This document shows positions 1 to 64,000 of a DNA stretch of 64,000 bases, piece after piece. This DNA comes from a virus (taxonomy: Duplodnaviria > Heunggongvirae > Uroviricota > Caudoviricetes), in IMG/VR virus record IMGVR_UViG_3300032030_000013, one strand, 5' to 3'. The notes beneath the pieces are model-generated. The model saw only the letters and a program-made list of their open reading frames with translations. It ran no database searches and was not told where the DNA came from. Position numbers and translations under genes: made by a program. How positions within the stretch are numbered: position 1 is the stretch's first letter; each line of letters begins with the position of its first letter.

Positions 1-223
1 TTGGATATGTATGCTTTAACTTATACCATCCCCAGTATCCTTTGATTATAAATTTGAATTCCTTAATACGACGTCTGAAATTAATCCAAAACCACTCCCA
101 TTTTGTATGTTCAGTATGTTTCTGTTTATAATAATTGAATTTAATACTAGTAGAATATACGTAAATTTTCCATGCAAGATATAAGATTGAAAACACAATC
201 ATTAAAATTAAATGCCAACTCAT
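1..223 (-). CDS. Hypothetical protein with N-terminal TM segment (partial, runs off window)
   Basis: Hand-translated from ATG at 223: MSWHLILMIVFSILYLAWKIYVYSTS...; open to position 1; absent from the ORF track. Confidence 0.6.
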   Translation of the reverse strand, partial: MSWHLILMIVFSILYLAWKIYVYSTSIKFNYYKQKHTEHTKWEWFWINFRRRIKEFKFIIKGYWGWYKLKHTYP

Positions 224-233
224 ATTCTAAAAA

Positions 234-440
234 TTATTTATTAAACTTAAATTCTCTACCACAGAATGGACAAAATCTTATTGAACATGAAGCAGACCCT
301 TCATCAGAAGCTTCAATACCACCATACACAAGATATAATCCAGTGTTAAACTCTTGAAAATCTGCAATATCTATACGCTTTGTTTTATTCTTACGAAGTT
401 CATTACAAATACAATTCTTTTTAAAATCCTTCATATTCAA
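234..440 (-). CDS. Small hypothetical protein with Zn-ribbon-like motif
   Basis: CxC near the N-terminus and FCPFCG near the C-terminus. Confidence 0.6.
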   Translation of the reverse strand: MNMKDFKKNCICNELRKNKTKRIDIADFQEFNTGLYLVYGGIEASDEGSASCSIRFCPFCGREFKFNK

Positions 441-454
441 ATTTATTTGTTAAT

Positions 455-484
455 ATAATATAGTAAAATATAGAAATATTTCAA
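455..484 (-). promoter_or_regulatory. Putative phage promoter
   Basis: TTGAAA-N16-TATATATT upstream of ORF 234..440. Confidence 0.45.
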
Positions 485-538
485 ATAAATTTAAATACTA
501 TTTATAAATTTAATTATGAAAATTCAATGTTATAAATA

Positions 539-566
539 TTGACAAATAAAAAAAATTTACTATTTT
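539..566 (+). promoter_or_regulatory. Putative promoter for gp47/gp46
   Basis: TTGACA-N16-TATTTT with C before the -10 box, matching the recurring motif. Confidence 0.55.
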
Positions 567-612
567 TATATAAATAACGCCTACTAAATATATGTCATAT
601 TAGGCGAAATAG

Positions 613-1635
613 ATGAGAGACTTGATAATAGGAGACTTACACTTCGGTATCAAAAGTAATTCGGTAACGTGGCTTGAGTCTCAATTGGAATTTTTTGATA
701 AACAAATTTTTAAAACTATTGAAGAAAAAGAAGTAAAACGTGTAATCTTTTTAGGGGATGTCAGTGATATACGTTATTCAATTAATCAACAAGTAGGTAT
801 TGAACTGCAAAAGAAATTTAGGGAAATGGTAAATAAGTTTCCTGATATAATGTTTTATATTGTTGCAGGAAACCATGATTATTATTCACCTCTTGAAGAA
901 TTTGCTCAATATAATGTATATGAAATGATATTTTCAGAAGAATTCTTACAGATACATAAAAATTTAGTAATAGTCAATAATGATCCATTATTGACAGATG
1001 ATGGATGCTTAATGCTTCCATGGTATTGGACTGAAAACCCAGATCATATTGATGAGCTTCTTTATAATTACGATTTTAGTAATGACATTAAAGCAATATT
1101 CTGTCATACTGATTTAACAACATGGCCTGGTGCTCGTATAGCTTCTTTTAAGAATACACCTATATATTCAGGCCATATTCATTTTATAGTTGAAGATCAA
1201 TTATGTAACCTTCATAATATTGGAGCAGCATTACCTTTGACTTTTAATGATGTTAATCAGGATAGATATATTTATTTATTAGATAATTATGAAATCGTTG
1301 AAAAAATTAAGAATATTACAACTCCACAATTTAGGAGAGCATATAATGAACAGATTTTTGATTTAGGAGATGATTATTTTGAAAATTCATATGTTCAGTT
1401 ATGCATATCTACAACCAATGTAAATAAAGCAAAATATGTAGAACAACTTAGTTATCTGAAATCAACATATATTAATTCTACAATTCGTATTCATATTATT
1501 GATGATAATACAAACTTAGAAACATTAAATGTTGATGGATTCAATACTAATCTTGAAAGTTATATTGAACAGAATATACCTGAGCATTTAGGAGATAAAT
1601 ATGAATTAATAAAAAAGAAGATTAAAGAACAATGA
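613..1635 (+). CDS. sbcD: Recombination nuclease subunit (T4 gp47/SbcD/Mre11-like metallophosphoesterase)
   Basis: GDLHFG, FLGD, AGNHD and SGHIH motifs; coupled to an SMC-like ATPase. Confidence 0.9.
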   Translation: MRDLIIGDLHFGIKSNSVTWLESQLEFFDKQIFKTIEEKEVKRVIFLGDVSDIRYSINQQVGIELQKKFREMVNKFPDIMFYIVAGNHDYYSPLEEFAQYNVYEMIFSEEFLQIHKNLVIVNNDPLLTDDGCLMLPWYWTENPDHIDELLYNYDFSNDIKAIFCHTDLTTWPGARIASFKNTPIYSGHIHFIVEDQLCNLHNIGAALPLTFNDVNQDRYIYLLDNYEIVEKIKNITTPQFRRAYNEQIFDLGDDYFENSYVQLCISTTNVNKAKYVEQLSYLKSTYINSTIRIHIIDDNTNLETLNVDGFNTNLESYIEQNIPEHLGDKYELIKKKIKEQ

Positions 1636-3335
1636 TAATACATAATGTTAAGATTATAAATTTTAAAAGTCTTTATGGATCACATGAATTTGACTTTGAT
1701 AAAATGAAAGGATTGGTCAAATTATCTGGTCCTATAGGCGCAGGTAAGACATCAATTGGAGAAGCATTAATTTGGGGATTATATGGAAATGTAAAAGGTC
1801 AGACAAATCCAGGATTGGTTGCATGGAACTGTAAAGCATGTGAAGTAGAATTAAACATAACATCAAAGGATAAAGAAATACATATTATTCGTAATATAAG
1901 AGAGCCATTGATTGTTGAGGTCAACGGTAAGACTTTAAATGCTTCTAACAAAAAAGATACACAAGCAATATTGGAAGATGAACTTTATGATATTCCAAAG
2001 CTTGCTGTAACTAAAATGTGTATTATATCATTTAATGCATTTAATAGTCTTGCATCAATGAATGTTGGAGAAACAAAACAATTCCTTGATGATATCTTTG
2101 GTTTTAAGTTATTTACAGATTATAATAATGAAGTAATAATTGAACGTAAGACTGAACAGAATGAATCTATTCGTCTTCAATCTGTATATGATGAAAATTT
2201 AGAACAGATAGAGCATTTAAAAGAAAAACAAGCAACACAGACTATTCAATTACAAGAATCACTAAATGTTAATGAATTAAAAAAGAATAGGGAAGAATTA
2301 GTTAACAAAGGCATTGAAACAAAAAATCATAAAGCAGATCTTAAGAAAGAACGTGAACAGAAAGATGTAGAATATGATTTAAAGATTAAAGAATTTCAGA
2401 ATAAGATGACTGAAGCTGCTACATTAGGTAAGCAAGCTAAGAATCATTATAATACGTTTAAGTCAGGAATATGTCCTACCTGTGGTCAGCCTATAGATCA
2501 AAATCATATTGATGAATATAAAAACAAAATGGAAGAATATGCAAAGATCTATAGAGAAAATGAAGCAGAAAAGAAAAAATTAGAAGAAGAAAAACAAAAT
2601 GTTCATGATTCATATCACAATCCTATGATTAAATGTGATGAAGAAATGGATATTCTTCGTAAAAAGATATCTGCTATAGATGCTGAATTGAAATCTTATA
2701 ATGATTCTGTACAGTTATTAAATGATAATTATGAAGAACTTATTAAAGAACTTGAAAATAAATCTAAAGCTTTAAAAGAACAGATTAATAAGTGTGATTT
2801 AGAAATAGCCGAATGGAATGAAATGAATGAATTATTTTCTAAGTCATTACGTTATAATCTTCTTGAGACATTAATACCACATATTAATCGTTCAATTCAG
2901 TTCTTTATTAATAAGCTTGAACAAAACTATAAGATTGAATATGATCAAGAATTCAAGGCTCATATTTACGTAGATGGGTGGGATAGAGAAATTGCTTATA
3001 ATAATTTATCAACAGGACAACGTAAGTCATTAGATCTTGCAATCATATTTGGTGTTCTTCAAAATATTATTGCTAATGTTGATCTTAATATATTGTTCTT
3101 GGACGAATTATTTAGTAACATGGATGTTAATGCAAGAAATATTATGATATCTCTTCTTAAGGAAAATATGGATGATGATAAAACAATATTTATTATTAAT
3201 CATGCTGAAATGGGAGATGATTTATTTAGCCATAAAATAAGAGTTCATCTTGAAAAGAAAAAGATTGTATCTGCATCTGAAAAGAAGGGAGAAGACGTTA
3301 TTGTACAAGCATCTAAATATGAACAGATATTTTAA
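1632..3335 (+). CDS. sbcC: Recombination ATPase subunit (T4 gp46/SbcC/Rad50-like)
   Basis: Walker A GPIGAGKT, coiled coil with CPTC Zn hook, LSTGQ signature, Walker B LFLDE. Confidence 0.92.
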   Translation: MIIHNVKIINFKSLYGSHEFDFDKMKGLVKLSGPIGAGKTSIGEALIWGLYGNVKGQTNPGLVAWNCKACEVELNITSKDKEIHIIRNIREPLIVEVNGKTLNASNKKDTQAILEDELYDIPKLAVTKMCIISFNAFNSLASMNVGETKQFLDDIFGFKLFTDYNNEVIIERKTEQNESIRLQSVYDENLEQIEHLKEKQATQTIQLQESLNVNELKKNREELVNKGIETKNHKADLKKEREQKDVEYDLKIKEFQNKMTEAATLGKQAKNHYNTFKSGICPTCGQPIDQNHIDEYKNKMEEYAKIYRENEAEKKKLEEEKQNVHDSYHNPMIKCDEEMDILRKKISAIDAELKSYNDSVQLLNDNYEELIKELENKSKALKEQINKCDLEIAEWNEMNELFSKSLRYNLLETLIPHINRSIQFFINKLEQNYKIEYDQEFKAHIYVDGWDREIAYNNLSTGQRKSLDLAIIFGVLQNIIANVDLNILFLDELFSNMDVNARNIMISLLKENMDDDKTIFIINHAEMGDDLFSHKIRVHLEKKKIVSASEKKGEDVIVQASKYEQIF

Positions 3336-3340
3336 ACAAC

Positions 3341-3366
3341 AATGCCAGTACATATGTACTGTCATT
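3341..3366. terminator. Palindromic terminator between convergent genes
   Basis: AATGCCAGTACATATGTACTGTCATT, a 26-bp palindrome with 1 mismatch. Confidence 0.6.
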
Positions 3367-3405
3367 TTAATTAAAATTCAAAACTATGGCATTTGTTAAG
3401 TATAT

Positions 3406-3885
3406 TTAGTTTTTCTTAGCTTTTCTATATTTAATCAACCATTTACGATAATCTTTTTTATTAAAGATACCTACATGTTCACGTTTAGAAAGTTCATTTT
3501 TAATATCCTGAATTCTACCTTCCCAATATAATCCTTCAAATCTAAAATTTATTTTATCTCCAAATTGCCATTCATTATATCCATAATAATAGCCATCGTC
3601 ATCCCAGTGAGCATCCTGTTTGCTTGTAACAGTTGTGAACTTTTTATGACATTCTTCTCCAGTTGATTTTGTATAACCTAAACATACTGGATTATAAATT
3701 ACTCCATCCTTTTCAAATGACCCATAGAATGGAATCCAAAATTCATTCTTTTTAGTATTCCAATTATAAATTTCTTTATACATCCTATGGTCAGTACGAC
3801 ATAATCTATTCTTACGATAAAAATGTAATATTACCTCTGTAGGAAATTTTGAAAGCGGCGTTATGTTTTGTTTATTCTGTTTCAT
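3406..3885 (-). CDS. Hypothetical protein
   Basis: 159-aa ORF downstream of the promoter motif. Confidence 0.6.
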   Translation of the reverse strand: MKQNKQNITPLSKFPTEVILHFYRKNRLCRTDHRMYKEIYNWNTKKNEFWIPFYGSFEKDGVIYNPVCLGYTKSTGEECHKKFTTVTSKQDAHWDDDGYYYGYNEWQFGDKINFRFEGLYWEGRIQDIKNELSKREHVGIFNKKDYRKWLIKYRKAKKN

Positions 3886-3910
3886 ATATTTTATTTATTT
3901 GATTTATATC

Positions 3911-3939
3911 AATATAGAATACTTATAGATAAAATTCAA
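3911..3939 (-). promoter_or_regulatory. Putative phage promoter
   Basis: TTGAAT-N17-TATATT. Confidence 0.6.
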
Positions 3940-3983
3940 ATAATATTTAAATTTAATTTTTAGTAAACGCATTTTAATAATTT

Positions 3984-4343
3984 TTAAAATTCATATTGAC
4001 GAAACAGTCTTAAATCTCCATTGAAACGTTGTTTTTCTTTAATATTTCTATATTTATAATATGGAATAGCTTCATCAAATGTTTTCCAGTCTTCATTTAC
4101 TTCATTTTTATATAATGATCTACGTTTATATATGACATGATATTCAGTTTCACCACCACTTAAAAATCGTGGAGCAATCTTATCATATTTTTCAATAACT
4201 TCGAATTCATAAGACGTATTCATATTCTGCTCAGAAATATCTTTTGTACACATGCCAATAAAAAATATAATAAATCCACAAATAATAATTGAAACTAATA
4301 TACCAATAATTTGAGCAATCTTATCTTCTGTCTTTTTATTCAT
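3984..4343 (-). CDS. Membrane-anchored hypothetical protein
   Basis: TM segment IIGILVSIIICGFIIFFIGM followed by a beta-rich soluble part. Confidence 0.6.
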   Translation of the reverse strand: MNKKTEDKIAQIIGILVSIIICGFIIFFIGMCTKDISEQNMNTSYEFEVIEKYDKIAPRFLSGGETEYHVIYKRRSLYKNEVNEDWKTFDEAIPYYKYRNIKEKQRFNGDLRLFRQYEF

Positions 4344-4348
4344 AATTA

Positions 4349-5134
4349 TTAATCTTTAACTTGTTCAACTACATAATGCTTAAAGAACAACTCCTGAAAA
4401 GTAAGAGGGCTAATTACTTTATCAAATTTATCATTAATGTAAACATGTACCCAGTTTGTATTTGTTCCAATTCCCTTTAAACATGGTTTCTGTTTACTGT
4501 CAATAACTGGAAGAACACCCTGGATAATATCACCAACCTTTGCTGATGTCTTTTCAGTTTCTTTAATGATCTTTATAATCTTGAATTTTGGAGTCTTAAA
4601 TTCAAATGAAGGAATTTTTGATTTAATACTATTCTGTTTTTCCTTTTCATTTAAAACTTTTTCTCGTGACTTCTTAGACTTTTCATTTTTATCATTCTCA
4701 TATTCTTCACGAGTTATAAAGATCTTAATATTACGTTTTGGTAGTTTACACTTTGAATACCAATCATTATCATACAAATCAAATGAAGAAGTCAGGCAAT
4801 AGTATTCTTTATCATCTTTATTTGTTTTAATATTAATATATGTTAGAATATCTCCAAAGTTCTTTGTACGAATAAGAATAGCACCTTTATATCGGTCACT
4901 ACTATTAATTTCAGAAGGCCAAATAATCTTATCAATAATTTCTTCAAATTTCTCTTTGGAAATAACTTTATATGTATGAGTCATCCATGAACCTATTTCA
5001 ATTGTTGAAATACGAAGATCATCAATATTAACAATATAAGATTCTGGAATATTATGTGTAACTTCAGGAACATCTAATATCTTTTTATCCCAAGAATACT
5101 CTCCTTTAATTTCAGTAATAATTTTGTAAAACAT
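4349..5134 (-). CDS. Hypothetical protein
   Basis: 261-aa ORF tightly packed in the minus-strand operon. Confidence 0.6.
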   Translation of the reverse strand: MFYKIITEIKGEYSWDKKILDVPEVTHNIPESYIVNIDDLRISTIEIGSWMTHTYKVISKEKFEEIIDKIIWPSEINSSDRYKGAILIRTKNFGDILTYINIKTNKDDKEYYCLTSSFDLYDNDWYSKCKLPKRNIKIFITREEYENDKNEKSKKSREKVLNEKEKQNSIKSKIPSFEFKTPKFKIIKIIKETEKTSAKVGDIIQGVLPVIDSKQKPCLKGIGTNTNWVHVYINDKFDKVISPLTFQELFFKHYVVEQVKD

Positions 5135-5137
5135 AAT

Positions 5138-5380
5138 TTAAATATTTTTTGATTCAAATAATTCTACACCATCATAATCTTGTACGAATTCATCATAAGA
5201 AATAGTTTCAATATCATAGCATTCCCAAATGCCTTCCCCATTATCACCCCATCTTTCAATTTCAATAGTATTACTTTTACCATGATAATATGAATTGCCA
5301 TACTCATCCATAAGATGATGAGTAAAACGGTTAGTCATTAAATATAAAAGGGCATCTTGTGAATTTATAAAACTTTTCAT
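5138..5380 (-). CDS. Hypothetical protein
   Basis: 80-aa ORF in operon. Confidence 0.55.
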   Translation of the reverse strand: MKSFINSQDALLYLMTNRFTHHLMDEYGNSYYHGKSNTIEIERWGDNGEGIWECYDIETISYDEFVQDYDGVELFESKNI

Positions 5381-5382
5381 AA

Positions 5383-5631
5383 TTATTTCTTTTTAATTAT
5401 TGCTAAAAATACATTCTTATCAGATATATTATAGTTTCTACGAAGTTCTATACCATTTTCTTTATACTTAACACTTGGCACAATGTTATATAGAAGTTCT
5501 CCTTTTTTATTTCTTCCGAACTTAACAAGAGTTCCAAAAAGAATCTGTCCAGCACATCTAAAGAAAACTGGAGAACCTAATTGAAGTTCATGACCAAAGC
5601 TATCGTAATATGTATCAAATAAAGTACTCAT
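5383..5631 (-). CDS. Hypothetical protein (start revised to ATG 5631, MSTLFDTY...)
   Basis: The longer track start overlaps an upstream small ORF; ATG 5631 directly follows that ORF's stop. Confidence 0.5.
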   Translation of the reverse strand: MSTLFDTYYDSFGHELQLGSPVFFRCAGQILFGTLVKFGRNKKGELLYNIVPSVKYKENGIELRRNYNISDKNVFLAIIKKK

Positions 5632-5632
5632 A

Positions 5633-5764
5633 TTAGCAATTCTTCCAAGTATATGTGAAAAACTCTTTCCATGTTGATGGATTCTTCTTTCCGCAATCAA
5701 AATCCATTTTCATCCACATTAAACCAATAAATCCAAAAATGATTCCAATTACTACGTTTGTCAT
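5633..5764 (-). CDS. Small membrane peptide (43 aa)
   Basis: Hand-translated MTNVVIGIIFGFIGLMWMKMDFDCGKKNP...; first gene after the promoter motif. Confidence 0.5.
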   Translation of the reverse strand: MTNVVIGIIFGFIGLMWMKMDFDCGKKNPSTWKEFFTYTWKNC

Positions 5765-5793
5765 AATTTAATTAATTTTTTAATTATATTAAT

Positions 5794-5821
5794 AAAATAG
5801 AATAATATTTTAAAAATTCAA
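5794..5821 (-). promoter_or_regulatory. Putative phage promoter
   Basis: TTGAAT-N16-TATTTT. Confidence 0.6.
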
Positions 5822-5851
5822 ATAATATATAAATTAAGTATATAAAAAATA

Positions 5852-5877
5852 AAAGGAACCAAATATTTGGTTCCTTT
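5852..5877 (-). terminator. Terminator, perfect 26-bp palindrome
   Basis: AAAGGAACCAAATATTTGGTTCCTTT just after the stop of 5884. Confidence 0.65.
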
Positions 5878-5883
5878 GTTATT

Positions 5884-6198
5884 TTAAAATTTCGGTATAC
5901 TTACCTTAGGCATTTGCATATTATTCTGCATTCCTCTCATCATTGAAGATGGGTTATAATCATGCTTCATTTTATTTTGTTCTGCCTCTTGTTGTTTTCG
6001 TTGATCTTCTTGCTCCTTTTGAATAATCTTTATTTCTTCCAAAATGATTTCATATTCATAATAAGGCATTCGAAGAATCTCAGAAGGCTGTAAGTTATAT
6101 TCTTTACAAATATATAAATTATTTCTTACCGAATTTTCTGTATTGACCCTGTATTTTGAATAGATCCCTAATTGAATTTGGAAATCGGATAGGTGATG
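5884..6198 (-). CDS. Tail/baseplate assembly chaperone partner; frame open 43 codons upstream of the first ATG (6069) and overlapping the upstream gene
   Basis: Extension reads ...YRVNTENSVRNNLYICKEYNLQPSEILR-MPYYEYEIILEEI; resembles the small helical protein that follows hub genes in T4-like phages. Confidence 0.55.
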   Translation of the reverse strand, partial: HHLSDFQIQLGIYSKYRVNTENSVRNNLYICKEYNLQPSEILRMPYYEYEIILEEIKIIQKEQEDQRKQQEAEQNKMKHDYNPSSMMRGMQNNMQMPKVSIPKF

Positions 6199-7213
6199 TT
6201 ACCTCCTCTCCACAAACAGGACATTGTATCGTCAATTTATTAGATGGTGTAACAATAATGTTACGAATTACATCATCCATAAATGAGAACATATTTGTAT
6301 CCCATGACTTATACTTCATTTCAATTTCACGAATTTGACGTTTAGCAATTGTTTCATCCTTAGAAATCTTTGGAGCTAACCAGTTTGCAAACTTCAAGAA
6401 TGTTTGATCAATCTTCTTATTACGATTTTCTTGTAATGAACTAATAACCCATTGTTTTATATTTGCATCCTTTTCAATAGTTGGAATATATAATTGAATT
6501 GGTTCATACCCGTCAAGACCGAACTCAGCAGGATCAATATTCCATGTTCTAGTATCACGGTCATAATACTTCATTACTTCTTCATCAGGGAAATCATACA
6601 TTAATGATTGTGATGTCAATTCAAATTCAATTTCATTATCACACTCTGGACAGAAATCTGTATATTTGATTTTCTGTTCACCCTGACGGAATGTGTATTC
6701 TTGAATAAGTAATAAGAAGAAGAATCTATCCCAAGATGATAAATTACCCCAAGATATTAACTTACCATCTTCTGAGTAAATAGAAAGACATGATTTAATA
6801 ATTTCATTAAATACATCATCTACATTATTAACGTTTTCATCATCAATATTTGACCAGTTACGAATTGCTTCAACTGTTGCAGGACGTATTCTAAATTGCC
6901 AATTTTCTGGATAGTAGTATTCACGTTTACCTAATAATATTTTATCAACAGGAATCCACCCCTCTCTTATTTCATTCTTTTCAAAAAGATTTTCTCCAAT
7001 TCTTGAAAGATTCTTTTCTTTAACCATTTGCTTATCACCTTCTTTATCTTCTAATGGATTCTTTGAAGGATCATAACCAATTTTCTTTCCAAGATATTGA
7101 GCAGCTTCTGACTTAGGTTCTTCCTCTTGTTGTTTTTCTTCAACAGGAGTTTCTGGAGCTTCAGGAATTTGATCTTTTAATGCTTGCTCCATTAATTCTT
7201 CATCTGACATCAT
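6119..7213 (-). CDS. Baseplate hub / tail assembly chaperone (T4 gp26/gp51-like)
   Basis: FRIRPATV motif and two Zn-ribbons (CPECDNE, CPVCGEE); resembles T4-like hub subunits from memory. Confidence 0.55.
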   Translation of the reverse strand: MMSDEELMEQALKDQIPEAPETPVEEKQQEEEPKSEAAQYLGKKIGYDPSKNPLEDKEGDKQMVKEKNLSRIGENLFEKNEIREGWIPVDKILLGKREYYYPENWQFRIRPATVEAIRNWSNIDDENVNNVDDVFNEIIKSCLSIYSEDGKLISWGNLSSWDRFFFLLLIQEYTFRQGEQKIKYTDFCPECDNEIEFELTSQSLMYDFPDEEVMKYYDRDTRTWNIDPAEFGLDGYEPIQLYIPTIEKDANIKQWVISSLQENRNKKIDQTFLKFANWLAPKISKDETIAKRQIREIEMKYKSWDTNMFSFMDDVIRNIIVTPSNKLTIQCPVCGEEVTSPIRFPNSIRDLFKIQGQYRKFGKK

Positions 7214-7299
7214 TTATAATATGCTTCTATATATTTTTATTATATTCTTATATATAAATATAAAATCTTTATTTGAATTAAAAGACTTATTAATATTTA

Positions 7300-7329
7300 A
7301 AAATAGAATATTTGCAAAAATATTTTCAA
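7300..7329 (-). promoter_or_regulatory. Putative phage promoter
   Basis: TTGAAA-N18-TATTTT upstream of the hub gene. Confidence 0.4.
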
Positions 7330-7335
7330 ATCATA

Positions 7336-7653
7336 TTATATTTTCTTTGATTTTTTATAATATTTTTTAGGGATTCGTATATTTAAGTCAACCATAACGA
7401 CTTCGCAATTATTAAAACTATTACGTCTAAAATATACGAATCCTAATAATCTTTCATTTATAAGAAATTCATAAATGTAATTATCAGATGGCAATACTCC
7501 AGCTTCATTAGTTGTATTACGAATAAGCATCTTAGGACCCATAACATCCCTCATTCGATACTTATTCGTAAAATATTCTAAATACTTATTATAATAGTCT
7601 TTTATTTCTTCAAGACAGATTACACGAGTATGTCTTATAATTCCTTTTCTCAT
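7336..7653 (-). CDS. Hypothetical protein
   Basis: 105-aa ORF in operon. Confidence 0.55.
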   Translation of the reverse strand: MRKGIIRHTRVICLEEIKDYYNKYLEYFTNKYRMRDVMGPKMLIRNTTNEAGVLPSDNYIYEFLINERLLGFVYFRRNSFNNCEVVMVDLNIRIPKKYYKKSKKI

Positions 7654-8295
7654 TTAACCAAAATGAACATAAAAATTACCATCACCGATTGCTCCATAAT
7701 AATCACGAAGCTTTTGTTCAAGTTTAGGAGTCAACTTATCTTCTTTAACCCAATCTTTTATATCTTCATCATAATAACTTAAAAGATGAGATTTCTTAAC
7801 TTCTTCAATTAAGCTATCAACTGTATTAAATTCTTCTCCATCTGAGTCTCGTTGATTTCTCCACCATTCAAATTTGATGTTTACATAAATTTCATTATTA
7901 CGTTTAATAACATAAAAATCATGATTATGTCCTGCATTATACTTAAGATTTCCTTCTTTAGTATTTTCTAACATTTCTTTAAATGTCATCTTATTATCTA
8001 AAACTAGTTGATAACATTTAATCTTTTTATCACAAATTTCAATTTTTTTCTTTAATTCTTTGGTAAGATATTCTTCAGTCATTTCTTCTGGTGGTACACC
8101 GCATTCATTAACAAAATAATCATATTCTTCATGATGCATATCAAGCCAGTCTTTTAACTCATAATCCCACCCATATTTCTTATAATTACTATAATAAACA
8201 CCACCAGTATATTTAATAGCATCTTCTAATAAACTTTGAATCTGTTTTTTAGATAAATGCTCTGGTTTAATAAATGTCCATGTCCAAGTACTCAT
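7654..8295 (-). CDS. Hypothetical protein
   Basis: 213-aa ORF in operon. Confidence 0.65.
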   Translation of the reverse strand: MSTWTWTFIKPEHLSKKQIQSLLEDAIKYTGGVYYSNYKKYGWDYELKDWLDMHHEEYDYFVNECGVPPEEMTEEYLTKELKKKIEICDKKIKCYQLVLDNKMTFKEMLENTKEGNLKYNAGHNHDFYVIKRNNEIYVNIKFEWWRNQRDSDGEEFNTVDSLIEEVKKSHLLSYYDEDIKDWVKEDKLTPKLEQKLRDYYGAIGDGNFYVHFG

Positions 8296-8324
8296 TTTAC
8301 TTATATATTTAATTTATATATTAT

Positions 8325-8816
8325 TTAAATTTTATCTTCCAATATAGCCCCTTTATATACTCTAATTCTTTTTTCATCAGGTCTATTATTAATTATTTTA
8401 ATAGACGCCCATTTCGGAATGTATATTACTTTAATATGTTTCTTATGCTTATAAAGAATAGATATTGGCAACCAAAATTGTTTTCCTTTCATTTGCCAAT
8501 TATATATATTGATCCATTCTTCACTAAATTCAAATAATACAGCTTTTTCTGTTATCTTTTTAATAAATACAGTTTGATTCAATGTGCTCCTTTGCACAAT
8601 ATCTTTTCGCATTAGCCATTCATCTCCAATTTTAAATTGTTCAATTGGAAACTTAATATAATCAAAATTTTGTTCAAGAGGAAATGATGATTCTTTTTTA
8701 TTTGAAGTATAAATAGTTTGTCCATCAACCAAAGTATCTTCTGGGTCTGGATTATCTATATCATTAAAATGATCATCAATTAATCTTTCATTAACAAAAT
8801 CTGCATAATCTCCCAT
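8325..8816 (-). CDS. Hypothetical protein
   Basis: 163-aa ORF; TEKAVLF..FWLPIS beta motif seen in small phage proteins. Confidence 0.6.
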   Translation of the reverse strand: MGDYADFVNERLIDDHFNDIDNPDPEDTLVDGQTIYTSNKKESSFPLEQNFDYIKFPIEQFKIGDEWLMRKDIVQRSTLNQTVFIKKITEKAVLFEFSEEWINIYNWQMKGKQFWLPISILYKHKKHIKVIYIPKWASIKIINNRPDEKRIRVYKGAILEDKI

Positions 8817-8818
8817 AT

Positions 8819-9184
8819 TTAATAAATGTAATCTTCAAATTCTTTTAATGATAAAGTTACTTCATTATCTGTTTTATATTCTCCAGATTCATTCATAATT
8901 GTTGTATACGTTATGATAATGAATTTAGGATCTTTATAACTGTCAAATTTCCAATCAAACCCCAATAACTCATCATCAGGTATAATCTGACAATATGCTT
9001 TATTAATATATGCTTTAGAACCTTGCTCATGAAATTTTTCCATGTCAAGAATTCCTATATTATCTCTAATCCATCTATATGCAGCCATATTCATAATATC
9101 ATTAAGTAAATGACCACGTTTCATGATATCAATATATTCATTCATAATATCATGTGACATATCTATACTATTCATATCCATCAA
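8819..9184 (-). CDS. Hypothetical protein (probable paralogue of 9470..9778)
   Basis: Shared C-terminal W..I.ITY....N..G(D/E)....YI pattern. Confidence 0.55.
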   Translation of the reverse strand: MMDMNSIDMSHDIMNEYIDIMKRGHLLNDIMNMAAYRWIRDNIGILDMEKFHEQGSKAYINKAYCQIIPDDELLGFDWKFDSYKDPKFIIITYTTIMNESGEYKTDNEVTLSLKEFEDYIY

Positions 9185-9458
9185 GTTTAATTAAAAGATT
9201 TTTCCATTCAAAAGTTTTTGTGTATTCTTTTTCTTCACCAGTATTAACATCTTTGCCAATATAATACGTTGTTATTGAAGATGGCGGACACATTCTAATA
9301 TCTATTTCCCATTTTAGAAATTTAATGAATTCTATTTCAAATATACGTTGAAGTGAATCTTTACAATGTAAGAAATAAATATTGCACAGATCATTTATAA
9401 TATCTGTTAAATTTTCGTTTTCCTTTACATTATTGATGTATTTTTCAAATACGTTCAT
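9168..9458 (-). CDS. Hypothetical protein
   Basis: 96-aa ORF, coupled to neighbours. Confidence 0.55.
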   Translation of the reverse strand: MNVFEKYINNVKENENLTDIINDLCNIYFLHCKDSLQRIFEIEFIKFLKWEIDIRMCPPSSITTYYIGKDVNTGEEKEYTKTFEWKNLLIKLDGYE

Positions 9459-9469
9459 ATTATGTTTAT

Positions 9470-9778
9470 TTATACATTAATATATTTATCAATAACAGAG
9501 AAATCTACATTAGTTTCTTTTTCATCACTAAAATCTCCCCACTTATTTCTAAATACACAATAAGTAATAGTAATAAGATCCATTTCTCTATTCCAATACC
9601 AACCAATTTCTTCAGCAACAACTTTGCCGACGCGAGAATCTAAAGCAGCACTTTCACTGCTTCCAATCCCGATAACATCTTTAAGATAGTTATAAACTCC
9701 CTTATTAATGTATTCTCTTAAATTATTTACATGACATTGTAGATTATTAATCTCTACTAAAATTTCTTTTGTATTCAT
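9470..9778 (-). CDS. Hypothetical protein
   Basis: 102-aa ORF. Confidence 0.55.
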   Translation of the reverse strand: MNTKEILVEINNLQCHVNNLREYINKGVYNYLKDVIGIGSSESAALDSRVGKVVAEEIGWYWNREMDLITITYCVFRNKWGDFSDEKETNVDFSVIDKYINV

Positions 9779-9783
9779 ATTGT

Positions 9784-11118
9784 TTATCTTCCAAAAATTT
9801 CATGTAACTTAATATCATCCATCTGTCTTACTGCATATGTAGTATAAGGCTCAGTATGAGTAATTCTACCTAATGCATTTGCTTCAGTATAGAATCTTCC
9901 TCCATAATATTTATCTACATAATTACATATCTTTTTTAACTGAATATCTGTTGGAATATATGGATAAGGATAATCTGGTGTTGGTTCTTCATCTCTTCTT
10001 CCAATAAATGATCCATAACAGTCATTATGATGAATCTTTACCCAGCCATGTTTCTCAAGCCAATAATCAGGAGATTCAATACCACCGAAAGAAGACACAC
10101 CATCTTTCATCATCTTAATAGCATATTTATTTGCTGATGAATTAAAGATCTGTTCTGCTAAATTCATATGAATCATTGTAGACGTCTCACCATCAGCTCC
10201 ATAGAATTCACCATCTGGAGAAAGCCAACCTGCGTCATATCCATCCATGATATCCTTTTCAATAATGCCATTCTTTGCAAATTCTTTTCCAAAATGAGTC
10301 TTAATAAGATCATCAGAAAGTTTTTCTTTATAATCGTAAAGACCTGTGTTGCAAAGTGGATGATAATAACCCTTTGATGTATCTGAGAACTTCCAAAGAA
10401 TCTCTACAGCCATTTCAATCATATGCTCGACACGAGAAGGATGATTAATAAATCCATTCTCAATAAGGAACATATATGTTTTTTCAAATTTAATATAGTC
10501 CTTATGAAGAATTCTAATCAATTTATTATAATGTACAGTATAATATAGAATTTTTTCCCACTTTGATAAATCTTTACCTTCTCCATATTGCATTCTATTC
10601 TCAATATGCTCCCAAACTGAAGTAGGATTTGAATTTCCTCGGTCACAAATCTTACAATCAGGAGAACCGATAATACGAGCTGCAATAGTATGCTTACCAA
10701 TAATTTTAAGGTCATCATCATTGAAATAACGTTTCATCATTTCAATAATAGAATAATTTTCAATATCACCATTATACAGCTTCATAAAATCATTGGCTGT
10801 CTTATGAATATTTGTAATGATTTCTAAAAGATCTTTAATTCTATTACAAATGATAAGCTCCCAATCAAGAATATTATGAGCATTATCAATACGGAGACTT
10901 TCATCATCACAAAGAGAAACACCTTCACCATCTTCATCAGTAACGACAACTGCCTGGTTCTTAAGAATCATAAGCGCATGTTCATTTGTCATACCAAATG
11001 CCTGCGGATATATTGACATTGCATATTCAACATTTCCCTTTGAAATATTTGTCTGTGCAATTTCAAGTAACTGTTCACCAATTAATGGTCCAACCTTCAT
11101 GTGTAATGTTTCTTCCAT
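9784..11118 (-). CDS. Hypothetical protein with GWLSPDGEFY motif
   Basis: 444-aa ORF; C-terminal GWLSPDG..H...A and GWVKIH motifs recur in phage proteins of unknown function. Confidence 0.7.
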   Translation of the reverse strand: MEETLHMKVGPLIGEQLLEIAQTNISKGNVEYAMSIYPQAFGMTNEHALMILKNQAVVVTDEDGEGVSLCDDESLRIDNAHNILDWELIICNRIKDLLEIITNIHKTANDFMKLYNGDIENYSIIEMMKRYFNDDDLKIIGKHTIAARIIGSPDCKICDRGNSNPTSVWEHIENRMQYGEGKDLSKWEKILYYTVHYNKLIRILHKDYIKFEKTYMFLIENGFINHPSRVEHMIEMAVEILWKFSDTSKGYYHPLCNTGLYDYKEKLSDDLIKTHFGKEFAKNGIIEKDIMDGYDAGWLSPDGEFYGADGETSTMIHMNLAEQIFNSSANKYAIKMMKDGVSSFGGIESPDYWLEKHGWVKIHHNDCYGSFIGRRDEEPTPDYPYPYIPTDIQLKKICNYVDKYYGGRFYTEANALGRITHTEPYTTYAVRQMDDIKLHEIFGR

Positions 11119-11147
11119 TATATTTATTTGTTTGATTTTACAAATAT

Positions 11148-11175
11148 AATATAGTATTTTTTATATAATATTCAA
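11148..11175 (-). promoter_or_regulatory. Putative phage promoter
   Basis: TTGAAT-N16-TATATT. Confidence 0.6.
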
Positions 11176-11184
11176 TTTTTATAA

Positions 11185-11595
11185 TTAATAAATGTATTCA
11201 GTTCTATAATGAGGATAGAAAATTTCTTTTACTTTAAGATTGTCCCCAACATTAAAATGATTATAATATTCACTTCCACTTTCTTCTACATTTTTCCCAT
11301 TATATTTAAATGTAGTATAATAATTTGTTACGGGATGACCTCCTTTACCAGGAACCCCAACAAATCTATGACTTTTGCGTTTGTTTACAACTACACAATC
11401 ATAAATAATTGGCTTATGATATTTGTAAATGGCAGAATCATTATTATATAATGTATATTCTTTATAATAAAGATATTCAGTATCTTCCTTGACTAAAACA
11501 TCCTTATTTTGAACTATACAACCAATTATCAAATATATAATTATACCAATACAAATTGTAATTAAACTTCCAAATACAAAATTTGTTTTATTCAT
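11185..11595 (-). CDS. Membrane-anchored hypothetical protein
   Basis: N-terminal TM plus beta domain; architecture like 3984..4343. Confidence 0.6.
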   Translation of the reverse strand: MNKTNFVFGSLITICIGIIIYLIIGCIVQNKDVLVKEDTEYLYYKEYTLYNNDSAIYKYHKPIIYDCVVVNKRKSHRFVGVPGKGGHPVTNYYTTFKYNGKNVEESGSEYYNHFNVGDNLKVKEIFYPHYRTEYIY

Positions 11596-11597
11596 AT

Positions 11598-11912
11598 TTA
11601 ATCCAAATTAAATAAATCTTTATATTGCTTATATGTTAAGAAATGCCCAGGAATTAAATAATCATAAATATATCTTTCTTTAGCATTATACTTTTTTGAT
11701 CCAATCTTAATTGCCTGTCTGAATTCATATTGTATAATCCAATTAAAGATTTTAAACTGACAATACCATAATGATGTTTTGTCTTTATAATCTTTTTGAT
11801 TGATCTTAAACATATGGGATTGCAAAGAATCAAATGTATGATTAAAGTTTTTAATCCAAAGATTAATCAATACATCTTTTTTAAGTTTTTTATTTAAGAT
11901 TCTTCGTTTCAT
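11598..11912 (-). CDS. Hypothetical protein
   Basis: 104-aa ORF. Confidence 0.5.
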   Translation of the reverse strand: MKRRILNKKLKKDVLINLWIKNFNHTFDSLQSHMFKINQKDYKDKTSLWYCQFKIFNWIIQYEFRQAIKIGSKKYNAKERYIYDYLIPGHFLTYKQYKDLFNLD

Positions 11913-12166
11913 TATATATGCTTTCTAATATATTCCAAAACACTATCAACTTGTCGAACTCCTTTATCATTAATATCGTAACCGTATTGTGGTGGGTAAC
12001 CATTAGGATTACGATTAATCCATGGAGTATGCTTTAATCTTTCATTCCGTAAAAGAGTTAGACCTTGCTCAATAATTTTAAGATCAAAACCACAAAAATT
12101 CATATTGAATCTATCAGAATTATTCAATTTAGAAATAGTCTTATCTATTACAAATACATCATTCAT
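11912..12166 (-). CDS. Hypothetical protein
   Basis: 84-aa ORF, coupled. Confidence 0.55.
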   Translation of the reverse strand: MNDVFVIDKTISKLNNSDRFNMNFCGFDLKIIEQGLTLLRNERLKHTPWINRNPNGYPPQYGYDINDKGVRQVDSVLEYIRKHI

Positions 12167-12181
12167 TATTTTATAAATTTA

Positions 12182-12469
12182 TTAATCTTTAAGATTGATT
12201 TTTTCAACAGTTTCAATTGTATAATTATTTACCTTATCACGGATTTTATGATATTTATGAATAAAGTTTTCTGCCTCTTTAATACTATTATATGCTACAT
12301 CTATACTACTAACAAATTTAGAGGCATCATGATACATTTCTGCAGTTTTCAATTGTGACCAAAAAAACCACAAGACTCTTTTGTATGGTTTAAACTTCAC
12401 CTGTTCAGTAAAATCACCATTATTATTAATACCATAAAATGTTTTCTTTGTAATTTTATAATGCTTCAT
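12182..12469 (-). CDS. Hypothetical protein
   Basis: 95-aa ORF. Confidence 0.55.
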   Translation of the reverse strand: MKHYKITKKTFYGINNNGDFTEQVKFKPYKRVLWFFWSQLKTAEMYHDASKFVSSIDVAYNSIKEAENFIHKYHKIRDKVNNYTIETVEKINLKD

Positions 12470-12532
12470 ATTAATTTATTTAATATTTAACTAATTCCTT
12501 AATAAGTTCTTTAATAGTCATATATTGTATTT

Positions 12533-12715
12533 TTATAATCCTAATGCAATTAAGAAAGCTATAATTAAGAAAACCCAAAAACAGCATCCTAAACAGTTTC
12601 CAATTCCACCAAGAAGCCACTCAAAAATGGCCCAAAGAACACCAATTACTTTACCAAGTAAACCGAAAATGATTACACAAATGATAATCAAAACAATTAA
12701 TCCTATAATCTCCAT
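12533..12715 (-). CDS. Small Gly-rich membrane protein
   Basis: Almost entirely hydrophobic 60 aa (2-3 TM); directly after the promoter motif. Confidence 0.6.
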   Translation of the reverse strand: MEIIGLIVLIIICVIIFGLLGKVIGVLWAIFEWLLGGIGNCLGCCFWVFLIIAFLIALGL

Positions 12716-12739
12716 AATGTTCTATTTTATTTATTTATA

Positions 12740-12767
12740 AAAATAGAATAATATTTAAAAAATTCAA
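12740..12767 (-). promoter_or_regulatory. Putative phage promoter
   Basis: TTGAAT-N16-TATTTT. Confidence 0.6.
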
Positions 12768-12777
12768 ACAATATAAA

Positions 12778-12807
12778 AAATGTTCCCTAATTAATTAGAG
12801 AACATTT
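12778..12807 (-). terminator. Terminator hairpin
   Basis: 30-bp near-perfect palindrome (one G.U pair on the minus strand) at the stop of 12806. Confidence 0.6.
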
Positions 12808-13459
12808 ATAAGTTATATTTATTTAATAGTGGCGTTAAATATTTAGAAATTTCTTCTGCATAAGGTTTCCATTTATCTTTATTGATTTCATATTCAAGAG
12901 TTTCACGTGCATCAAGTTGTGCTTCCTGTTTAGATAATCCACAGCATTCCCAATCAATCATTAATGCAGGCCAATCAATTTTACCCCAGCCGTTTTTAAG
13001 TCCATATTCAAGATGATGTCTATTGTGAGTACGATGCCACTTCTGAACTTTTTTATAATCGCCTTTCCATAATACCTTAAGCCAAGGTTTTTCAATATCA
13101 TGAAGCAGATATTTAGGTTTCCATATTCCAAGATTAAGAGCAGTTATCTGAAATCCGCACCAATGAGCAAACCAATATTTGAATGAACTACGATCTTTCT
13201 TAGTAAACATATCAAATGTCTTATATACTTTCAAAAGATCATCATAAGTCTTATAATATTCAAATTCAAATTGATTAAGTTTATCATTAACATGAACAAC
13301 CATATATGCGAAATTCTTGTGATTTGCTTCATATTCATTTTTGAAGAATTCATTAATATCATATTGCTCATCATAAGATAATGTACCTTTCAAATTATAA
13401 ACATATACTTTATAGATACGTTCATTTAATGATAATCGTTTCTTTAATGCAGTTTTCAT
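12806..13459 (-). CDS. HD-like His-rich protein (DUF5662-like)
   Basis: HDIEK, H..HNRHH.EY and MIDW motifs. Confidence 0.55.
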   Translation of the reverse strand: MKTALKKRLSLNERIYKVYVYNLKGTLSYDEQYDINEFFKNEYEANHKNFAYMVVHVNDKLNQFEFEYYKTYDDLLKVYKTFDMFTKKDRSSFKYWFAHWCGFQITALNLGIWKPKYLLHDIEKPWLKVLWKGDYKKVQKWHRTHNRHHLEYGLKNGWGKIDWPALMIDWECCGLSKQEAQLDARETLEYEINKDKWKPYAEEISKYLTPLLNKYNL

Positions 13460-13815
13460 TTTTTATTCCACTTATCAAATTCATTAAAATATATTGGCTT
13501 AGTTATTTTTTCATAATAACCTGACTTATCTGATACATGTTCTTTTAATTGATTACAAAGAATATCCCATTCTTTCCATTTTTTATATTCATCCATATAC
13601 ATATCAGATATTTCTTTAGAATATCTTTCATCGTAATCTCCACATGTATCTGGAGTTTCCATTGTATTATCAATATCTACGTTAAAGAATATATTATCAG
13701 CAAATCCAAACTGATGTATTGTCATATCTGCTGTACAACAATAATCACCATCCCAAAATGAGAAATACGAGCAATTTAAACAGCATTCTTTATCACAAAA
13801 ATTTTTCATAATCAC
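13456..13815 (-). CDS. Hypothetical Cys-rich protein
   Basis: CC..C......YC...C motif. Confidence 0.55.
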   Translation of the reverse strand: MIMKNFCDKECCLNCSYFSFWDGDYCCTADMTIHQFGFADNIFFNVDIDNTMETPDTCGDYDERYSKEISDMYMDEYKKWKEWDILCNQLKEHVSDKSGYYEKITKPIYFNEFDKWNKK

Positions 13816-13920
13816 TTTTTAAATATTTCTTTGCATATATCCTGAATTAATGTACCTTCATCTTCATCATCAAAATATTCAGGCATATTATAGAACTTCT
13901 GTAGTCTTTGAACCATTTCG

Positions 13921-14700
13921 TCAGTTAATTGTATTGTCTTCATCGTAATAGTTATGTAATTTTAAATAATTATATGTAGCAGTTGCTAATGCTAATTCCT
14001 TTTCATCTAAGTCCATCATACCCATCTTCTTAAGAAATGATGGTAATGATAATGTAATATTTGAATTTGTTGCTCCTTTTACACCAAACATAAATGTACT
14101 TAAATCATTCCAATCATATTTTCTTAGATTGATTGCATATATAGTTGGCATAAATATTACATCTTCTATTCCACCGTTATCATTATAGTACATATAAAGT
14201 ATAAATGATCTATAGAATGGATTATGTTCACCTTTATAATGCTTCCAAATATTTTCAGCAGCTTCCTTAATCTGTCCACACCCATTATTATAATCAATAA
14301 CAGGATTATCTGTATCATTAGACTTTCGTGGGATATATGCTACACATTTAGCATCCACATAAATATTTTCATATGAACCTAAATTAATAATATAATCAGG
14401 ATATTGCATAGCCCCATTAGGTTCTGCGTCTACATTAAAATAACGTGCAGCATATTCTTCTGCTAATTTTGCAATCTGGTCATTAAAGATAGATAATGTT
14501 CCACGAGACTTATAAAATCTTGCATACTCTCCTATATATTCATTTAAGAAACTTTTAAGATTATGCTCATGTTCTAGAAGAATATTATATACTTCCCAAT
14601 TATAATACTTATTACAAAATTCCTCTAGAATCTGATGTGCTCTATATTTTCTTTCACCAAAAATATTTGAGTACTCATTTATATCCCATTTATACTTCAT
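13921..14700 (-). CDS. PD-(D/E)xK restriction-endonuclease-like protein
   Basis: QYPDY-x10-VDAK, similar in layout to the EcoRV-type YPDF..IDIK core. Confidence 0.55.
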   Translation of the reverse strand: MKYKWDINEYSNIFGERKYRAHQILEEFCNKYYNWEVYNILLEHEHNLKSFLNEYIGEYARFYKSRGTLSIFNDQIAKLAEEYAARYFNVDAEPNGAMQYPDYIINLGSYENIYVDAKCVAYIPRKSNDTDNPVIDYNNGCGQIKEAAENIWKHYKGEHNPFYRSFILYMYYNDNGGIEDVIFMPTIYAINLRKYDWNDLSTFMFGVKGATNSNITLSLPSFLKKMGMMDLDEKELALATATYNYLKLHNYYDEDNTIN

Positions 14701-14705
14701 ATAAT

Positions 14706-14735
14706 AATATAGTTACAATTTAAATAATATTACAA
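14706..14735 (-). promoter_or_regulatory. Putative promoter of the endonuclease-like gene
   Basis: TTGTAA-N18-TATATT. Confidence 0.4.
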
Positions 14736-14773
14736 ATTCACAAGTAAATTTATAAACTTGTTATATTCAATTA

Positions 14774-15211
14774 TTATCTATCTTCAAAAATTTTAATATA
14801 TGAAAAACTATCTCTAATTGCTTTTAGCAAATTCTCTTCGTTGATGATCATTCCTTGTTCAGTCATTTCAATTCGTGTATTATTGGGTCGTCCAACATTA
14901 TAATTGATGCCAACTCTATTCAAGTTATTGTAAAATGTTAATGTTGGATAATATGCATAAATTCCATGATCTCCCCAAATGCATCCATTATCTGGTTCAA
15001 ATATTCCAAGTTCAATATGATTATGTCCATAAACATTCATAATAACCTTATCTTCATAATTATCTTTTGAAGATACCTCTATGCAAATATTTGAATTTAA
15101 CAAATAGACGCGATCCCATGTATTTTCTGGTCTAAATGCATCAGCCCAGTTTTCCCAATATTCATGGAGCTCTTCATTAGTCATCTTTGTTTTGAATATT
15201 GCTTGCCTCAT
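14774..15211 (-). CDS. Hypothetical protein
   Basis: 145-aa ORF. Confidence 0.6.
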   Translation of the reverse strand: MRQAIFKTKMTNEELHEYWENWADAFRPENTWDRVYLLNSNICIEVSSKDNYEDKVIMNVYGHNHIELGIFEPDNGCIWGDHGIYAYYPTLTFYNNLNRVGINYNVGRPNNTRIEMTEQGMIINEENLLKAIRDSFSYIKIFEDR

Positions 15212-15333
15212 ATTATCTAAAATAAATATTACATAATGTATAATATATAAATTCAGCTAACTTATCATTATGATTATTAATATATGTACCTAATCTTGAT
15301 ATAAATTTTCTTGTACGAATACTTGGTTTCATA

Positions 15334-15585
15334 TCATTCGAATTCTCTTCGTAAATCATTTATAAAATCACCAGTTGCATAATATCCTAAAGTATCTTCT
15401 AATCTAGGAATTAAGTATTCACAAATTTCATCGAGTGATACCATTTTAGGACCTGGTTCAAATTCTAGTTCATCTTCATCATATATTTCTTTGATTTTAC
15501 TATTACAATCAAATACTGCATATGAAGGTGATCCCCAATATTTGACATCTACGATTTCACCAGTTTCAATTACTTTTGCTTTCAT
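15334..15585 (-). CDS. Hypothetical protein
   Basis: MKAKVIETGEIVDV start typical of Bacteroidota-phage small proteins. Confidence 0.6.
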   Translation of the reverse strand: MKAKVIETGEIVDVKYWGSPSYAVFDCNSKIKEIYDEDELEFEPGPKMVSLDEICEYLIPRLEDTLGYYATGDFINDLRREFE

Positions 15586-15607
15586 ATTTTATATTTATTT
15601 GATTATA

Positions 15608-15635
15608 AATATAGTATATTATATTAAAAATTCAA
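15608..15635 (-). promoter_or_regulatory. Putative phage promoter
   Basis: TTGAAT-N16-TATATT. Confidence 0.6.
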
Positions 15636-15660
15636 TATTATTTAAAATTCTTAATATATT

Positions 15661-17556
15661 TTAATATAATCTAATTTCAATTCCCTTTTCACGAGCTTTC
15701 TTCATCTTACCAGTATTTGAATCAAGAGAATTAGTAAACACAATCTGTACTTCTTTCCAAGATCCAGTGTTTCTATATTCTGGATGGCATGCAAGGAACT
15801 CGCCTTTTGATTTGTAATCATTAGGTTCACCAGTCATAATAATAGGAATCTGATTTGAAGTAGCTTTCTTAATCTCCTCATGAACTGCTTTAAAATCTTC
15901 TACAGATTTTCCAATTGAATTCAGAACATTAAGAACAGTTTTATATTCATTAGATTCTTTATTCATTACCCAAGAATAACCTTCTGTTGCAAGATGCTCA
16001 AAATCTGCATCTCCAGTAAGCATATATGTAGCACATTGGTCAGCAACCTTATTTCCACATAACTTAAAATTACATGACTTAATTACATCAGTAAGAGTAA
16101 GTGATTTGATAGTCTCATCAAATGATTTCTTTGCTTTATCTCCAGCCTTGCCTGAGCCTGTACCGAAATAGATTTCTTCCTTAGTGCATTCCAAAATATT
16201 GTGCGGGAGTTTTACTTCCTTAGATTCTCCAAAGAACTCATCTGTCATAGGATCATTAAATGAAATGTAATCAAAAATCTTACGAGCAGTTTCAACTCCA
16301 ATATTTGGAATATTGAGAGTCTGTGCAGAATTTACAAACATCAGTCTTGCATGTTCCTTTTCAGTAAGAACTGCCATCAAGTGAATATCATCTACATAAG
16401 TCTCGCCTTCAGGCATTGGAATTTCTCCATCATTAGTCTGTGTAACTTTATAAAGGAAAGGAATAATATCACCAGCAAGCGACATAATAACCTTTGAACC
16501 AATAGTTACACCCTTTGATTTAAGATAACCAAAATTATGACCTGAGCATTTCTGAACATCTCGACCATCCATATTGACTGGATTAACCCAAATAATCGGA
16601 GTATATTCTCCAGTCTTTCCAAGATTCCACGTAATGTTTACAACCTCTGTCTCCTCAAGCATTGGAATGAACTTAATTGCAACACAGTCAGATGGACGAT
16701 GCTCAGTTGTATTATTAATTCGGAAATCTTCAGTTGGCTTAATAACGATACCATCAAGAGCATATGGGCAATTGTGACGATATTCAGCAAACTCATTATA
16801 GATATTTGCAAATTCATTTTCATTCAAGATATAACGAGTCTTGAAGAATTGTGGAGTAACACCCAAATGATAATCAGCTTCAGACATCAGAACATTAAGT
16901 TTAGTCCACTCACGATCTTTAACAATTCCCCCGCTAATTTGACGCCAGTCATAGATAACAATTGACAGATCATTTCGCATTGAATAGAAATCTTCATCTT
17001 CAGAATAATCTCTATTTAATACACCAGATACGAATGAACGTGGATTTGTAAATTGTTCTCCGTACTTTTCAGCATATGTTTTCTTATTTACAAGAACTTC
17101 TCCACGAAAAACATTATGACCTGGAATTTGATATAAAGATTCAGGAATAAATCGTACAAGATGAAGAGTAAGATCCTTTCCATATTCTCCATCACCACGA
17201 GAAGATATCTGTATTAACTTACCATCTTTAATCTCACATTCAAATGAACATCCATCAAATTTAGGAGTAATAATAACCTCGTGCTTACCAAAATATTTAG
17301 CAGCCTCAGTAAAATATTTCTTCCAATCAATATTTCCTTCCTTATCCTTATGAATCTGTACCTTTGAAAGTGAACCCATAACGAATGGATGTTTCTGAGT
17401 GTAAGAAGGATTATGACGAGCACCAACCTGGGCTTTATTCTCCAGTCCAAGTTCCTTTTCAAGTGCATCAAATTCGTAGTCAGTCATAATCTCCTGACCA
17501 TTATAATAAGCTTCCTTAGCTTTATAATACAGATTAAGTTTATCTTCTCTTGTCAT
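15661..17556 (-). CDS. ligA: NAD-dependent DNA ligase
   Basis: Domain Ia YYNG..TDYEFD, adenylation KFDG, RGDG, RGE, DGIVIK, AIKF, OB fold, BRCT-like tail. Confidence 0.93.
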   Translation of the reverse strand: MTREDKLNLYYKAKEAYYNGQEIMTDYEFDALEKELGLENKAQVGARHNPSYTQKHPFVMGSLSKVQIHKDKEGNIDWKKYFTEAAKYFGKHEVIITPKFDGCSFECEIKDGKLIQISSRGDGEYGKDLTLHLVRFIPESLYQIPGHNVFRGEVLVNKKTYAEKYGEQFTNPRSFVSGVLNRDYSEDEDFYSMRNDLSIVIYDWRQISGGIVKDREWTKLNVLMSEADYHLGVTPQFFKTRYILNENEFANIYNEFAEYRHNCPYALDGIVIKPTEDFRINNTTEHRPSDCVAIKFIPMLEETEVVNITWNLGKTGEYTPIIWVNPVNMDGRDVQKCSGHNFGYLKSKGVTIGSKVIMSLAGDIIPFLYKVTQTNDGEIPMPEGETYVDDIHLMAVLTEKEHARLMFVNSAQTLNIPNIGVETARKIFDYISFNDPMTDEFFGESKEVKLPHNILECTKEEIYFGTGSGKAGDKAKKSFDETIKSLTLTDVIKSCNFKLCGNKVADQCATYMLTGDADFEHLATEGYSWVMNKESNEYKTVLNVLNSIGKSVEDFKAVHEEIKKATSNQIPIIMTGEPNDYKSKGEFLACHPEYRNTGSWKEVQIVFTNSLDSNTGKMKKAREKGIEIRLY

Positions 17557-17557
17557 A

Positions 17558-17779
17558 TTATATGCATTTGTTATTATCTACAAAATTTATTTGTAATGTT
17601 TTATTATTTAGATCAATATAATAATGATTAGTTTCCATAGGAATAGGATCTCCTGATACATTATCAATTTCTCCACAAATTACATCATAAACTAATTCAT
17701 TATTCATTACAATAAAATCACCAGCATTGTTTTCATCTCGTAATTTTATAAGATTATTTATATATTCATTCAGTGTCAT
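17558..17779 (-). CDS. Hypothetical protein
   Basis: 73-aa ORF. Confidence 0.55.
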   Translation of the reverse strand: MTLNEYINNLIKLRDENNAGDFIVMNNELVYDVICGEIDNVSGDPIPMETNHYYIDLNNKTLQINFVDNNKCI

Positions 17780-17839
17780 ATTATATATTTTTTTAATTAC
17801 AATATTAATTCAGTTTATTGTATTACTGAATACATAAAT

Positions 17840-17867
17840 AATATAGTAATTTTTATATAATATTCAA
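17840..17867 (-). promoter_or_regulatory. Putative phage promoter
   Basis: TTGAAT-N16-TATATT upstream of the ligase unit. Confidence 0.6.
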
Positions 17868-17930
17868 ATTTTATCCAATTAATCCTATTTTAGTTTCACA
17901 ATTTACTACTTTAATATATATCATTCATAA

Positions 17931-19370
17931 TCAATAATTTCTTTTAGTTTGTTCTTCATAAGTATCTTTATACATATGATAATAAACGGGTTCATTTGTT
18001 AATGTACTAAAACGAAGATCATATGATTCCTTAGTAACTATATAAGGACTATCACTTGGCCATTTCCACTTCTGATGACGTTCTTTAGTTTCATAATCAC
18101 ATTGTAATATATTATCTTCTTCTTTAAGTTGAATCTTAACGCCTTCAATATAATTTGTGAATCTATATGCAATACTATCAATTACTATATAATACCAATC
18201 TTTTTTGTTTTCTTCAAACCAACGTTCCTTTTCCTTTTCATAATACTCTCCATAATTTGGTATAAGATATTCATTTAATAGTTTTGTATAATATATAGGA
18301 TTGCATCTTTGGTCTTCATCAAATAAAGAACGTTCTTTAAATCCTTTATCATTTACGTAATGATATCCTTCAAAAAGATATGTATCATTATCAATAATCA
18401 ATTCTAATGGAAAGAATAATGCATCAACTGCATCTCTACGTTGTTCTTTTTCTTTATCAATTATAGCACCTTCATATCCTTCATTAACATAATATCCATT
18501 ATGCGTATAGATATGAATATATTTGTAATTATTTTTTACAAATTCACGGTATTCATTCCATTCTTTAATATATTTTTCAGGATTCTTTTTAATCTTATCA
18601 TATAATTTATCAAAACGTACTGCTGCTTCTCTTAAGATACTTATTAATTTGTTTTCTTCAGATTTAAGTAATGTACATTTAACAGTTTTTTTCAAAGGTG
18701 TATAAACATCTTCATATTTATTTGTTTTCTTATTTAACTCATAATCACACTGATATAATGTTAGATCAAATACTTCATTTTCATCTATTAATTTTGGATT
18801 AACATATTCCAATAATATTTTTTCACCAAACACAATATCTGAATCTTTTGTATATTGTGGATCTTTTTTATGTTCTATATCATTGGTAAAATGAAATTTA
18901 AATTTTTGTAAATATTTAAAATCTTTAATATAACTATCTTCAGAAGGCATTAATTCCCATTCATTATATCTTGGGTTCCAATAAGAAGCTTGAATTTTAT
19001 TGATATAGCATTCTGCATTGAAAACAAGCTTATAAGTTTTCAATGAACGATTAATTTCCTTTTCTAGCCATCTGTTTACAATATATTCTTCTAATTGTCT
19101 GCAATGCTTACAATATTCATCTTTATATATATTAACAATATAAGGATTAATATTGATATCTTTTAATTGATCATAACTATATAGTTTTGTTCTTAAAAAC
19201 TGATAATAAAAATTATTACATTGTTTTATAATTTGAACAGCTTTCTTATATTCACCAATAAAATATGATAAATTAGAAAAATTATTGTAATCAGATGTAC
19301 TATCTAAAAGATGAGGGATAATCTGTCCCTCATCTTTATTAATAGTATTCTTCTTACTCATATTACACAA
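17931..19370 (-). CDS. Hypothetical protein
   Basis: 479-aa Tyr-rich ORF, no recognised motif. Confidence 0.7.
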   Translation of the reverse strand: MCNMSKKNTINKDEGQIIPHLLDSTSDYNNFSNLSYFIGEYKKAVQIIKQCNNFYYQFLRTKLYSYDQLKDININPYIVNIYKDEYCKHCRQLEEYIVNRWLEKEINRSLKTYKLVFNAECYINKIQASYWNPRYNEWELMPSEDSYIKDFKYLQKFKFHFTNDIEHKKDPQYTKDSDIVFGEKILLEYVNPKLIDENEVFDLTLYQCDYELNKKTNKYEDVYTPLKKTVKCTLLKSEENKLISILREAAVRFDKLYDKIKKNPEKYIKEWNEYREFVKNNYKYIHIYTHNGYYVNEGYEGAIIDKEKEQRRDAVDALFFPLELIIDNDTYLFEGYHYVNDKGFKERSLFDEDQRCNPIYYTKLLNEYLIPNYGEYYEKEKERWFEENKKDWYYIVIDSIAYRFTNYIEGVKIQLKEEDNILQCDYETKERHQKWKWPSDSPYIVTKESYDLRFSTLTNEPVYYHMYKDTYEEQTKRNY

Positions 19371-19797
19371 GCAATTCTGCTACGGAATTCATATCCATTT
19401 CAAACTTCTCGTCCTCACCAAGATTCTTCTCAAGAATATCACGGGCCTTCTGAAGATTAGCTAATGTTTGTACATCTGCAATACGTTCTGCAGCAGTCTT
19501 CAAATCTGCATCCCACTCTTCAATTGTATATCCCAAAATCTTTGAATCTTCTCCAAGATCAATACCGAGCTTATCCAAACCAAGCCCTGTAATTGCGGCA
19601 TCATTCTTCTTTACTTGGTGATGCAAATAATTATATGTATTAATCAAAACCTTAACACCAGTAATTGCAGAAATATCCCCATATCCAGGAACTGCACGTT
19701 TTGTGTTAAATACATACTCCTTTTCACGGAGCTCATCAATCTTGTTCTTTACATTTGTCAAATTCTTTACAAGTGTCTTACGAGTAATTTTTTCCAT
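19363..19797 (-). CDS. Hypothetical helical protein
   Basis: 144-aa ORF with strong phage codon bias. Confidence 0.65.
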   Translation of the reverse strand: MEKITRKTLVKNLTNVKNKIDELREKEYVFNTKRAVPGYGDISAITGVKVLINTYNYLHHQVKKNDAAITGLGLDKLGIDLGEDSKILGYTIEEWDADLKTAAERIADVQTLANLQKARDILEKNLGEDEKFEMDMNSVAELLV

Positions 19798-19810
19798 AAT
19801 TTAATTTTAT

Positions 19811-19934
19811 TTAAAATGTTAATAACTTATTTTTAAAATATCCTATATGCCAAAGCTATCCTAATATAAATATTGTTCCAATTATAAAGTATATAATGAT
19901 CTCTTTTATTTCATCTTTTTAATTCTTGTTTCAT
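19811..19934 (-). pseudogene. Probable pseudogene of a small TM protein
   Basis: MKQELK, one extra A, then DEIKEIIIYFIIGTIFILG-TAG(19858)-LWHIGYFKNKLLTF. Confidence 0.4.
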
Positions 19935-20092
19935 TTAATACTTCCCCATTTATCTTTAATATAATATTCTTCTAACCATCTTTCATAAGATACAAATGTA
20001 GAATCTGTGGTTAAATTCCAAAGTTCAACCACATCATCCCCTGTAAATCTATAATTGAAATATTCACCTGTTGTCCAACTTCCACAAATCAT
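19931..20092 (-). CDS. Small hypothetical protein (53 aa)
   Basis: Hand-translated MICGSWTTGEYFNYRFTGDD...; ATGA-coupled at both ends. Confidence 0.5.
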   Translation of the reverse strand: MICGSWTTGEYFNYRFTGDDVVELWNLTTDSTFVSYERWLEEYYIKDKWGSIK

Positions 20093-20616
20093 TCATTTAA
20101 CTTTTTAAGTATTATTGGTATCATTTTATCTACAGCATCTCTTGCTTCTACCTCAATATATGATAATTCGTATCTTTCGTATGTTTCTTTAATGATCTTA
20201 TCTAATTCTTTGGATTGTTTCAAATTATGAATCCTTCCATAATCTTCAAATTCAATATTTCCACGTTTAATAAAAAAATCTAAATTTTTAAACTTCTTAT
20301 ATTCACTTATAATAAGATCATCAAATTCTTTATTGTCTTCAACTTTGTATACAACATTATTTAGAAAAGATCCATCATGCACAATTACATCAACCTTTCC
20401 AATTTTAGTTGAAATATTATAATGTTCCATTCCAAATATTGCAATCTGATTACTTGGCATTGTTTTGTTTTCTTCATAAATTCTATCTTTAATATATTCA
20501 GAAACCAATTCACAATGAACACCCATTTTCTTAAGTCTTGCAAATAATTCAGCTGCAACGGTTGACTTGCCACTACAAGGACCACCAATTAAATTAATAA
20601 CCAATGTATCTGTCAT
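20089..20616 (-). CDS. P-loop nucleotide kinase (AAA_28/NadR-like)
   Basis: GGPCSGKST Walker A, VSEY, DG, and GR..N motifs. Confidence 0.75.
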   Translation of the reverse strand: MTDTLVINLIGGPCSGKSTVAAELFARLKKMGVHCELVSEYIKDRIYEENKTMPSNQIAIFGMEHYNISTKIGKVDVIVHDGSFLNNVVYKVEDNKEFDDLIISEYKKFKNLDFFIKRGNIEFEDYGRIHNLKQSKELDKIIKETYERYELSYIEVEARDAVDKMIPIILKKLNE

Positions 20617-20700
20617 TACATATAATTCTATATATTTGATATTTATATAAAATAGAACTTATATGCAAACAAATTTTACTATTATTACAATTTAATTTTT

Positions 20701-20793
20701 TCTTTACCCAATAAGAATTATTGTTTCTTTACCCAATAAGAATTATTGTTTCTTTACCCAATAAGAATTATTGTTTCTTTACCCAATAAGAAT
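20701..20793. repeat. 25-bp tandem repeat, 3 full copies plus an 18-nt partial
   Basis: Unit TCTTTACCCAATAAGAATTATTGTT at 20701, 20726, 20751 and partial at 20776. Confidence 0.95.
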
Positions 20794-21196
20794 AAACTGA
20801 ACTTTTAAGGCATTCATCAGACACATCATAAATCTTACCATCTTCAACAGTTACAAAATAATCAGCAAGATTTAATACATATGTATCATTCTGATTAATT
20901 GATTCTATGAATTCCTTAACCAATGGACGACTGCTTCCTTTCTTAGGTTTGCCCAAAGTTACAAATTCAAACTCATTATTCAAAAGCAAAGTATTTAAAG
21001 CAATTTTTGATGTTGGTATATCAAAAAGATTCTTACCAATTTCACACAACTTATCATAAGCATCAGCCCAAGAAATATTCAAAACCTTTGCGACTGACCT
21101 TATAGCAGAATCATCAACATACCAATTTTTTGGTTTACCTGACTTGAAAAACTTACAAGTAGGATTTGGATTAAAATATTCAAACATGTTAATCAA
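20768..21196 (-). CDS. Conserved phage protein (NP..DC.IRA family), catalytic residues apparently lost
   Basis: YFNPNP..DSAIRSVA..W.DAY..L..V.DG.IYD pattern. Confidence 0.55.
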   Translation of the reverse strand: MINMFEYFNPNPTCKFFKSGKPKNWYVDDSAIRSVAKVLNISWADAYDKLCEIGKNLFDIPTSKIALNTLLLNNEFEFVTLGKPKKGSSRPLVKEFIESINQNDTYVLNLADYFVTVEDGKIYDVSDECLKSSVYSYWVKKQ

Positions 21197-21235
21197 ATTT
21201 TAATTTAACTTTTCATTATTAGATTTTATATATTA

Positions 21236-21263
21236 TAAATAGTTAATATAATTAAAAATTCAA
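21236..21263 (-). promoter_or_regulatory. Putative phage promoter
   Basis: TTGAAT-N16-TATTTA. Confidence 0.5.
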
Positions 21264-21291
21264 TTATATATGAAATTATTTTTAAGAACTA

Positions 21292-21440
21292 TTCTTTTTC
21301 TTTTTGTGTCATAATTGTATATCAAGATAATTAACAAAATCTTCAATCCAAAATCTTTTATCTGTTTCATCTGGAAGATTTAATTCTAACCATTCTGCTG
21401 CTAATATAATCACAAGTTCTTTTTCTTTTTGTGTCATAAT
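21292..21440. repeat. 24-bp direct repeat (21292-21315 and 21417-21440)
   Basis: TTCTTTTTCTTTTTGTGTCATAAT occurs twice; it equals the start of a 42-aa ORF. Confidence 0.85.
21309..21437 (-). CDS. Small hypothetical protein (42 aa)
   Basis: Hand-translated MTQKEKELVIILAAEWLELNLPDETDKRFWIEDFVNYLDIQL. Confidence 0.5.
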   Translation of the reverse strand: MTQKEKELVIILAAEWLELNLPDETDKRFWIEDFVNYLDIQL

Positions 21441-21799
21441 CATATCATTTTAATTTCGTGTAACTTCTCAATCATAGCCACACAAGCATCAACAAGATTG
21501 TTCCCATTAAAGCATAATTCATCACGATAATTTCCTTCGTATCTTATTAAGTTGATGTCTAAATCAATTATCGGACGAAATCCTTCTATTGGTGGTAAAA
21601 TATCTAACAATGCTGCAAGACTCCAACAAGGAATAAGATGTTTGTATTTATCGTTCTTAATATTCTTTAAAGATACGTATTCATTGATAAAACTTGGAGT
21701 TCCATATCTATCATAATACATATTCGCACTTTCAAGTGGCAATACTTTTGCCAACTTCTTTGACTGAGGAATGTCTGTACATGATTTAATTGCTGCCAT
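21440..21799 (-). CDS. Hypothetical protein (Bacteroidota-phage type)
   Basis: TDI.QS..L..L..ESA.M..PCWSLAALL.ILP..AC..M pattern. Confidence 0.6.
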   Translation of the reverse strand: MAAIKSCTDIPQSKKLAKVLPLESANMYYDRYGTPSFINEYVSLKNIKNDKYKHLIPCWSLAALLDILPPIEGFRPIIDLDINLIRYEGNYRDELCFNGNNLVDACVAMIEKLHEIKMI

Positions 21800-22052
21800 A
21801 ATTCTATTCTTTTCTAATAATTATTTCAACTTTCATTGGTTCATTTTCCCATTTTATTTCTGGAAACATATCCTCTGGAAGATTCATCCAATATATTTTT
21901 TATAATACTTTGAATAATTCTTAATGATATCAATATAATCATGATAATTAAGTTCTGCCTCTACAAGAACATGACTCATATTCATGATCATATTATACTT
22001 TCCGCTCTTACGAAGATTCTCGTATCTAAGAAATTTCTCTTTTGTCATATAA

Positions 22053-22376
22053 TTACATATAAAGGTTATCTAAAGAATTATTGAAAATGTCATTATCTTT
22101 ATGATAGATTTTATGATCATAACAATTTCCTACAAATGACCCATATACTACATGTGAAACTCTAAACTGTAAAGTAATAGGATAGTAATCAGGTCTATTA
22201 TAATGCATAGTCCAATATAAGGCATTATCTTTAACAAAAAGATTTAAAATTTTACCTGTCTTACTGTTACGAATTCTACCTAAATTTGATACTTCATAAT
22301 TTCTATTTGTACAATTAATCCAGTATTCACTACAAAAATTTTCATAAAGAACTGGTTTCCAAATTTCTTTTTTCAT
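22053..22376 (-). mobile_element. Free-standing NUMOD4-HNH homing endonuclease
   Basis: EIWKPV..YEVSNLGRIRN (NUMOD4) plus H.V...F..H.D....NN..DNL (HNH_3). Confidence 0.8.
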
Positions 22377-22403
22377 TATTATTTGTTTTTAAATTATATA
22401 TAT

Positions 22404-22431
22404 AAAATAGATCATTAATAAAAAAATTCAA
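22404..22431 (-). promoter_or_regulatory. Putative phage promoter
   Basis: TTGAAT-N16-TATTTT. Confidence 0.6.
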
Positions 22432-22468
22432 ATATTATATAGTTTCTTTACAATAATTTAAAAATATA

Positions 22469-22497
22469 TTGTAAACAAAAATTAATTTAACTATATT
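22469..22497 (+). promoter_or_regulatory. Putative promoter, divergent partner
   Basis: TTGTAA-N17-TATATT. Confidence 0.5.
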
Positions 22498-22524
22498 TTA
22501 ATATATTTATATGATTTAAAATAT

Positions 22525-23436
22525 ATGATAGATTTTTCAAATTTAAACATTGATAAAAGTATTAAGAAAATAAGTATATCTAATGCATTGGATATGCTTT
22601 TTACACCATTTGATTCTGAAGGTGTTGCACAAAAAACATATGAAAAAAATTATGATAATCCACAATCCGAATATTATCATATGACAGCTGAACAGATTCG
22701 TGAAGCTTGGTCAGCAAAAGGTGCAACATCTACGCATTATGGATCATTACTTGATGATTATATTGGATGCATATTAACAGGCAATGAAAATGATTTAAGA
22801 TTATTCAAACTTGATAATGGATATGATTATGATGAACGTCTTAAAGCGCATTGCAATGCTTTCGATAATTTCTATTCAGTATTAAGTAAGTCTGGTGATA
22901 CCGAATTTATTGAAAGAGAAAAATATCTTTATCTTAAAGTTAAGAATCCAATAACAAAAGAAGATATGTATATGTATGGACGTTTTGATGCTTTATTTAG
23001 AAATAAACGTACTGGCAAATATATATTAATTGATTGGAAATCTTCTGGAACAATTGATAAAGTTCCTGATAAATGGACAAAGAAAATGTTAGGCCCGATG
23101 TTTAAGTATCCTCAATTAAATTGGTATCGTTATACATTACAATTATATTTCTATAAGCAAGCATTACTTAATTCTGGTTATCTACCTGAAGATACAAAAC
23201 CTGAAGATATAGTTGTAATGATTGTAAATTTGCCAGATCATATTATTCCTGAAATTAATATGAATTATCAAATACATCAAGGAGCAATGCCTTATGATGA
23301 AGTTATGATGAAAAATTTCTATAATTTTGCAATTCAGAAATTTATGATATTAGAATCTGAAAAGAAAAAAGAAGAACATGAAAAAACGGTTCATGAAACA
23401 CCACAAGAAGAAAATAATTTAGAAGATATGTTTTAA
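22525..23436 (+). CDS. PD-(D/E)xK exonuclease (RecB/Cas4-like)
   Basis: GRFDALF, LIDWKS and Y.LQL.FY motifs. Confidence 0.8.
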   Translation: MIDFSNLNIDKSIKKISISNALDMLFTPFDSEGVAQKTYEKNYDNPQSEYYHMTAEQIREAWSAKGATSTHYGSLLDDYIGCILTGNENDLRLFKLDNGYDYDERLKAHCNAFDNFYSVLSKSGDTEFIEREKYLYLKVKNPITKEDMYMYGRFDALFRNKRTGKYILIDWKSSGTIDKVPDKWTKKMLGPMFKYPQLNWYRYTLQLYFYKQALLNSGYLPEDTKPEDIVVMIVNLPDHIIPEINMNYQIHQGAMPYDEVMMKNFYNFAIQKFMILESEKKKEEHEKTVHETPQEENNLEDMF

Positions 23437-23456
23437 TTAAATATTTAAATACGATT

Positions 23457-23657
23457 ATGATATTTCCAAAGATTAATAACATTTATGAATATGATGGACA
23501 AAGAGTTCATATTTGGCAACAAGATTTATTTAGAAAAGTTTATTTAAAGACGATTCCTGAGCAACGCGGATCATATTTCAGAACTGAAAATTGGTGGAAG
23601 TTTATGTTTACAGCTAAGTTTATAGATCAAATTAAAAAATTATCATCTGCATATTAA
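23457..23657 (+). CDS. Hypothetical protein
   Basis: 66-aa ORF. Confidence 0.5.
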   Translation: MIFPKINNIYEYDGQRVHIWQQDLFRKVYLKTIPEQRGSYFRTENWWKFMFTAKFIDQIKKLSSAY

Positions 23658-23860
23658 TGTTAAATCCTTTTAGAAGAATAAAGAATAATTCAAGATATAC
23701 ATATAAAGGAAGAACTATAATAGTAGAAAACACTACTAAAGATAGTATTACATATTATGATCTTTTGGACTGGTGGGAATATCAGCCTATCATTCCAAGA
23801 TACTGTGTTATGAAAAAATGGGACTTCATAAAAAATGTAAAAAGATATAAATTTAAATAA
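23657..23860 (+). CDS. Hypothetical protein
   Basis: 67-aa ORF, TAATG-coupled. Confidence 0.5.
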   Translation: MLNPFRRIKNNSRYTYKGRTIIVENTTKDSITYYDLLDWWEYQPIIPRYCVMKKWDFIKNVKRYKFK

Positions 23861-24846
23861 TGATAATGCGAATGATACAAATAAATGAATCAAATATTAA
23901 TGATATAAATGATTCATTATTAACACATATTGCAATTGATTATATATTAGAATCTCATCAATATGAATTATTTGAAAAATATGGAGTATATGATGGATGC
24001 AAGGAATTAGTAGATTATATAATTAAAAAGGCAAAATCAAAATTTAAACAAGGATATGTTTTAATTAAGTTAGATATATTAGGAAAAGATTTTAATAATT
24101 TTAATAATGTATTTTTTGAAAAACTTATAATAAATATTAAAATTTCTAATAATGTAAGTAATGGTGGTTATATAAGTGATAAAAACAAGAAATTAAATAA
24201 GAACAATAAATTTGATGATATTGAAATTCATTATGATATAAATAAGAATAAATTTGAAAGTGATTTACGATCATTATTATATCATGAATTAACACATATA
24301 TATCAAAATTATTGTATGCTTTTAACTAATAAAAGTTTTTATGATTTATTAGATAATCAACATTATGATAAATTTATTAAAGGTAAAATGTCATTTGATA
24401 ATGTTAAACGAGTGTTAAGTGATGTTTTATATCATATAAATAAGGTTGAACAAAATGCCTATATTTCAGAATTACAATCTGAATTAGAAAATAATAAAGA
24501 TAAAATTCATGGTCCACAAGAAGCATTAAATATTGTTAAGAATTCTATATCATATAAGAATATAATGCAATCAAAAGAAATATTATATGGATTAACTGAT
24601 AATTCATATTCTGAAGATTTACAAAATAAAATATATGATGTATATAGAGAACTTAATGAATGTGATTGGACAAATAACAAAATAAAGAAAAAACTTATTA
24701 ATCAAATTGATAAATATATTTCTAAAGTGGAAAAAATAATACCTAAGATGTGTTTACATTTTTTAGAAAATAATATAATAGAGATTGTAGAAGATCATCA
24801 TAGGAAAATAATTAATTTTAAAGATTATTTGAAAACTAAAATATAA
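23860..24846 (+). CDS. HExxH zincin-like protein (paralogue of 27243..28238)
   Basis: LYHELTHIY plus downstream E.NAY; shared G(V/I)(Y/F)(D/N)GCKE and DVYRELN. Confidence 0.6.
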   Translation: MIMRMIQINESNINDINDSLLTHIAIDYILESHQYELFEKYGVYDGCKELVDYIIKKAKSKFKQGYVLIKLDILGKDFNNFNNVFFEKLIINIKISNNVSNGGYISDKNKKLNKNNKFDDIEIHYDINKNKFESDLRSLLYHELTHIYQNYCMLLTNKSFYDLLDNQHYDKFIKGKMSFDNVKRVLSDVLYHINKVEQNAYISELQSELENNKDKIHGPQEALNIVKNSISYKNIMQSKEILYGLTDNSYSEDLQNKIYDVYRELNECDWTNNKIKKKLINQIDKYISKVEKIIPKMCLHFLENNIIEIVEDHHRKIINFKDYLKTKI

Positions 24847-24860
24847 GCGAATTAATAAAT

Positions 24861-25994
24861 ATGAATATAATCAAACCAAAATACGAAATATTAGAACAAC
24901 AATATAATAAAGAAACATTACTTGAAGATATGTTCAAACATATTGAAATATGTGGTCGTACTTGTTATAAATCTGAAGATAAGATAACAGATACATCATA
25001 TCAGAAATTTGTTAAGATGCTTGAAGATGCAAATCATGGAGCAATGCTTGAACATGGAACAGTGTATTTGACAATACCGTTAGGTACACCAGTTGATGAT
25101 CCTCAATATATGTGGAAACAGGATATTGTAATTTTCTTTCAAAATAACAAGTATTCTGTTGTAAAAGAAAAAATGATTAATGAAACAGTTGATGTTGAAA
25201 TTAAAGGCTACGGAATGCAAACACAAGCATCTGCACATTTTTATTATATTACTACAAATTGGAGAGTAATATTTGAAAATAAAGATTTTAATATTATAAA
25301 AGATATTTGGTATTATAAGATTGACAAAGAATCATTAAAAGATTCTGTTCTTCAATGGATGACTGAACCAACAAAAGAACATGAAAAAAGATATACAGTA
25401 AGATTTACATATCATCTTGCAGTGGCACGAGATATTAATAGACATAGAGTTCAATCTGTTGGAGAAGAATCAACAAGATATTGTAATTATTCAAAAGAAA
25501 AGTATGGTAAAGAATTAAATATAATTGAACCCGTTTGGTTTACTGATGATGAAAAAGAAATAATTTATAGTAAAAAAGATCATATGTCACTTAAAGATAT
25601 GTGTGAATTAGTTGCAAGAGGAACTGATTATCCTGCAATGGAACAGGTTGATTATTGGTTATTTGCAAATATGGTATGTGAATATGCTTATATGATGAAT
25701 ACTAATAAATTTGGAAAAAAGAATTGGACTGCACAGAAAGCTTCTTTAATGTTGCCTCTTGATACAAAAACAACTTCTGTTCATACAGCATTTGCATCTG
25801 ATTGGTGTCATTTCTTTAATTTAAGAGCTTTAGGAACAACTGGTGCACCAAGACCATCAGCAAAAGAAGTTGCATGGCCATTAATGGAAGAGTTCTTGAA
25901 GAATAATTATATTTCAGAAGATCAAATTAATATTAATAAATATCATGAAATTAAAAACAAATATCCAAATATAGAAGATTACATTAAATTATAA
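24861..25994 (+). CDS. thyX: FAD-dependent thymidylate synthase
   Basis: GR.CYKSE, H.AMLEH, and ThyX motif RHR..S..EESTRYCNY. Confidence 0.9.
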   Translation: MNIIKPKYEILEQQYNKETLLEDMFKHIEICGRTCYKSEDKITDTSYQKFVKMLEDANHGAMLEHGTVYLTIPLGTPVDDPQYMWKQDIVIFFQNNKYSVVKEKMINETVDVEIKGYGMQTQASAHFYYITTNWRVIFENKDFNIIKDIWYYKIDKESLKDSVLQWMTEPTKEHEKRYTVRFTYHLAVARDINRHRVQSVGEESTRYCNYSKEKYGKELNIIEPVWFTDDEKEIIYSKKDHMSLKDMCELVARGTDYPAMEQVDYWLFANMVCEYAYMMNTNKFGKKNWTAQKASLMLPLDTKTTSVHTAFASDWCHFFNLRALGTTGAPRPSAKEVAWPLMEEFLKNNYISEDQININKYHEIKNKYPNIEDYIKL

Positions 25995-26021
25995 ATTATT
26001 AAATTATTAATAAATTATAAA

Positions 26022-26315
26022 ATGGCTTGGTTTGAAATACAAGGTAATGAAATTTGGTCATCAGATTATATACCTGCAAGTATGGGTGGAGAACATCATC
26101 TTTATGGAATAAAACTAGGTGGTAGATGGTGTTTAGATTATTGGTTTAAATTAATGTTTAAATTATCTGATGATGACTGGGAAAATAGATGTTGTCATAT
26201 GATTAGCAATGAAGATTTTTATGATCTTTGTGAATGGTTAGGTATATATTATATGAAAAATAATAATATATATCGTAAAGGAGAAAAATATGATAAGAAA
26301 GGAAATAAATTATGA
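26022..26315 (+). CDS. Hypothetical protein
   Basis: 97-aa ORF. Confidence 0.55.
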   Translation: MAWFEIQGNEIWSSDYIPASMGGEHHLYGIKLGGRWCLDYWFKLMFKLSDDDWENRCCHMISNEDFYDLCEWLGIYYMKNNNIYRKGEKYDKKGNKL

Positions 26316-26626
26316 TACTCAATTTAGATAAAATAAAATGGAGAAACTTTAAGATATGGTTTCTTGACCAAGTTAAACGAAGAAGAGTTATAACGAATTT
26401 TTTTATAACTCGTAATGCATGGGGTGCATTTTCATTGAACTCTCATATTAACCAGCATACAGGAAAACCAAAAGTGATGTATAATACTGTTGAGACTGCA
26501 AAAAAGTCTGCAGAAAAAATGGGAGAAAAACATAATACACATTTCTCATATTATAAATGTTTATTTTGTGATGGTTATCATATAGGAAAAAACAGAGACA
26601 ATAAAACTGATTACGATAAAAAATAA
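26312..26626 (+). CDS. Hypothetical protein with C-terminal Zn-binding motif
   Basis: K..Y.T...A..A ... YKC.FC.GYH pattern common in phages. Confidence 0.6.
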   Translation: MILNLDKIKWRNFKIWFLDQVKRRRVITNFFITRNAWGAFSLNSHINQHTGKPKVMYNTVETAKKSAEKMGEKHNTHFSYYKCLFCDGYHIGKNRDNKTDYDKK

Positions 26627-26643
26627 ATATATAAAACATATAG

Positions 26644-27246
26644 ATGGCAGATTTTACAATAAAGACATTTAATGAAAAGATACATAACATTTATTTAAAT
26701 GGTGATATAGATGAAACAATGTGGCAAAAGTTAGTAGATAATATTAATGAAATTAGAAGTGAAGATAATGATATTATAGATCAAAATATTGCGTCATTAG
26801 CATCAATAGGATTATCTGTAACAATAGCTCGTCCTATTATTAATATTTATTTATCTACTTTCGGTGGATATATTCATGAAATGTTTGCTATATATGATGA
26901 GATAAAAACATTAAATAAAGATTATGTTGTAAATATATTCTGTGTTGGTAAAATTATGAGTGCTGGCACTATTATAATGTTAGCAGTTGATAATGAACAT
27001 AGATATGCTTATCCAAATACAACATTTATGTATCATACATTAGCTGGTGGGGTTTATGGTAAAATGAAAGATGTAGAAGAAAATACTGAAGAACTTAAAC
27101 GTCTACATAAATTAATGTGGAATATATATAAAGAAAATACAGATATTCCTGTTGATAAATTAGATGAAATATATAAATGTAAAAAGGATTGGTATATAAC
27201 ATCTGACCAAGCAAAGAAATATAAAATTATATCTAAAATTGTGTGA
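26644..27246 (+). CDS. clpP: ClpP-family protease
   Basis: IYL.G.I, I..YLST.GG, catalytic MSAG and FMYH motifs. Confidence 0.85.
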   Translation: MADFTIKTFNEKIHNIYLNGDIDETMWQKLVDNINEIRSEDNDIIDQNIASLASIGLSVTIARPIINIYLSTFGGYIHEMFAIYDEIKTLNKDYVVNIFCVGKIMSAGTIIMLAVDNEHRYAYPNTTFMYHTLAGGVYGKMKDVEENTEELKRLHKLMWNIYKENTDIPVDKLDEIYKCKKDWYITSDQAKKYKIISKIV

Positions 27247-28238
27247 AAAAAATAAAAGAATATTTATCTGAACAAAATTATAATTTTGATTATATTGATA
27301 ATTTAATTATAACAGAATGCAATATTGAAAGATATAAATATTCTCCCATATTAATATATGGAAATTTATTGGAATCATTAGGAATATTTAATGGATGTAA
27401 AGAAGCAACAAAATATGTTTTTGATTATTTAAAAGAACATTTGGGAGATGATAATATGATTATTAGTATTCCTGATAATATACAAAATAAGTTTTTTGAT
27501 AAATGTTATTTACATATTAAATATAATGATAAATATAAAGAAGGTGCAGGTAGTTATATAACATCAGATGGCCATGATGATTATAATGAAATAAGATATG
27601 ATATTAATAGTAAAAAATTTGATTTTATAGAAATTAATTTATATTTTGATAAAAATAATGTAAATAATATATATTCTATTATTATGCATGAGTTAATACA
27701 TGCTTATGATGATTATATTCATATTAAAAAATCAGGATTTGATTATTCTTTATTTAATAGAGCAGATAAACAAAATGCAAAGATAATAAGTAATCATGAA
27801 GAAAATGAAGATCTTATAAAACATTATTGTAAAGATATAATATATCATTTATTTAAAGATGAACAAATAGCATATATAGGACAATTAAATGGTGAATTAA
27901 AAAGTAAAAAATATAAAAATATAAAAGATGCAATAAAAGATATATCTGAAACATCAATATATTTTAACTATAAAACTATTTATGCAAATTATCATAATAT
28001 AATAAAATCAAAAAAATATAAAGAACAATTTTGTGATGTATATAGAGAATTAAATAATAATAAGAAATCTAATGAATCTATTATTAAAGAATTAAATAAT
28101 AAATTTAGTAAGTTTTGGACAAAATTTATTAATCATATATATCATATTGCAGAAGATCACATAATTAAAGAAGCATATATGACAAAAGATTCAAATAAAA
28201 AAATTAAAGTATTTGAAAATAATGAAAACACTAACTGA
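27243..28238 (+). CDS. HExxH zincin-like protein with CTS-like leader
   Basis: Starts MKKIKEYLSE; IMHELIHAY plus E.IAY. Confidence 0.6.
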   Translation: MKKIKEYLSEQNYNFDYIDNLIITECNIERYKYSPILIYGNLLESLGIFNGCKEATKYVFDYLKEHLGDDNMIISIPDNIQNKFFDKCYLHIKYNDKYKEGAGSYITSDGHDDYNEIRYDINSKKFDFIEINLYFDKNNVNNIYSIIMHELIHAYDDYIHIKKSGFDYSLFNRADKQNAKIISNHEENEDLIKHYCKDIIYHLFKDEQIAYIGQLNGELKSKKYKNIKDAIKDISETSIYFNYKTIYANYHNIIKSKKYKEQFCDVYRELNNNKKSNESIIKELNNKFSKFWTKFINHIYHIAEDHIIKEAYMTKDSNKKIKVFENNENTN

Positions 28239-28854
28239 AGAAGATATTAAAAAGGAATTAAGACGTAAATATCAAAATAAAGAATTCAAATTTGATAAAC
28301 GAACTAATCAAAAATTTATTGAAATAGTTAATGCTCATTTTGATTCCGTAACAGGATATATTGTTTATCATGATCACCATGTTACTGATGAACAATGGTA
28401 TGTTGATAATTATGAGCCATTATTAGGAGATCAAATTGATAAAGTTGTAGAATCAATTAAAGAAGATCCTGATACAAGACAAGCATATATTGGAATGTTA
28501 TGCCCAGATAAATATCATAATGGTGATAAGATATGTACAATAGGAATGCAGTTCATATATAACAAAGATAATAAACGATTAGACGATATTGTTTATATGA
28601 GGTCTAATAATGTTTGTGAATATTCAATGGATTCATTATGGCAAATAAAGATATTTACACAAATTGTTAATAGACTTATAACTGAATTAGATAAAGAAAT
28701 ATATCCAGGTCATTTATATTGGAATGTAGGATCTTTACATTTATATGAAGAAGATTTTAAGTTCTTATCAGATAAAACAAAGATAGCAGATGAAATTAAA
28801 TATACTTTAAGTATTAGTAGAAGATTAGGTAAAAATATTAAAGATTGGAAATGA
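28213..28854 (+). CDS. Thymidylate-synthase-fold enzyme, dCMP hydroxymethylase-like
   Basis: DPDTRQA, catalytic ICT..MQF, YMRSN..D.LW, and GSLHLYE motifs. Confidence 0.75.
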   Translation: MKIMKTLTEEDIKKELRRKYQNKEFKFDKRTNQKFIEIVNAHFDSVTGYIVYHDHHVTDEQWYVDNYEPLLGDQIDKVVESIKEDPDTRQAYIGMLCPDKYHNGDKICTIGMQFIYNKDNKRLDDIVYMRSNNVCEYSMDSLWQIKIFTQIVNRLITELDKEIYPGHLYWNVGSLHLYEEDFKFLSDKTKIADEIKYTLSISRRLGKNIKDWK

Positions 28855-29027
28855 CAGATAAAGTATTACAAACATATATGAATGGTATGCTTGTTGCTTG
28901 TAAAGAAAAAAATCCAAATTTTAAAGCAATAATAGCAACAGCAGTTCAATTAGGTATGCAATATCAAGAAGAAAAAATAAAAGAAGGTATTGAAATTGTT
29001 TTTAATGAATTACATAAAAAAGAATAA
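28845..29027 (+). CDS. Hypothetical protein
   Basis: 60-aa ORF. Confidence 0.5.
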   Translation: MEMTDKVLQTYMNGMLVACKEKNPNFKAIIATAVQLGMQYQEEKIKEGIEIVFNELHKKE

Positions 29028-29029
29028 TT

Positions 29030-29467
29030 ATGAAAGTTCTAAGGTCTAAATATATATTTGATAATGGTGTTAAAGAATATGAACATTATCTTTATGGAAT
29101 AATTGATGATTCTGATCTTTTGACTATAGTTGATGAACGTGGTAAAGATCCTCATCTTGTTTATAATTTTAGAGATAATTATGGAATATGGGGTGCTTTA
29201 GATGAATTAATGAATGGGCGTGGCGAAGAAATATCAAAAGATGAATATGATAAATTAGTTCAAAAATGGATTAATGAATATAATGAAGAACACCCAAGAT
29301 ATTATGATCCAATAAATGATTCATATTTTAGAGTTCATAATAAAGTAAAATTAAAAGAAATTGGTAGATATGATTGTAATGGCGTCATATATAGTTATGA
29401 TGGTGTTCAACAACCACAATATGTTCGGCCTACAGAAGAATTTGAAAAATTATATATAAAGAAATAA
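29030..29467 (+). CDS. Hypothetical protein
   Basis: 145-aa ORF. Confidence 0.6.
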   Translation: MKVLRSKYIFDNGVKEYEHYLYGIIDDSDLLTIVDERGKDPHLVYNFRDNYGIWGALDELMNGRGEEISKDEYDKLVQKWINEYNEEHPRYYDPINDSYFRVHNKVKLKEIGRYDCNGVIYSYDGVQQPQYVRPTEEFEKLYIKK

Positions 29468-29487
29468 ATATATCTATTTTATAATAT

Positions 29488-29670
29488 ATGGAAGACAAAT
29501 ATGATATGATAATTGATAACGGACAAACTATAGATTTAAATTCAGAACAAGGATGGGTATGCCCAAGATGTGGTAATGCTGTTGCTCCATCAGTTTTGGT
29601 TTGTCCAGTATGTGGAGGTAAACGTGCTAATGAAAACTTAGCACCAGGTGAATCTATGATATGCGGATAA
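29488..29670 (+). CDS. Small Zn-ribbon protein
   Basis: GWVCPRCG..AP....CPVCG. Confidence 0.65.
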   Translation: MEDKYDMIIDNGQTIDLNSEQGWVCPRCGNAVAPSVLVCPVCGGKRANENLAPGESMICG

Positions 29671-29673
29671 AAT

Positions 29674-29961
29674 ATGAAAAACTTTATAGAATTTTGCGAA
29701 TTTATACAACCAACGTTATCGGATGATTTTTATAGATATACATTTGTCAATAAAGATCAAATAGAATCTATAATTATAAGATGGGATAATTTGGTTAATA
29801 AATTTGTTGTAGTTATTATTACAAATAGTGGAGTTAAATATAAACCAACAGGTATTAGAGTAGACCCTGAAGGATATATGGATAAAGCACTTAATGATCA
29901 ATGTTATTGGATTAACTATGATGATGCAGAAAAATATATTAGAGACTTAATGAATGGATAA
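29674..29961 (+). CDS. Hypothetical protein
   Basis: 95-aa ORF. Confidence 0.55.
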   Translation: MKNFIEFCEFIQPTLSDDFYRYTFVNKDQIESIIIRWDNLVNKFVVVIITNSGVKYKPTGIRVDPEGYMDKALNDQCYWINYDDAEKYIRDLMNG

Positions 29962-30385
29962 CGAAAAATGGTTTTTAGGAGGAACATGTGCAGAAACTAC
30001 ATGGCGTGATGAATTAATGCCGTTATTGGATGAAGCCAATATAAAATACTTTAATCCTATTGTTAAAGATTGGACACCAGAATGTCAAGCAATTGAAGAA
30101 GATGAAAAGAATAATAAATGTAATGTTCATCTTTATGTAATAACACCAGAAATGCAAGGTGTATATTCAATTGCTGAAATAATCAATTCATGCTGGCAGG
30201 CTGTTGTATATGGAACAACTGTTAATAAAGTTTATTTCTATATATTAGACCCTGATAATAAATTTTCAAAAGGTCAATTGAAATCTTTAAATGCAACAAT
30301 AAGATTATGTAACGATATTGCAGAAAATAAATTTAAAGGAAAGAAAATATCTTCTATGCAAGAATTAATGGAAGATATTCAATAA
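29954..30385 (+). CDS. Nucleoside 2-deoxyribosyltransferase-like protein (Nuc_deoxyri_tr2)
   Basis: FLGGTC..T.WR, YFNP...DW, E, YVITP...G.YSIAE motifs. Confidence 0.75.
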   Translation: MDNEKWFLGGTCAETTWRDELMPLLDEANIKYFNPIVKDWTPECQAIEEDEKNNKCNVHLYVITPEMQGVYSIAEIINSCWQAVVYGTTVNKVYFYILDPDNKFSKGQLKSLNATIRLCNDIAENKFKGKKISSMQELMEDIQ

Positions 30386-30417
30386 AGTTGGTAATTTTTA
30401 TTATCAACTTTTTTATT
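30384..30417 (+). terminator. Rho-independent terminator
   Basis: AAAGTTGGTAA-loop-TTATCAACTTT followed by a T tract. Confidence 0.55.
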
Positions 30418-30481
30418 TTTATAAAAGGTAGATTATGTCTTAATGTAAGATTATAAAAATATATACCTTTAATTTAAAATT

Positions 30482-30631
30482 ATGAAATTAACTTGCAAAA
30501 ACAACTGCAAATACTATATATCAGGCAAGCTCTTTAACAATTGTGCAAAAAATATAGTAGGTACAATTAGAGAAGACAGTACTCCTTGCTACCAAATACA
30601 ATTTAGTTTAAAAGAAAATGAAATCATTTAA
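30482..30631 (+). CDS. Small 4-Cys protein (49 aa)
   Basis: Hand-translated MKLTCKNNCKYYISGKLFNNCAKNIVGTIREDSTPCYQIQFSLKENEII. Confidence 0.4.
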   Translation: MKLTCKNNCKYYISGKLFNNCAKNIVGTIREDSTPCYQIQFSLKENEII

Positions 30632-31124
30632 ACAATACATTCTTGAAGCTGAAGATGATGAATTAGACATGGATATGGATACTAGTGGAGATGAAGATAA
30701 TTCAGAAGACTCAAATAATTTAGAAGATAAAGATGATTCAGAAGATAAAGATGATTCAGAAGATTCAGACAAAAAGAAATCAACACAACGTGGAAATATT
30801 AAATTTGTTATCTGGGAAGAACCTGAAAAGAAGGTATCTTGGTTAAAAGATAACAATAAATATCAAAAGATAGAATATAAACATGAAGATAAGAAAAAGA
30901 ATATATTCATTGATTTCTTATTAGGTTTTGATAAAGAACAAAATACATGGAAATTATGGGTAGGTAAAATTGGTGCAGTAAACTATGATGATGATCCATA
31001 TTGTGATTTTGAAACTGAATCATTTGCTACTGCTATTGTTAAAGCATTAGATAAAGTAGAAGAATTTATTAAGAATGTAGAAGATGAACCTGAAAATTGG
31101 ATTCAATATTACAAAGATATATAA
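30618..31124 (+). CDS. Acidic protein with CTS-like leader (putative virion protein)
   Basis: MKSFKQYILE followed by a D/E/S-rich tract and a globular domain. Confidence 0.65.
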   Translation: MKSFKQYILEAEDDELDMDMDTSGDEDNSEDSNNLEDKDDSEDKDDSEDSDKKKSTQRGNIKFVIWEEPEKKVSWLKDNNKYQKIEYKHEDKKKNIFIDFLLGFDKEQNTWKLWVGKIGAVNYDDDPYCDFETESFATAIVKALDKVEEFIKNVEDEPENWIQYYKDI

Positions 31125-31145
31125 AATTTAAATAATATAAATAAA

Positions 31146-32408
31146 ATGAAAAAATTAGGTAGTTTTTTAACTGAATATGTTTCTTCAAAAAATAATGTAA
31201 ATGAAGAAAAAACTCCAGATATTAAGCAAATACAAGGTAAAGAACCAGATACTTATGGAGACTGTGATGTAGACTGGGCCATTGATGAACCTGTAGATAA
31301 TGAAGCTTCTGAAGGTGTTGATAAGAAAGAACTTAGTAAGAATATGAAACGTCTTCTTATGAAGTTTAAAGCTAAGGAAGATTTCTTTATTCTTGGTGAA
31401 GCAGGATGGGGTAAGACAACAATTATTAAGCAGACTGCTAAAAAGTTCAAGAGATCTATTGTAACAGTTTATTTGGATAAAGCTGAAAAGGAAGACTTAG
31501 GTGGTATTCCTGTTCCAGTTAAAGGTAAAGATGGTTCTGCTGTACAGGATAAAGCTATGCCAACATGGGCAAAGGTTATGATGGAAAATCCTGACAAGCA
31601 ATTCTTATTGTTCTTTGATGAAATGAATCAAGCAGATCCAGGTATTCAAAATGCTCTTATGCCTATTGTACTTGAACATGTAATATGTGGACATAAGTTT
31701 AAGAATTTTATTGTAGGTGCTGCTGGTAACTACGAATCTGAAAATGATGCAGTAAGTGAAATGTCAGTTCCTCTTAAGTCACGTTTCAAACCAATTATTG
31801 TTTGGGAAACTGGAGGTGATTCATGGAGAGATGCATTCAAATATTTACATAAGAATTGGGATGAAAAGTTAAGTAAAGATTTAGTAGATAAATTTGAAGA
31901 AAATGCAGAATTATTTAATAACCCTCGTGAATTAGAACATAAAGTACTTAAATTCTTATATGAACTTAAACAAGATGGTGATTATGATGAATTTGATGCA
32001 GAAGACTATTTAGACCGTCTTGAAGGATTGGTTAAAGAAGATTTAACTAGAACTCAAGAAAAGAATGTTAAGGAACTTGCTGATGATATATTTGGATTTA
32101 TGAATAATAAAGGAGATAAAGAAGAAAAGAAATCAGTTGGAAGAAGTTCACGTAAAGATATGAATATGGTTGATGAAAATATTAAGACTGCTATTAAACA
32201 AGGTATGAAATTTGGATATATTGAACAGGAAGGCGTTAAGTATGGTATATCTGAAGAAAATATTTCAGCAATTGTAGATCAAGATGAATGTAATGGGGAA
32301 ATGCTTAACAGAATCATTAGTAAATTTAAGAATGATGGTATAGAATTTAAGTTTAAGAAAAACGAAGAATGGAAAAAGAAAGGATATAAAGATCCTGAAG
32401 AAGACTAA
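31146..32408 (+). CDS. MoxR-like AAA+ ATPase with CTS-like leader
   Basis: GEAGWGKT, EDLGGIP, LFFDEMNQA, AAGN, and PLKSRF motifs; starts MKKLGSFLTE. Confidence 0.8.
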   Translation: MKKLGSFLTEYVSSKNNVNEEKTPDIKQIQGKEPDTYGDCDVDWAIDEPVDNEASEGVDKKELSKNMKRLLMKFKAKEDFFILGEAGWGKTTIIKQTAKKFKRSIVTVYLDKAEKEDLGGIPVPVKGKDGSAVQDKAMPTWAKVMMENPDKQFLLFFDEMNQADPGIQNALMPIVLEHVICGHKFKNFIVGAAGNYESENDAVSEMSVPLKSRFKPIIVWETGGDSWRDAFKYLHKNWDEKLSKDLVDKFEENAELFNNPRELEHKVLKFLYELKQDGDYDEFDAEDYLDRLEGLVKEDLTRTQEKNVKELADDIFGFMNNKGDKEEKKSVGRSSRKDMNMVDENIKTAIKQGMKFGYIEQEGVKYGISEENISAIVDQDECNGEMLNRIISKFKNDGIEFKFKKNEEWKKKGYKDPEED

Positions 32409-32493
32409 GTTATGAATAATATATAAAAGGAAAATTAGAAGCCAAAGATCCATCTGAATGGAAAGAAAAAACTAAAAAATAACTTAAATTGTT

Positions 32494-32805
32494 ATGTTTA
32501 AGAAGATATCAAATAAGAATGATAATACGATGTATTTTAATTCTGATGAAGAATTTTATCAGTTTTGTGTATATCCTCAATTAGTTCCAGTTGAATATAT
32601 TGATTCAACTGGTAAGACATCATATTATACAGATTTTAATTTTACTAATGCATATAATGATGCTGTTAAGAAAGGAATGAATTTTGTTATAAAAGATGAG
32701 AATTCTCAGATATATAAGCATGGAGCAGTATCATATAGAACTATTACAAAACCAATAAAAAATTTAAAATCATATTACGGAGAATTCAAACATCATGGAA
32801 ATTAA
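32494..32805 (+). CDS. Hypothetical protein
   Basis: 103-aa ORF between the AAA and VWA genes. Confidence 0.6.
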   Translation: MFKKISNKNDNTMYFNSDEEFYQFCVYPQLVPVEYIDSTGKTSYYTDFNFTNAYNDAVKKGMNFVIKDENSQIYKHGAVSYRTITKPIKNLKSYYGEFKHHGN

Positions 32806-34621
32806 AAGTTCATTAATAAATAGTGACGAATTTGAATTCGTTAAAAATAGTCTTATTAAAGCATCTGAAAAGGATAATGAAACAGAATTCAGAGTTAAGG
32901 CATTGGAATATATCAATGATACTTCTGATGAAAAGGATGATAAGTTCTTTTACGATATGCTTGAATTTGTAAGATTCTTAGATCCTGATGATGATGCTAC
33001 TGCATATACAACTCCAGAACATTTAATATATTTGAATTGTCCAAGTGGTGGTGGCAACCCAATTGGTAAAAGTGTTCGTAAATGGGATTTTATATTTGAC
33101 CATGAATGCTTACACCAACTTTGGGATACTTTTGGTGTTGCAGAAAAAATTAAAGAGGAACTTGGCGAAGAAAAGTATAATCATAAATTATTGAACTGGG
33201 CGTCTGACTGTGTCATTAATGATTATCTTTATTATTATCGTAAGAAAGAAAGACCTGAAAATTTAATAACACCAGAATATATAAAAGAAAAATTTAAAGT
33301 AGAATATGATCGTAAAGTAGATACGCAATACACTTTATATCTTAAATTACTTCCCGAGCTTGAAAAGATTCAAAAGGATAAAAAATATCAGGATGAACCC
33401 GATGAAGGACAAAGCCAAGGGCAAAGTTCAGGACAAGGTTCAGATAGTAAATCAAGTAAAGGAAATAGTTCTGGTAATCAGCAAAAAAAGGAAAATAAAA
33501 CAGCCGATGATGCTCAAAAATCTGCTGATGAAGCAAAGAAAGCTGCTAAGGAAGCTCAAGATGCTGCTGATAAAGCTATAAAAGCAGGTGATAAAGATGC
33601 AGATAAAAAACAAAAGGCAGCTGATGAAGCAAAGAAAGCTGCTAAGGAAGCTCAAGATGCTGCTGATAAAGCTAAAGAAGCAAAAGATAAAGGAGATAAA
33701 GAAGGTGAAGAAAAAGCTGCTAAGGAAGCTCAAGATGCTGCTGATAAAGCTAAGAATGCAGCAAATGAAGCAAATGGAGAAAAGAATTCTGGAGAAGGCA
33801 AAGGTCAAGGTGACGGTACTGCAGATCACGAAGAAACTGAAGCTGATTTAAAAGATATTAAAGAACGTGCTCAAGAGATAATTGAAAATTATAAAAATAA
33901 ATTATCTGGAGATTTTGGAACATTCATTAGTAAATGTAAGAAATCTGTAGAACTTAAAAAGTCTGGTTTATCTACTGGAGTTAATAATGGTATGTCAGGT
34001 TGGAATCAACAATTAAATGCATCTTGTAATGCGTTTGTTAAAAAGAAAGTATTCCAAAAGAAACGTGAATATAAATCTACATATTCAAGAACTAAACGTG
34101 GCTCAGGATTTGTTGAATATGGTAAGCCAATTAAACCAGGTAGAAAAATAAGAGAAAATAAATTAACAATTAATGTTGCATTCTATATTGATATATCTGG
34201 TTCTATGGGTAGTTGTATTAAAGATGTTTGGAAAGCTTCATATGCTATTGCTGAAGGATTAAAGAAAAAATTCAAATCAGAATCTGTTGTTGATGAAGTA
34301 ACATTTAAGATGCATGCTTTCGATACTCAAATGTTTGAAGTACCTTATGGTAAAGAAAAGAATGCAGGTGGTGGAACAATGAATTTTGAAAAAATTCTTG
34401 AATACATTAAAGATAATACTTATAATTATTTAATCAATATTATAATTACTGATGCAGGATTTAGTATTGATAAACAACAAACTGCAAAATTCATTAAGAA
34501 CATAAATGGTATGATAGAATTTGTTACAAATGAAGATTCTGCAGAGATGAAAAATTTAGCAAAGCAATATCCAACACAATTAAATTATATATTAGCGGAT
34601 TCTAAATTTAATATTAAATAA
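32795..34621 (+). CDS. Metallopeptidase-like/VWA domain protein (DUF2201-like)
   Basis: TAYT, FDHECLH, N.ASD..IN; Ala/Lys linker; C-terminal MIDAS YIDISGS..IITD. Confidence 0.8.
   Translation: MEIKSSLINSDEFEFVKNSLIKASEKDNETEFRVKALEYINDTSDEKDDKFFYDMLEFVRFLDPDDDATAYTTPEHLIYLNCPSGGGNPIGKSVRKWDFIFDHECLHQLWDTFGVAEKIKEELGEEKYNHKLLNWASDCVINDYLYYYRKKERPENLITPEYIKEKFKVEYDRKVDTQYTLYLKLLPELEKIQKDKKYQDEPDEGQSQGQSSGQGSDSKSSKGNSSGNQQKKENKTADDAQKSADEAKKAAKEAQDAADKAIKAGDKDADKKQKAADEAKKAAKEAQDAADKAKEAKDKGDKEGEEKAAKEAQDAADKAKNAANEANGEKNSGEGKGQGDGTADHEETEADLKDIKERAQEIIENYKNKLSGDFGTFISKCKKSVELKKSGLSTGVNNGMSGWNQQLNASCNAFVKKKVFQKKREYKSTYSRTKRGSGFVEYGKPIKPGRKIRENKLTINVAFYIDISGSMGSCIKDVWKASYAIAEGLKKKFKSESVVDEVTFKMHAFDTQMFEVPYGKEKNAGGGTMNFEKILEYIKDNTYNYLINIIITDAGFSIDKQQTAKFIKNINGMIEFVTNEDSAEMKNLAKQYPTQLNYILADSKFNIK
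33524..33763 (+). repeat. Intragenic repeat encoding ADEAKKAAKEAQDAADKA
   Basis: Near-identical ~55-nt copies at 33524 and 33620 (96 nt apart), with a partial third copy near 33712. Confidence 0.85.
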
Positions 34622-34623
34622 AC

Positions 34624-34653
34624 AAATGGGTAGATAATATTATCTACCCATTT
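34624..34653. terminator. Bidirectional terminator, perfect 30-bp palindrome
   Basis: AAATGGGTAGATAATATTATCTACCCATTT at a convergent junction. Confidence 0.7.
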
Positions 34654-34783
34654 TATTAATTTTCATAATCAATTATATTTCCAAAATTCAATTTTGTTAA
34701 TTTATCATAAAGATTTTTTATTGATAAACTAACCAATAAACCTGCAGCCAAACCACTACATACAAATATTATATTTTTGTAAT

Positions 34784-35362
34784 TCATATTAATCCGTGTG
34801 ATTTAATTATGTTATATATTTCTTTAATTACTTTAGCATCATATAATGAATTATGTTTATATCCTTCTATTTTGATATCGCAATTATCTAATATCTGTTC
34901 TCTTGAATAATCAAATGCTTCTATTTCAGTTAATTCATAATATCTTGCAATATCTTGATTAATGTCGTGGCATGCTGGATTAATGCATCGTGGTAAATCC
35001 CAAGCAGTTCCAAAAATATCAATAAATAATACCATATCATAATGACATACATCTGAAACTAATTCTACTTTATCATAAGGAAGCAACCATTCTTCCAATT
35101 GATCTTTTATATATTTTTTAGTTCCTTTTGATAATGTTTGATCTCCAAATATTGATGTTGTATTTGATTCACCTTTAATATAAAAATTATTAGACATTAG
35201 ATTATTGATTACATTTTTCTGAATCCAATCATCAACTTGTGATTTATCATAATCAGTAAATTCTGCATAAAATGAACGATTATTTTCATCAACTAAACCA
35301 ATTGATATCAATGTTGTATTTTTATGCAATCCAGTAAATTCTGTATCAAAAAATATTTTCAT
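34784..35362 (-). CDS. DEDDh 3'-5' exonuclease (Rv2179c/DUF5051-like)
   Basis: FFDTEFTG, LISIG, YD, and HNSLYDA motifs. Confidence 0.85.
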   Translation of the reverse strand: MKIFFDTEFTGLHKNTTLISIGLVDENNRSFYAEFTDYDKSQVDDWIQKNVINNLMSNNFYIKGESNTTSIFGDQTLSKGTKKYIKDQLEEWLLPYDKVELVSDVCHYDMVLFIDIFGTAWDLPRCINPACHDINQDIARYYELTEIEAFDYSREQILDNCDIKIEGYKHNSLYDAKVIKEIYNIIKSHGLI

Positions 35363-35634
35363 AATTCAATATGTACTATTGGATTAATAATATCCAATTT
35401 GGTATTATCTAAAAGATCTTTCTTTGTATATGGAACACCTGCAACAGTATTAAGATATGTATCAATTATATCTTCATGAATACGTCTTGTACTGTCAGAT
35501 TCACCAGATTTATAATAACGATCATAAAATGCTTTTGCATCATAAACAGCATTCCAATATATACCATTAAGTGTATCTGAACTTAATATAACAATCGTTT
35601 GGTTATTTGTCTTATAATTAATTTTTAATATCAT
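35359..35634 (-). CDS. Hypothetical protein
   Basis: 91-aa ORF. Confidence 0.5.
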   Translation of the reverse strand: MILKINYKTNNQTIVILSSDTLNGIYWNAVYDAKAFYDRYYKSGESDSTRRIHEDIIDTYLNTVAGVPYTKKDLLDNTKLDIINPIVHIEL

Positions 35635-35670
35635 TTTCTTTCTTTTAAATGTATTTCAACTCTATTATAC

Positions 35671-35895
35671 TTATAATATTATATAGCTATTTGCATTTTT
35701 TTGTAATAAATTTTTAATCTTACTATATTCGTCATAAGATATTTTATAAGATTCACCAGCTACATCTAAAACATAATCTGTATAACTATGTCCCCCAAAT
35801 ATATTCATATCAATAATATCTTCAAGACATATTACATTACCATTCCTTAATTCAACATAATTAAGTTCATTTATTGATTTATTTCTCATTCCCAA
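35671..35895 (-). CDS. Hypothetical protein
   Basis: 74-aa ORF. Confidence 0.5.
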   Translation of the reverse strand: MGMRNKSINELNYVELRNGNVICLEDIIDMNIFGGHSYTDYVLDVAGESYKISYDEYSKIKNLLQKNANSYIIL

Positions 35896-36182
35896 ACCTC
35901 TTTAATTTTCTTTTCTAAAAATCCTTTGCCATTACATTTTGGACATGTTGGATATATTGTTGTTCTTTCTGGAGCACCAGTATGATAATTATCGTATTCC
36001 TCTATTACAGCAATTTTTCCTTCACCATGGCATTCAGGACATATTATACATTTGCCATCAAGTATCATTTCATAATGTTTACATTCATCTTCAGAATTAA
36101 ATTCTTTACCATCTTTAGCTATATAAACATTATATTTTTGTTCGATTATTTTTGTTCTTGTTTCAGTCTTCATAATTAACAA
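35886..36182 (-). CDS. DnaJ-type Zn-finger protein
   Basis: Y.A.DG.EF....C..YE plus CPECHGEG and CPKCNGKG. Confidence 0.65.
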   Translation of the reverse strand: MLIMKTETRTKIIEQKYNVYIAKDGKEFNSEDECKHYEMILDGKCIICPECHGEGKIAVIEEYDNYHTGAPERTTIYPTCPKCNGKGFLEKKIKEVWE

Positions 36183-36382
36183 CTAGGTGAATTTATATCA
36201 TAACTAAATTTTGTATACATATAAAAATTTTTCTTTGTAAACCAAGAGAAGTTATAATTACGTTTCATTAAACCAAAATTATAACAAGTACCTTCACCAT
36301 TTTTATTCAATGGTGACATCAACTGAAAATATAAATGTCTATTATTTGGAAAATTCAATTTCCATCCTTTGAATAATTTCAT
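36176..36382 (-). CDS. Hypothetical protein
   Basis: 68-aa ORF. Confidence 0.45.
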   Translation of the reverse strand: MKLFKGWKLNFPNNRHLYFQLMSPLNKNGEGTCYNFGLMKRNYNFSWFTKKNFYMYTKFSYDINSPSC

Positions 36383-36386
36383 ATTA

Positions 36387-36695
36387 TCAATGTCGTAAAT
36401 CTTTTTCTAATTCAGCTTCTTCAAAAACATATTTATAAAACCATTTTCCAAAATTATATTCAAATTCATTATCATTATCTACTTCAATAGAATAATCTTC
36501 ATTATCTTTTAATTCTGGATGCTTATATAAATATTCAGTTAAATTCTTTTTATCTAAATTAATGAACTCTCTAAAATGCCCATAAGCATCATCATGATCT
36601 AATGAATAATATATAGGATAAGGAGAATCATATCCTAAATCATCAAATTCGTTTGCACAATATTTTACAACGTATAGTTTCATAATATTAATCAT
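36387..36695 (-). CDS. Hypothetical protein
   Basis: 102-aa ORF. Confidence 0.55.
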   Translation of the reverse strand: MINIMKLYVVKYCANEFDDLGYDSPYPIYYSLDHDDAYGHFREFINLDKKNLTEYLYKHPELKDNEDYSIEVDNDNEFEYNFGKWFYKYVFEEAELEKDLRH

Positions 36696-37068
36696 CTAGT
36701 TTAGACCAAAGTTCTGCTCTCCATATTTCATTCTGATATTGATTCCTTTTAGTAAACATTTCAATTAATGCTTCCTTATTTGTCCAAATCTTATGAAGTG
36801 AATAAAAACCATATTTCTTAGCACATTTATTATTTATAAAATAGTTTCGTGCATGTGAAAGTTTCCAGTTTATTTTATCAAAATCAGCAGCATTTTCCGG
36901 TGTTTTAATAAAATTCCTTTTCTCAATTATATCTCCATTTTCATCGATAATATAACCTACTAATATAGGATCATTATAATCTATAACGGGATCATTGTCC
37001 CACCATATTTCTAATATGACTCCTTTGTAATAATTTGGTTCTGGAGAATACTCTATAAGTTTAATCAT
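36688..37068 (-). CDS. Hypothetical protein
   Basis: 126-aa ORF. Confidence 0.55.
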   Translation of the reverse strand: MIKLIEYSPEPNYYKGVILEIWWDNDPVIDYNDPILVGYIIDENGDIIEKRNFIKTPENAADFDKINWKLSHARNYFINNKCAKKYGFYSLHKIWTNKEALIEMFTKRNQYQNEIWRAELWSKLDD

Positions 37069-37271
37069 TTAAATAATTCTTCAAATTTATCAATTACATC
37101 TTCCCAAACACTTACTGCATCAGGTTCATCATGTATTTGAGATGCCTTATATCTTTCAACTATCCACCTTTTAAATTTATCAAGATTCATTATATTCAAA
37201 TTATGATTAACAATTAAACGATGAATCTTTTCAGGAGATAAATCCGTTTCAGGTCTCCAATCTTCAATCAT
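37065..37271 (-). CDS. Hypothetical protein
   Basis: 68-aa ORF. Confidence 0.5.
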   Translation of the reverse strand: MIEDWRPETDLSPEKIHRLIVNHNLNIMNLDKFKRWIVERYKASQIHDEPDAVSVWEDVIDKFEELFK

Positions 37272-37858
37272 AATAATTTAGATTTATTCAAAATATTATA
37301 AATATCTCTTATTACTTGTATATTTTCAGTTTTATCTAAAATTTTATTTAAGCAACTTATAATAGAATCTATTTTATCATTATATTCTTGAACTAATTCT
37401 GGAGAATTAATATATTTCTTCCATGCCTTTTTATTTTTATCTTGCATAAATTTTAAAAAATCATCAAGACATTGTTTTGCTTCTTCGTAATTATCGAATG
37501 TTAAAGCAGTTAATTTATTTCGAGAAGTAATAGGAAGACCTAAAAATTCATGAAAATCACCCCATACATATCTTGGAAAATAAGAATCAGGACCACATAC
37601 ACTAATTCTTTTATCATTTTTATCTACTTCATAACCGGAAAAACATATTCCATATAATGATGACTTATGAAAAAATCCTTTGCAAATACGATATTTTGAA
37701 GATCTTGTACTATGTGGACCATATATTACATAGCATTCTTTATTTAAAAAATCAATAGTATCTTTATCAGTATTCTCATAAGTATATGGAGATTCCAATC
37801 CTATTTCTTTCCAATCGGCATGAAATTTACAATCTGTTGGATAAATCAATTTTCTCAT
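37268..37858 (-). CDS. Hypothetical protein (paralogue of 38756..39355)
   Basis: Shared YFPRY.WGD.HEF.G.P...NKL..L.FDN..EA. Confidence 0.65.
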   Translation of the reverse strand: MRKLIYPTDCKFHADWKEIGLESPYTYENTDKDTIDFLNKECYVIYGPHSTRSSKYRICKGFFHKSSLYGICFSGYEVDKNDKRISVCGPDSYFPRYVWGDFHEFLGLPITSRNKLTALTFDNYEEAKQCLDDFLKFMQDKNKKAWKKYINSPELVQEYNDKIDSIISCLNKILDKTENIQVIRDIYNILNKSKLL

Positions 37859-38135
37859 AATTAATTCTTAAATGATATTATTAATAACGATAAACCCATG
37901 CATACTAATGCAAATCCAAAACAATAAGCTAAAAATTCTCCTGGTCCCATAATAATTTTAGAATTATATTATTTCATTTTCTATTAAACATGATAATGCC
38001 ATTTCTGTTACTATACTATTATTTAACCTAAGTCTACATACTTCTTCCCAAATATCTAACATATCCCATTCTTCAGAAGGAGTATCACTTTCATATCTTT
38101 CAAAAAACCAATCTTTAATATCTTCTTCTGTCATA

Positions 38136-38759
38136 TTATAAAGTATTACGACACATTCCTAAACTCATCATTTGATTATTGATAATTTTATCAACTTCTT
38201 TCCATGACACTGGAGTAAAGTCATTATTATCAACGCCTACATCATATTGAGATGTAAACAAATATTTCATACGTGCTTGGTCAAGTCCTTCATCAGTATA
38301 AGGTGAAGTATGTACATGTCCAAATAGTTGATATGTAGCATCTTCACCACGCCATGCTCCTGAAAAGGCAAGCATTGGATAATGGTTCAAAATAATATGA
38401 CGCTTGCCAATTTTCATATTGATTTGTTGTGTCATCAATTCAAAACGCCATTTGTGTTGATTAACAATTCGTCTCCAGTCATGATTACCAATTACCAAAT
38501 AAATTGTACCATTAAGACGTTTAAGAATATCATCAACATAGTTAAGATCACCAAATGCAACATCTCCAAGATGAAAAACAATACCATCCTTAGGAACTTT
38601 TTCATTCCAACGACGAATTAATTCTTCATCATTCTCTTCTACAGTCTTAAATGGACGCTTACAATATTTGATGATGTTTTCATGACAAAAATGTGTGTCA
38701 CTTGTAAAAAACATTTTTTCAGCGTCCTTCTCAGTATAAATAAATTGTTTGTTTTTCAT
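38136..38759 (-). CDS. Calcineurin-like metallophosphoesterase
   Basis: SDTHF.H, HLGD, GNHD, HYP, and GHVH motifs. Confidence 0.88.
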   Translation of the reverse strand: MKNKQFIYTEKDAEKMFFTSDTHFCHENIIKYCKRPFKTVEENDEELIRRWNEKVPKDGIVFHLGDVAFGDLNYVDDILKRLNGTIYLVIGNHDWRRIVNQHKWRFELMTQQINMKIGKRHIILNHYPMLAFSGAWRGEDATYQLFGHVHTSPYTDEGLDQARMKYLFTSQYDVGVDNNDFTPVSWKEVDKIINNQMMSLGMCRNTL

Positions 38760-39355
38760 TTTCTAAATCTTTCATCAGACCAATAAATATCTTTAATCAT
38801 TCCATAATAATGCTCAGAATCATTTTCATCAATATCATTGATCACATTTTTAATTTTTTCAAGATATTCTTTGAATTCATTTTTAATTTTATCAGAGTTC
38901 AAATAATCTTTAATTTGTTTCTTATTTTTATTTTCTTTCCAATCATTATAAGCATTACAAAATTCACGTGCTTCCTGTTCGTTATCAAATACCAAACAAT
39001 CAAGTTTATTATCTTCAACTACAGGAATACCCATAAATTCATGCGCATCACCCCAACAATAACGTGGAAAATATTGATCCCACCCTGCACTTTTAAATGG
39101 CTTATCAAGATATTTTCCATATACTCTTGGTTCTCCATATTCACCTCTGGTTATTTTGCATTTTACAACTTCCATTTTTGTACGACGATTTGTCTGAGGA
39201 GCCCAAATCATATAATATTCATTTCCTAATTCTGACATCCATTCTTCATTAGGAACATATTTTTCATCAATTCCCTGAGAACGATAACGTTTATAATTAT
39301 CATTCTCATAAAAATCTTTGTAATATGTATATCTAGTACTAAGAAGTTTTCTCAT
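38756..39355 (-). CDS. Hypothetical protein (paralogue of 37268..37858)
   Basis: Same shared motif as 37268..37858. Confidence 0.65.
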   Translation of the reverse strand: MRKLLSTRYTYYKDFYENDNYKRYRSQGIDEKYVPNEEWMSELGNEYYMIWAPQTNRRTKMEVVKCKITRGEYGEPRVYGKYLDKPFKSAGWDQYFPRYCWGDAHEFMGIPVVEDNKLDCLVFDNEQEAREFCNAYNDWKENKNKKQIKDYLNSDKIKNEFKEYLEKIKNVINDIDENDSEHYYGMIKDIYWSDERFRK

Positions 39356-39373
39356 ATTAAAATTGTTTATTAT

Positions 39374-39586
39374 TCATTTTGGAATTTTTTGAATATTATC
39401 ATTATTTAATTCTACTTTGCAATCAACATATTTTTTATTCATATTCATTAATCTGATATTAAGATAATTATCTCTTAATGATATGTTTTTCTCTTCCCAA
39501 TGTTTATCTACTTGATATCTTGCAATTATATTTTCTCCTTCTATTACGTTTATTATATCTCCATCTTCTTTAAATTTATAATTCAT
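39374..39586 (-). CDS. Hypothetical protein
   Basis: 70-aa ORF. Confidence 0.5.
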   Translation of the reverse strand: MNYKFKEDGDIINVIEGENIIARYQVDKHWEEKNISLRDNYLNIRLMNMNKKYVDCKVELNNDNIQKIPK

Positions 39587-40019
39587 TATTATTTAGTCTA
39601 TCACGTATTATTTTTGATGTTATAATATCTTCATTATTAATATACTCAGTTTGCTCTTCATAAAGTTCTTTTAAGTTCTTATAAGGAAAATTTTTTCTCC
39701 ATTCCTTTTGAGTCATATCACAATCAGACTTATACACATATCTGCCAGGTCCATTATATTTGATTGTTACATCCTTACCTGATAAATGCCATACAATATT
39801 TCTTTCTGAATTCTTTTCATCCCAACCACAAAGCTTCCACCAATAATCATGCTTAGGATAGTAATATTCAACTTCTCCAGTTTTTTTATTACGTCTAAAT
39901 CGTGGCTTAAGATAATCTGATATGCTTAAATATATAACTTTATAAACTGCCCAACAGAATGCACATAATATACACCCTACACCAGTAAATATAATTAATA
40001 TTTTAATATAGTCAATCAT
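39576..40019 (-). CDS. Membrane-anchored hypothetical protein
   Basis: N-terminal TM then P.FR.N...G.VEY. Confidence 0.6.
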   Translation of the reverse strand: MIDYIKILIIFTGVGCILCAFCWAVYKVIYLSISDYLKPRFRRNKKTGEVEYYYPKHDYWWKLCGWDEKNSERNIVWHLSGKDVTIKYNGPGRYVYKSDCDMTQKEWRKNFPYKNLKELYEEQTEYINNEDIITSKIIRDRLNNNEL

Positions 40020-40033
40020 ATTATTTCAATCAA

Positions 40034-40306
40034 TTATTCGTTCATTATCTTATCTAAATCTTCATTACTTTTTAGATTATTAATATTGATAACAACAGGT
40101 TTGATATCATTACTTCCATTTAAACCAGGAATCATTGTTATGATACTATCATTAATTTGAAGGATATCCCATTTGCTTCCTTTATAAATATAGATAGGAT
40201 ATACTTTTCCGTTTTTACCAATATTAATTCTATCATTCTTATCACATGCCACAAAAGAACATGTAACAAACATAAGACATATCAATAATCTTGCTATATG
40301 TTTCAT
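40034..40306 (-). CDS. Putative lipoprotein
   Basis: MKHIARLLICLMFVTCSFVA-C-DKND: basic n-region, hydrophobic core, lipobox-like VAC. Confidence 0.55.
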   Translation of the reverse strand: MKHIARLLICLMFVTCSFVACDKNDRINIGKNGKVYPIYIYKGSKWDILQINDSIITMIPGLNGSNDIKPVVININNLKSNEDLDKIMNE

Positions 40307-40311
40307 CTTAT

Positions 40312-40581
40312 TTATTTATATATTTTTGACTTATCCAAGATATCGTTAATGCTAAAATCTTCAGGCAAATATTGATCTACGACATGACCTACATCAATAA
40401 GATATTTAATAGAGTTTAGCATATGATCATTATCTTTAATAATAATATCTAACATCTTATTGAATTTGACAGGATCTTCACGCAATTCTTTAAGATTATT
40501 AATAAATGCAACATGATTATAGAAAGCTCCTACTGAATTTCGGATTCTTTCTTCAACGGATTCGTAATTCTTCTTATTCAT
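40312..40581 (-). CDS. Hypothetical protein
   Basis: 89-aa ORF. Confidence 0.55.
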   Translation of the reverse strand: MNKKNYESVEERIRNSVGAFYNHVAFINNLKELREDPVKFNKMLDIIIKDNDHMLNSIKYLIDVGHVVDQYLPEDFSINDILDKSKIYK

Positions 40582-40584
40582 ATA

Positions 40585-40902
40585 TTACCAAGAAATTGTT
40601 GTGTCATCAGCAGGTTCTCTTTGATCCCCATAAAAATATGAAATCTTAAATCCTTTTGATATAAGAAACTCTTTAGTAGATTTTCTTAATGTTTTGTTAG
40701 AAAATGTAATTTCATATTTTCCTTCAAATCGTGCTTTATTAATCATCTCATAAATCCAATCTAATTCTTCATTCATTAGATTATTAACAATTTCATTAGA
40801 CACTTCTCTTGCATCAGAAGCACTGAAATACTTTTGTTCTCCTTCTATTTTCATATTATTCACAATAATGTTTTTTAGTCCATAACTCGCATATATGTCC
40901 AC
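40585..40902 (-). CDS. Hypothetical protein
   Basis: SA.DAR...I...A..G.Y.I..F....G(F/Y).....TISW pattern. Confidence 0.55.
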   Translation of the reverse strand: MDIYASYGLKNIIVNNMKIEGEQKYFSASDAREVSNEIVNNLMNEELDWIYEMINKARFEGKYEITFSNKTLRKSTKEFLISKGFKISYFYGDQREPADDTTISW

Positions 40903-41071
40903 AGTTTTCTAAAATTTCATTTCGTGGTTCTTTACAATCATGATTATAACATGTCCAACAACAGCATTTTTCACAATGATCAAATCCACGAACTATTTCG
41001 CCATTAGTTCCTTTGAATTCAACTTCATAAGATATTCCATATCTACAAGTTACTATCTTTTTCTTTCGCAT
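40856..41071 (-). CDS. Small Cys-rich protein
   Basis: HC.KCCCW.C.NH.C. Confidence 0.45.
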   Translation of the reverse strand: MRKKKIVTCRYGISYEVEFKGTNGEIVRGFDHCEKCCCWTCYNHDCKEPRNEILENCGHICELWTKKHYCE

Positions 41072-41381
41072 ATATATTTAAATTTTCTATTTCTTCAATT
41101 AAATCTTGACACATTGTCGCGCGACCTTCAAACTTAGAATATTCTTTTAAAGCATTAAGTGTTTCATTATTGAAATTTGATAGATGTGCTAAGTTATATA
41201 AGTCTTCTGCTTTCCATGCATATTTCTGTTGTAATTCAAATATCTTATTAAGTACATCATTTTTATAACGATCTATATTGTCTGGATACTTATATATTAT
41301 TCTAGGCTTTTTAATCTTAATATATCCAAACAATATAATATTAGTGATAATTAATATAAATATGATAATATATGCTATCAT
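41043..41381 (-). CDS. Membrane-anchored hypothetical protein
   Basis: N-terminal TM. Confidence 0.55.
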   Translation of the reverse strand: MIAYIIIFILIITNIILFGYIKIKKPRIIYKYPDNIDRYKNDVLNKIFELQQKYAWKAEDLYNLAHLSNFNNETLNALKEYSKFEGRATMCQDLIEEIENLNIYAKEKDSNL

Positions 41382-41740
41382 TTATTGTTTTCCAAATACT
41401 TTTTAAGACCTTCTTTATATTTATTAAATTCTCTTGTATTCCATAAATGGCAATTTTGTATTGTACTTAATGTTTTTGTAAAATTTTTATAATTAGAATC
41501 ATAACTATTAAATTTCATATAATCCAATCTAGGAATTCCATTTTTTTCTGAATACTTAATAATTTCAGTCCAAATTTTATCATTAACAGAATATACTAAA
41601 TAGCCATCTTCTGTTAACTTAAATGTAACTGGCCAACAGTTCTTGCATTTATTTTCTAGTTTCTTTGTACGATTTCTAATATCATAGTCAACGACACTTA
41701 TTAATACAAGTGCACAAATAATCAAAATCAAAATAGTCAT
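41378..41740 (-). CDS. Membrane-anchored hypothetical protein
   Basis: N-terminal TM. Confidence 0.55.
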   Translation of the reverse strand: MTILILIICALVLISVVDYDIRNRTKKLENKCKNCWPVTFKLTEDGYLVYSVNDKIWTEIIKYSEKNGIPRLDYMKFNSYDSNYKNFTKTLSTIQNCHLWNTREFNKYKEGLKKYLENNK

Positions 41741-41744
41741 ATTC

Positions 41745-42923
41745 TTATTTATTTAAACGGTTATTCAAAATTTCTCCGCATCCATAGCAATGATAATAAT
41801 CATTATCATATAAAGTACAGAATTGCCCAGATGCTGCAGTTACAGGTGTATCTGAAATGATCTTAACATCAGTATCTGAATTATTGAAATACATCTTACC
41901 AGTATATGTATCTGGAGAATGACGAATCTTAAATGTTACATCACAAATAAAATTTGGATCTCCATCACCAGTATAAGTATGATGATACCAAGTATCAATC
42001 ATATTATCAGTAAGCCAATTGATATCATTAACAGTAAACTCAGTTACCTTAGTCTTATCATAATTCTTTGATACATATACAATATTATTTAATGCATCCT
42101 TACTAACTACATACCAAGGACCTCCTGAAAGCTGTAGACCTCTACGTTGACCAATTGTGTGGAACCAATGTCCATAATGCATTCCTAAGATATTTCCAGT
42201 ATCAATATCAACAATATTTCCACACATCTTTCCAAGATACTTCTCAATATAATCATTATAATTAATCTTACCTAAGAAACAAATGCCCTGTGAATCCTTT
42301 CGCTTTGCATTGACAAGATGATTCTCCTCAGCAATCTTACGAACCTCGTCCTTCATAAGATTACCAATTGGAAATATAATCTTCTCAAGAGGCACCTTCT
42401 TTGTATCAATATTTGCAATAAAATCAACTTGGTCCTTTACAGGGTCCTTAGCAGGACATATCCACCACTTAACATCAGAAGGATTAAAAAAATCAGACGA
42501 AACCCAGTCAGTAGCATTCTTACATTTACATGTTACATATCCTACTTTTGTTGCATAATGACCTGTTGCAATATAATCATATTTATATCCAATCTTATCA
42601 TAGAATGCTCCAAACTTAATAAGTGTATTGCACATAACATCAGGATTAGGTGTAAACCCACGCTTAACCTTATCCATTGTGTACTTAACAACATTATCCC
42701 AATACTCCTTATGAAGATCAATTATATCAAACTTGCATCCATACTTTGCAGCAACTGCGGAAGCCATTTCAATATCCTCCTCGGATGTACAACTATATGA
42801 ATCCTTCTCATCAGGACCTATATGTATATAAAAACAATCAGGCTTCTCTCCTGTTTTACAAAGCATATGCAATGCAACTGATGAATCAACTCCTCCTGAA
42901 AGTAATAATGCTATCTTATTCAT
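41745..42923 (-). CDS. mnmA: tRNA 2-thiouridylase
   Basis: PP-loop LSGGVDSS, TPNPDVMCN..IKF, ATGHYA, KDQ, DSQGICF, and TIGQRRGL motifs. Confidence 0.93.
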   Translation of the reverse strand: MNKIALLLSGGVDSSVALHMLCKTGEKPDCFYIHIGPDEKDSYSCTSEEDIEMASAVAAKYGCKFDIIDLHKEYWDNVVKYTMDKVKRGFTPNPDVMCNTLIKFGAFYDKIGYKYDYIATGHYATKVGYVTCKCKNATDWVSSDFFNPSDVKWWICPAKDPVKDQVDFIANIDTKKVPLEKIIFPIGNLMKDEVRKIAEENHLVNAKRKDSQGICFLGKINYNDYIEKYLGKMCGNIVDIDTGNILGMHYGHWFHTIGQRRGLQLSGGPWYVVSKDALNNIVYVSKNYDKTKVTEFTVNDINWLTDNMIDTWYHHTYTGDGDPNFICDVTFKIRHSPDTYTGKMYFNNSDTDVKIISDTPVTAASGQFCTLYDNDYYHCYGCGEILNNRLNK

Positions 42924-42925
42924 AA

Positions 42926-43696
42926 TTATTTAATTTCTGCTTCTTTTACATAATAATGATCTCCTTCAAAGAATGGTGTTCCTTCTTCACACGGAGTTCT
43001 TGACTTATCATTTTTGAATACCCATGCATTGGCTTCTTGTAAAGTATCAAATTTCTTTACTAATACATCTTTAATGTATTTAGAATCTTGGTTTGTTTTT
43101 CTTCCTAACGCATCATACTCAACATATTTAGACCAAACTTCGTATTTCTTATCTTTAAGGTTTTCATCAATAAAATTGCAATTTACCTTATCATCAAACC
43201 AGCAAGTATCATATATTTCAGTTTTCTTTAGATGTCTCCAATGATCCTTTTGCTCATATACACTTTTAGTCTTAATAGTTATAAGGTTTTCATCTGATAC
43301 ACCTAATCTTGTTTCAATATCTTCAAGTCTTTTTAATTGTTTACTTATATTTACTTGAATCTCTTGAATAAGATAATTCAATGCACCTTGATATGTTGTA
43401 TAAAATCTATATCCTTCTGTATTAGTTCCATTGTTTCCATAAGCAAAATCAGAATCTAAAATAAGGCTATCATGTCTATCACTATTTTCATGTCTTATTT
43501 CATAAACTTCATCACCACCAAAAACATGAATCTTTTTTAACTTATATAGATCACCACCTTCAAATTCTGTTCCATATATAATCTTATCAACATATAACTT
43601 TCTAATATCATCTCTACAATAATCAGGAACATTAGAAGTATATTTTACCATGAATACTGGACTTCCTTCTTTAAGATCTTTAAATAATTTTGACAT
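42926..43696 (-). CDS. Hypothetical protein
   Basis: 256-aa ORF. Confidence 0.6.
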   Translation of the reverse strand: MSKLFKDLKEGSPVFMVKYTSNVPDYCRDDIRKLYVDKIIYGTEFEGGDLYKLKKIHVFGGDEVYEIRHENSDRHDSLILDSDFAYGNNGTNTEGYRFYTTYQGALNYLIQEIQVNISKQLKRLEDIETRLGVSDENLITIKTKSVYEQKDHWRHLKKTEIYDTCWFDDKVNCNFIDENLKDKKYEVWSKYVEYDALGRKTNQDSKYIKDVLVKKFDTLQEANAWVFKNDKSRTPCEEGTPFFEGDHYYVKEAEIK

Positions 43697-43707
43697 ACTT
43701 TATTATT

Positions 43708-43965
43708 TTATAGCATTCCCCAATCTTCAGCCAATTCAATATGATCAAATTCTTTTAAGAATTGTTCTTTTGTTAATGTCTTAACTGTATCAATACCTTC
43801 TGTTATCGTTGATCCATACCAAAATTCAACATATTCAGGATTTTTATATTTTACATAATCAGCTGCCCAATTATATAAGACACCCCTTGTATGTTGTAAC
43901 CAATCCCAAGCCTTTTCTAATTCCTTAGGGCCTGTCATAAAAAACGCTTTACCATCTATATGCAT
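43708..43965 (-). CDS. Hypothetical protein
   Basis: 85-aa ORF. Confidence 0.55.
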   Translation of the reverse strand: MHIDGKAFFMTGPKELEKAWDWLQHTRGVLYNWAADYVKYKNPEYVEFWYGSTITEGIDTVKTLTKEQFLKEFDHIELAEDWGML

Positions 43966-43966
43966 A

Positions 43967-44392
43967 TTACCAACGATCCTCCTTAAATTTTTTAATATTC
44001 TTACAGAACCAAGAATTATAATAATTAAACTTACCAGTAGAAAAACAAAAAGTTAATCTATGTCCTTCCAAGAATAACTTATATGCTTCTTCCAAATATT
44101 TAACTACATATTCTCTTGTCTTTTTATTCTTTATATTATAATCATTCTTAATCAAATTATAATCATAAGATTTTGTATGATTGAAATTCTCCATCTTCCA
44201 ATGATAGAAATAATCCATCTGTTCATAATCAGAACCTGCTTTATATGACCATCCAATATAATTCATTCTATTACATATTGAACTTGTAATCTGTCCAAGT
44301 ATATTATAAATAAACTGAAACTTAAAAGCAATAGGATCTTCTTTCTTCTGTTTCTTACGTTTTTCTTTATACTCCTGATAATTCCAATCCAT
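43967..44392 (-). CDS. Hypothetical protein
   Basis: 141-aa ORF. Confidence 0.55.
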   Translation of the reverse strand: MDWNYQEYKEKRKKQKKEDPIAFKFQFIYNILGQITSSICNRMNYIGWSYKAGSDYEQMDYFYHWKMENFNHTKSYDYNLIKNDYNIKNKKTREYVVKYLEEAYKLFLEGHRLTFCFSTGKFNYYNSWFCKNIKKFKEDRW

Positions 44393-44485
44393 AATTTTAT
44401 TATTTAATTTATTATATAATATAGAAAAAACTGAGATTAGTTAAAATCCCAGTTTATAAAATATGTTAAATAATTGTAAATTATG

Positions 44486-45667
44486 TTAGCCAATTTGTTT
44501 TTTAACATAATCTAAATCAACAGTAAATTCAGTTACTTCTTCTGACGGCATATTAAACATTGCTTTATTCATTATGTTTTCCATTGTTCCGCGAAGACCA
44601 CGAGCACCTAGTTTGTTTTCCATAGTCTTATCAACAATATAATCTAAAGCATCTTGTGTGAAGTCTAACTTTATATTATCTAAATTGAATATTCGTTTAT
44701 ATTGTTTGATTAATGCATTCTTAGGTTCTGTCAATATCTTAATTAATGAATCTCTGTCTAATTCATCAGTATATGTAATGATTGGCAATCGCCCAATGAT
44801 TTCAGGAATAAGTCCAAAAGATTTCAAATCAAGCGGGGTTATCTTTGCCATATAGTCTTCATCCTTCATCGTATGATCTGTATCTGAATTGAATCCGATT
44901 ACTTGTTTATTGCATCTTTGCTTAATTTTGTTTTCAATGCCTACGAATGCTCCACCACATATGAACAATATATTCTTTGTGTTGATTTTTACAAGCGGCG
45001 TATCTGGGTGCTTACGACCTCCTTTTGGCGGAATAGATACAATTGATCCTTCAAGTAATTTAAGTAATCCTTGTTGAACACCTTCACCTGATACATCACG
45101 CGTTATACTTGCATTATCGCCTTTACGGGCAATTTTATCTATCTCATCAATAAATACAATTCCACGTTCTGTTTTTTCAACATCATAATCAGATGCTTGA
45201 TAAAGATTAACCAATAATGATTCAACATCCTCGCCAACGTATCCTGATTCTGTCAATACTGTAGCATCTCCGATGCAAAATGGAACATCAAGCATTTTAG
45301 CAATAGTTCTTGCTATCATCGTTTTGCCCGTTCCTGTTGCTCCTAATATCAAGATATTAGATTTCTCAATTTCTACATCATCTTCTATTTCTGTATTGAT
45401 TCTCTTATAATGATTATATACAGCAACTGCAACACGTTCTTTAACTCTGTCTTGTCCTATGATATATTGATCTAAGAATTCTTTAATTTCTTTAGGCTTA
45501 GGAATTCCTTCCATAGTCTTATCATTTACTTTTGATTCATATTTCTCTAGTTCAGCATTACATCTCTTTAAGCATTCTGGACAAATATGACCCGCATTAC
45601 CCGCAAGTAATATACTACTATCTTCAAAACTTTTACCGCAAAAACTACAATAATATTGTTGTTCCAT
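44486..45667 (-). CDS. clpX: ClpX ATPase
   Basis: CSFCG..CPEC Zn finger, GATGTGKT, ESGYVGEDVE, DEIDKI, RDVSGEGVQQ, IGF loop, GARGLR. Confidence 0.95.
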   Translation of the reverse strand: MEQQYYCSFCGKSFEDSSILLAGNAGHICPECLKRCNAELEKYESKVNDKTMEGIPKPKEIKEFLDQYIIGQDRVKERVAVAVYNHYKRINTEIEDDVEIEKSNILILGATGTGKTMIARTIAKMLDVPFCIGDATVLTESGYVGEDVESLLVNLYQASDYDVEKTERGIVFIDEIDKIARKGDNASITRDVSGEGVQQGLLKLLEGSIVSIPPKGGRKHPDTPLVKINTKNILFICGGAFVGIENKIKQRCNKQVIGFNSDTDHTMKDEDYMAKITPLDLKSFGLIPEIIGRLPIITYTDELDRDSLIKILTEPKNALIKQYKRIFNLDNIKLDFTQDALDYIVDKTMENKLGARGLRGTMENIMNKAMFNMPSEEVTEFTVDLDYVKKQIG

Positions 45668-45701
45668 TTATTTATTTTTATTTACAATTATTTTAAATTA
45701 T

Positions 45702-45929
45702 ATGAATTCTATAAGTAAATATAGTCTTTTTGAATTATCTAAACTAATAAATCATAAAGTTAGATTCACTTCAGATTGTGAATTCTTTCCAAATTTTGAT
45801 GTCATATGTAAAATAAAGAAAGTGCATATGAAAGGAAATGAAATCTTATTTGAAGTGAATACTATTAAAAACAATAAACATTTGACTATAGGATCAAATA
45901 TGAAGAATCTTCAATTTGAAATAATTTAA
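45702..45929 (+). CDS. Hypothetical protein, lone plus-strand gene
   Basis: Exactly fills the gap between two minus-strand genes, with a 4-bp tail-to-tail overlap. Confidence 0.5.
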   Translation: MNSISKYSLFELSKLINHKVRFTSDCEFFPNFDVICKIKKVHMKGNEILFEVNTIKNNKHLTIGSNMKNLQFEII

Positions 45930-46237
45930 CCAAAATATTTTGTAACTTCTTCTGGTGTCATTTCTTCGATAATGATATCATATTCTTTCCATTCATAATG
46001 TTTATCTTCTCTTCGTTTTAAATAATAAAGACAATCAATTAATGAATATTTTCCAACTGCATCAGTATCATCTTCAGCACTTACTGATATATCCACTTCC
46101 TTTCCATTTTCATTGAACATTTTATATACACATATGTCACTTACGCTTTCAACAGCAGAATATATCGTAAACTCTTCACGATAATATCCACATTCATTTA
46201 TATATTTTGTCTTATATCCTCCAGTCTTATAACTCAT
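45926..46237 (-). CDS. Hypothetical protein
   Basis: 103-aa ORF. Confidence 0.55.
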   Translation of the reverse strand: MSYKTGGYKTKYINECGYYREEFTIYSAVESVSDICVYKMFNENGKEVDISVSAEDDTDAVGKYSLIDCLYYLKRREDKHYEWKEYDIIIEEMTPEEVTKYFG

Positions 46238-46752
46238 TAATCTTTATTACTATTTTTATTGTCTTCCCAGAATTTGATAACGTTTAAGAATGCTTCTTTA
46301 TATGCAGGATCACTTGCACAATATTGAGCGCATACATTAGCAATTATAGTAAATAATTCATTTGCAACTGTCTTACCATCTTCTTCACGCGTACCTACAC
46401 ATTCAGATGAAAGCATTTGAATAAGATTATCAATTCGTTGTCCTTCATTATATTTCTTTGGTACTTGAAGTATCTTTGTTGATTCTTTTGTATTATCGTC
46501 TTGAGCAATAACCAATATATTCAAATCATCAGGAATACAATCTAAAGTTAATCCTAATTCTAAAGCAAATGCAAATAATGAATCTGACTTACATTTTGAC
46601 ATAGGAGCTTCCATAATTGCTTTCATAAGCTCTTCAGATATAGGTTGACTCATTTGATTAATTATCTGAACGACTTGTGCTTCGCGACTTCCTTCGGGCC
46701 AACTACAAGTCTTACCATCATTTTCTACTTTTCCTAATTGTACTTCTTCCAT
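46237..46752 (-). CDS. Hypothetical protein
   Basis: 171-aa ORF. Confidence 0.6.
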   Translation of the reverse strand: MEEVQLGKVENDGKTCSWPEGSREAQVVQIINQMSQPISEELMKAIMEAPMSKCKSDSLFAFALELGLTLDCIPDDLNILVIAQDDNTKESTKILQVPKKYNEGQRIDNLIQMLSSECVGTREEDGKTVANELFTIIANVCAQYCASDPAYKEAFLNVIKFWEDNKNSNKD

Positions 46753-46927
46753 AATTATCTTAATTTATTTATTTTATCTATTATATATGTCATTCCAGCA
46801 AATACTAATGTTATATATATCATACGTTCAGCAAAAATAAATCCTGGTGTTTCTCCATGAATTAATATCATTATTATTAAAACTATCATATATAATAGAA
46901 TAATAGTTGCAACATATTCTGTTTTCA

Positions 46928-48037
46928 TTAGAATCCTATTTTATTTTTATGCGTTTTTGAATAATCATTTTCATTCTCATTATAATAGATGTCTGCTAAT
47001 GTCATATCTTTATTTTCATTAGGTAATAATTTATTAACTTTATCTTTTGAAAGTTTCTTAAATTCATATTTAAGTGATAAACGTCCTTTTCTTAATAATG
47101 CTCGGTCCACCTTGGACAACGAATCATTGAATGTACAGATGAATTTTGTCTTTAATACATCTCCAATGATTCCATCTGTTATATTCAATAAAACTGGCAT
47201 AACTGGGTTATATCCTGAAGATCTGTCTTTAAGAATCTTTTCACAATCTTCTAATATAAATACAGTATCCCAGTTATCTAAAAAATATGACATAAGTTTT
47301 TCTTGAGGAATACTACCTAATAAGCCGCCATCTATAAATATAAAGTTCTTATTAATATATTTCTTAATAAGATGCTTAATTAAAGAAGTCTTACCAGTTC
47401 CAGGTTCTCCATAAAATAGCATTAAATCAGGTCTTGTATCATCTGCAAGTATACTGCACATTCTATCATAAGGAAGATCATCATTATAATTCTTCTTAAT
47501 ATCAATATCTATATTAACATCATAATCAAACCAAGAAGTATATAATGTGTTTGTTCCTTCCATTATAGATGCAATGCCAAATTCTAATTTATTTTTATTA
47601 TCTAATGCTACACAATTTGGTCTAATAATTTTTTCAAATACTTCATCAATATGACCTTGTGCTACATACATATCATTATATGTATCTGAAGCATCTGCAT
47701 CAATGCTTGTTGTAAGATTAAACATAAAAGGAGCAGGATATTCTCCGCATATTAAAAATTCATTTGATGAATAATTGAATACTTCAAAATCATCTTGCTT
47801 ATCATTTTCTTTAATAAGATTTATCAAAAATTGACGTGTATCAATTCTTTTAGTAAACTTATATCTATCCAAAGCTAATTGAGAAGCTTTATATTCAAGA
47901 ATACCATCGTTATTATAAAAATAACGATAGCAAAATGGTAATTCGGTCTTAAAGATATTAATAAACATAGCTCCGAGATAATCATCACTATGACTATTGA
48001 ATATCTTAAACATGTCATAAATTTTTTGTTTATCCAT
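46928..48037 (-). CDS. AAA+ ATPase (BCS1/classical-clade-like)
   Basis: FYGEPGTGKT, ILEDCE, LLNITDG, TFN, D.ALLRKGRL motifs. Confidence 0.85.
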   Translation of the reverse strand: MDKQKIYDMFKIFNSHSDDYLGAMFINIFKTELPFCYRYFYNNDGILEYKASQLALDRYKFTKRIDTRQFLINLIKENDKQDDFEVFNYSSNEFLICGEYPAPFMFNLTTSIDADASDTYNDMYVAQGHIDEVFEKIIRPNCVALDNKNKLEFGIASIMEGTNTLYTSWFDYDVNIDIDIKKNYNDDLPYDRMCSILADDTRPDLMLFYGEPGTGKTSLIKHLIKKYINKNFIFIDGGLLGSIPQEKLMSYFLDNWDTVFILEDCEKILKDRSSGYNPVMPVLLNITDGIIGDVLKTKFICTFNDSLSKVDRALLRKGRLSLKYEFKKLSKDKVNKLLPNENKDMTLADIYYNENENDYSKTHKNKIGF

Positions 48038-48348
48038 TAATCTTTATTAATATTGTTGTATATATAATCTATTAACATTCCTAAAGTAAGTTCTTTATTG
48101 ACTATATTATCATCTATGGTGAATTTCTTATTAAATAATTTTAAAGTTTGATTAATGTTATACTCAACTTCTAATATGAATTCAATAACATCTAAAGAAT
48201 CTAACTTAAGATCACTATATATGAATGCATCTTCACCATCAAATGATTTTAATTTCAATATAGTATTTTTAGTATCTTCATCAAATCTGTTTTCAATTGC
48301 TTCTATAACAAATTTCTTGATATCTTCTCTTGAAAATAAATTATTCAT
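48037..48348 (-). CDS. Acyl carrier protein-like
   Basis: DLKLDSLDVIEFILEVE (DSL phosphopantetheine site) and TLG.LIDYI helix. Confidence 0.75.
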   Translation of the reverse strand: MNNLFSREDIKKFVIEAIENRFDEDTKNTILKLKSFDGEDAFIYSDLKLDSLDVIEFILEVEYNINQTLKLFNKKFTIDDNIVNKELTLGMLIDYIYNNINKD

Positions 48349-48801
48349 TCAATTTGATTTAATATATTTCATTATTTCGTTTAAGCAATCTATAATATGA
48401 TTATCTATTGCATATGCTATATTATTTAATGATTGCTTATAAATATCACCTAATAAAGAATTATAACAAAAATCCAAGTTTGATGATACTGTTCTTAATC
48501 TTACTATAGTATCTTGTAATTTATCTACTTCTTGTCTATTCAAACCAGGTAACTCTTCTAAAGTAATATATCTTACAACATCAAAATTTACTCTATTATA
48601 TGATAATTTAGAATCATCATCTTTTATAAAATATAATGCATATAAATTATCGTCATAATAAATTCCTTTTATATTATGATGCGTGTATTCTCCTTTAGAA
48701 TATGTAGATATATTATGTATTTTATTAAAAAATTTAGTCTTATTTGGAAGTTCTTTCAATATATATATCCAAATGTCTTCACAAGTATTTTTATTTAACA
48801 T
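48349..48801 (-). CDS. Hypothetical protein
   Basis: 150-aa ORF. Confidence 0.5.
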   Translation of the reverse strand: MLNKNTCEDIWIYILKELPNKTKFFNKIHNISTYSKGEYTHHNIKGIYYDDNLYALYFIKDDDSKLSYNRVNFDVVRYITLEELPGLNRQEVDKLQDTIVRLRTVSSNLDFCYNSLLGDIYKQSLNNIAYAIDNHIIDCLNEIMKYIKSN

Positions 48802-48965
48802 AATATGTAAAAATTATTTTATATAACTCTATATTGTACAAGGATGCTAGATAGTTCTAGATGTCTTTCTAGATGCATTAAATAGTAAGATAATTAAATT
48901 ATAAATAAATGCAGTAATACCGCATTAGATGTACATTCTAAGACTTTTAATCTATTAATGAAATT

Positions 48966-49169
48966 TTATTCTATTAATTTAAAATATTTAGAAAATTCCT
49001 CTTCAGTATTTATAAAAACATAATCATCCCATCCTCCGTTTTGATATATTTGATAATAAAGAGGATAAACATCAACCTGATATTCTCTTCCTTTATGAAA
49101 TATCAAATTATCATATTTAAATTCTTGTATGCATTTACAAGTACGTTCTCTTTTATACATATGCTTCAA
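48966..49169 (-). CDS. Hypothetical protein
   Basis: 67-aa ORF. Confidence 0.55.
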   Translation of the reverse strand: MKHMYKRERTCKCIQEFKYDNLIFHKGREYQVDVYPLYYQIYQNGGWDDYVFINTEEEFSKYFKLIE

Positions 49170-49356
49170 TTAAATCTTTTATAGAATTAAATTTAACGCC
49201 TTCTAATGGTTTAATGTTTCCGTCTTCAAACACTTCAACTATTGTCCACCCATCAACAATATCATTTTCATCTACTAATGCTGCTACTTTATAATTGTCA
49301 TTTAAATTACAAGTTTCAGATAATTGATCTACAATTTGTTTAAGTTCTACTTTCAT
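49153..49356 (-). CDS. Hypothetical protein
   Basis: 67-aa ORF. Confidence 0.55.
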   Translation of the reverse strand: MKVELKQIVDQLSETCNLNDNYKVAALVDENDIVDGWTIVEVFEDGNIKPLEGVKFNSIKDLIEAYV

Positions 49357-49391
49357 AATGATATTTATTTATTTTAATTTAATTCAATTTT

Positions 49392-49420
49392 AATATAGTA
49401 ATAAAAAATATATTATTAAA
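49392..49420 (-). promoter_or_regulatory. Putative promoter in the divergent region next to recA
   Basis: TTTAAT-N17-TATATT. Confidence 0.4.
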
Positions 49421-49445
49421 TATAGTATAAGAATTTGTTTATTTT

Positions 49446-50501
49446 ATGAGTAAGAAAGAAGTTTTAGAAAAAGAATTTGGAACAGATCATGAACTTGACT
49501 CAGTATTGAAAGAAATTAAAAAGCAATACGGAGATGGTGCCGTTATGCTTTTGGGTGAATCTGAAGTAATGGATATTGATACTATTCCTTCTGGTTCTAT
49601 TTCTTTGGACTGTGCTCTTGGAATTGGTGGTTATCCAAAAGGCCGTATAATAGAAATATATGGTCCTGAAAGTTGTGGTAAGACAACATTAGCAATACAT
49701 GCAGTTGCTGAAGCTCAGAAACTTGGTTTGAAAGCTGCTTATATAGATGCTGAAAATGCTTTTGATAGAGATTATGCTGCAAACCTTGGAGTTAATGTTG
49801 ATCAATTATTATTTGCACAACCCGACTGTGGAGAAGACTGTTTGGAAATTGCAACAAAATTAATATCATCAGGTAAGATTGGAATATTAGTTATAGATTC
49901 TGTTGCGGCATTGACTCCTCGTGCAGAATTAGAAGGTGCTATGGGAGATGCAAGAATTGGTCTTCAAGCTAGATTAATGTCTCAAGCATTACGTAAAATG
50001 GTTGGCATTATTAAGAAATCAAACTGTTGCTGTATATTCATTAATCAGATAAGAGAAAAGATTGGCGTATTATTTGGCAACCCAGAAACTACTACTGGTG
50101 GTAATGCTTTAAAATTCTATGCATCAATAAGATTAGAAGTTCGTAAATCAACACAGGTTAAAGACGGAGATGAAGCAATTGCTAATCTTACAAAAGTCAA
50201 GGTTGTTAAGAATAAATGCGCGCCTCCATTTAGAAAAGCAGAATTTGAAATTACTTATGGACATGGCATAAACAGGTTCTCAGAAATAATTGATAAGTCT
50301 ATAGAATTTGATATCATACATAAATCAGGTTCATGGTTCAGTTATGGAGAAGTAAAACTTGGTCAAGGACGCCAAGCAGTTATTGATTTATTAAATGATA
50401 ATCCTGAACTACTTGAAGAAATAGAACAGAAAGTAGTTGATCAATTAAAATCTAAACCTAAAGAAGGAGTAACTGAATTAGATGAAATATTAGGAGAATA
50501 A
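49446..50501 (+). CDS. recA: RecA recombinase (bacterial type)
   Basis: [36 protein letters not shown], and SGSW motifs. Confidence 0.97.
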
Positions 50502-50507
50502 TGATAT

Positions 50508-50894
50508 ATGAAACAAATAATAGAATTTATAAACGAAAAGCTAATCATCAATAAAAATATAAAAATAAGAAATTTAGATGATTGGACTATTGAGACTGCT
50601 CAAAACGGAGATATAGTTGAGATGAATGAAAATTTACTTTTTATATATAAAGGATTAAACAAAGATTTTCATGTAAATAATGCTTCTGATGATGCTATAG
50701 TATATCATGCAACATATATTTGTGATGAAAGAAAAAAATTAGATGTTGGTGTAGATACTGGTGTTGGTACTATTTCAGAAAGACTAGAAAGATATAAATT
50801 AGCTTCAGAAGAAAAATGCGACGAATTCATGGAAGCATTAAAGAAAGCAGGTTATAAATGGGATGATAATAAATTAAAAATTGTTAAGATATGA
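50508..50894 (+). CDS. CTS-array member 1 (payload resembles Bacteroidota-phage small domain)
   Basis: MKQIIEFINE-KLIINKNIKI; W.I..A..GD..A..E....F...L..AGY.WD. Confidence 0.7.
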   Translation: MKQIIEFINEKLIINKNIKIRNLDDWTIETAQNGDIVEMNENLLFIYKGLNKDFHVNNASDDAIVYHATYICDERKKLDVGVDTGVGTISERLERYKLASEEKCDEFMEALKKAGYKWDDNKLKIVKI

Positions 50895-51352
50895 AAGACT
50901 TAAAAACTTCTATATTAGAGAAATTAGTTATTAACAAAAATACAAAAATTAGAAATACTTTTGTTGATACAATTTTAAGGTTTATATATTCTGAACCTGA
51001 AGATGCTGAAGATGCTGAAGTTAAAGCAATAGCAAATTGGGTTAAAGAAGAAAATGTTGAACATCTTATTATATTAAGTACAATAGATGTATTAGAAAAA
51101 TACGGATTAATTGATCCTGATAATGATTATTTAGAAAAAGATCTTCGTAAAGATTTTGAAAATAATAGTATAGAAATTATATTAGATAAAACAGAATTTA
51201 TAAAGTTCATTAAAGATAATGGTGATGAAATATATAAAGATGAATTATATAAAGACAAATATGATCGTACAGGAATATATTCAAATAATGAACTTAATTT
51301 ATTAACATATGATATTAAAAATATTGGAATTATATTTTTTATAAACAAATAA
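50891..51352 (+). CDS. CTS-array member 2
   Basis: MKDLKTSILE-KLVINKNTKI. Confidence 0.7.
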   Translation: MKDLKTSILEKLVINKNTKIRNTFVDTILRFIYSEPEDAEDAEVKAIANWVKEENVEHLIILSTIDVLEKYGLIDPDNDYLEKDLRKDFENNSIEIILDKTEFIKFIKDNGDEIYKDELYKDKYDRTGIYSNNELNLLTYDIKNIGIIFFINK

Positions 51353-51361
51353 TAAATTGCT

Positions 51362-51832
51362 ATGAAGAACCTAAAAGACATCATATCAGAAAAACTAATT
51401 ATTAATCATCATTTAAATATAAAAGAAAAAGAATTTACTGATGAAGAACTTCATAATGATTATGATGAAGTTTCTGGAGCATATACAAAAGCTGAAAAGG
51501 AACCATTCAAAGATAAATATGGAGTCAATTCAAATAAAATTCGTGATATACAATTAGTCATATTGGATCATCTTAGGGAGAACCGTCAAAAAAAGAAAAA
51601 ATTTACTGTAGATGACTATAAAGATTTCATAAGATTAGAACCACCAGAAAGATATGAAAAATTTGCTGAACTACTTGATAATGAACCAAAGGAATTTATA
51701 AAATTCTTATTAAAAATATATGAAGGCATAATAAAGATTGATCATATAAATATATGGAATCCAAGATCAATTGCTGATAAATCAAAAGTTAAACGTTTAC
51801 AAAATTTACAAAAATATCTTAATATAAAATGA
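51362..51832 (+). CDS. CTS-array member 3
   Basis: MKNLKDIISE-KLIINHHLNI. Confidence 0.7.
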   Translation: MKNLKDIISEKLIINHHLNIKEKEFTDEELHNDYDEVSGAYTKAEKEPFKDKYGVNSNKIRDIQLVILDHLRENRQKKKKFTVDDYKDFIRLEPPERYEKFAELLDNEPKEFIKFLLKIYEGIIKIDHINIWNPRSIADKSKVKRLQNLQKYLNIK

Positions 51833-52661
51833 AGAACTTAAAAGATATACTAAAAGAAAATTTAGAAATAAATGAAAAACTAATTATTAATAAAAATGCT
51901 AAATTCCGTAAATATAATTATCGTCCTAAAAATTTAAATGAATTAAAGAAAACAATTAAAAAACTTATTGAAGAACGTGGTAATGATGCAGACCTTAATG
52001 ATATAGATGTATCTAATGTAACATCATTAAATGAATTGTTTTATAATTCTAAATTTAATGGAGATATATCAATGTGGGATGTAAGTCATGTTAAAACAAT
52101 GTATATGACATTTATGAATTCTAATTTTACAGGAGAAAATGGAGATATATCAAAGTGGGATGTAAGCCATGTAAATAATATGGGATATATATTTCATGAT
52201 TCTAGATTTAATGGTGATATATCAAAATGGAATGTTAGCAAAGTTAAATTTATGGCAAATATGTTTTCAGGATCATCTTTTACTGGTGACATATCAAAAT
52301 GGGACGTTAGTAATGTAACAAGCATGTGGAATATGTTTAGTAATTCTATATTTAATGGTGATATATCTAATTGGAATGTCAGCAAAGTTGAAAATATGAC
52401 AAAAATGTTTGAAAATTCTAATTTTAAAAATGATATATCAAAATGGGATGTTAGTAATGTTGAACATATGGACGATATATTTAGTGGATGTCCTTTAGAA
52501 AAAAATCCACCAAAATGGTATAAAAACATATGAAGGCATAATAAAGCACAATCATATAAATATTTGGAATCCAAAATCAATTGCTGATAAATCGAAAGTT
52601 AAACGTTTGCAAAATTTACAAAAAATATCTTGGTATAAAATGAAAGACATAAAAGATATCA
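51711..52661. repeat. ~140-bp imperfect direct repeat (51711-51850 and 52521-52661) flanking member 4
   Basis: TGAAGGCATAATAAAG...ATCAATTGCTGATAAATC.AAAGTTAAACGTTT.CAAAATTTACAAAAA occurs twice; the second copy has one extra A. Confidence 0.9.
51829..52533 (+). CDS. CTS-array member 4: DUF285/BspA-like repeat protein
   Basis: Leader plus ~24-aa W(D/N)VS.V..M..MF..S.FNGDISK repeats. Confidence 0.8.
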   Translation: MKNLKDILKENLEINEKLIINKNAKFRKYNYRPKNLNELKKTIKKLIEERGNDADLNDIDVSNVTSLNELFYNSKFNGDISMWDVSHVKTMYMTFMNSNFTGENGDISKWDVSHVNNMGYIFHDSRFNGDISKWNVSKVKFMANMFSGSSFTGDISKWDVSNVTSMWNMFSNSIFNGDISNWNVSKVENMTKMFENSNFKNDISKWDVSNVEHMDDIFSGCPLEKNPPKWYKNI

Positions 52662-52978
52662 TAATAGAAAAACTAATCATTAATAAGAACACAAAAATCA
52701 ATAAACAGACTAATTTATCTGATGATGAACAGAATAAAATAATAGATGAGTTATGTATGTATTTTCAAGCAAGTGGTACTTTTGATGGCAATGAATATGA
52801 TACACGGTTACAGATAGTTGATAAATTCTTTCATAAAGATATCGCAGAATATTTCAGAAGATTGTTCTTATGGGAAGACATGGCAGAATTTATGAATGTT
52901 GATAAAAAAGATTTAATAGATTATGTCAAAAACTATAAAGAAGAATTATACGAACAAATAAAAGATTTTGTATTATGA
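52640..52978 (+). CDS. CTS-array member 5 (start revised to ATG 52640)
   Basis: MKDIKDIIIE-KLIINKNTKI. Confidence 0.7.
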   Translation: MKDIKDIIIEKLIINKNTKINKQTNLSDDEQNKIIDELCMYFQASGTFDGNEYDTRLQIVDKFFHKDIAEYFRRLFLWEDMAEFMNVDKKDLIDYVKNYKEELYEQIKDFVL

Positions 52979-53454
52979 AAAACCTTAAAGATATTATAAT
53001 AGAAAAACTTATTATCAATAAGAACACTAAAATAGATAAGTATCATTATCATCCAAAGACTAATAAAGAACTAATACAAACTGTTTATAGATTAATAAAT
53101 AAACGTGGTTATACTGCAGATCTTAATGATATAGATACTTCAGAAATAACTGATATGTCTGCAGTATTTAGTGATAATGATGTAAATAAAAGTTTTGATG
53201 GTGATATATCTGAATGGGATGTTAGTAATGTTACCAATATGAGAGAAATGTTTTTAGGCTCAAAATTTACTGGAGAAAATGGAGACGTATCTAATTGGGA
53301 TGTAAGAAATGTTGAAAATATGTTTCAAATGTTTGCTTATTCACATTTTAATGGAGATATATCAAAATGGGATGTAAGTAATGTAAAAAACATGAAATAT
53401 ATGTTTCATGGTGGAGAATTAGAAGATAATCCACCTAAATGGTATAAAAAATAA
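52975..53454 (+). CDS. CTS-array member 6: DUF285/BspA-like repeat protein
   Basis: MKNLKDIIIE-KLIINKNTKI; same repeats and NPPKWYK end as member 4. Confidence 0.8.
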   Translation: MKNLKDIIIEKLIINKNTKIDKYHYHPKTNKELIQTVYRLINKRGYTADLNDIDTSEITDMSAVFSDNDVNKSFDGDISEWDVSNVTNMREMFLGSKFTGENGDVSNWDVRNVENMFQMFAYSHFNGDISKWDVSNVKNMKYMFHGGELEDNPPKWYKK

Positions 53455-53469
53455 AAAATTTAACATAAT

Positions 53470-53865
53470 ATGAAATCATTAAAACATATATTATTAGAAA
53501 AATTTGTAATCAATAAGAATACTAAAATTAATAAACATATCGATGATGATAATATAATTATAGAAATTGATGGTAAAGAATATAATTATATGATAGGAGA
53601 CAAACTACAAATAGTAGATCATGCTGAATCTCCAGAAGAAGCTATAGTAATGATTAAAAGAGATTCTGATGAAGGTGATAGGTTTCATTGGTTAAAACCA
53701 TTAGATAATGGAAACTATACTGCATCTTTAGATTATTATTGGGTCAAATATGCTAAGGATGGTTATTTGTTAAAATCTAAAAGTGGTATAAGATATAAAG
53801 AATCAAATATTATATCTACATATAATGATCAAAATATGATATTATGTAAAGTTGAAAAAATATAA
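53470..53865 (+). CDS. CTS-array member 7
   Basis: MKSLKHILLE-KFVINKNTKI. Confidence 0.7.
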   Translation: MKSLKHILLEKFVINKNTKINKHIDDDNIIIEIDGKEYNYMIGDKLQIVDHAESPEEAIVMIKRDSDEGDRFHWLKPLDNGNYTASLDYYWVKYAKDGYLLKSKSGIRYKESNIISTYNDQNMILCKVEKI

Positions 53866-53876
53866 TAAATAATATA

Positions 53877-54344
53877 ATGAAAAAAATCAAATCATTTATA
53901 TTAGAAAAACTAATTATTAACAAGGATATCAAAATTAATAATTCAATGTCTCCAGAACTTAAAAGTATCTGGGATCATTTTGAAATTGATAAACTATATG
54001 AAATTGATAAAGGAAGACTTCAGAAGGAACCTTATATAACTGATGAAGAAGGAAAGGAATTAAAAGAAAAACTTGAAAATTTTTTATCAAAGAATAAATG
54101 GGATTCTAATAAGTTTAAATATTTTATTCTTGCAGGTCATAAGTTTAAAGATAAGAAGATAGCTAAAGACTTTAAGAAGAATAATCTATCTGTTATGAAC
54201 AGAAACAGTTTTATTAGTGATGCAGAAGATAAAGAAACAATATTCAAAAAAAATAGTTTACGTTTTGATGCAAGTGCTTCAGAAAAACTATTAGGTATGT
54301 ATGGACCTTTTGGTGGATCAAAAGTAGTCGAATTTAATGAATAG
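53877..54344 (+). CDS. CTS-array member 8
   Basis: MKKIKSFILE-KLIINKDIKI. Confidence 0.7.
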   Translation: MKKIKSFILEKLIINKDIKINNSMSPELKSIWDHFEIDKLYEIDKGRLQKEPYITDEEGKELKEKLENFLSKNKWDSNKFKYFILAGHKFKDKKIAKDFKKNNLSVMNRNSFISDAEDKETIFKKNSLRFDASASEKLLGMYGPFGGSKVVEFNE

Positions 54345-54373
54345 TTAAATATAAATATATAAAGAGGTAAGTT

Positions 54374-54772
54374 ATGTATTTTAAGATTAAATTAAATAGA
54401 AACATATCCATAAATGATAAAGAAAAACGTGTCATAGAAACTTATTTTACTGATGCGTTACATTTTGCAGATGCAGGCTACAAAATAATACAGATTGTTG
54501 GCACAGATGCTGAAATAGAAGATGTATGTATGATGAAGAATTTTAAGCCTGCTGCAAATGAATATAAAGAAGGAACAAAAATATTTGCAGTCAAGGTTGC
54601 AGAAGATGTTCCTACTGAAGAAGGAACAATTAAGACAATCAAATATGCATTACCAGTTTTTGCAAAAAATTCTGATGAAGTTCATATGATTATGCGAGAC
54701 TATATTGCACAAGGATTTGATAATATGAGACTAACTACAATATCAGAAACAAAATGGATTTGGATAGAATAA
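54374..54772 (+). CDS. Hypothetical protein
   Basis: 132-aa ORF. Confidence 0.6.
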   Translation: MYFKIKLNRNISINDKEKRVIETYFTDALHFADAGYKIIQIVGTDAEIEDVCMMKNFKPAANEYKEGTKIFAVKVAEDVPTEEGTIKTIKYALPVFAKNSDEVHMIMRDYIAQGFDNMRLTTISETKWIWIE

Positions 54773-54776
54773 AATT

Positions 54777-55280
54777 ATGGTAGAATATATTGAAGGAACA
54801 AAATCAATCATTTCTTTATTACCACACATAAAGAAAATGTTCAATAATAAGAACAGAAAGAAAATTGAAATGTGGGGATCTTATGAAGCTTTTGAAAGTT
54901 ATAATAGAGAATATCATGGAGATTTACAAATATTAGAATTAATTTGTGATAAGCCTAAATATAATTATGATGATTATAAGAAAAAAGGAATACGATTTTA
55001 TTTAGTTGGCGAAATAGGATATTGGAAATTAATTAAAAGATATTGGAACTGTTATATGTTTTATTTAATGAATAGACCTGATTTAAGTATATTAGATAGA
55101 ATTAAATTAGCATATTCAAAAAGTAAAAGATGGATAACAAAATGGAAATTTAGATGTGAGATAGATAAATATTTTAAACGTAAAGAATCATTTAATAAAG
55201 AATTTAAAAGAAAATTTAATGATGGAGAAATAGATATAATTTATTTATATATGTATGAAACAAAAAAGGAACTCAATTAA
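54777..55280 (+). CDS. Hypothetical protein
   Basis: 167-aa ORF. Confidence 0.55.
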   Translation: MVEYIEGTKSIISLLPHIKKMFNNKNRKKIEMWGSYEAFESYNREYHGDLQILELICDKPKYNYDDYKKKGIRFYLVGEIGYWKLIKRYWNCYMFYLMNRPDLSILDRIKLAYSKSKRWITKWKFRCEIDKYFKRKESFNKEFKRKFNDGEIDIIYLYMYETKKELN

Positions 55281-55293
55281 GAGTTCCTTTTTT
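55262..55293. terminator. Bidirectional terminator at a convergent junction
   Basis: AAAAAAGGAACTC-AATTAA-GAGTTCCTTTTTT. Confidence 0.75.
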
Positions 55294-55306
55294 ATTTGAT
55301 TTTATT

Positions 55307-57394
55307 TTATTCAGTTGGATCTATAACAAAAGTATCTTCAACTGTTCCATTAGTTACTACGATTACATCTCCTGAACTAAATGTTGCAGCAGTAAATTCT
55401 AAAATATTATTAGTTGGTGTAAGTGTTTCTACAGGAACATCATTTTCACCAGTTGGATTTACATATAATGAGAATTGCTCTGTTGAATTTGTATAGCATT
55501 TGATAACTCTATCTGAAGTCTTTGTAAAATTCTTTTGACAGATATGTACAAATGGAGTTGGATTCCACCATGCTTTATAAATATAGAATGTATCTTTCTT
55601 TGTTTTATGATCTCTTTCAACCAATCCTTTGTTATTTAAGAATTTCAAATCATTATTATCAGTAACAGTTTCATCATCCAAACATACTTTATAACCTTCT
55701 TGTCTATTAGAAACAGCAATATCAAATAATTGCCATTGAGAAGTAAATAACAATTGTGGGAAATTCTTAATAGCTGCAATATGTCCTTCGTGTAACCACA
55801 TCATATATTCAATATCATGTCTTGGGTTATTTCCACGTGTCGTAGTTGACATATAACTTGTTGAGTGACATGTTGAAGAACCGCCGCATCCATATTCTGA
55901 ATATGCAGTTGGTGTAGTACCATTATTATTTATTCTTGTATTAAGACGGTTTGTTGGATTGTTTGAATTTTGATCTATGTACCAACCTACATATATATTG
56001 TTTCCAACCCAATCAACAGTAGGATTATTAAATACTCCTAATCCGTTATCTGTTCCATGTGATACAGTATAGCCTACCCAAGCGCCTGGCATTAATGTTC
56101 TAATTTGTGTTCTATATCCTTCAATTTTTGATTTAACAAAATCTTTACCTTCAGTTGAATTTGTAACTGATGTATTAATTTCATTACCAACACCCCAGAA
56201 TAATATACATGGGTGATTATAATGTTGATTAACCATATCTTCAATTTCTTCACCTAGATGAGTCCAATATGCTTCTGGCATTGTTAATGTTGAAGAGTTT
56301 ACCCATTGTGCTTCAGTCTGTACAATAATACCTAATCTATCACAATAGTCATAAACTTGTTTTGGATGAGGGTAATGAGCAAGACGTAAGAAATTAGCAC
56401 CTAGTTCAGTTATGATATCAAAATCATTATTGATGTCTTCTACAGTCAATGCATTAGCTTTATTTGCTAAATCATGATGAGAACAAACACCTCTTAACAA
56501 ATATGGGCTGCCATTTAATAAGAAACCTGTATATGGATGTTCTGAATCATATCCTTCAATAGTTGCATCATCCCAAACATAATCAAAGTATCTTAATCCA
56601 TAAGGACGTTTCAACTGAAGATTAAGTTCTTCATTATAATATAATTCTAAAGTCACATCATAAAGGTGTGGATCTAATGTACCATTCCAAAGATGAGGGT
56701 TATCTATAGTAACTGTAAATGTAATATCACCTTTACCAAATTTTCTTTCTACATAACTAAATTCTTCATCATTGACTTTTAATACAACATCAGCATATGT
56801 TGGAATTGTTGTTTTAACTGTCATAATTGCTTGTGCATCAGTTACTGTAGATGTAATATGGAATCCATCATATCCATATTCAGGCGATGGCAATACTGGG
56901 CTAGTCAATAATTTAACTTTACCTAATGTTGCATTACGATTGAAGTCACCAGCTGCGGGTGGAAGATTATTACCTTCATTATTTTTGATTTTAACAGTTA
57001 AATTATTTGTGCCAACTTGAATATAATCAGTTATATCTACAAAGAATGCATTATATCCACCCCAGTGTTTAGTTACCAATGTTTCTCCAATATATACTTC
57101 TGCAGAATGATCTGCATGGTCAAACCAAAGATAAGTTGGTTGTAACTTATGAATAGTAATTGTTGATGTAAATGTAAAATAACCTGTTGCATAGTTTCCA
57201 GAATGTCCATCAATTCTATTAACAGAATATGGTAATTCTATATTTTCATTAACATCAGTAGTGTTCTTTTTTGCATAAACCCATGGACCTACTGGTTTAG
57301 AAGATGCAAATAATGGTGAAACATTATAAATTGATTCTGCAGCGACTAATGGACTAGCAGGAACACCTGATTTATTTATAACTATTGTTTTCAT
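55307..57394 (-). CDS. Glycoside hydrolase family 2 (beta-galactosidase/glucuronidase-like)
   Basis: GGYNAF, GLR.F, LRGV..HHD, GANFLRLAHYP, acid/base WGVGNE, nucleophile SEYG, KGLV..D...KKD.FY. Confidence 0.9.
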   Translation of the reverse strand: MKTIVINKSGVPASPLVAAESIYNVSPLFASSKPVGPWVYAKKNTTDVNENIELPYSVNRIDGHSGNYATGYFTFTSTITIHKLQPTYLWFDHADHSAEVYIGETLVTKHWGGYNAFFVDITDYIQVGTNNLTVKIKNNEGNNLPPAAGDFNRNATLGKVKLLTSPVLPSPEYGYDGFHITSTVTDAQAIMTVKTTIPTYADVVLKVNDEEFSYVERKFGKGDITFTVTIDNPHLWNGTLDPHLYDVTLELYYNEELNLQLKRPYGLRYFDYVWDDATIEGYDSEHPYTGFLLNGSPYLLRGVCSHHDLANKANALTVEDINNDFDIITELGANFLRLAHYPHPKQVYDYCDRLGIIVQTEAQWVNSSTLTMPEAYWTHLGEEIEDMVNQHYNHPCILFWGVGNEINTSVTNSTEGKDFVKSKIEGYRTQIRTLMPGAWVGYTVSHGTDNGLGVFNNPTVDWVGNNIYVGWYIDQNSNNPTNRLNTRINNNGTTPTAYSEYGCGGSSTCHSTSYMSTTTRGNNPRHDIEYMMWLHEGHIAAIKNFPQLLFTSQWQLFDIAVSNRQEGYKVCLDDETVTDNNDLKFLNNKGLVERDHKTKKDTFYIYKAWWNPTPFVHICQKNFTKTSDRVIKCYTNSTEQFSLYVNPTGENDVPVETLTPTNNILEFTAATFSSGDVIVVTNGTVEDTFVIDPTE

Positions 57395-57439
57395 TTATTA
57401 TAATTAATCTATTTATTATATATTCATTTATTTATATTT

Positions 57440-58978
57440 TTATATATCATAATATTCTTTATAATTTTTAATGAGCCAAGTTGAAGGTATGCCAGTAGCA
57501 CTATTACCACCAGCTTTAGGCCATGTTGCATTAACATGTTTAATAAATACACCAGTTGGAAACACTACATTAATACTTCCCAATGTATTATCCCAAAGAA
57601 AAGCAAATAAACTATCATTTATTATATTTTGCACTAAACATGTAATATAATTAAGAGAAACACAACCATGAAATAAACCGTGATAACAATGATATACTAA
57701 TGTTTCTGCTGGCAATTCAGGATGTGTTGTCATTGAAACACAGTCATCAAACATATAATAATAACATTCTGTTGATAAAGTTGTAGCAGGTAATATTTTA
57801 GGAGATTTTGTTAATAAATGACTATGTGCAAATGTAGCTCGATAACAATCTGTAGTTAATGTTGTTGCTGGTAATATTAAATATTCTGCAGAAACAATAT
57901 TTGATCCGTTAAATACTTGAGATAATGCATGTTCTTCCGTTAATGTAGTTTGTCCAATAAAATTATCTCCATAAATAAGACTCATTATGTTACCTTTAGC
58001 ATTATATGTTGCAGTACCACCAGTAAAAGCAGAATATTTTGTATTATTCCATGCATAACGAGAATTATTACCTTTTATTAATACTTTATCTCCAGTTAGT
58101 ACATTAATTTCAGTACCTTCAGATGTAGCTGTGATATCTGTCCATGTAGTTCCATTATCTTTACTGTATGATATAGTTAATACACTATATATTTCATTAT
58201 TACCTGTACCTTTCCATAATATTGTGCCATCAGTTAATACATCAAATTGAAGATATTCATTTTCCCATGGATATCCATATTCATCATTAATAATCCACCC
58301 AGATGGAATATGAGATGCTTTATTAGTATTATTCCATGTTCCTAAATAATTGAGTTCAAATGTACCAGAACCAGCAACACCAGATATCCAGTTTTGATTA
58401 ACATATTCTGATATATCTGAAACATTATAACATATGATATGATTTAATGAAGTACATCCATAGAACATATCTTTATAGCAGTCTTCAGATAAAGTTTCTG
58501 CTCTTAATATTGGGGAATCTGTTAATGAAGAACATCCATAGAACATCCCTTCATAACAGCCAACTTCAGTGTGTTTAGGCATTATCAAATTACTTGCATC
58601 TATTAATGTAGTACAATTCTTAAATAAATCCTTGAATGAATAAGGTCTCATATAGTTATGATTAATTAATGCAAGAAGCCTGCCAGATACTTCAAAATCT
58701 CCAGATACAGTAAATGTACCTATACCATTATTCATAAATGGTATCAAACTTCCTTTGAATACTATGCTATTACCTGAGCTTAATTCTATTTCTGTATTTG
58801 CTTCATAAAAACTCCAATATGAATTAGTACCATTATTATATTCAAGATTATTTGAAAATGATAATGTTAAATTTTCTAAAGCAGTTATCTTAAATACTTC
58901 TATACTATCTAATCCTTCATAATGAATACTACCTAAATTAGATGAAAATAATATATCAGTTTTTGTTATTTTTCCCAT
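57440..58978 (-). CDS. Tail fibre/receptor-binding-like protein with BspA-type LRRs
   Basis: LPATTL..CY..MF..C repeats; first ~230 aa paralogous to 59018..62596. Confidence 0.7.
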   Translation of the reverse strand: MGKITKTDILFSSNLGSIHYEGLDSIEVFKITALENLTLSFSNNLEYNNGTNSYWSFYEANTEIELSSGNSIVFKGSLIPFMNNGIGTFTVSGDFEVSGRLLALINHNYMRPYSFKDLFKNCTTLIDASNLIMPKHTEVGCYEGMFYGCSSLTDSPILRAETLSEDCYKDMFYGCTSLNHIICYNVSDISEYVNQNWISGVAGSGTFELNYLGTWNNTNKASHIPSGWIINDEYGYPWENEYLQFDVLTDGTILWKGTGNNEIYSVLTISYSKDNGTTWTDITATSEGTEINVLTGDKVLIKGNNSRYAWNNTKYSAFTGGTATYNAKGNIMSLIYGDNFIGQTTLTEEHALSQVFNGSNIVSAEYLILPATTLTTDCYRATFAHSHLLTKSPKILPATTLSTECYYYMFDDCVSMTTHPELPAETLVYHCYHGLFHGCVSLNYITCLVQNIINDSLFAFLWDNTLGSINVVFPTGVFIKHVNATWPKAGGNSATGIPSTWLIKNYKEYYDI

Positions 58979-59017
58979 TTTATATAAATTATTTAATATT
59001 TTGTATATTAATATTTA

Positions 59018-62000
59018 TTATTCTGTATAATCTTCTACAGTCCAACCAGATGGTATACCAGAAGTTCCAGTAGACCAAGATTTACCGGATGCTTTCTTAA
59101 ATGTACCAGTAGATGATGTATTTGCTAACCAATTTTTACAAGCATCAGTATTATCTGTCTTAAGACATGTAACTTCAATTAAATTACCATTACCTCTAAA
59201 CATTTCTTCATAACAACCAGATGCTGTAGTTGCACAACGTAATATAGGAGATTTTGTCATCTTAGGTGTTGTTATATTAGAATTTCTACTCATACAGAAC
59301 ATACGTTTACAACAGTTTTGTGCTAAAGTAGTAAAGTTAAGTTCTGGTGCAACTTCAAGATTAATACATCCTTCAAACATTGAAGAACAACATTCATTTT
59401 CAGCACAAGTTGTTGCTTGTATTTGTGGGGCAGACTTAAGATTTGTACATCCACGGAACATACCATTATAAGAATTATAATATAATGTTGATGCAGAAAG
59501 ATATAATTTATTTGCATCAATTAATGTTGTCGTTCCATAGAATAATCCTACAAAATGGTTATTTGTACTTGAATTTAATTCAGTAGTATTTACAAAATTA
59601 TCTCCATTCAATAATGACATTATATTACCGTATGCATTAAATGTTTTAGATCCATTAAATCTATAATATGTGTCCCATGCAGTTCCTAATCTTAAATTAT
59701 TACCTTTGAATATTATCTTATCACCAGTATTAATAGTTGCAAAATTAGTAGTATCACTTATTGTTAAGTCTGTCCATGTTGTGCCATCATCAGTTGAATA
59801 AGATAAGTTTATATTACTTGGCTTATTTGTTTTAATTATATTAATTGTATTATTATCTTCTAATGATTCAATTGTGAAATATTGTTGACTATAATCAATG
59901 AATGTAAATGTTTCACTTACTGTATTACTTGTTGTACCATCTAATTCAGAATATGCTTCAATAGTTGTAGTTGCATTAATTATTATCGGTTCTGTATATT
60001 GAATAAAACTACCTGTATTATTTAATCTATAATATATTGTACTATTTAGGGTTAAACAAGATAATGTAATAGTTGTTCCATAATTAAATTCAATTGTTGG
60101 ATCTAATAATGATGTTGGAGCATAAACACAATAACTATAAACCTTAGGACTAGTCACATCATTCAATTCTGCATATGTTCTAACTGCAGTATCACTTGAT
60201 ATTGATATTACACCAGTGTATGCAATATAATTACCTGTATTATTTAATTGATAATATATTGTCGCACCTGATGTCTGACAATCTAATGTTATTTCTTGAC
60301 CATCAAATGATATTGTTGGTTTTAATACACCTTCATCAACTATTGTCCATCCACTTGGCACTACTCCACTCCAATCAATATTTATATCTTTTACTAATGT
60401 TCCTGTTGCAGCAACATCGCTTAACATATAACCTATCCAATCAGTTGCACCATTGTCAACTTCATTATACATGCATTTAACATAAGTTAAATACGAACAA
60501 TATCTAAACATTCCAACATAACACTGATTATATACAGTAGTTGCTAATAAATCTGGTGCAGTTGTTAATGATGAACATTTTCCAAACATATATGAATAAC
60601 AACTATTTGCCAACGTTGTTGCTGGTAATACAGGAGCTGTTGTTAATGATGTACATCCATAAAACATATTTGCATAACAACTATTTGCCAACGATGTTGC
60701 AGGCAATGTAGGTGCGGTTGCTAATGAAGTACAATTATAAAACATATTATAATAGCAACTATCTGCTAATGTCATTGCAGGCAATGCAGGAGCAGTTGTT
60801 AATGAAGTACATCCATAAAACATACTTCTATAGCAATTAGTTCCTAATGTTGTCGCAGGTAATGCAGGTGGAGTTACTAATGAAGTACATCCTTCAAACA
60901 TACTTCTATAACATTCTGATGATGCTGTTGTAGCAGACAATACAGGAGCAGATGTTATAGATGTACATCCTTTAAACATATCATAATAACATGCTGCTCC
61001 TAATGTTGTGGCTGGTAATGCAGGAGTGGTTGTTAAAGAAATACATCCATTAAACATTTCATAATAACATTCTGTTGATAATGATGTTGCTGTCAATGAA
61101 CATGAAATATTTGTTAATGATGTACAACCTAAGAACATAGCTCTACAACATCTTACAGCTGATGATGAAATAGTAAATGTTGATATTGACGTTAATGAAG
61201 TACATCCTTGTAACATACTTTGATAACAACCTTCTTTCATCGTAGCTAAAGGTAATTCTGTAACTGTTGTTAATGAAGTACACCCATAAAACATTTGAAA
61301 ATAACAATTTTTAGCCAAACTTGTCGAATATAAATTTGGTGTTTTTGTAATAGATACTGCGTTTTTAAACATCGCTTTATAACATGATTCTGCTAATGTT
61401 GTTGCAGGAAGCTCAGGAACTTCGTCAAGATATTGTGTATCACTAAATAGTGATTGATAACATGAAAGTGTAAGAGTTAAAACAGGAAGCACTAATTTTT
61501 TAGCAGATACAACATTTGTTCCTTGAAATAAATTACGGAAAACCTGCGCATTATTATTAAATGATGTTGATTCAGCAAAATCATCACCACTTATAAGTGA
61601 CATTATATTACCTTCAACATTAAATTTGGCAGTACCACCAAATTTAGAACTTTTGTCAGTATTATTTGCAAAATACCCGTATGCTGTATTGTTTCCTTTA
61701 AATAAAACTTTATCTCCAGCTACAACAGTTATTTCAGCACCTTCTAAAGATGATGTTATATCTGTCCAAGTTTCACCATCATCTTTACTATATGATATAG
61801 TTTTTGATGTAGTATCACTTGTTGTGTTTTCCCATAATATTGTACCAGGTGTTAATATTCTAAATGTTAAATATTTATTAGTCAAAACACCAGTTGTTAT
61901 TTCCCAGTTTTCTGGTATATGAGATGCTTTATTTGTATCATTCCAATTTCCTTCAGAATCTATTTCAAAAACACCAGCTGATGCAACTCCATAAACCCAG

Positions 62001-62596
62001 TTTAAATTAACATACTGAGATATATCTGAAATGTTTTTACATGTTATTTCTCTAAGAGAAGAACATCCATAAAACATATCTGTATAACAATTATTTTGTA
62101 ATGTTTGTACAGATAATGTTGGTGATTCCTCTATTGATGTACATCCATAAAACATTCCTTCATAACAGTTTTGTGTAACATAATCTGGTAATGTTATATT
62201 GCTTACATCAGTTAATGTAGTACAATTTCTAAATAAATTCTTAAATGAATAATTTTGCATTGTACCATCATTAATTAATGATAATATATTACCTGATGCT
62301 GTAAAATTGCCCGATACTGTAAATGTACCTATACCATTAGTTGTTGGAATTAACTTACCTTTTAATGTAACAGTTTCTCCATTTTCAATTGATAATGGAG
62401 TATTTGCTTTTAATGGTTTCCATAATATTGATACATTATTTCTATACTCAAGATCATTTGAAAATCTAAGTGTTAAATCTTCTTGAGCAGTTATAGTTAA
62501 ACCATTATATATTAAAGATGGATCATTAAAAGTTACTTTACCTATATTATTAAATACATATGCAGCATTGGCAGAAATAAGTAATGATTTTCCCAT
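59018..62596 (-). CDS. Large tail fibre/adhesin-like protein with 26-aa LRRs and two Fn3-associated domains
   Basis: About ten 26-aa (78-nt) LPATTL..CY..MFYGCTSLTTAP units; two P.I.F..IT L.C.T..ATIYY.LN domains. Confidence 0.75.
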   Translation of the reverse strand: MGKSLLISANAAYVFNNIGKVTFNDPSLIYNGLTITAQEDLTLRFSNDLEYRNNVSILWKPLKANTPLSIENGETVTLKGKLIPTTNGIGTFTVSGNFTASGNILSLINDGTMQNYSFKNLFRNCTTLTDVSNITLPDYVTQNCYEGMFYGCTSIEESPTLSVQTLQNNCYTDMFYGCSSLREITCKNISDISQYVNLNWVYGVASAGVFEIDSEGNWNDTNKASHIPENWEITTGVLTNKYLTFRILTPGTILWENTTSDTTSKTISYSKDDGETWTDITSSLEGAEITVVAGDKVLFKGNNTAYGYFANNTDKSSKFGGTAKFNVEGNIMSLISGDDFAESTSFNNNAQVFRNLFQGTNVVSAKKLVLPVLTLTLSCYQSLFSDTQYLDEVPELPATTLAESCYKAMFKNAVSITKTPNLYSTSLAKNCYFQMFYGCTSLTTVTELPLATMKEGCYQSMLQGCTSLTSISTFTISSSAVRCCRAMFLGCTSLTNISCSLTATSLSTECYYEMFNGCISLTTTPALPATTLGAACYYDMFKGCTSITSAPVLSATTASSECYRSMFEGCTSLVTPPALPATTLGTNCYRSMFYGCTSLTTAPALPAMTLADSCYYNMFYNCTSLATAPTLPATSLANSCYANMFYGCTSLTTAPVLPATTLANSCYSYMFGKCSSLTTAPDLLATTVYNQCYVGMFRYCSYLTYVKCMYNEVDNGATDWIGYMLSDVAATGTLVKDINIDWSGVVPSGWTIVDEGVLKPTISFDGQEITLDCQTSGATIYYQLNNTGNYIAYTGVISISSDTAVRTYAELNDVTSPKVYSYCVYAPTSLLDPTIEFNYGTTITLSCLTLNSTIYYRLNNTGSFIQYTEPIIINATTTIEAYSELDGTTSNTVSETFTFIDYSQQYFTIESLEDNNTINIIKTNKPSNINLSYSTDDGTTWTDLTISDTTNFATINTGDKIIFKGNNLRLGTAWDTYYRFNGSKTFNAYGNIMSLLNGDNFVNTTELNSSTNNHFVGLFYGTTTLIDANKLYLSASTLYYNSYNGMFRGCTNLKSAPQIQATTCAENECCSSMFEGCINLEVAPELNFTTLAQNCCKRMFCMSRNSNITTPKMTKSPILRCATTASGCYEEMFRGNGNLIEVTCLKTDNTDACKNWLANTSSTGTFKKASGKSWSTGTSGIPSGWTVEDYTE

Positions 62597-62639
62597 ATAT
62601 TTAATTATCTTATATTTAATTTATTTAATATGGTTAATA

Positions 62640-63023
62640 TTAATAATCTGTTATTGTTAAGTCACGGGCTTCACCAATAGTATGGAAACCGTTTGGATCT
62701 AATTTAGCAGCAACATTACCCTCATCATCAGTAAAGAATAATCCATCTTCTTCAACATAATATATATTTTGTCTAAGAGCTTTAATGTCTGCTTCTAATT
62801 GATCTAACTGATATAATAATTGATTCTTCTGTGGTTCTGTAAATGATACATCTTGTAAATTATTATATATCTCTTGTACTGCGTTACTATAGTTTAATAC
62901 AGCTGTATTAATTCTATCATATTCTTCATCAGATATTTCAATATATCTTTTATTAATCATATCTTGAAGATTATCTGCAATACGTTTTTTGTATTTGTAT
63001 TCATGTAATAATACTTGTTTCAT
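62640..63023 (-). CDS. Putative structural/tail-associated protein
   Basis: Coiled coil plus LFFTDDEGNVAAKLDPNG motif; heads the fibre operon. Confidence 0.5.
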   Translation of the reverse strand: MKQVLLHEYKYKKRIADNLQDMINKRYIEISDEEYDRINTAVLNYSNAVQEIYNNLQDVSFTEPQKNQLLYQLDQLEADIKALRQNIYYVEEDGLFFTDDEGNVAAKLDPNGFHTIGEARDLTITDY

Positions 63024-63070
63024 TATTAAATCATTATATTATTTTTATTAGCATATATTTAATAATAACA

Positions 63071-63102
63071 AAAAAGAAGTACACATATGTGTACTTCTTT
63101 TT
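63071..63102 (-). terminator. Terminator, perfect 32-bp palindrome
   Basis: AAAAAGAAGTACACATATGTGTACTTCTTTTT. Confidence 0.7.
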
Positions 63103-63121
63103 AAATATATGATAAAAGAAA

Positions 63122-64000
63122 TTATTTAAAATCCTTTTCAATTTCTTTTCTTAGATTATTCAGATCATTAAGATACATTTGTTTTTCAGTTGTATTCTTA
63201 ATATATTCAAGTTCTGCTTTCATCTCTTGATTTTGTTTCAATAGTTCATCACGTTCTTCAATGGTTACTTTTGACATTGGTGTAGATATAAGTTCCATAG
63301 GAAGTTTATAACTATCCATATCTACCTTAATATCTGCTTTAGCTCTGTTACGAATCTTAAGCTTTCCTTTGCATACTAATTCAATAAACTTAACTAACTC
63401 ATCATTCTTTTTGATTCGTTCCTCAAGAATCTTTACCATCTTCTTCTTTCGTTCTGTATAGATTCCTAATCTATAATTTACGAAATACTCAACTACTTCA
63501 TTCTTATTTTGGAAGTATTTTAATTTATGATTCTCATCCAATAACCATAATAGATCATTAGGTAGTTGCTTAATCAATTTGAACTTATTAGCTATACGTT
63601 TTCCAGAACGATCCTTTTTCATTTCAATAGCTAACTGTTTCTTTGGAAATGTTATCTCATAGTTGACTCCACCATCTACTGACTTGTTTTTCCAACCTTT
63701 GATATAGTCTTCTTCCTCAAACTTATTCAATAGTTTTTCAAAATCTTCATAAGATACATCAGCAGGAAGATCTGTAACATTCATAAAGTCTTTTGTTTGG
63801 TTTAATTTCCATTCTCCATAATTAAACCAAGCTCCATCTTCATATCTCCAATTTGATTTCTTGATTCCTTTAAGATATGGACGAATCTGTGTCTTAATCT
63901 TGTCTTTCTTATCTGCACGAGCTTCTACGACTTCTTTACATGCATCAATAATATCAATAGGATCATATGCCTGATTATGCATAGAATAACCTACCGCAAC
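63122..64000 (-). CDS. Type IIA DNA topoisomerase, GyrA/gp52-like subunit (C-terminal part, partial)
   Basis: Frame open to the window edge: VAVGYSMHNQAYDP; PYLKG, ITDLP-like, YF..YR, L..P...T, Y..DL. Confidence 0.75.
   Translation of the reverse strand, partial: VAVGYSMHNQAYDPIDIIDACKEVVEARADKKDKIKTQIRPYLKGIKKSNWRYEDGAWFNYGEWKLNQTKDFMNVTDLPADVSYEDFEKLLNKFEEEDYIKGWKNKSVDGGVNYEITFPKKQLAIEMKKDRSGKRIANKFKLIKQLPNDLLWLLDENHKLKYFQNKNEVVEYFVNYRLGIYTERKKKMVKILEERIKKNDELVKFIELVCKGKLKIRNRAKADIKVDMDSYKLPMELISTPMSKVTIEERDELLKQNQEMKAELEYIKNTTEKQMYLNDLNNLRKEIEKDFK

Follow-up and report, generated by a model that had tools for sequence, protein, structure and literature searches.

Internal proteins of phage T4 carry an N-terminal decapeptide known as the capsid-targeting sequence, or CTS (PMC8442874, PMC3012670). 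Its carriers include IPI, IPII and IPIII; in the last two this sequence reads MKTYQEFIAE and is followed by Ala (NC_000866). The CTS is removed by the gp21 prohead protease, and proteases of the T4 family cleave after Glu, for example at ITE-6 and LTE-619 in Alt (PMC5694885). The internal proteins of T-even phages form a highly diverse set with the CTS alone in common (PMC3012670). Those of T4 are highly basic (PMC8442874). The CTS can load non-basic foreign proteins too (PMC3012670), so a basic payload is not a strict requirement.

In the phiKZ-like giant phages, ejection and inner-body proteins (SPN3US gp53/gp54, phiKZ gp93) bear propeptides that S80 proteases cleave at (S/A/G)-x-E; the head delivers many proteins, about 50 in number, which it carries until ejection (PMC5694885, PMC7411985). 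In phage P1, the N-terminal ~30 residues of DarB suffice to bring a foreign protein into the capsid (PMC9024508). Expansions of DUF285 proteins (BspA-like, PARCEL) recur in large viruses, among them the Aureococcus virus AaV (38 DUF285 proteins) and Vibrio jumbo phages, and no common N-terminal tag has been described for them.

Here we analyze an array of eight small plus-strand ORFs at 50508-54344, directly 3' of recA, in a 64,000-nucleotide stretch of DNA of an uncultured rumen or gut megaphage (IMG/VR record IMGVR_UViG_3300032030_000013, Caudoviricetes; 'the window'). The features are collected in Table 1. Each ORF, or cassette, opens with a leader of the pattern M-K-x-(L/I)-x-x-x-(I/L)-x-E followed by K(L/F)(I/V)INKNxKI. 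A preliminary description of the sequence had quoted these decapeptides for eight consecutive ORFs after recA; all eight are present on the plus strand, and the second motif or a close variant follows Glu10 as described, with one exception. In the cassette 4 leader, ILKENLEIN-EKLIINKNAKF, six residues are inserted after Glu10, forming a partial duplicate of the EKLxIN unit. Six positions are invariant when the eight leaders are aligned (M1, K2, E10, K11, I14 and N15); seven leaders have Lys as residue 11 itself, and cassette 4 has Asn there (NLEIN).

Table 1. Features of the cassette array and related genes in the window
Feature	Position	Strand	Remarks
ORF with plain 10-residue tag	30618-31124	+	MKSFKQYILE, then A; very acidic body
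AAA+ ATPase	31146-32408	+	Tag-like N-terminus MKKLGSFLTE
ClpX-like gene	44486-45667		zf-C4_ClpX, AAA_2, ClpB_D2-small
recA/UvsX-like recombinase	49446-50501	+	L001 orthologue with Pfam RecA_N, Rad51, RecA_C
Cassette 1	50508-50894	+	128 aa; leader MKQIIEFINEKLIINKNIKI; uncharacterized body
Cassette 2	50891-51352	+	153 aa; acidic uncharacterized body
Cassette 3	51362-51832	+	156 aa
Cassette 4	51829-52533	+	234 aa; DUF285 solenoid (Pfam E 2.4e-67)
Recombination scar	52534-52639	+	Between cassettes 4 and 5; near-identical copy of the cassette 3 3'-end
Cassette 5	52640-52978	+	112 aa; all-helical uncharacterized body
Cassette 6	52975-53454	+	159 aa; DUF285 solenoid (Pfam E 5.8e-29)
Cassette 7	53470-53865	+	131 aa; uncharacterized
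Cassette 8	53877-54344	+	155 aa; uncharacterized
DUF4494 gene, untagged	54374-54772	+	Pfam E 9e-6, slightly below cut-off

The array is tightly packed. Cassette 1 starts 6 nt after the recA stop, and outside the scar the gaps within the array range from -4 to 15 nt; cassette 5 starts at ATG 52640, not at the upstream TTG 52607. Because this leaves no space for promoters of its own, the array is probably transcribed together with recA, the first gene of the apparent operon. recA is not a typical late structural gene, and this probable co-transcription sets the array apart from the T4 internal protein genes.

What is conserved in the leader is the protein, not the DNA. When codons for the same residue are compared between leaders, 134 of 337 pairs (40%) differ, and random codon choice predicts 43%. 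The 40 nt upstream of the cassettes are unconserved, except where the tail of cassette 3 was recently duplicated. Since synonymous sites are saturated while six positions stay invariant across unrelated bodies, it is the peptide itself that is under selection, and selection acts on the protein only. The 10-residue tag was observed eight times, against 0.04 expected per window from N-terminal composition, and a six-frame scan of the 64-kb window found the second motif at the eight array starts only.

The bodies behind the leader are unrelated except for two DUF285 proteins, as the preliminary description had it. Without their leaders, cassettes 4 and 6 match each other (BLASTP E 2e-42) and all other pairs give E > 0.03. 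Both match PF03382 well above the gathering cut-off of 25 bits (224.6 and 100.7 bits, respectively); the Pfam search assigned no family to the other six. The predicted mature forms are 12-26 kDa, with a pI of 4.6-6.5 (acidic to neutral) in six cases and about 9 in two, so that the payloads are mostly acidic where T4 internal proteins are basic.

Homologues were sought in related loci (L numbers), in two complete relatives used for genome-wide tag counts (G1 and G2) and in the cultured jumbo phage PAU (JQ362498). Counterparts of the cassette 1 body occur in L001/L005, L009 (two copies), L010 and G2, and every one has the leader wording of its own genome; the Atlas matches of this body are viral hypothetical proteins only. 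The family of the cassette 3 body has other members: in G2, a 347-aa ORF bearing a short class-A-like tag, and in L006, a 318-aa ORF that has no tag. Among the 21 orthologues of cassette 5 the body is better conserved than the leader, which in some is of the cassette 4 type. The leaders of the 24 cassette 8 orthologues vary: one form has a duplicated unit (EKLEIN-EKLIIN) and another has a double tag; one orthologue, in a 468-kb contig, lies outside the recA array, ~4.3 kb off and past topoisomerase genes. No homologue of the cassette 2 body was found in G1, G2, PAU or the relatives' loci, including L005, whose RecA is 95% identical. Cassette 4 is absent from L001 and L005, and cassette 7 has no homologue in the relatives examined and no usable Atlas match. 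A match of a Vibrio phage protein to the leader region proved to be a spurious alignment.

Structure prediction likewise sets the leader apart. The AF2 model of cassette 6 (pLDDT 91.7) shows it as a separate low-confidence helix spanning residues 4-16. The pLDDT is under 50 at residues 15-19, and from about residue 21 the chain belongs to the body. The model of cassette 5 is poor (pLDDT 49.8). With its unrelated bodies, untagged or short-tagged homologues, variable wordings and separate helix, the leader is a portable add-on.

The interval between recA and the DUF4494 gene is a hot spot for such cassettes, with recA as its left border and DUF4494 as its right. In closer relatives (at least about 78% RecA identity), DUF4494 follows recA or the array wherever the sequence reached, with the exception of L018. 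Cassettes per locus number 0, 1, 3, 4 or 4-6 in relatives and eight here. The scar region matches the cassette 3 body at 52520-52624 (tblastn, 86%), and ~90 nt of it are near-invariant in a three-way alignment of the scar, the end of cassette 3 and L005, a locus in which cassette 3 adjoins cassette 5 directly. Leaders are swapped as well: the bodies of cassettes 1, 5 and 8 carry different leader wordings in different genomes.

How does the leader compare with the T4 sequence? Both are N-terminal decapeptides that start with M-K and place a hydrophobic pair at positions 7-8 ahead of Glu10, a form found here in eight of eight ORFs, and both are joined to otherwise unrelated small proteins. Position 7 is Ile in five array leaders, Phe in two and Ser in one; in T4 it is Phe. 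The tag of the relatives has the consensus M-K-x-(I/L)-x-x-(Y/F)-I-x-E, which at the sequence level agrees with IPII and IPIII position by position; of these positions the array leaders retain M1, K2, (I/L)8 and E10. A small residue (S/A/G/T) follows Glu in 46 of 63 of these plain tags. It is absent from the array leaders, which add a second decapeptide, KLIINKNTKI, with Lys at position 11 where IPII and IPIII have Ala.

The tag is far more widespread in this clade than in T4, whose record holds three matching ORFs (ipII, ipIII and 61.1). Relatives have it on 31 to about 80 ORFs; it starts 31 of 553 ORFs in G1 and about 75 of 487 in G2, against ~0.2 expected by chance. In relatives, enzymes resembling kinases, HAD phosphatases and ATPases carry it. 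The array is therefore one tagged locus among many. The plug-in locus originally proposed, in which a leader resembling the T4 CTS is attached to diverse payloads, is partly supported: by the conservation of the leader as protein, the variable number of cassettes, the scar, the payloads found with other leaders or none, and the links to head assembly described below. KLIINKN had been suggested as perhaps an ejection or docking signal, and nothing shows either role. The motif is not unique to the array; as a lineage-specific extension it is the mark of the DUF285 expansion, and it has other wordings elsewhere: EKFRLSKDNL in a 410-kb relative and EKLK(I/V)xSK(S/T)KI in others. Genome by genome, the wording shifts in concert among all carriers, which points to co-evolution with one shared genome-encoded partner.

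Several observations link the tag to head assembly. Like T4, both G1 and G2 encode a gp21-family protease and a gp23-family capsid protein: a Peptidase_S77 domain (PF03420, 46-47 bits, cut-off 27) adjoins a Gp23-type capsid gene (PF07068, E 3e-29). The protease has a C-terminal extension of tandem W-(I/V)-x-E-E-F repeats, and residues 38-41 of the capsid protein show a conserved AIHEIHE-S. As indirect evidence on cleavage, the motifs (I/L)-x-E and L(Y/F)E(S/A) are met again in the capsid, the portal and the protease. Copies of the motif TTATTTTTAAT in G2 stand 20-90 nt ahead of the genes for protease, capsid, sheath, tube and tail fibre; the motif is also present before recA and either at or shortly before several class-B arrays. 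Endonuclease and ATPase genes have this promoter-like motif upstream as well, so it lacks specificity for virion genes. A second G2 motif, TTGAAT-N17-ACTATATT, has 46 sites and precedes only one tagged gene.

PAU belongs to the same capsid lineage, its capsid protein being 32% identical over 99% of its length. Twenty PAU ORFs start with MKT(L/I)xxL(Y/F)E(S/A). Of these 20 ORFs, 15 cluster at 100-121 kb, where the genes for portal, protease and capsid are located. They include genes labelled, by depositor annotation only, as scaffolding and internal capsid protein. The end motif L(Y/F)E(S/A) recurs near the C-termini of the portal protein, the protease and gp155. Several PAU ORFs go on to a second unit, KLNE(A/S), which is similar to the forms EKLN and EKLEINE of the array clade. 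The PAU tag differs in having nine residues instead of ten and in lying mainly inside the head-assembly cluster, unlike the array next to recA; the single DUF285 protein of PAU is an untagged 1857-aa ORF. A literature search found no published virion proteomics for PAU or the rest of the clade.

Two other head-entry systems bear comparison. In phiKZ-like phages, as here, diverged paralogues have identical short N-termini holding at least one x-x-E motif. Their motif is A-x-E or S-x-E, however, their protease belongs to family S80, their propeptides are much longer, and they lack a decapeptide common to dozens of unrelated genes. P1 DarB has no sequence likeness to the leader and is a single protein, not a genome-wide tag, in another head assembly system.

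A common 20-residue start, its first half like the T4 tag, on mostly unrelated genes suggests that these are probably swappable cargo genes. We lean towards a reading in which the leader is an extended variant of the T4-type capsid-targeting leader. From the sequence comparisons we infer the steps of docking, cleavage, packaging, injection and payload action. The leader would be a detachable amphipathic helix, its first 10 residues being this lineage's version of the T4 CTS. It would dock the protein on the scaffolding core of a T4-type prohead, where the protein would be enclosed as the gp23-type shell forms. The gp21-family (S77) prohead protease would probably then trim the leader after (I/L)-x-E, and at infection the payload would leave the head together with the DNA. 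The next ten residues, 11-20 (KLIINKNTKI), may extend the leader helix and add a short flexible linker; they mark the expanded family of small DUF285 solenoids and the genes that have recombined with it. Because residue 11 is Lys or Asn, not a small residue, the extended leaders may be cut elsewhere or not at all. The mostly acidic payloads and the probable co-transcription with recA also speak against this reading.

If the leader is not removed, it could be a helix that docks small DUF285/LRR binders and other proteins on some other phage structure, for example the virion exterior (capsid decoration, whiskers or tail) or a phage-made membrane scaffold. DUF285/BspA-type proteins typically act as adhesins at surfaces, and of the 44 DUF285 ORFs in G2 nearly all bear the extended leader, which forms a long helix with a hydrophobic face (residues 4-16). 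Lys instead of a small residue at position 11 and the mostly acidic payloads fit this idea too, and the genome-specific wording is compatible with any single common docking partner. We still consider it unlikely. Kinase-, HAD-phosphatase- and ATPase-like enzymes are improbable surface decorations, and in the relatives they share the first 10 residues. The PAU tag is concentrated on head-core genes, its end motif stands at the portal and protease C-termini as a protease site would, and the agreement with the T4 CTS runs position by position.

The leader might instead have no targeting role, being an inherited family N-terminus or an AT-rich expression aid spread by recombination. It is indeed made of AT-rich codons (K, N, I, L and E), the scar and the swaps are clear signs of recombination at the leader, and the extended form in G2 is almost restricted to DUF285. 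Such an origin is improbable given the saturated synonymous sites beside six invariant positions across unrelated bodies, a frequency at ORF starts at least about 200 times that expected from N-terminal composition, and a concerted wording within each genome that neutral inheritance does not predict. We regard as very improbable an N-terminal degron, read by the phage ClpX-like unfoldase and limiting the lifetime of early or middle proteins. In the window, as in relatives, the ClpX-like gene stands ~5 kb ahead of recA, G1 encodes a ClpP homologue (E 9e-27), and the array is probably expressed with recA; but G2, the genome richest in tags, has no ClpP match, the tag has no link to known ClpX N-terminal motifs, and a degron leaves unexplained both the enrichment in the PAU head module and the recurrence of the end motif in portal, protease and capsid propeptide. 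That cassettes recombine at or near the leader could also mean that the conserved element is DNA or RNA (a recombination site, translational operator or promoter-proximal signal), with the peptide as a by-product. This already disfavoured idea is barely credible: codon choice at the conserved residues is indistinguishable from random, the upstream sequence is unconserved apart from the cassette 3 duplication, and the pattern can be explained without an inverted or direct DNA repeat.

Returning to the capsid-targeting leader, what might the payloads do? Searches of the payloads by sequence, language model and fold gave nothing in favour of the suggestion that they are anti-defence factors. A tentative and rather doubtful extension of our reading is a two-tier code for loading the capsid. 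The plain decapeptide would address enzymes, and the 20-residue leader would address a library of DUF285 binders, together with genes recombined with them, to be injected with the DNA against host defence proteins. If this were true, the DUF285 solenoids would be a fast-diversifying, ready-made repertoire of binders, and the genome-specific wording of the extension would record how it co-evolved with a dedicated receptor site, borne by the protease-scaffold fusion protein.

The recA/UvsX-like gene of the window is followed by eight co-oriented ORFs, cassettes 1 to 8, that encode proteins of 112-234 residues (coordinates are collected in the table below). Their spacers measure -4 to 15 nt, except for one gap of 106 nt. 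The preliminary description had quoted a decapeptide for each cassette; all eight are present at the ORF starts, and glutamate is residue 10 in every one. The decapeptide pattern, expected 0.04 times in the window from N-terminal composition, is observed eight times. Directly after the glutamate, seven of the eight cassettes continue with K(L/F)(I/V)INKNxKI or a near variant. The leader of cassette 4 carries a six-residue insertion (ILKENLEIN, then EKLIINKNAKF), in which the EKLxIN unit is partly duplicated. We call residues 1-10 the tag and residues 11-20 the extension; in a six-frame translation of the window, the extension occurs only at cassette starts. A leader HMM built from the eight cassette sequences reached a best score of 21.5 bits, even against G2, the relative's genome richest in tags; we judged so short a profile unlikely to give significant hits in a library of 1.84 billion proteins. 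The bodies had been described as unrelated apart from two DUF285 proteins, and comparison of the leaderless sequences bears this out: the DUF285 pair is related (E 2e-42), and every other pair gives E > 0.03.

Is the leader conserved as a peptide or as a nucleic acid? At residues that two leaders have in common, the codons differ in 134 of 337 pairs (40%), against 43% predicted by random draws from the codon usage of the window. The 40 nt upstream of the cassettes are unconserved, save for one recent duplication. Differing codons and unconserved upstream DNA together exclude recent duplication, gene conversion or an RNA or DNA signal as the cause of the likeness; the leader is conserved as a peptide, not as nucleic acid. 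A reading of the leader as a DNA or RNA element was rejected on codon statistics. In the AlphaFold2 model of ORF6 (the cassette 6 protein), confidence is high from about residue 21 onward (mean pLDDT 91.7), and the leader forms a separate low-confidence helix at residues 4-16, with pLDDT below 50 at residues 15-19. The ORF5 model, computed with 17 orthologues, is poor (pLDDT 49.8) and begins with a helix plus coil as in ORF6. From these models, the 20-residue leader is predicted to consist of a single amphipathic helix and a linker that precede the unrelated bodies.

Features of the window, its relatives and T4
Feature	Location	Strand	Remarks
ClpX-like unfoldase	window 44486-45667	-	zinc-finger, AAA_2 and D2-small domains in the orthologue at L001, a relative's recA-region locus
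Second AAA ATPase	window 46928-48037	-	just upstream of the recA region, as is the ClpX-like gene
recA/UvsX-like gene	window 49446-50501
Cassettes 1-8	window 50508-54344	+	cassette 5 starts at ATG 52640
Two large fibre-like genes, then a GH2-type glycosidase	window 55307-62596	-	glycosidase 695 aa; fibre-like genes match phrog_9915
S77 protease fusion	G2 82910-84607 (L024:2910-4607)
S77 protease fusion	G1 212552-214165 (L051:12552-14165)
ClpP homologue	G1 274307-274795
ORF with internal tag	G2 72821-73924
ORFs with internal tag	G1 185907-186827, 188014-189402
Double-leader proteins	G2 139330-139908, 250947-251741, 292831-293712		also P0044
C-terminal motif region	PAU 108296-114543 (L063)
ORF 61.1	T4 18966-19130 (L083:667-831)

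We compared the interval from recA to the next conserved gene, which is a DUF4494 gene wherever readable, in related contigs of 116-442 kb. Among these recA-region loci, L006, L007 and L011 hold no cassette, L008 and L012 one, L018 three, L001 and L005 four each (the RecA of L005 is 95% identical), and L009 and L010 four to six; the window holds eight. This variable occupancy makes the recA-DUF4494 interval a cassette hot spot. Between cassettes 4 and 5, the 106-nt gap repeats the 3' end of cassette 3 almost identically. In L005 cassette 3 directly abuts cassette 5, which argues that recombination where a gene end meets a leader has recently either inserted cassette 4 or removed it. Leaders also vary on conserved bodies. 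Among more distant pairs of cassette 5 orthologues, the body is better kept than the leader (72% versus 57% identity), and some carry the insertion-type leader of cassette 4. Leaders on cassette 8 orthologues come in five or more wordings, among them one with a duplicated EKLEIN-EKLIIN and one with a double tag; one orthologue, in a 468-kb contig, lies outside the array, beyond the topoisomerase genes. The cassette 3 body is untagged in L006 and bears a short plain tag in G2.

Tags were counted genome-wide in G1 (376 kb) and G2 (410 kb), both near-complete genomes of relatives, and in the cultured jumbo phage PAU (JQ362498). Of 553 ORFs in G1, 31 begin with the decapeptide pattern, as do 75 of 487 in G2, where about 0.2 would be expected. 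Two classes can be told apart. In the plain class the residue after the tag is S, A, G or T in 46 of 63 cases, as in T4; in the extended class, K-(L/F)-x-(I/L/V)-x-K comes next, with additional residues behind it. The 43 extended members in G2, worded EKFRLSKDNL, include 39 DUF285 proteins, and nearly all 44 DUF285 ORFs of that genome bear the extended leader. Both DUF285 genes and the extended class are missing from G1. The leader seemed to align within a Vibrio jumbo-phage DUF285 protein, but this was a spurious prolongation of the match between repeats. How the extension is worded depends on the genome: KLIINKNTKI in the window, KLK(I/V)xSK(S/T)KI in L009 and L010, KLN(V/I)K in L018 and KFRLSKDNL in G2. 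The payload family of cassette 1 carries the local wording in each. Because synonymous sites are saturated, this concerted change would be better explained by co-evolution with one shared partner per genome than by gene conversion.

Some tags lie away from ORF starts. Complete tags, methionine included, occur inside longer ORFs of G1 and G2 (for example, MKTINEYINEE at about residue 357 of 462) and look like gene fusions that retained the leader of the downstream gene. Double-leader proteins have a plain tag, MKKLNxYISEAER..., then about eight residues and a second YITEKFRLSKDN unit; with this layout, the extended unit can work, or is at least retained, some distance from the N-terminus.

Phage T4 has the same tag pattern and the same families of head-assembly genes, and its capsid-targeting sequence and variable internal-protein loci resemble the present system. 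The internal proteins of T4 are described as a diverse set with only this sequence in common; through it they, and foreign proteins too, are loaded onto the scaffolding core (PMC3012670, PMC8442874). In the T4 record (NC_000866), M-K-x4-(F/Y)-I-x-E finds only ipII, ipIII and the small ORF 61.1. Both IPII and IPIII start MKTYQEFIAE and have alanine as residue 11. ORF 61.1, an uncharacterised 54-residue ORF beside the primase gene, starts MKTFKEFIKE. The present system differs from that of T4 in having tens of tagged genes per genome, an extended 20-residue form tied to the DUF285 expansion, lysine as residue 11, and mostly acidic payloads (six of eight in the window are acidic or neutral) where T4 internal proteins are basic. 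Our literature search found no description of expanded tags of this kind in huge phages, nor any proteomic study of the present clade.

Is the tag linked to head assembly? In G1 and G2, a Peptidase_S77 domain, the family of the T4 prohead protease gp21, starts a protein of 537-565 residues directly upstream of the Gp23-type capsid gene. Its long C-terminal region includes an acidic, lysine-rich linker, a coiled coil and a tandem array of 12-residue repeats, seven or eight in number, of the type W-(I/V)-x-E-E-F-A-P-E-V-Q-N, each with an (I/V)-x-E motif. The protein looks like a protease-scaffold fusion, an arrangement found in herpesviruses. The capsid protein, with a conserved AIHEIHE-S at residues 38-41, has its nearest named relatives in PAU, Tenacibaculum and Chryseobacterium phages and Lak phages. 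Twenty of 296 PAU ORFs start MKT(L/I)xxL(Y/F)E(S/A); 15 of the 20 map to 100-121 kb, in the neighbourhood of the portal, protease and capsid genes, and the tagged set includes genes that the depositors annotated as scaffolding and internal capsid proteins. Away from ORF starts, the last four residues of the PAU tag recur just 11 times in the proteome, including once near the portal C-terminus, once near each end of the protease and once near the C-terminus of the acidic coiled-coil protein gp155; a maturation-protease site would be expected to show this pattern. Near the C-termini, (S/K)LYESIK(A/S)K is found at residue 562 of 584 in the portal and 235 of 246 in the protease, and a looser ELYEALK at 211 of 248 in gp155. 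Since they match LYE(S/A), with which the N-terminal tags end, these motifs may mark C-terminal processing sites. T4-family proteases cleave after glutamate, as at ITE-6 and LTE-619 of Alt, often at several sites per propeptide (PMC5694885).

The array has no space for internal promoters, so it is probably transcribed together with recA. Two upstream motif classes in the whole G2 record (L020-L040) look like two promoter classes. TTGAAT-N17-ACTATATT has 46 sites, mostly before small genes, and just one of the 46 precedes a tagged gene. TTATTTTTAAT(T/A)A has 53 sites, which include positions before recA and all recognisable virion genes (among them protease, capsid, sheath, tube and tail-fibre), positions at several extended-leader arrays or slightly ahead of them, and positions before non-structural genes such as endonuclease and ATPase genes. 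This placement is compatible with co-expression of tagged arrays and virion genes and is no proof of it. The G2 wording of TTATTTTTAAT is not conserved in the window.

On balance we lean towards a head-loading leader, given the tag's likeness to that of T4 and its setting in PAU. In the window's array residue 11 is lysine, with no small residue there, and the extended leader may therefore be cut elsewhere or left uncut. A leader that serves as a degron, read by the phage's own ClpX-like unfoldase, would fit the presence of that gene close to the array and of a ClpP homologue in G1, yet G2, with the most tags, gives no ClpP hit; we consider a degron improbable.

What do the cassettes carry? The locus has no megablast match among GenBank phages, and the six non-DUF285 payloads return nothing from Pfam or PHROGs. 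For the bodies of ORF1, ORF7 and ORF8, a language-model Atlas yielded nothing beyond hypothetical viral proteins, or lacked a usable match. Foldseek found no PDB match to the ORF6 model at E <= 0.001, with weak solenoid-type rows only. These searches assign no payload function, so the candidate anti-defence role proposed in the preliminary description stays a guess.

If the leader truly loads the head, sequence could be enough to list the proteins that uncultured megaphages inject. Each genome would supply dozens of them, among them enzymes and solenoid binders of a diversified family, and the recA hot spot illustrates how such cargo sets turn over among close relatives. For engineering phage protein delivery, the extended leader is a natural variant to draw on. 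The head-loading idea is directly testable, thanks to the cultured relative PAU. If true, T4 capsid targeting would be no peculiarity of T-even phages but an old system, widely expanded in distant T4-like phages of Bacteroidota.
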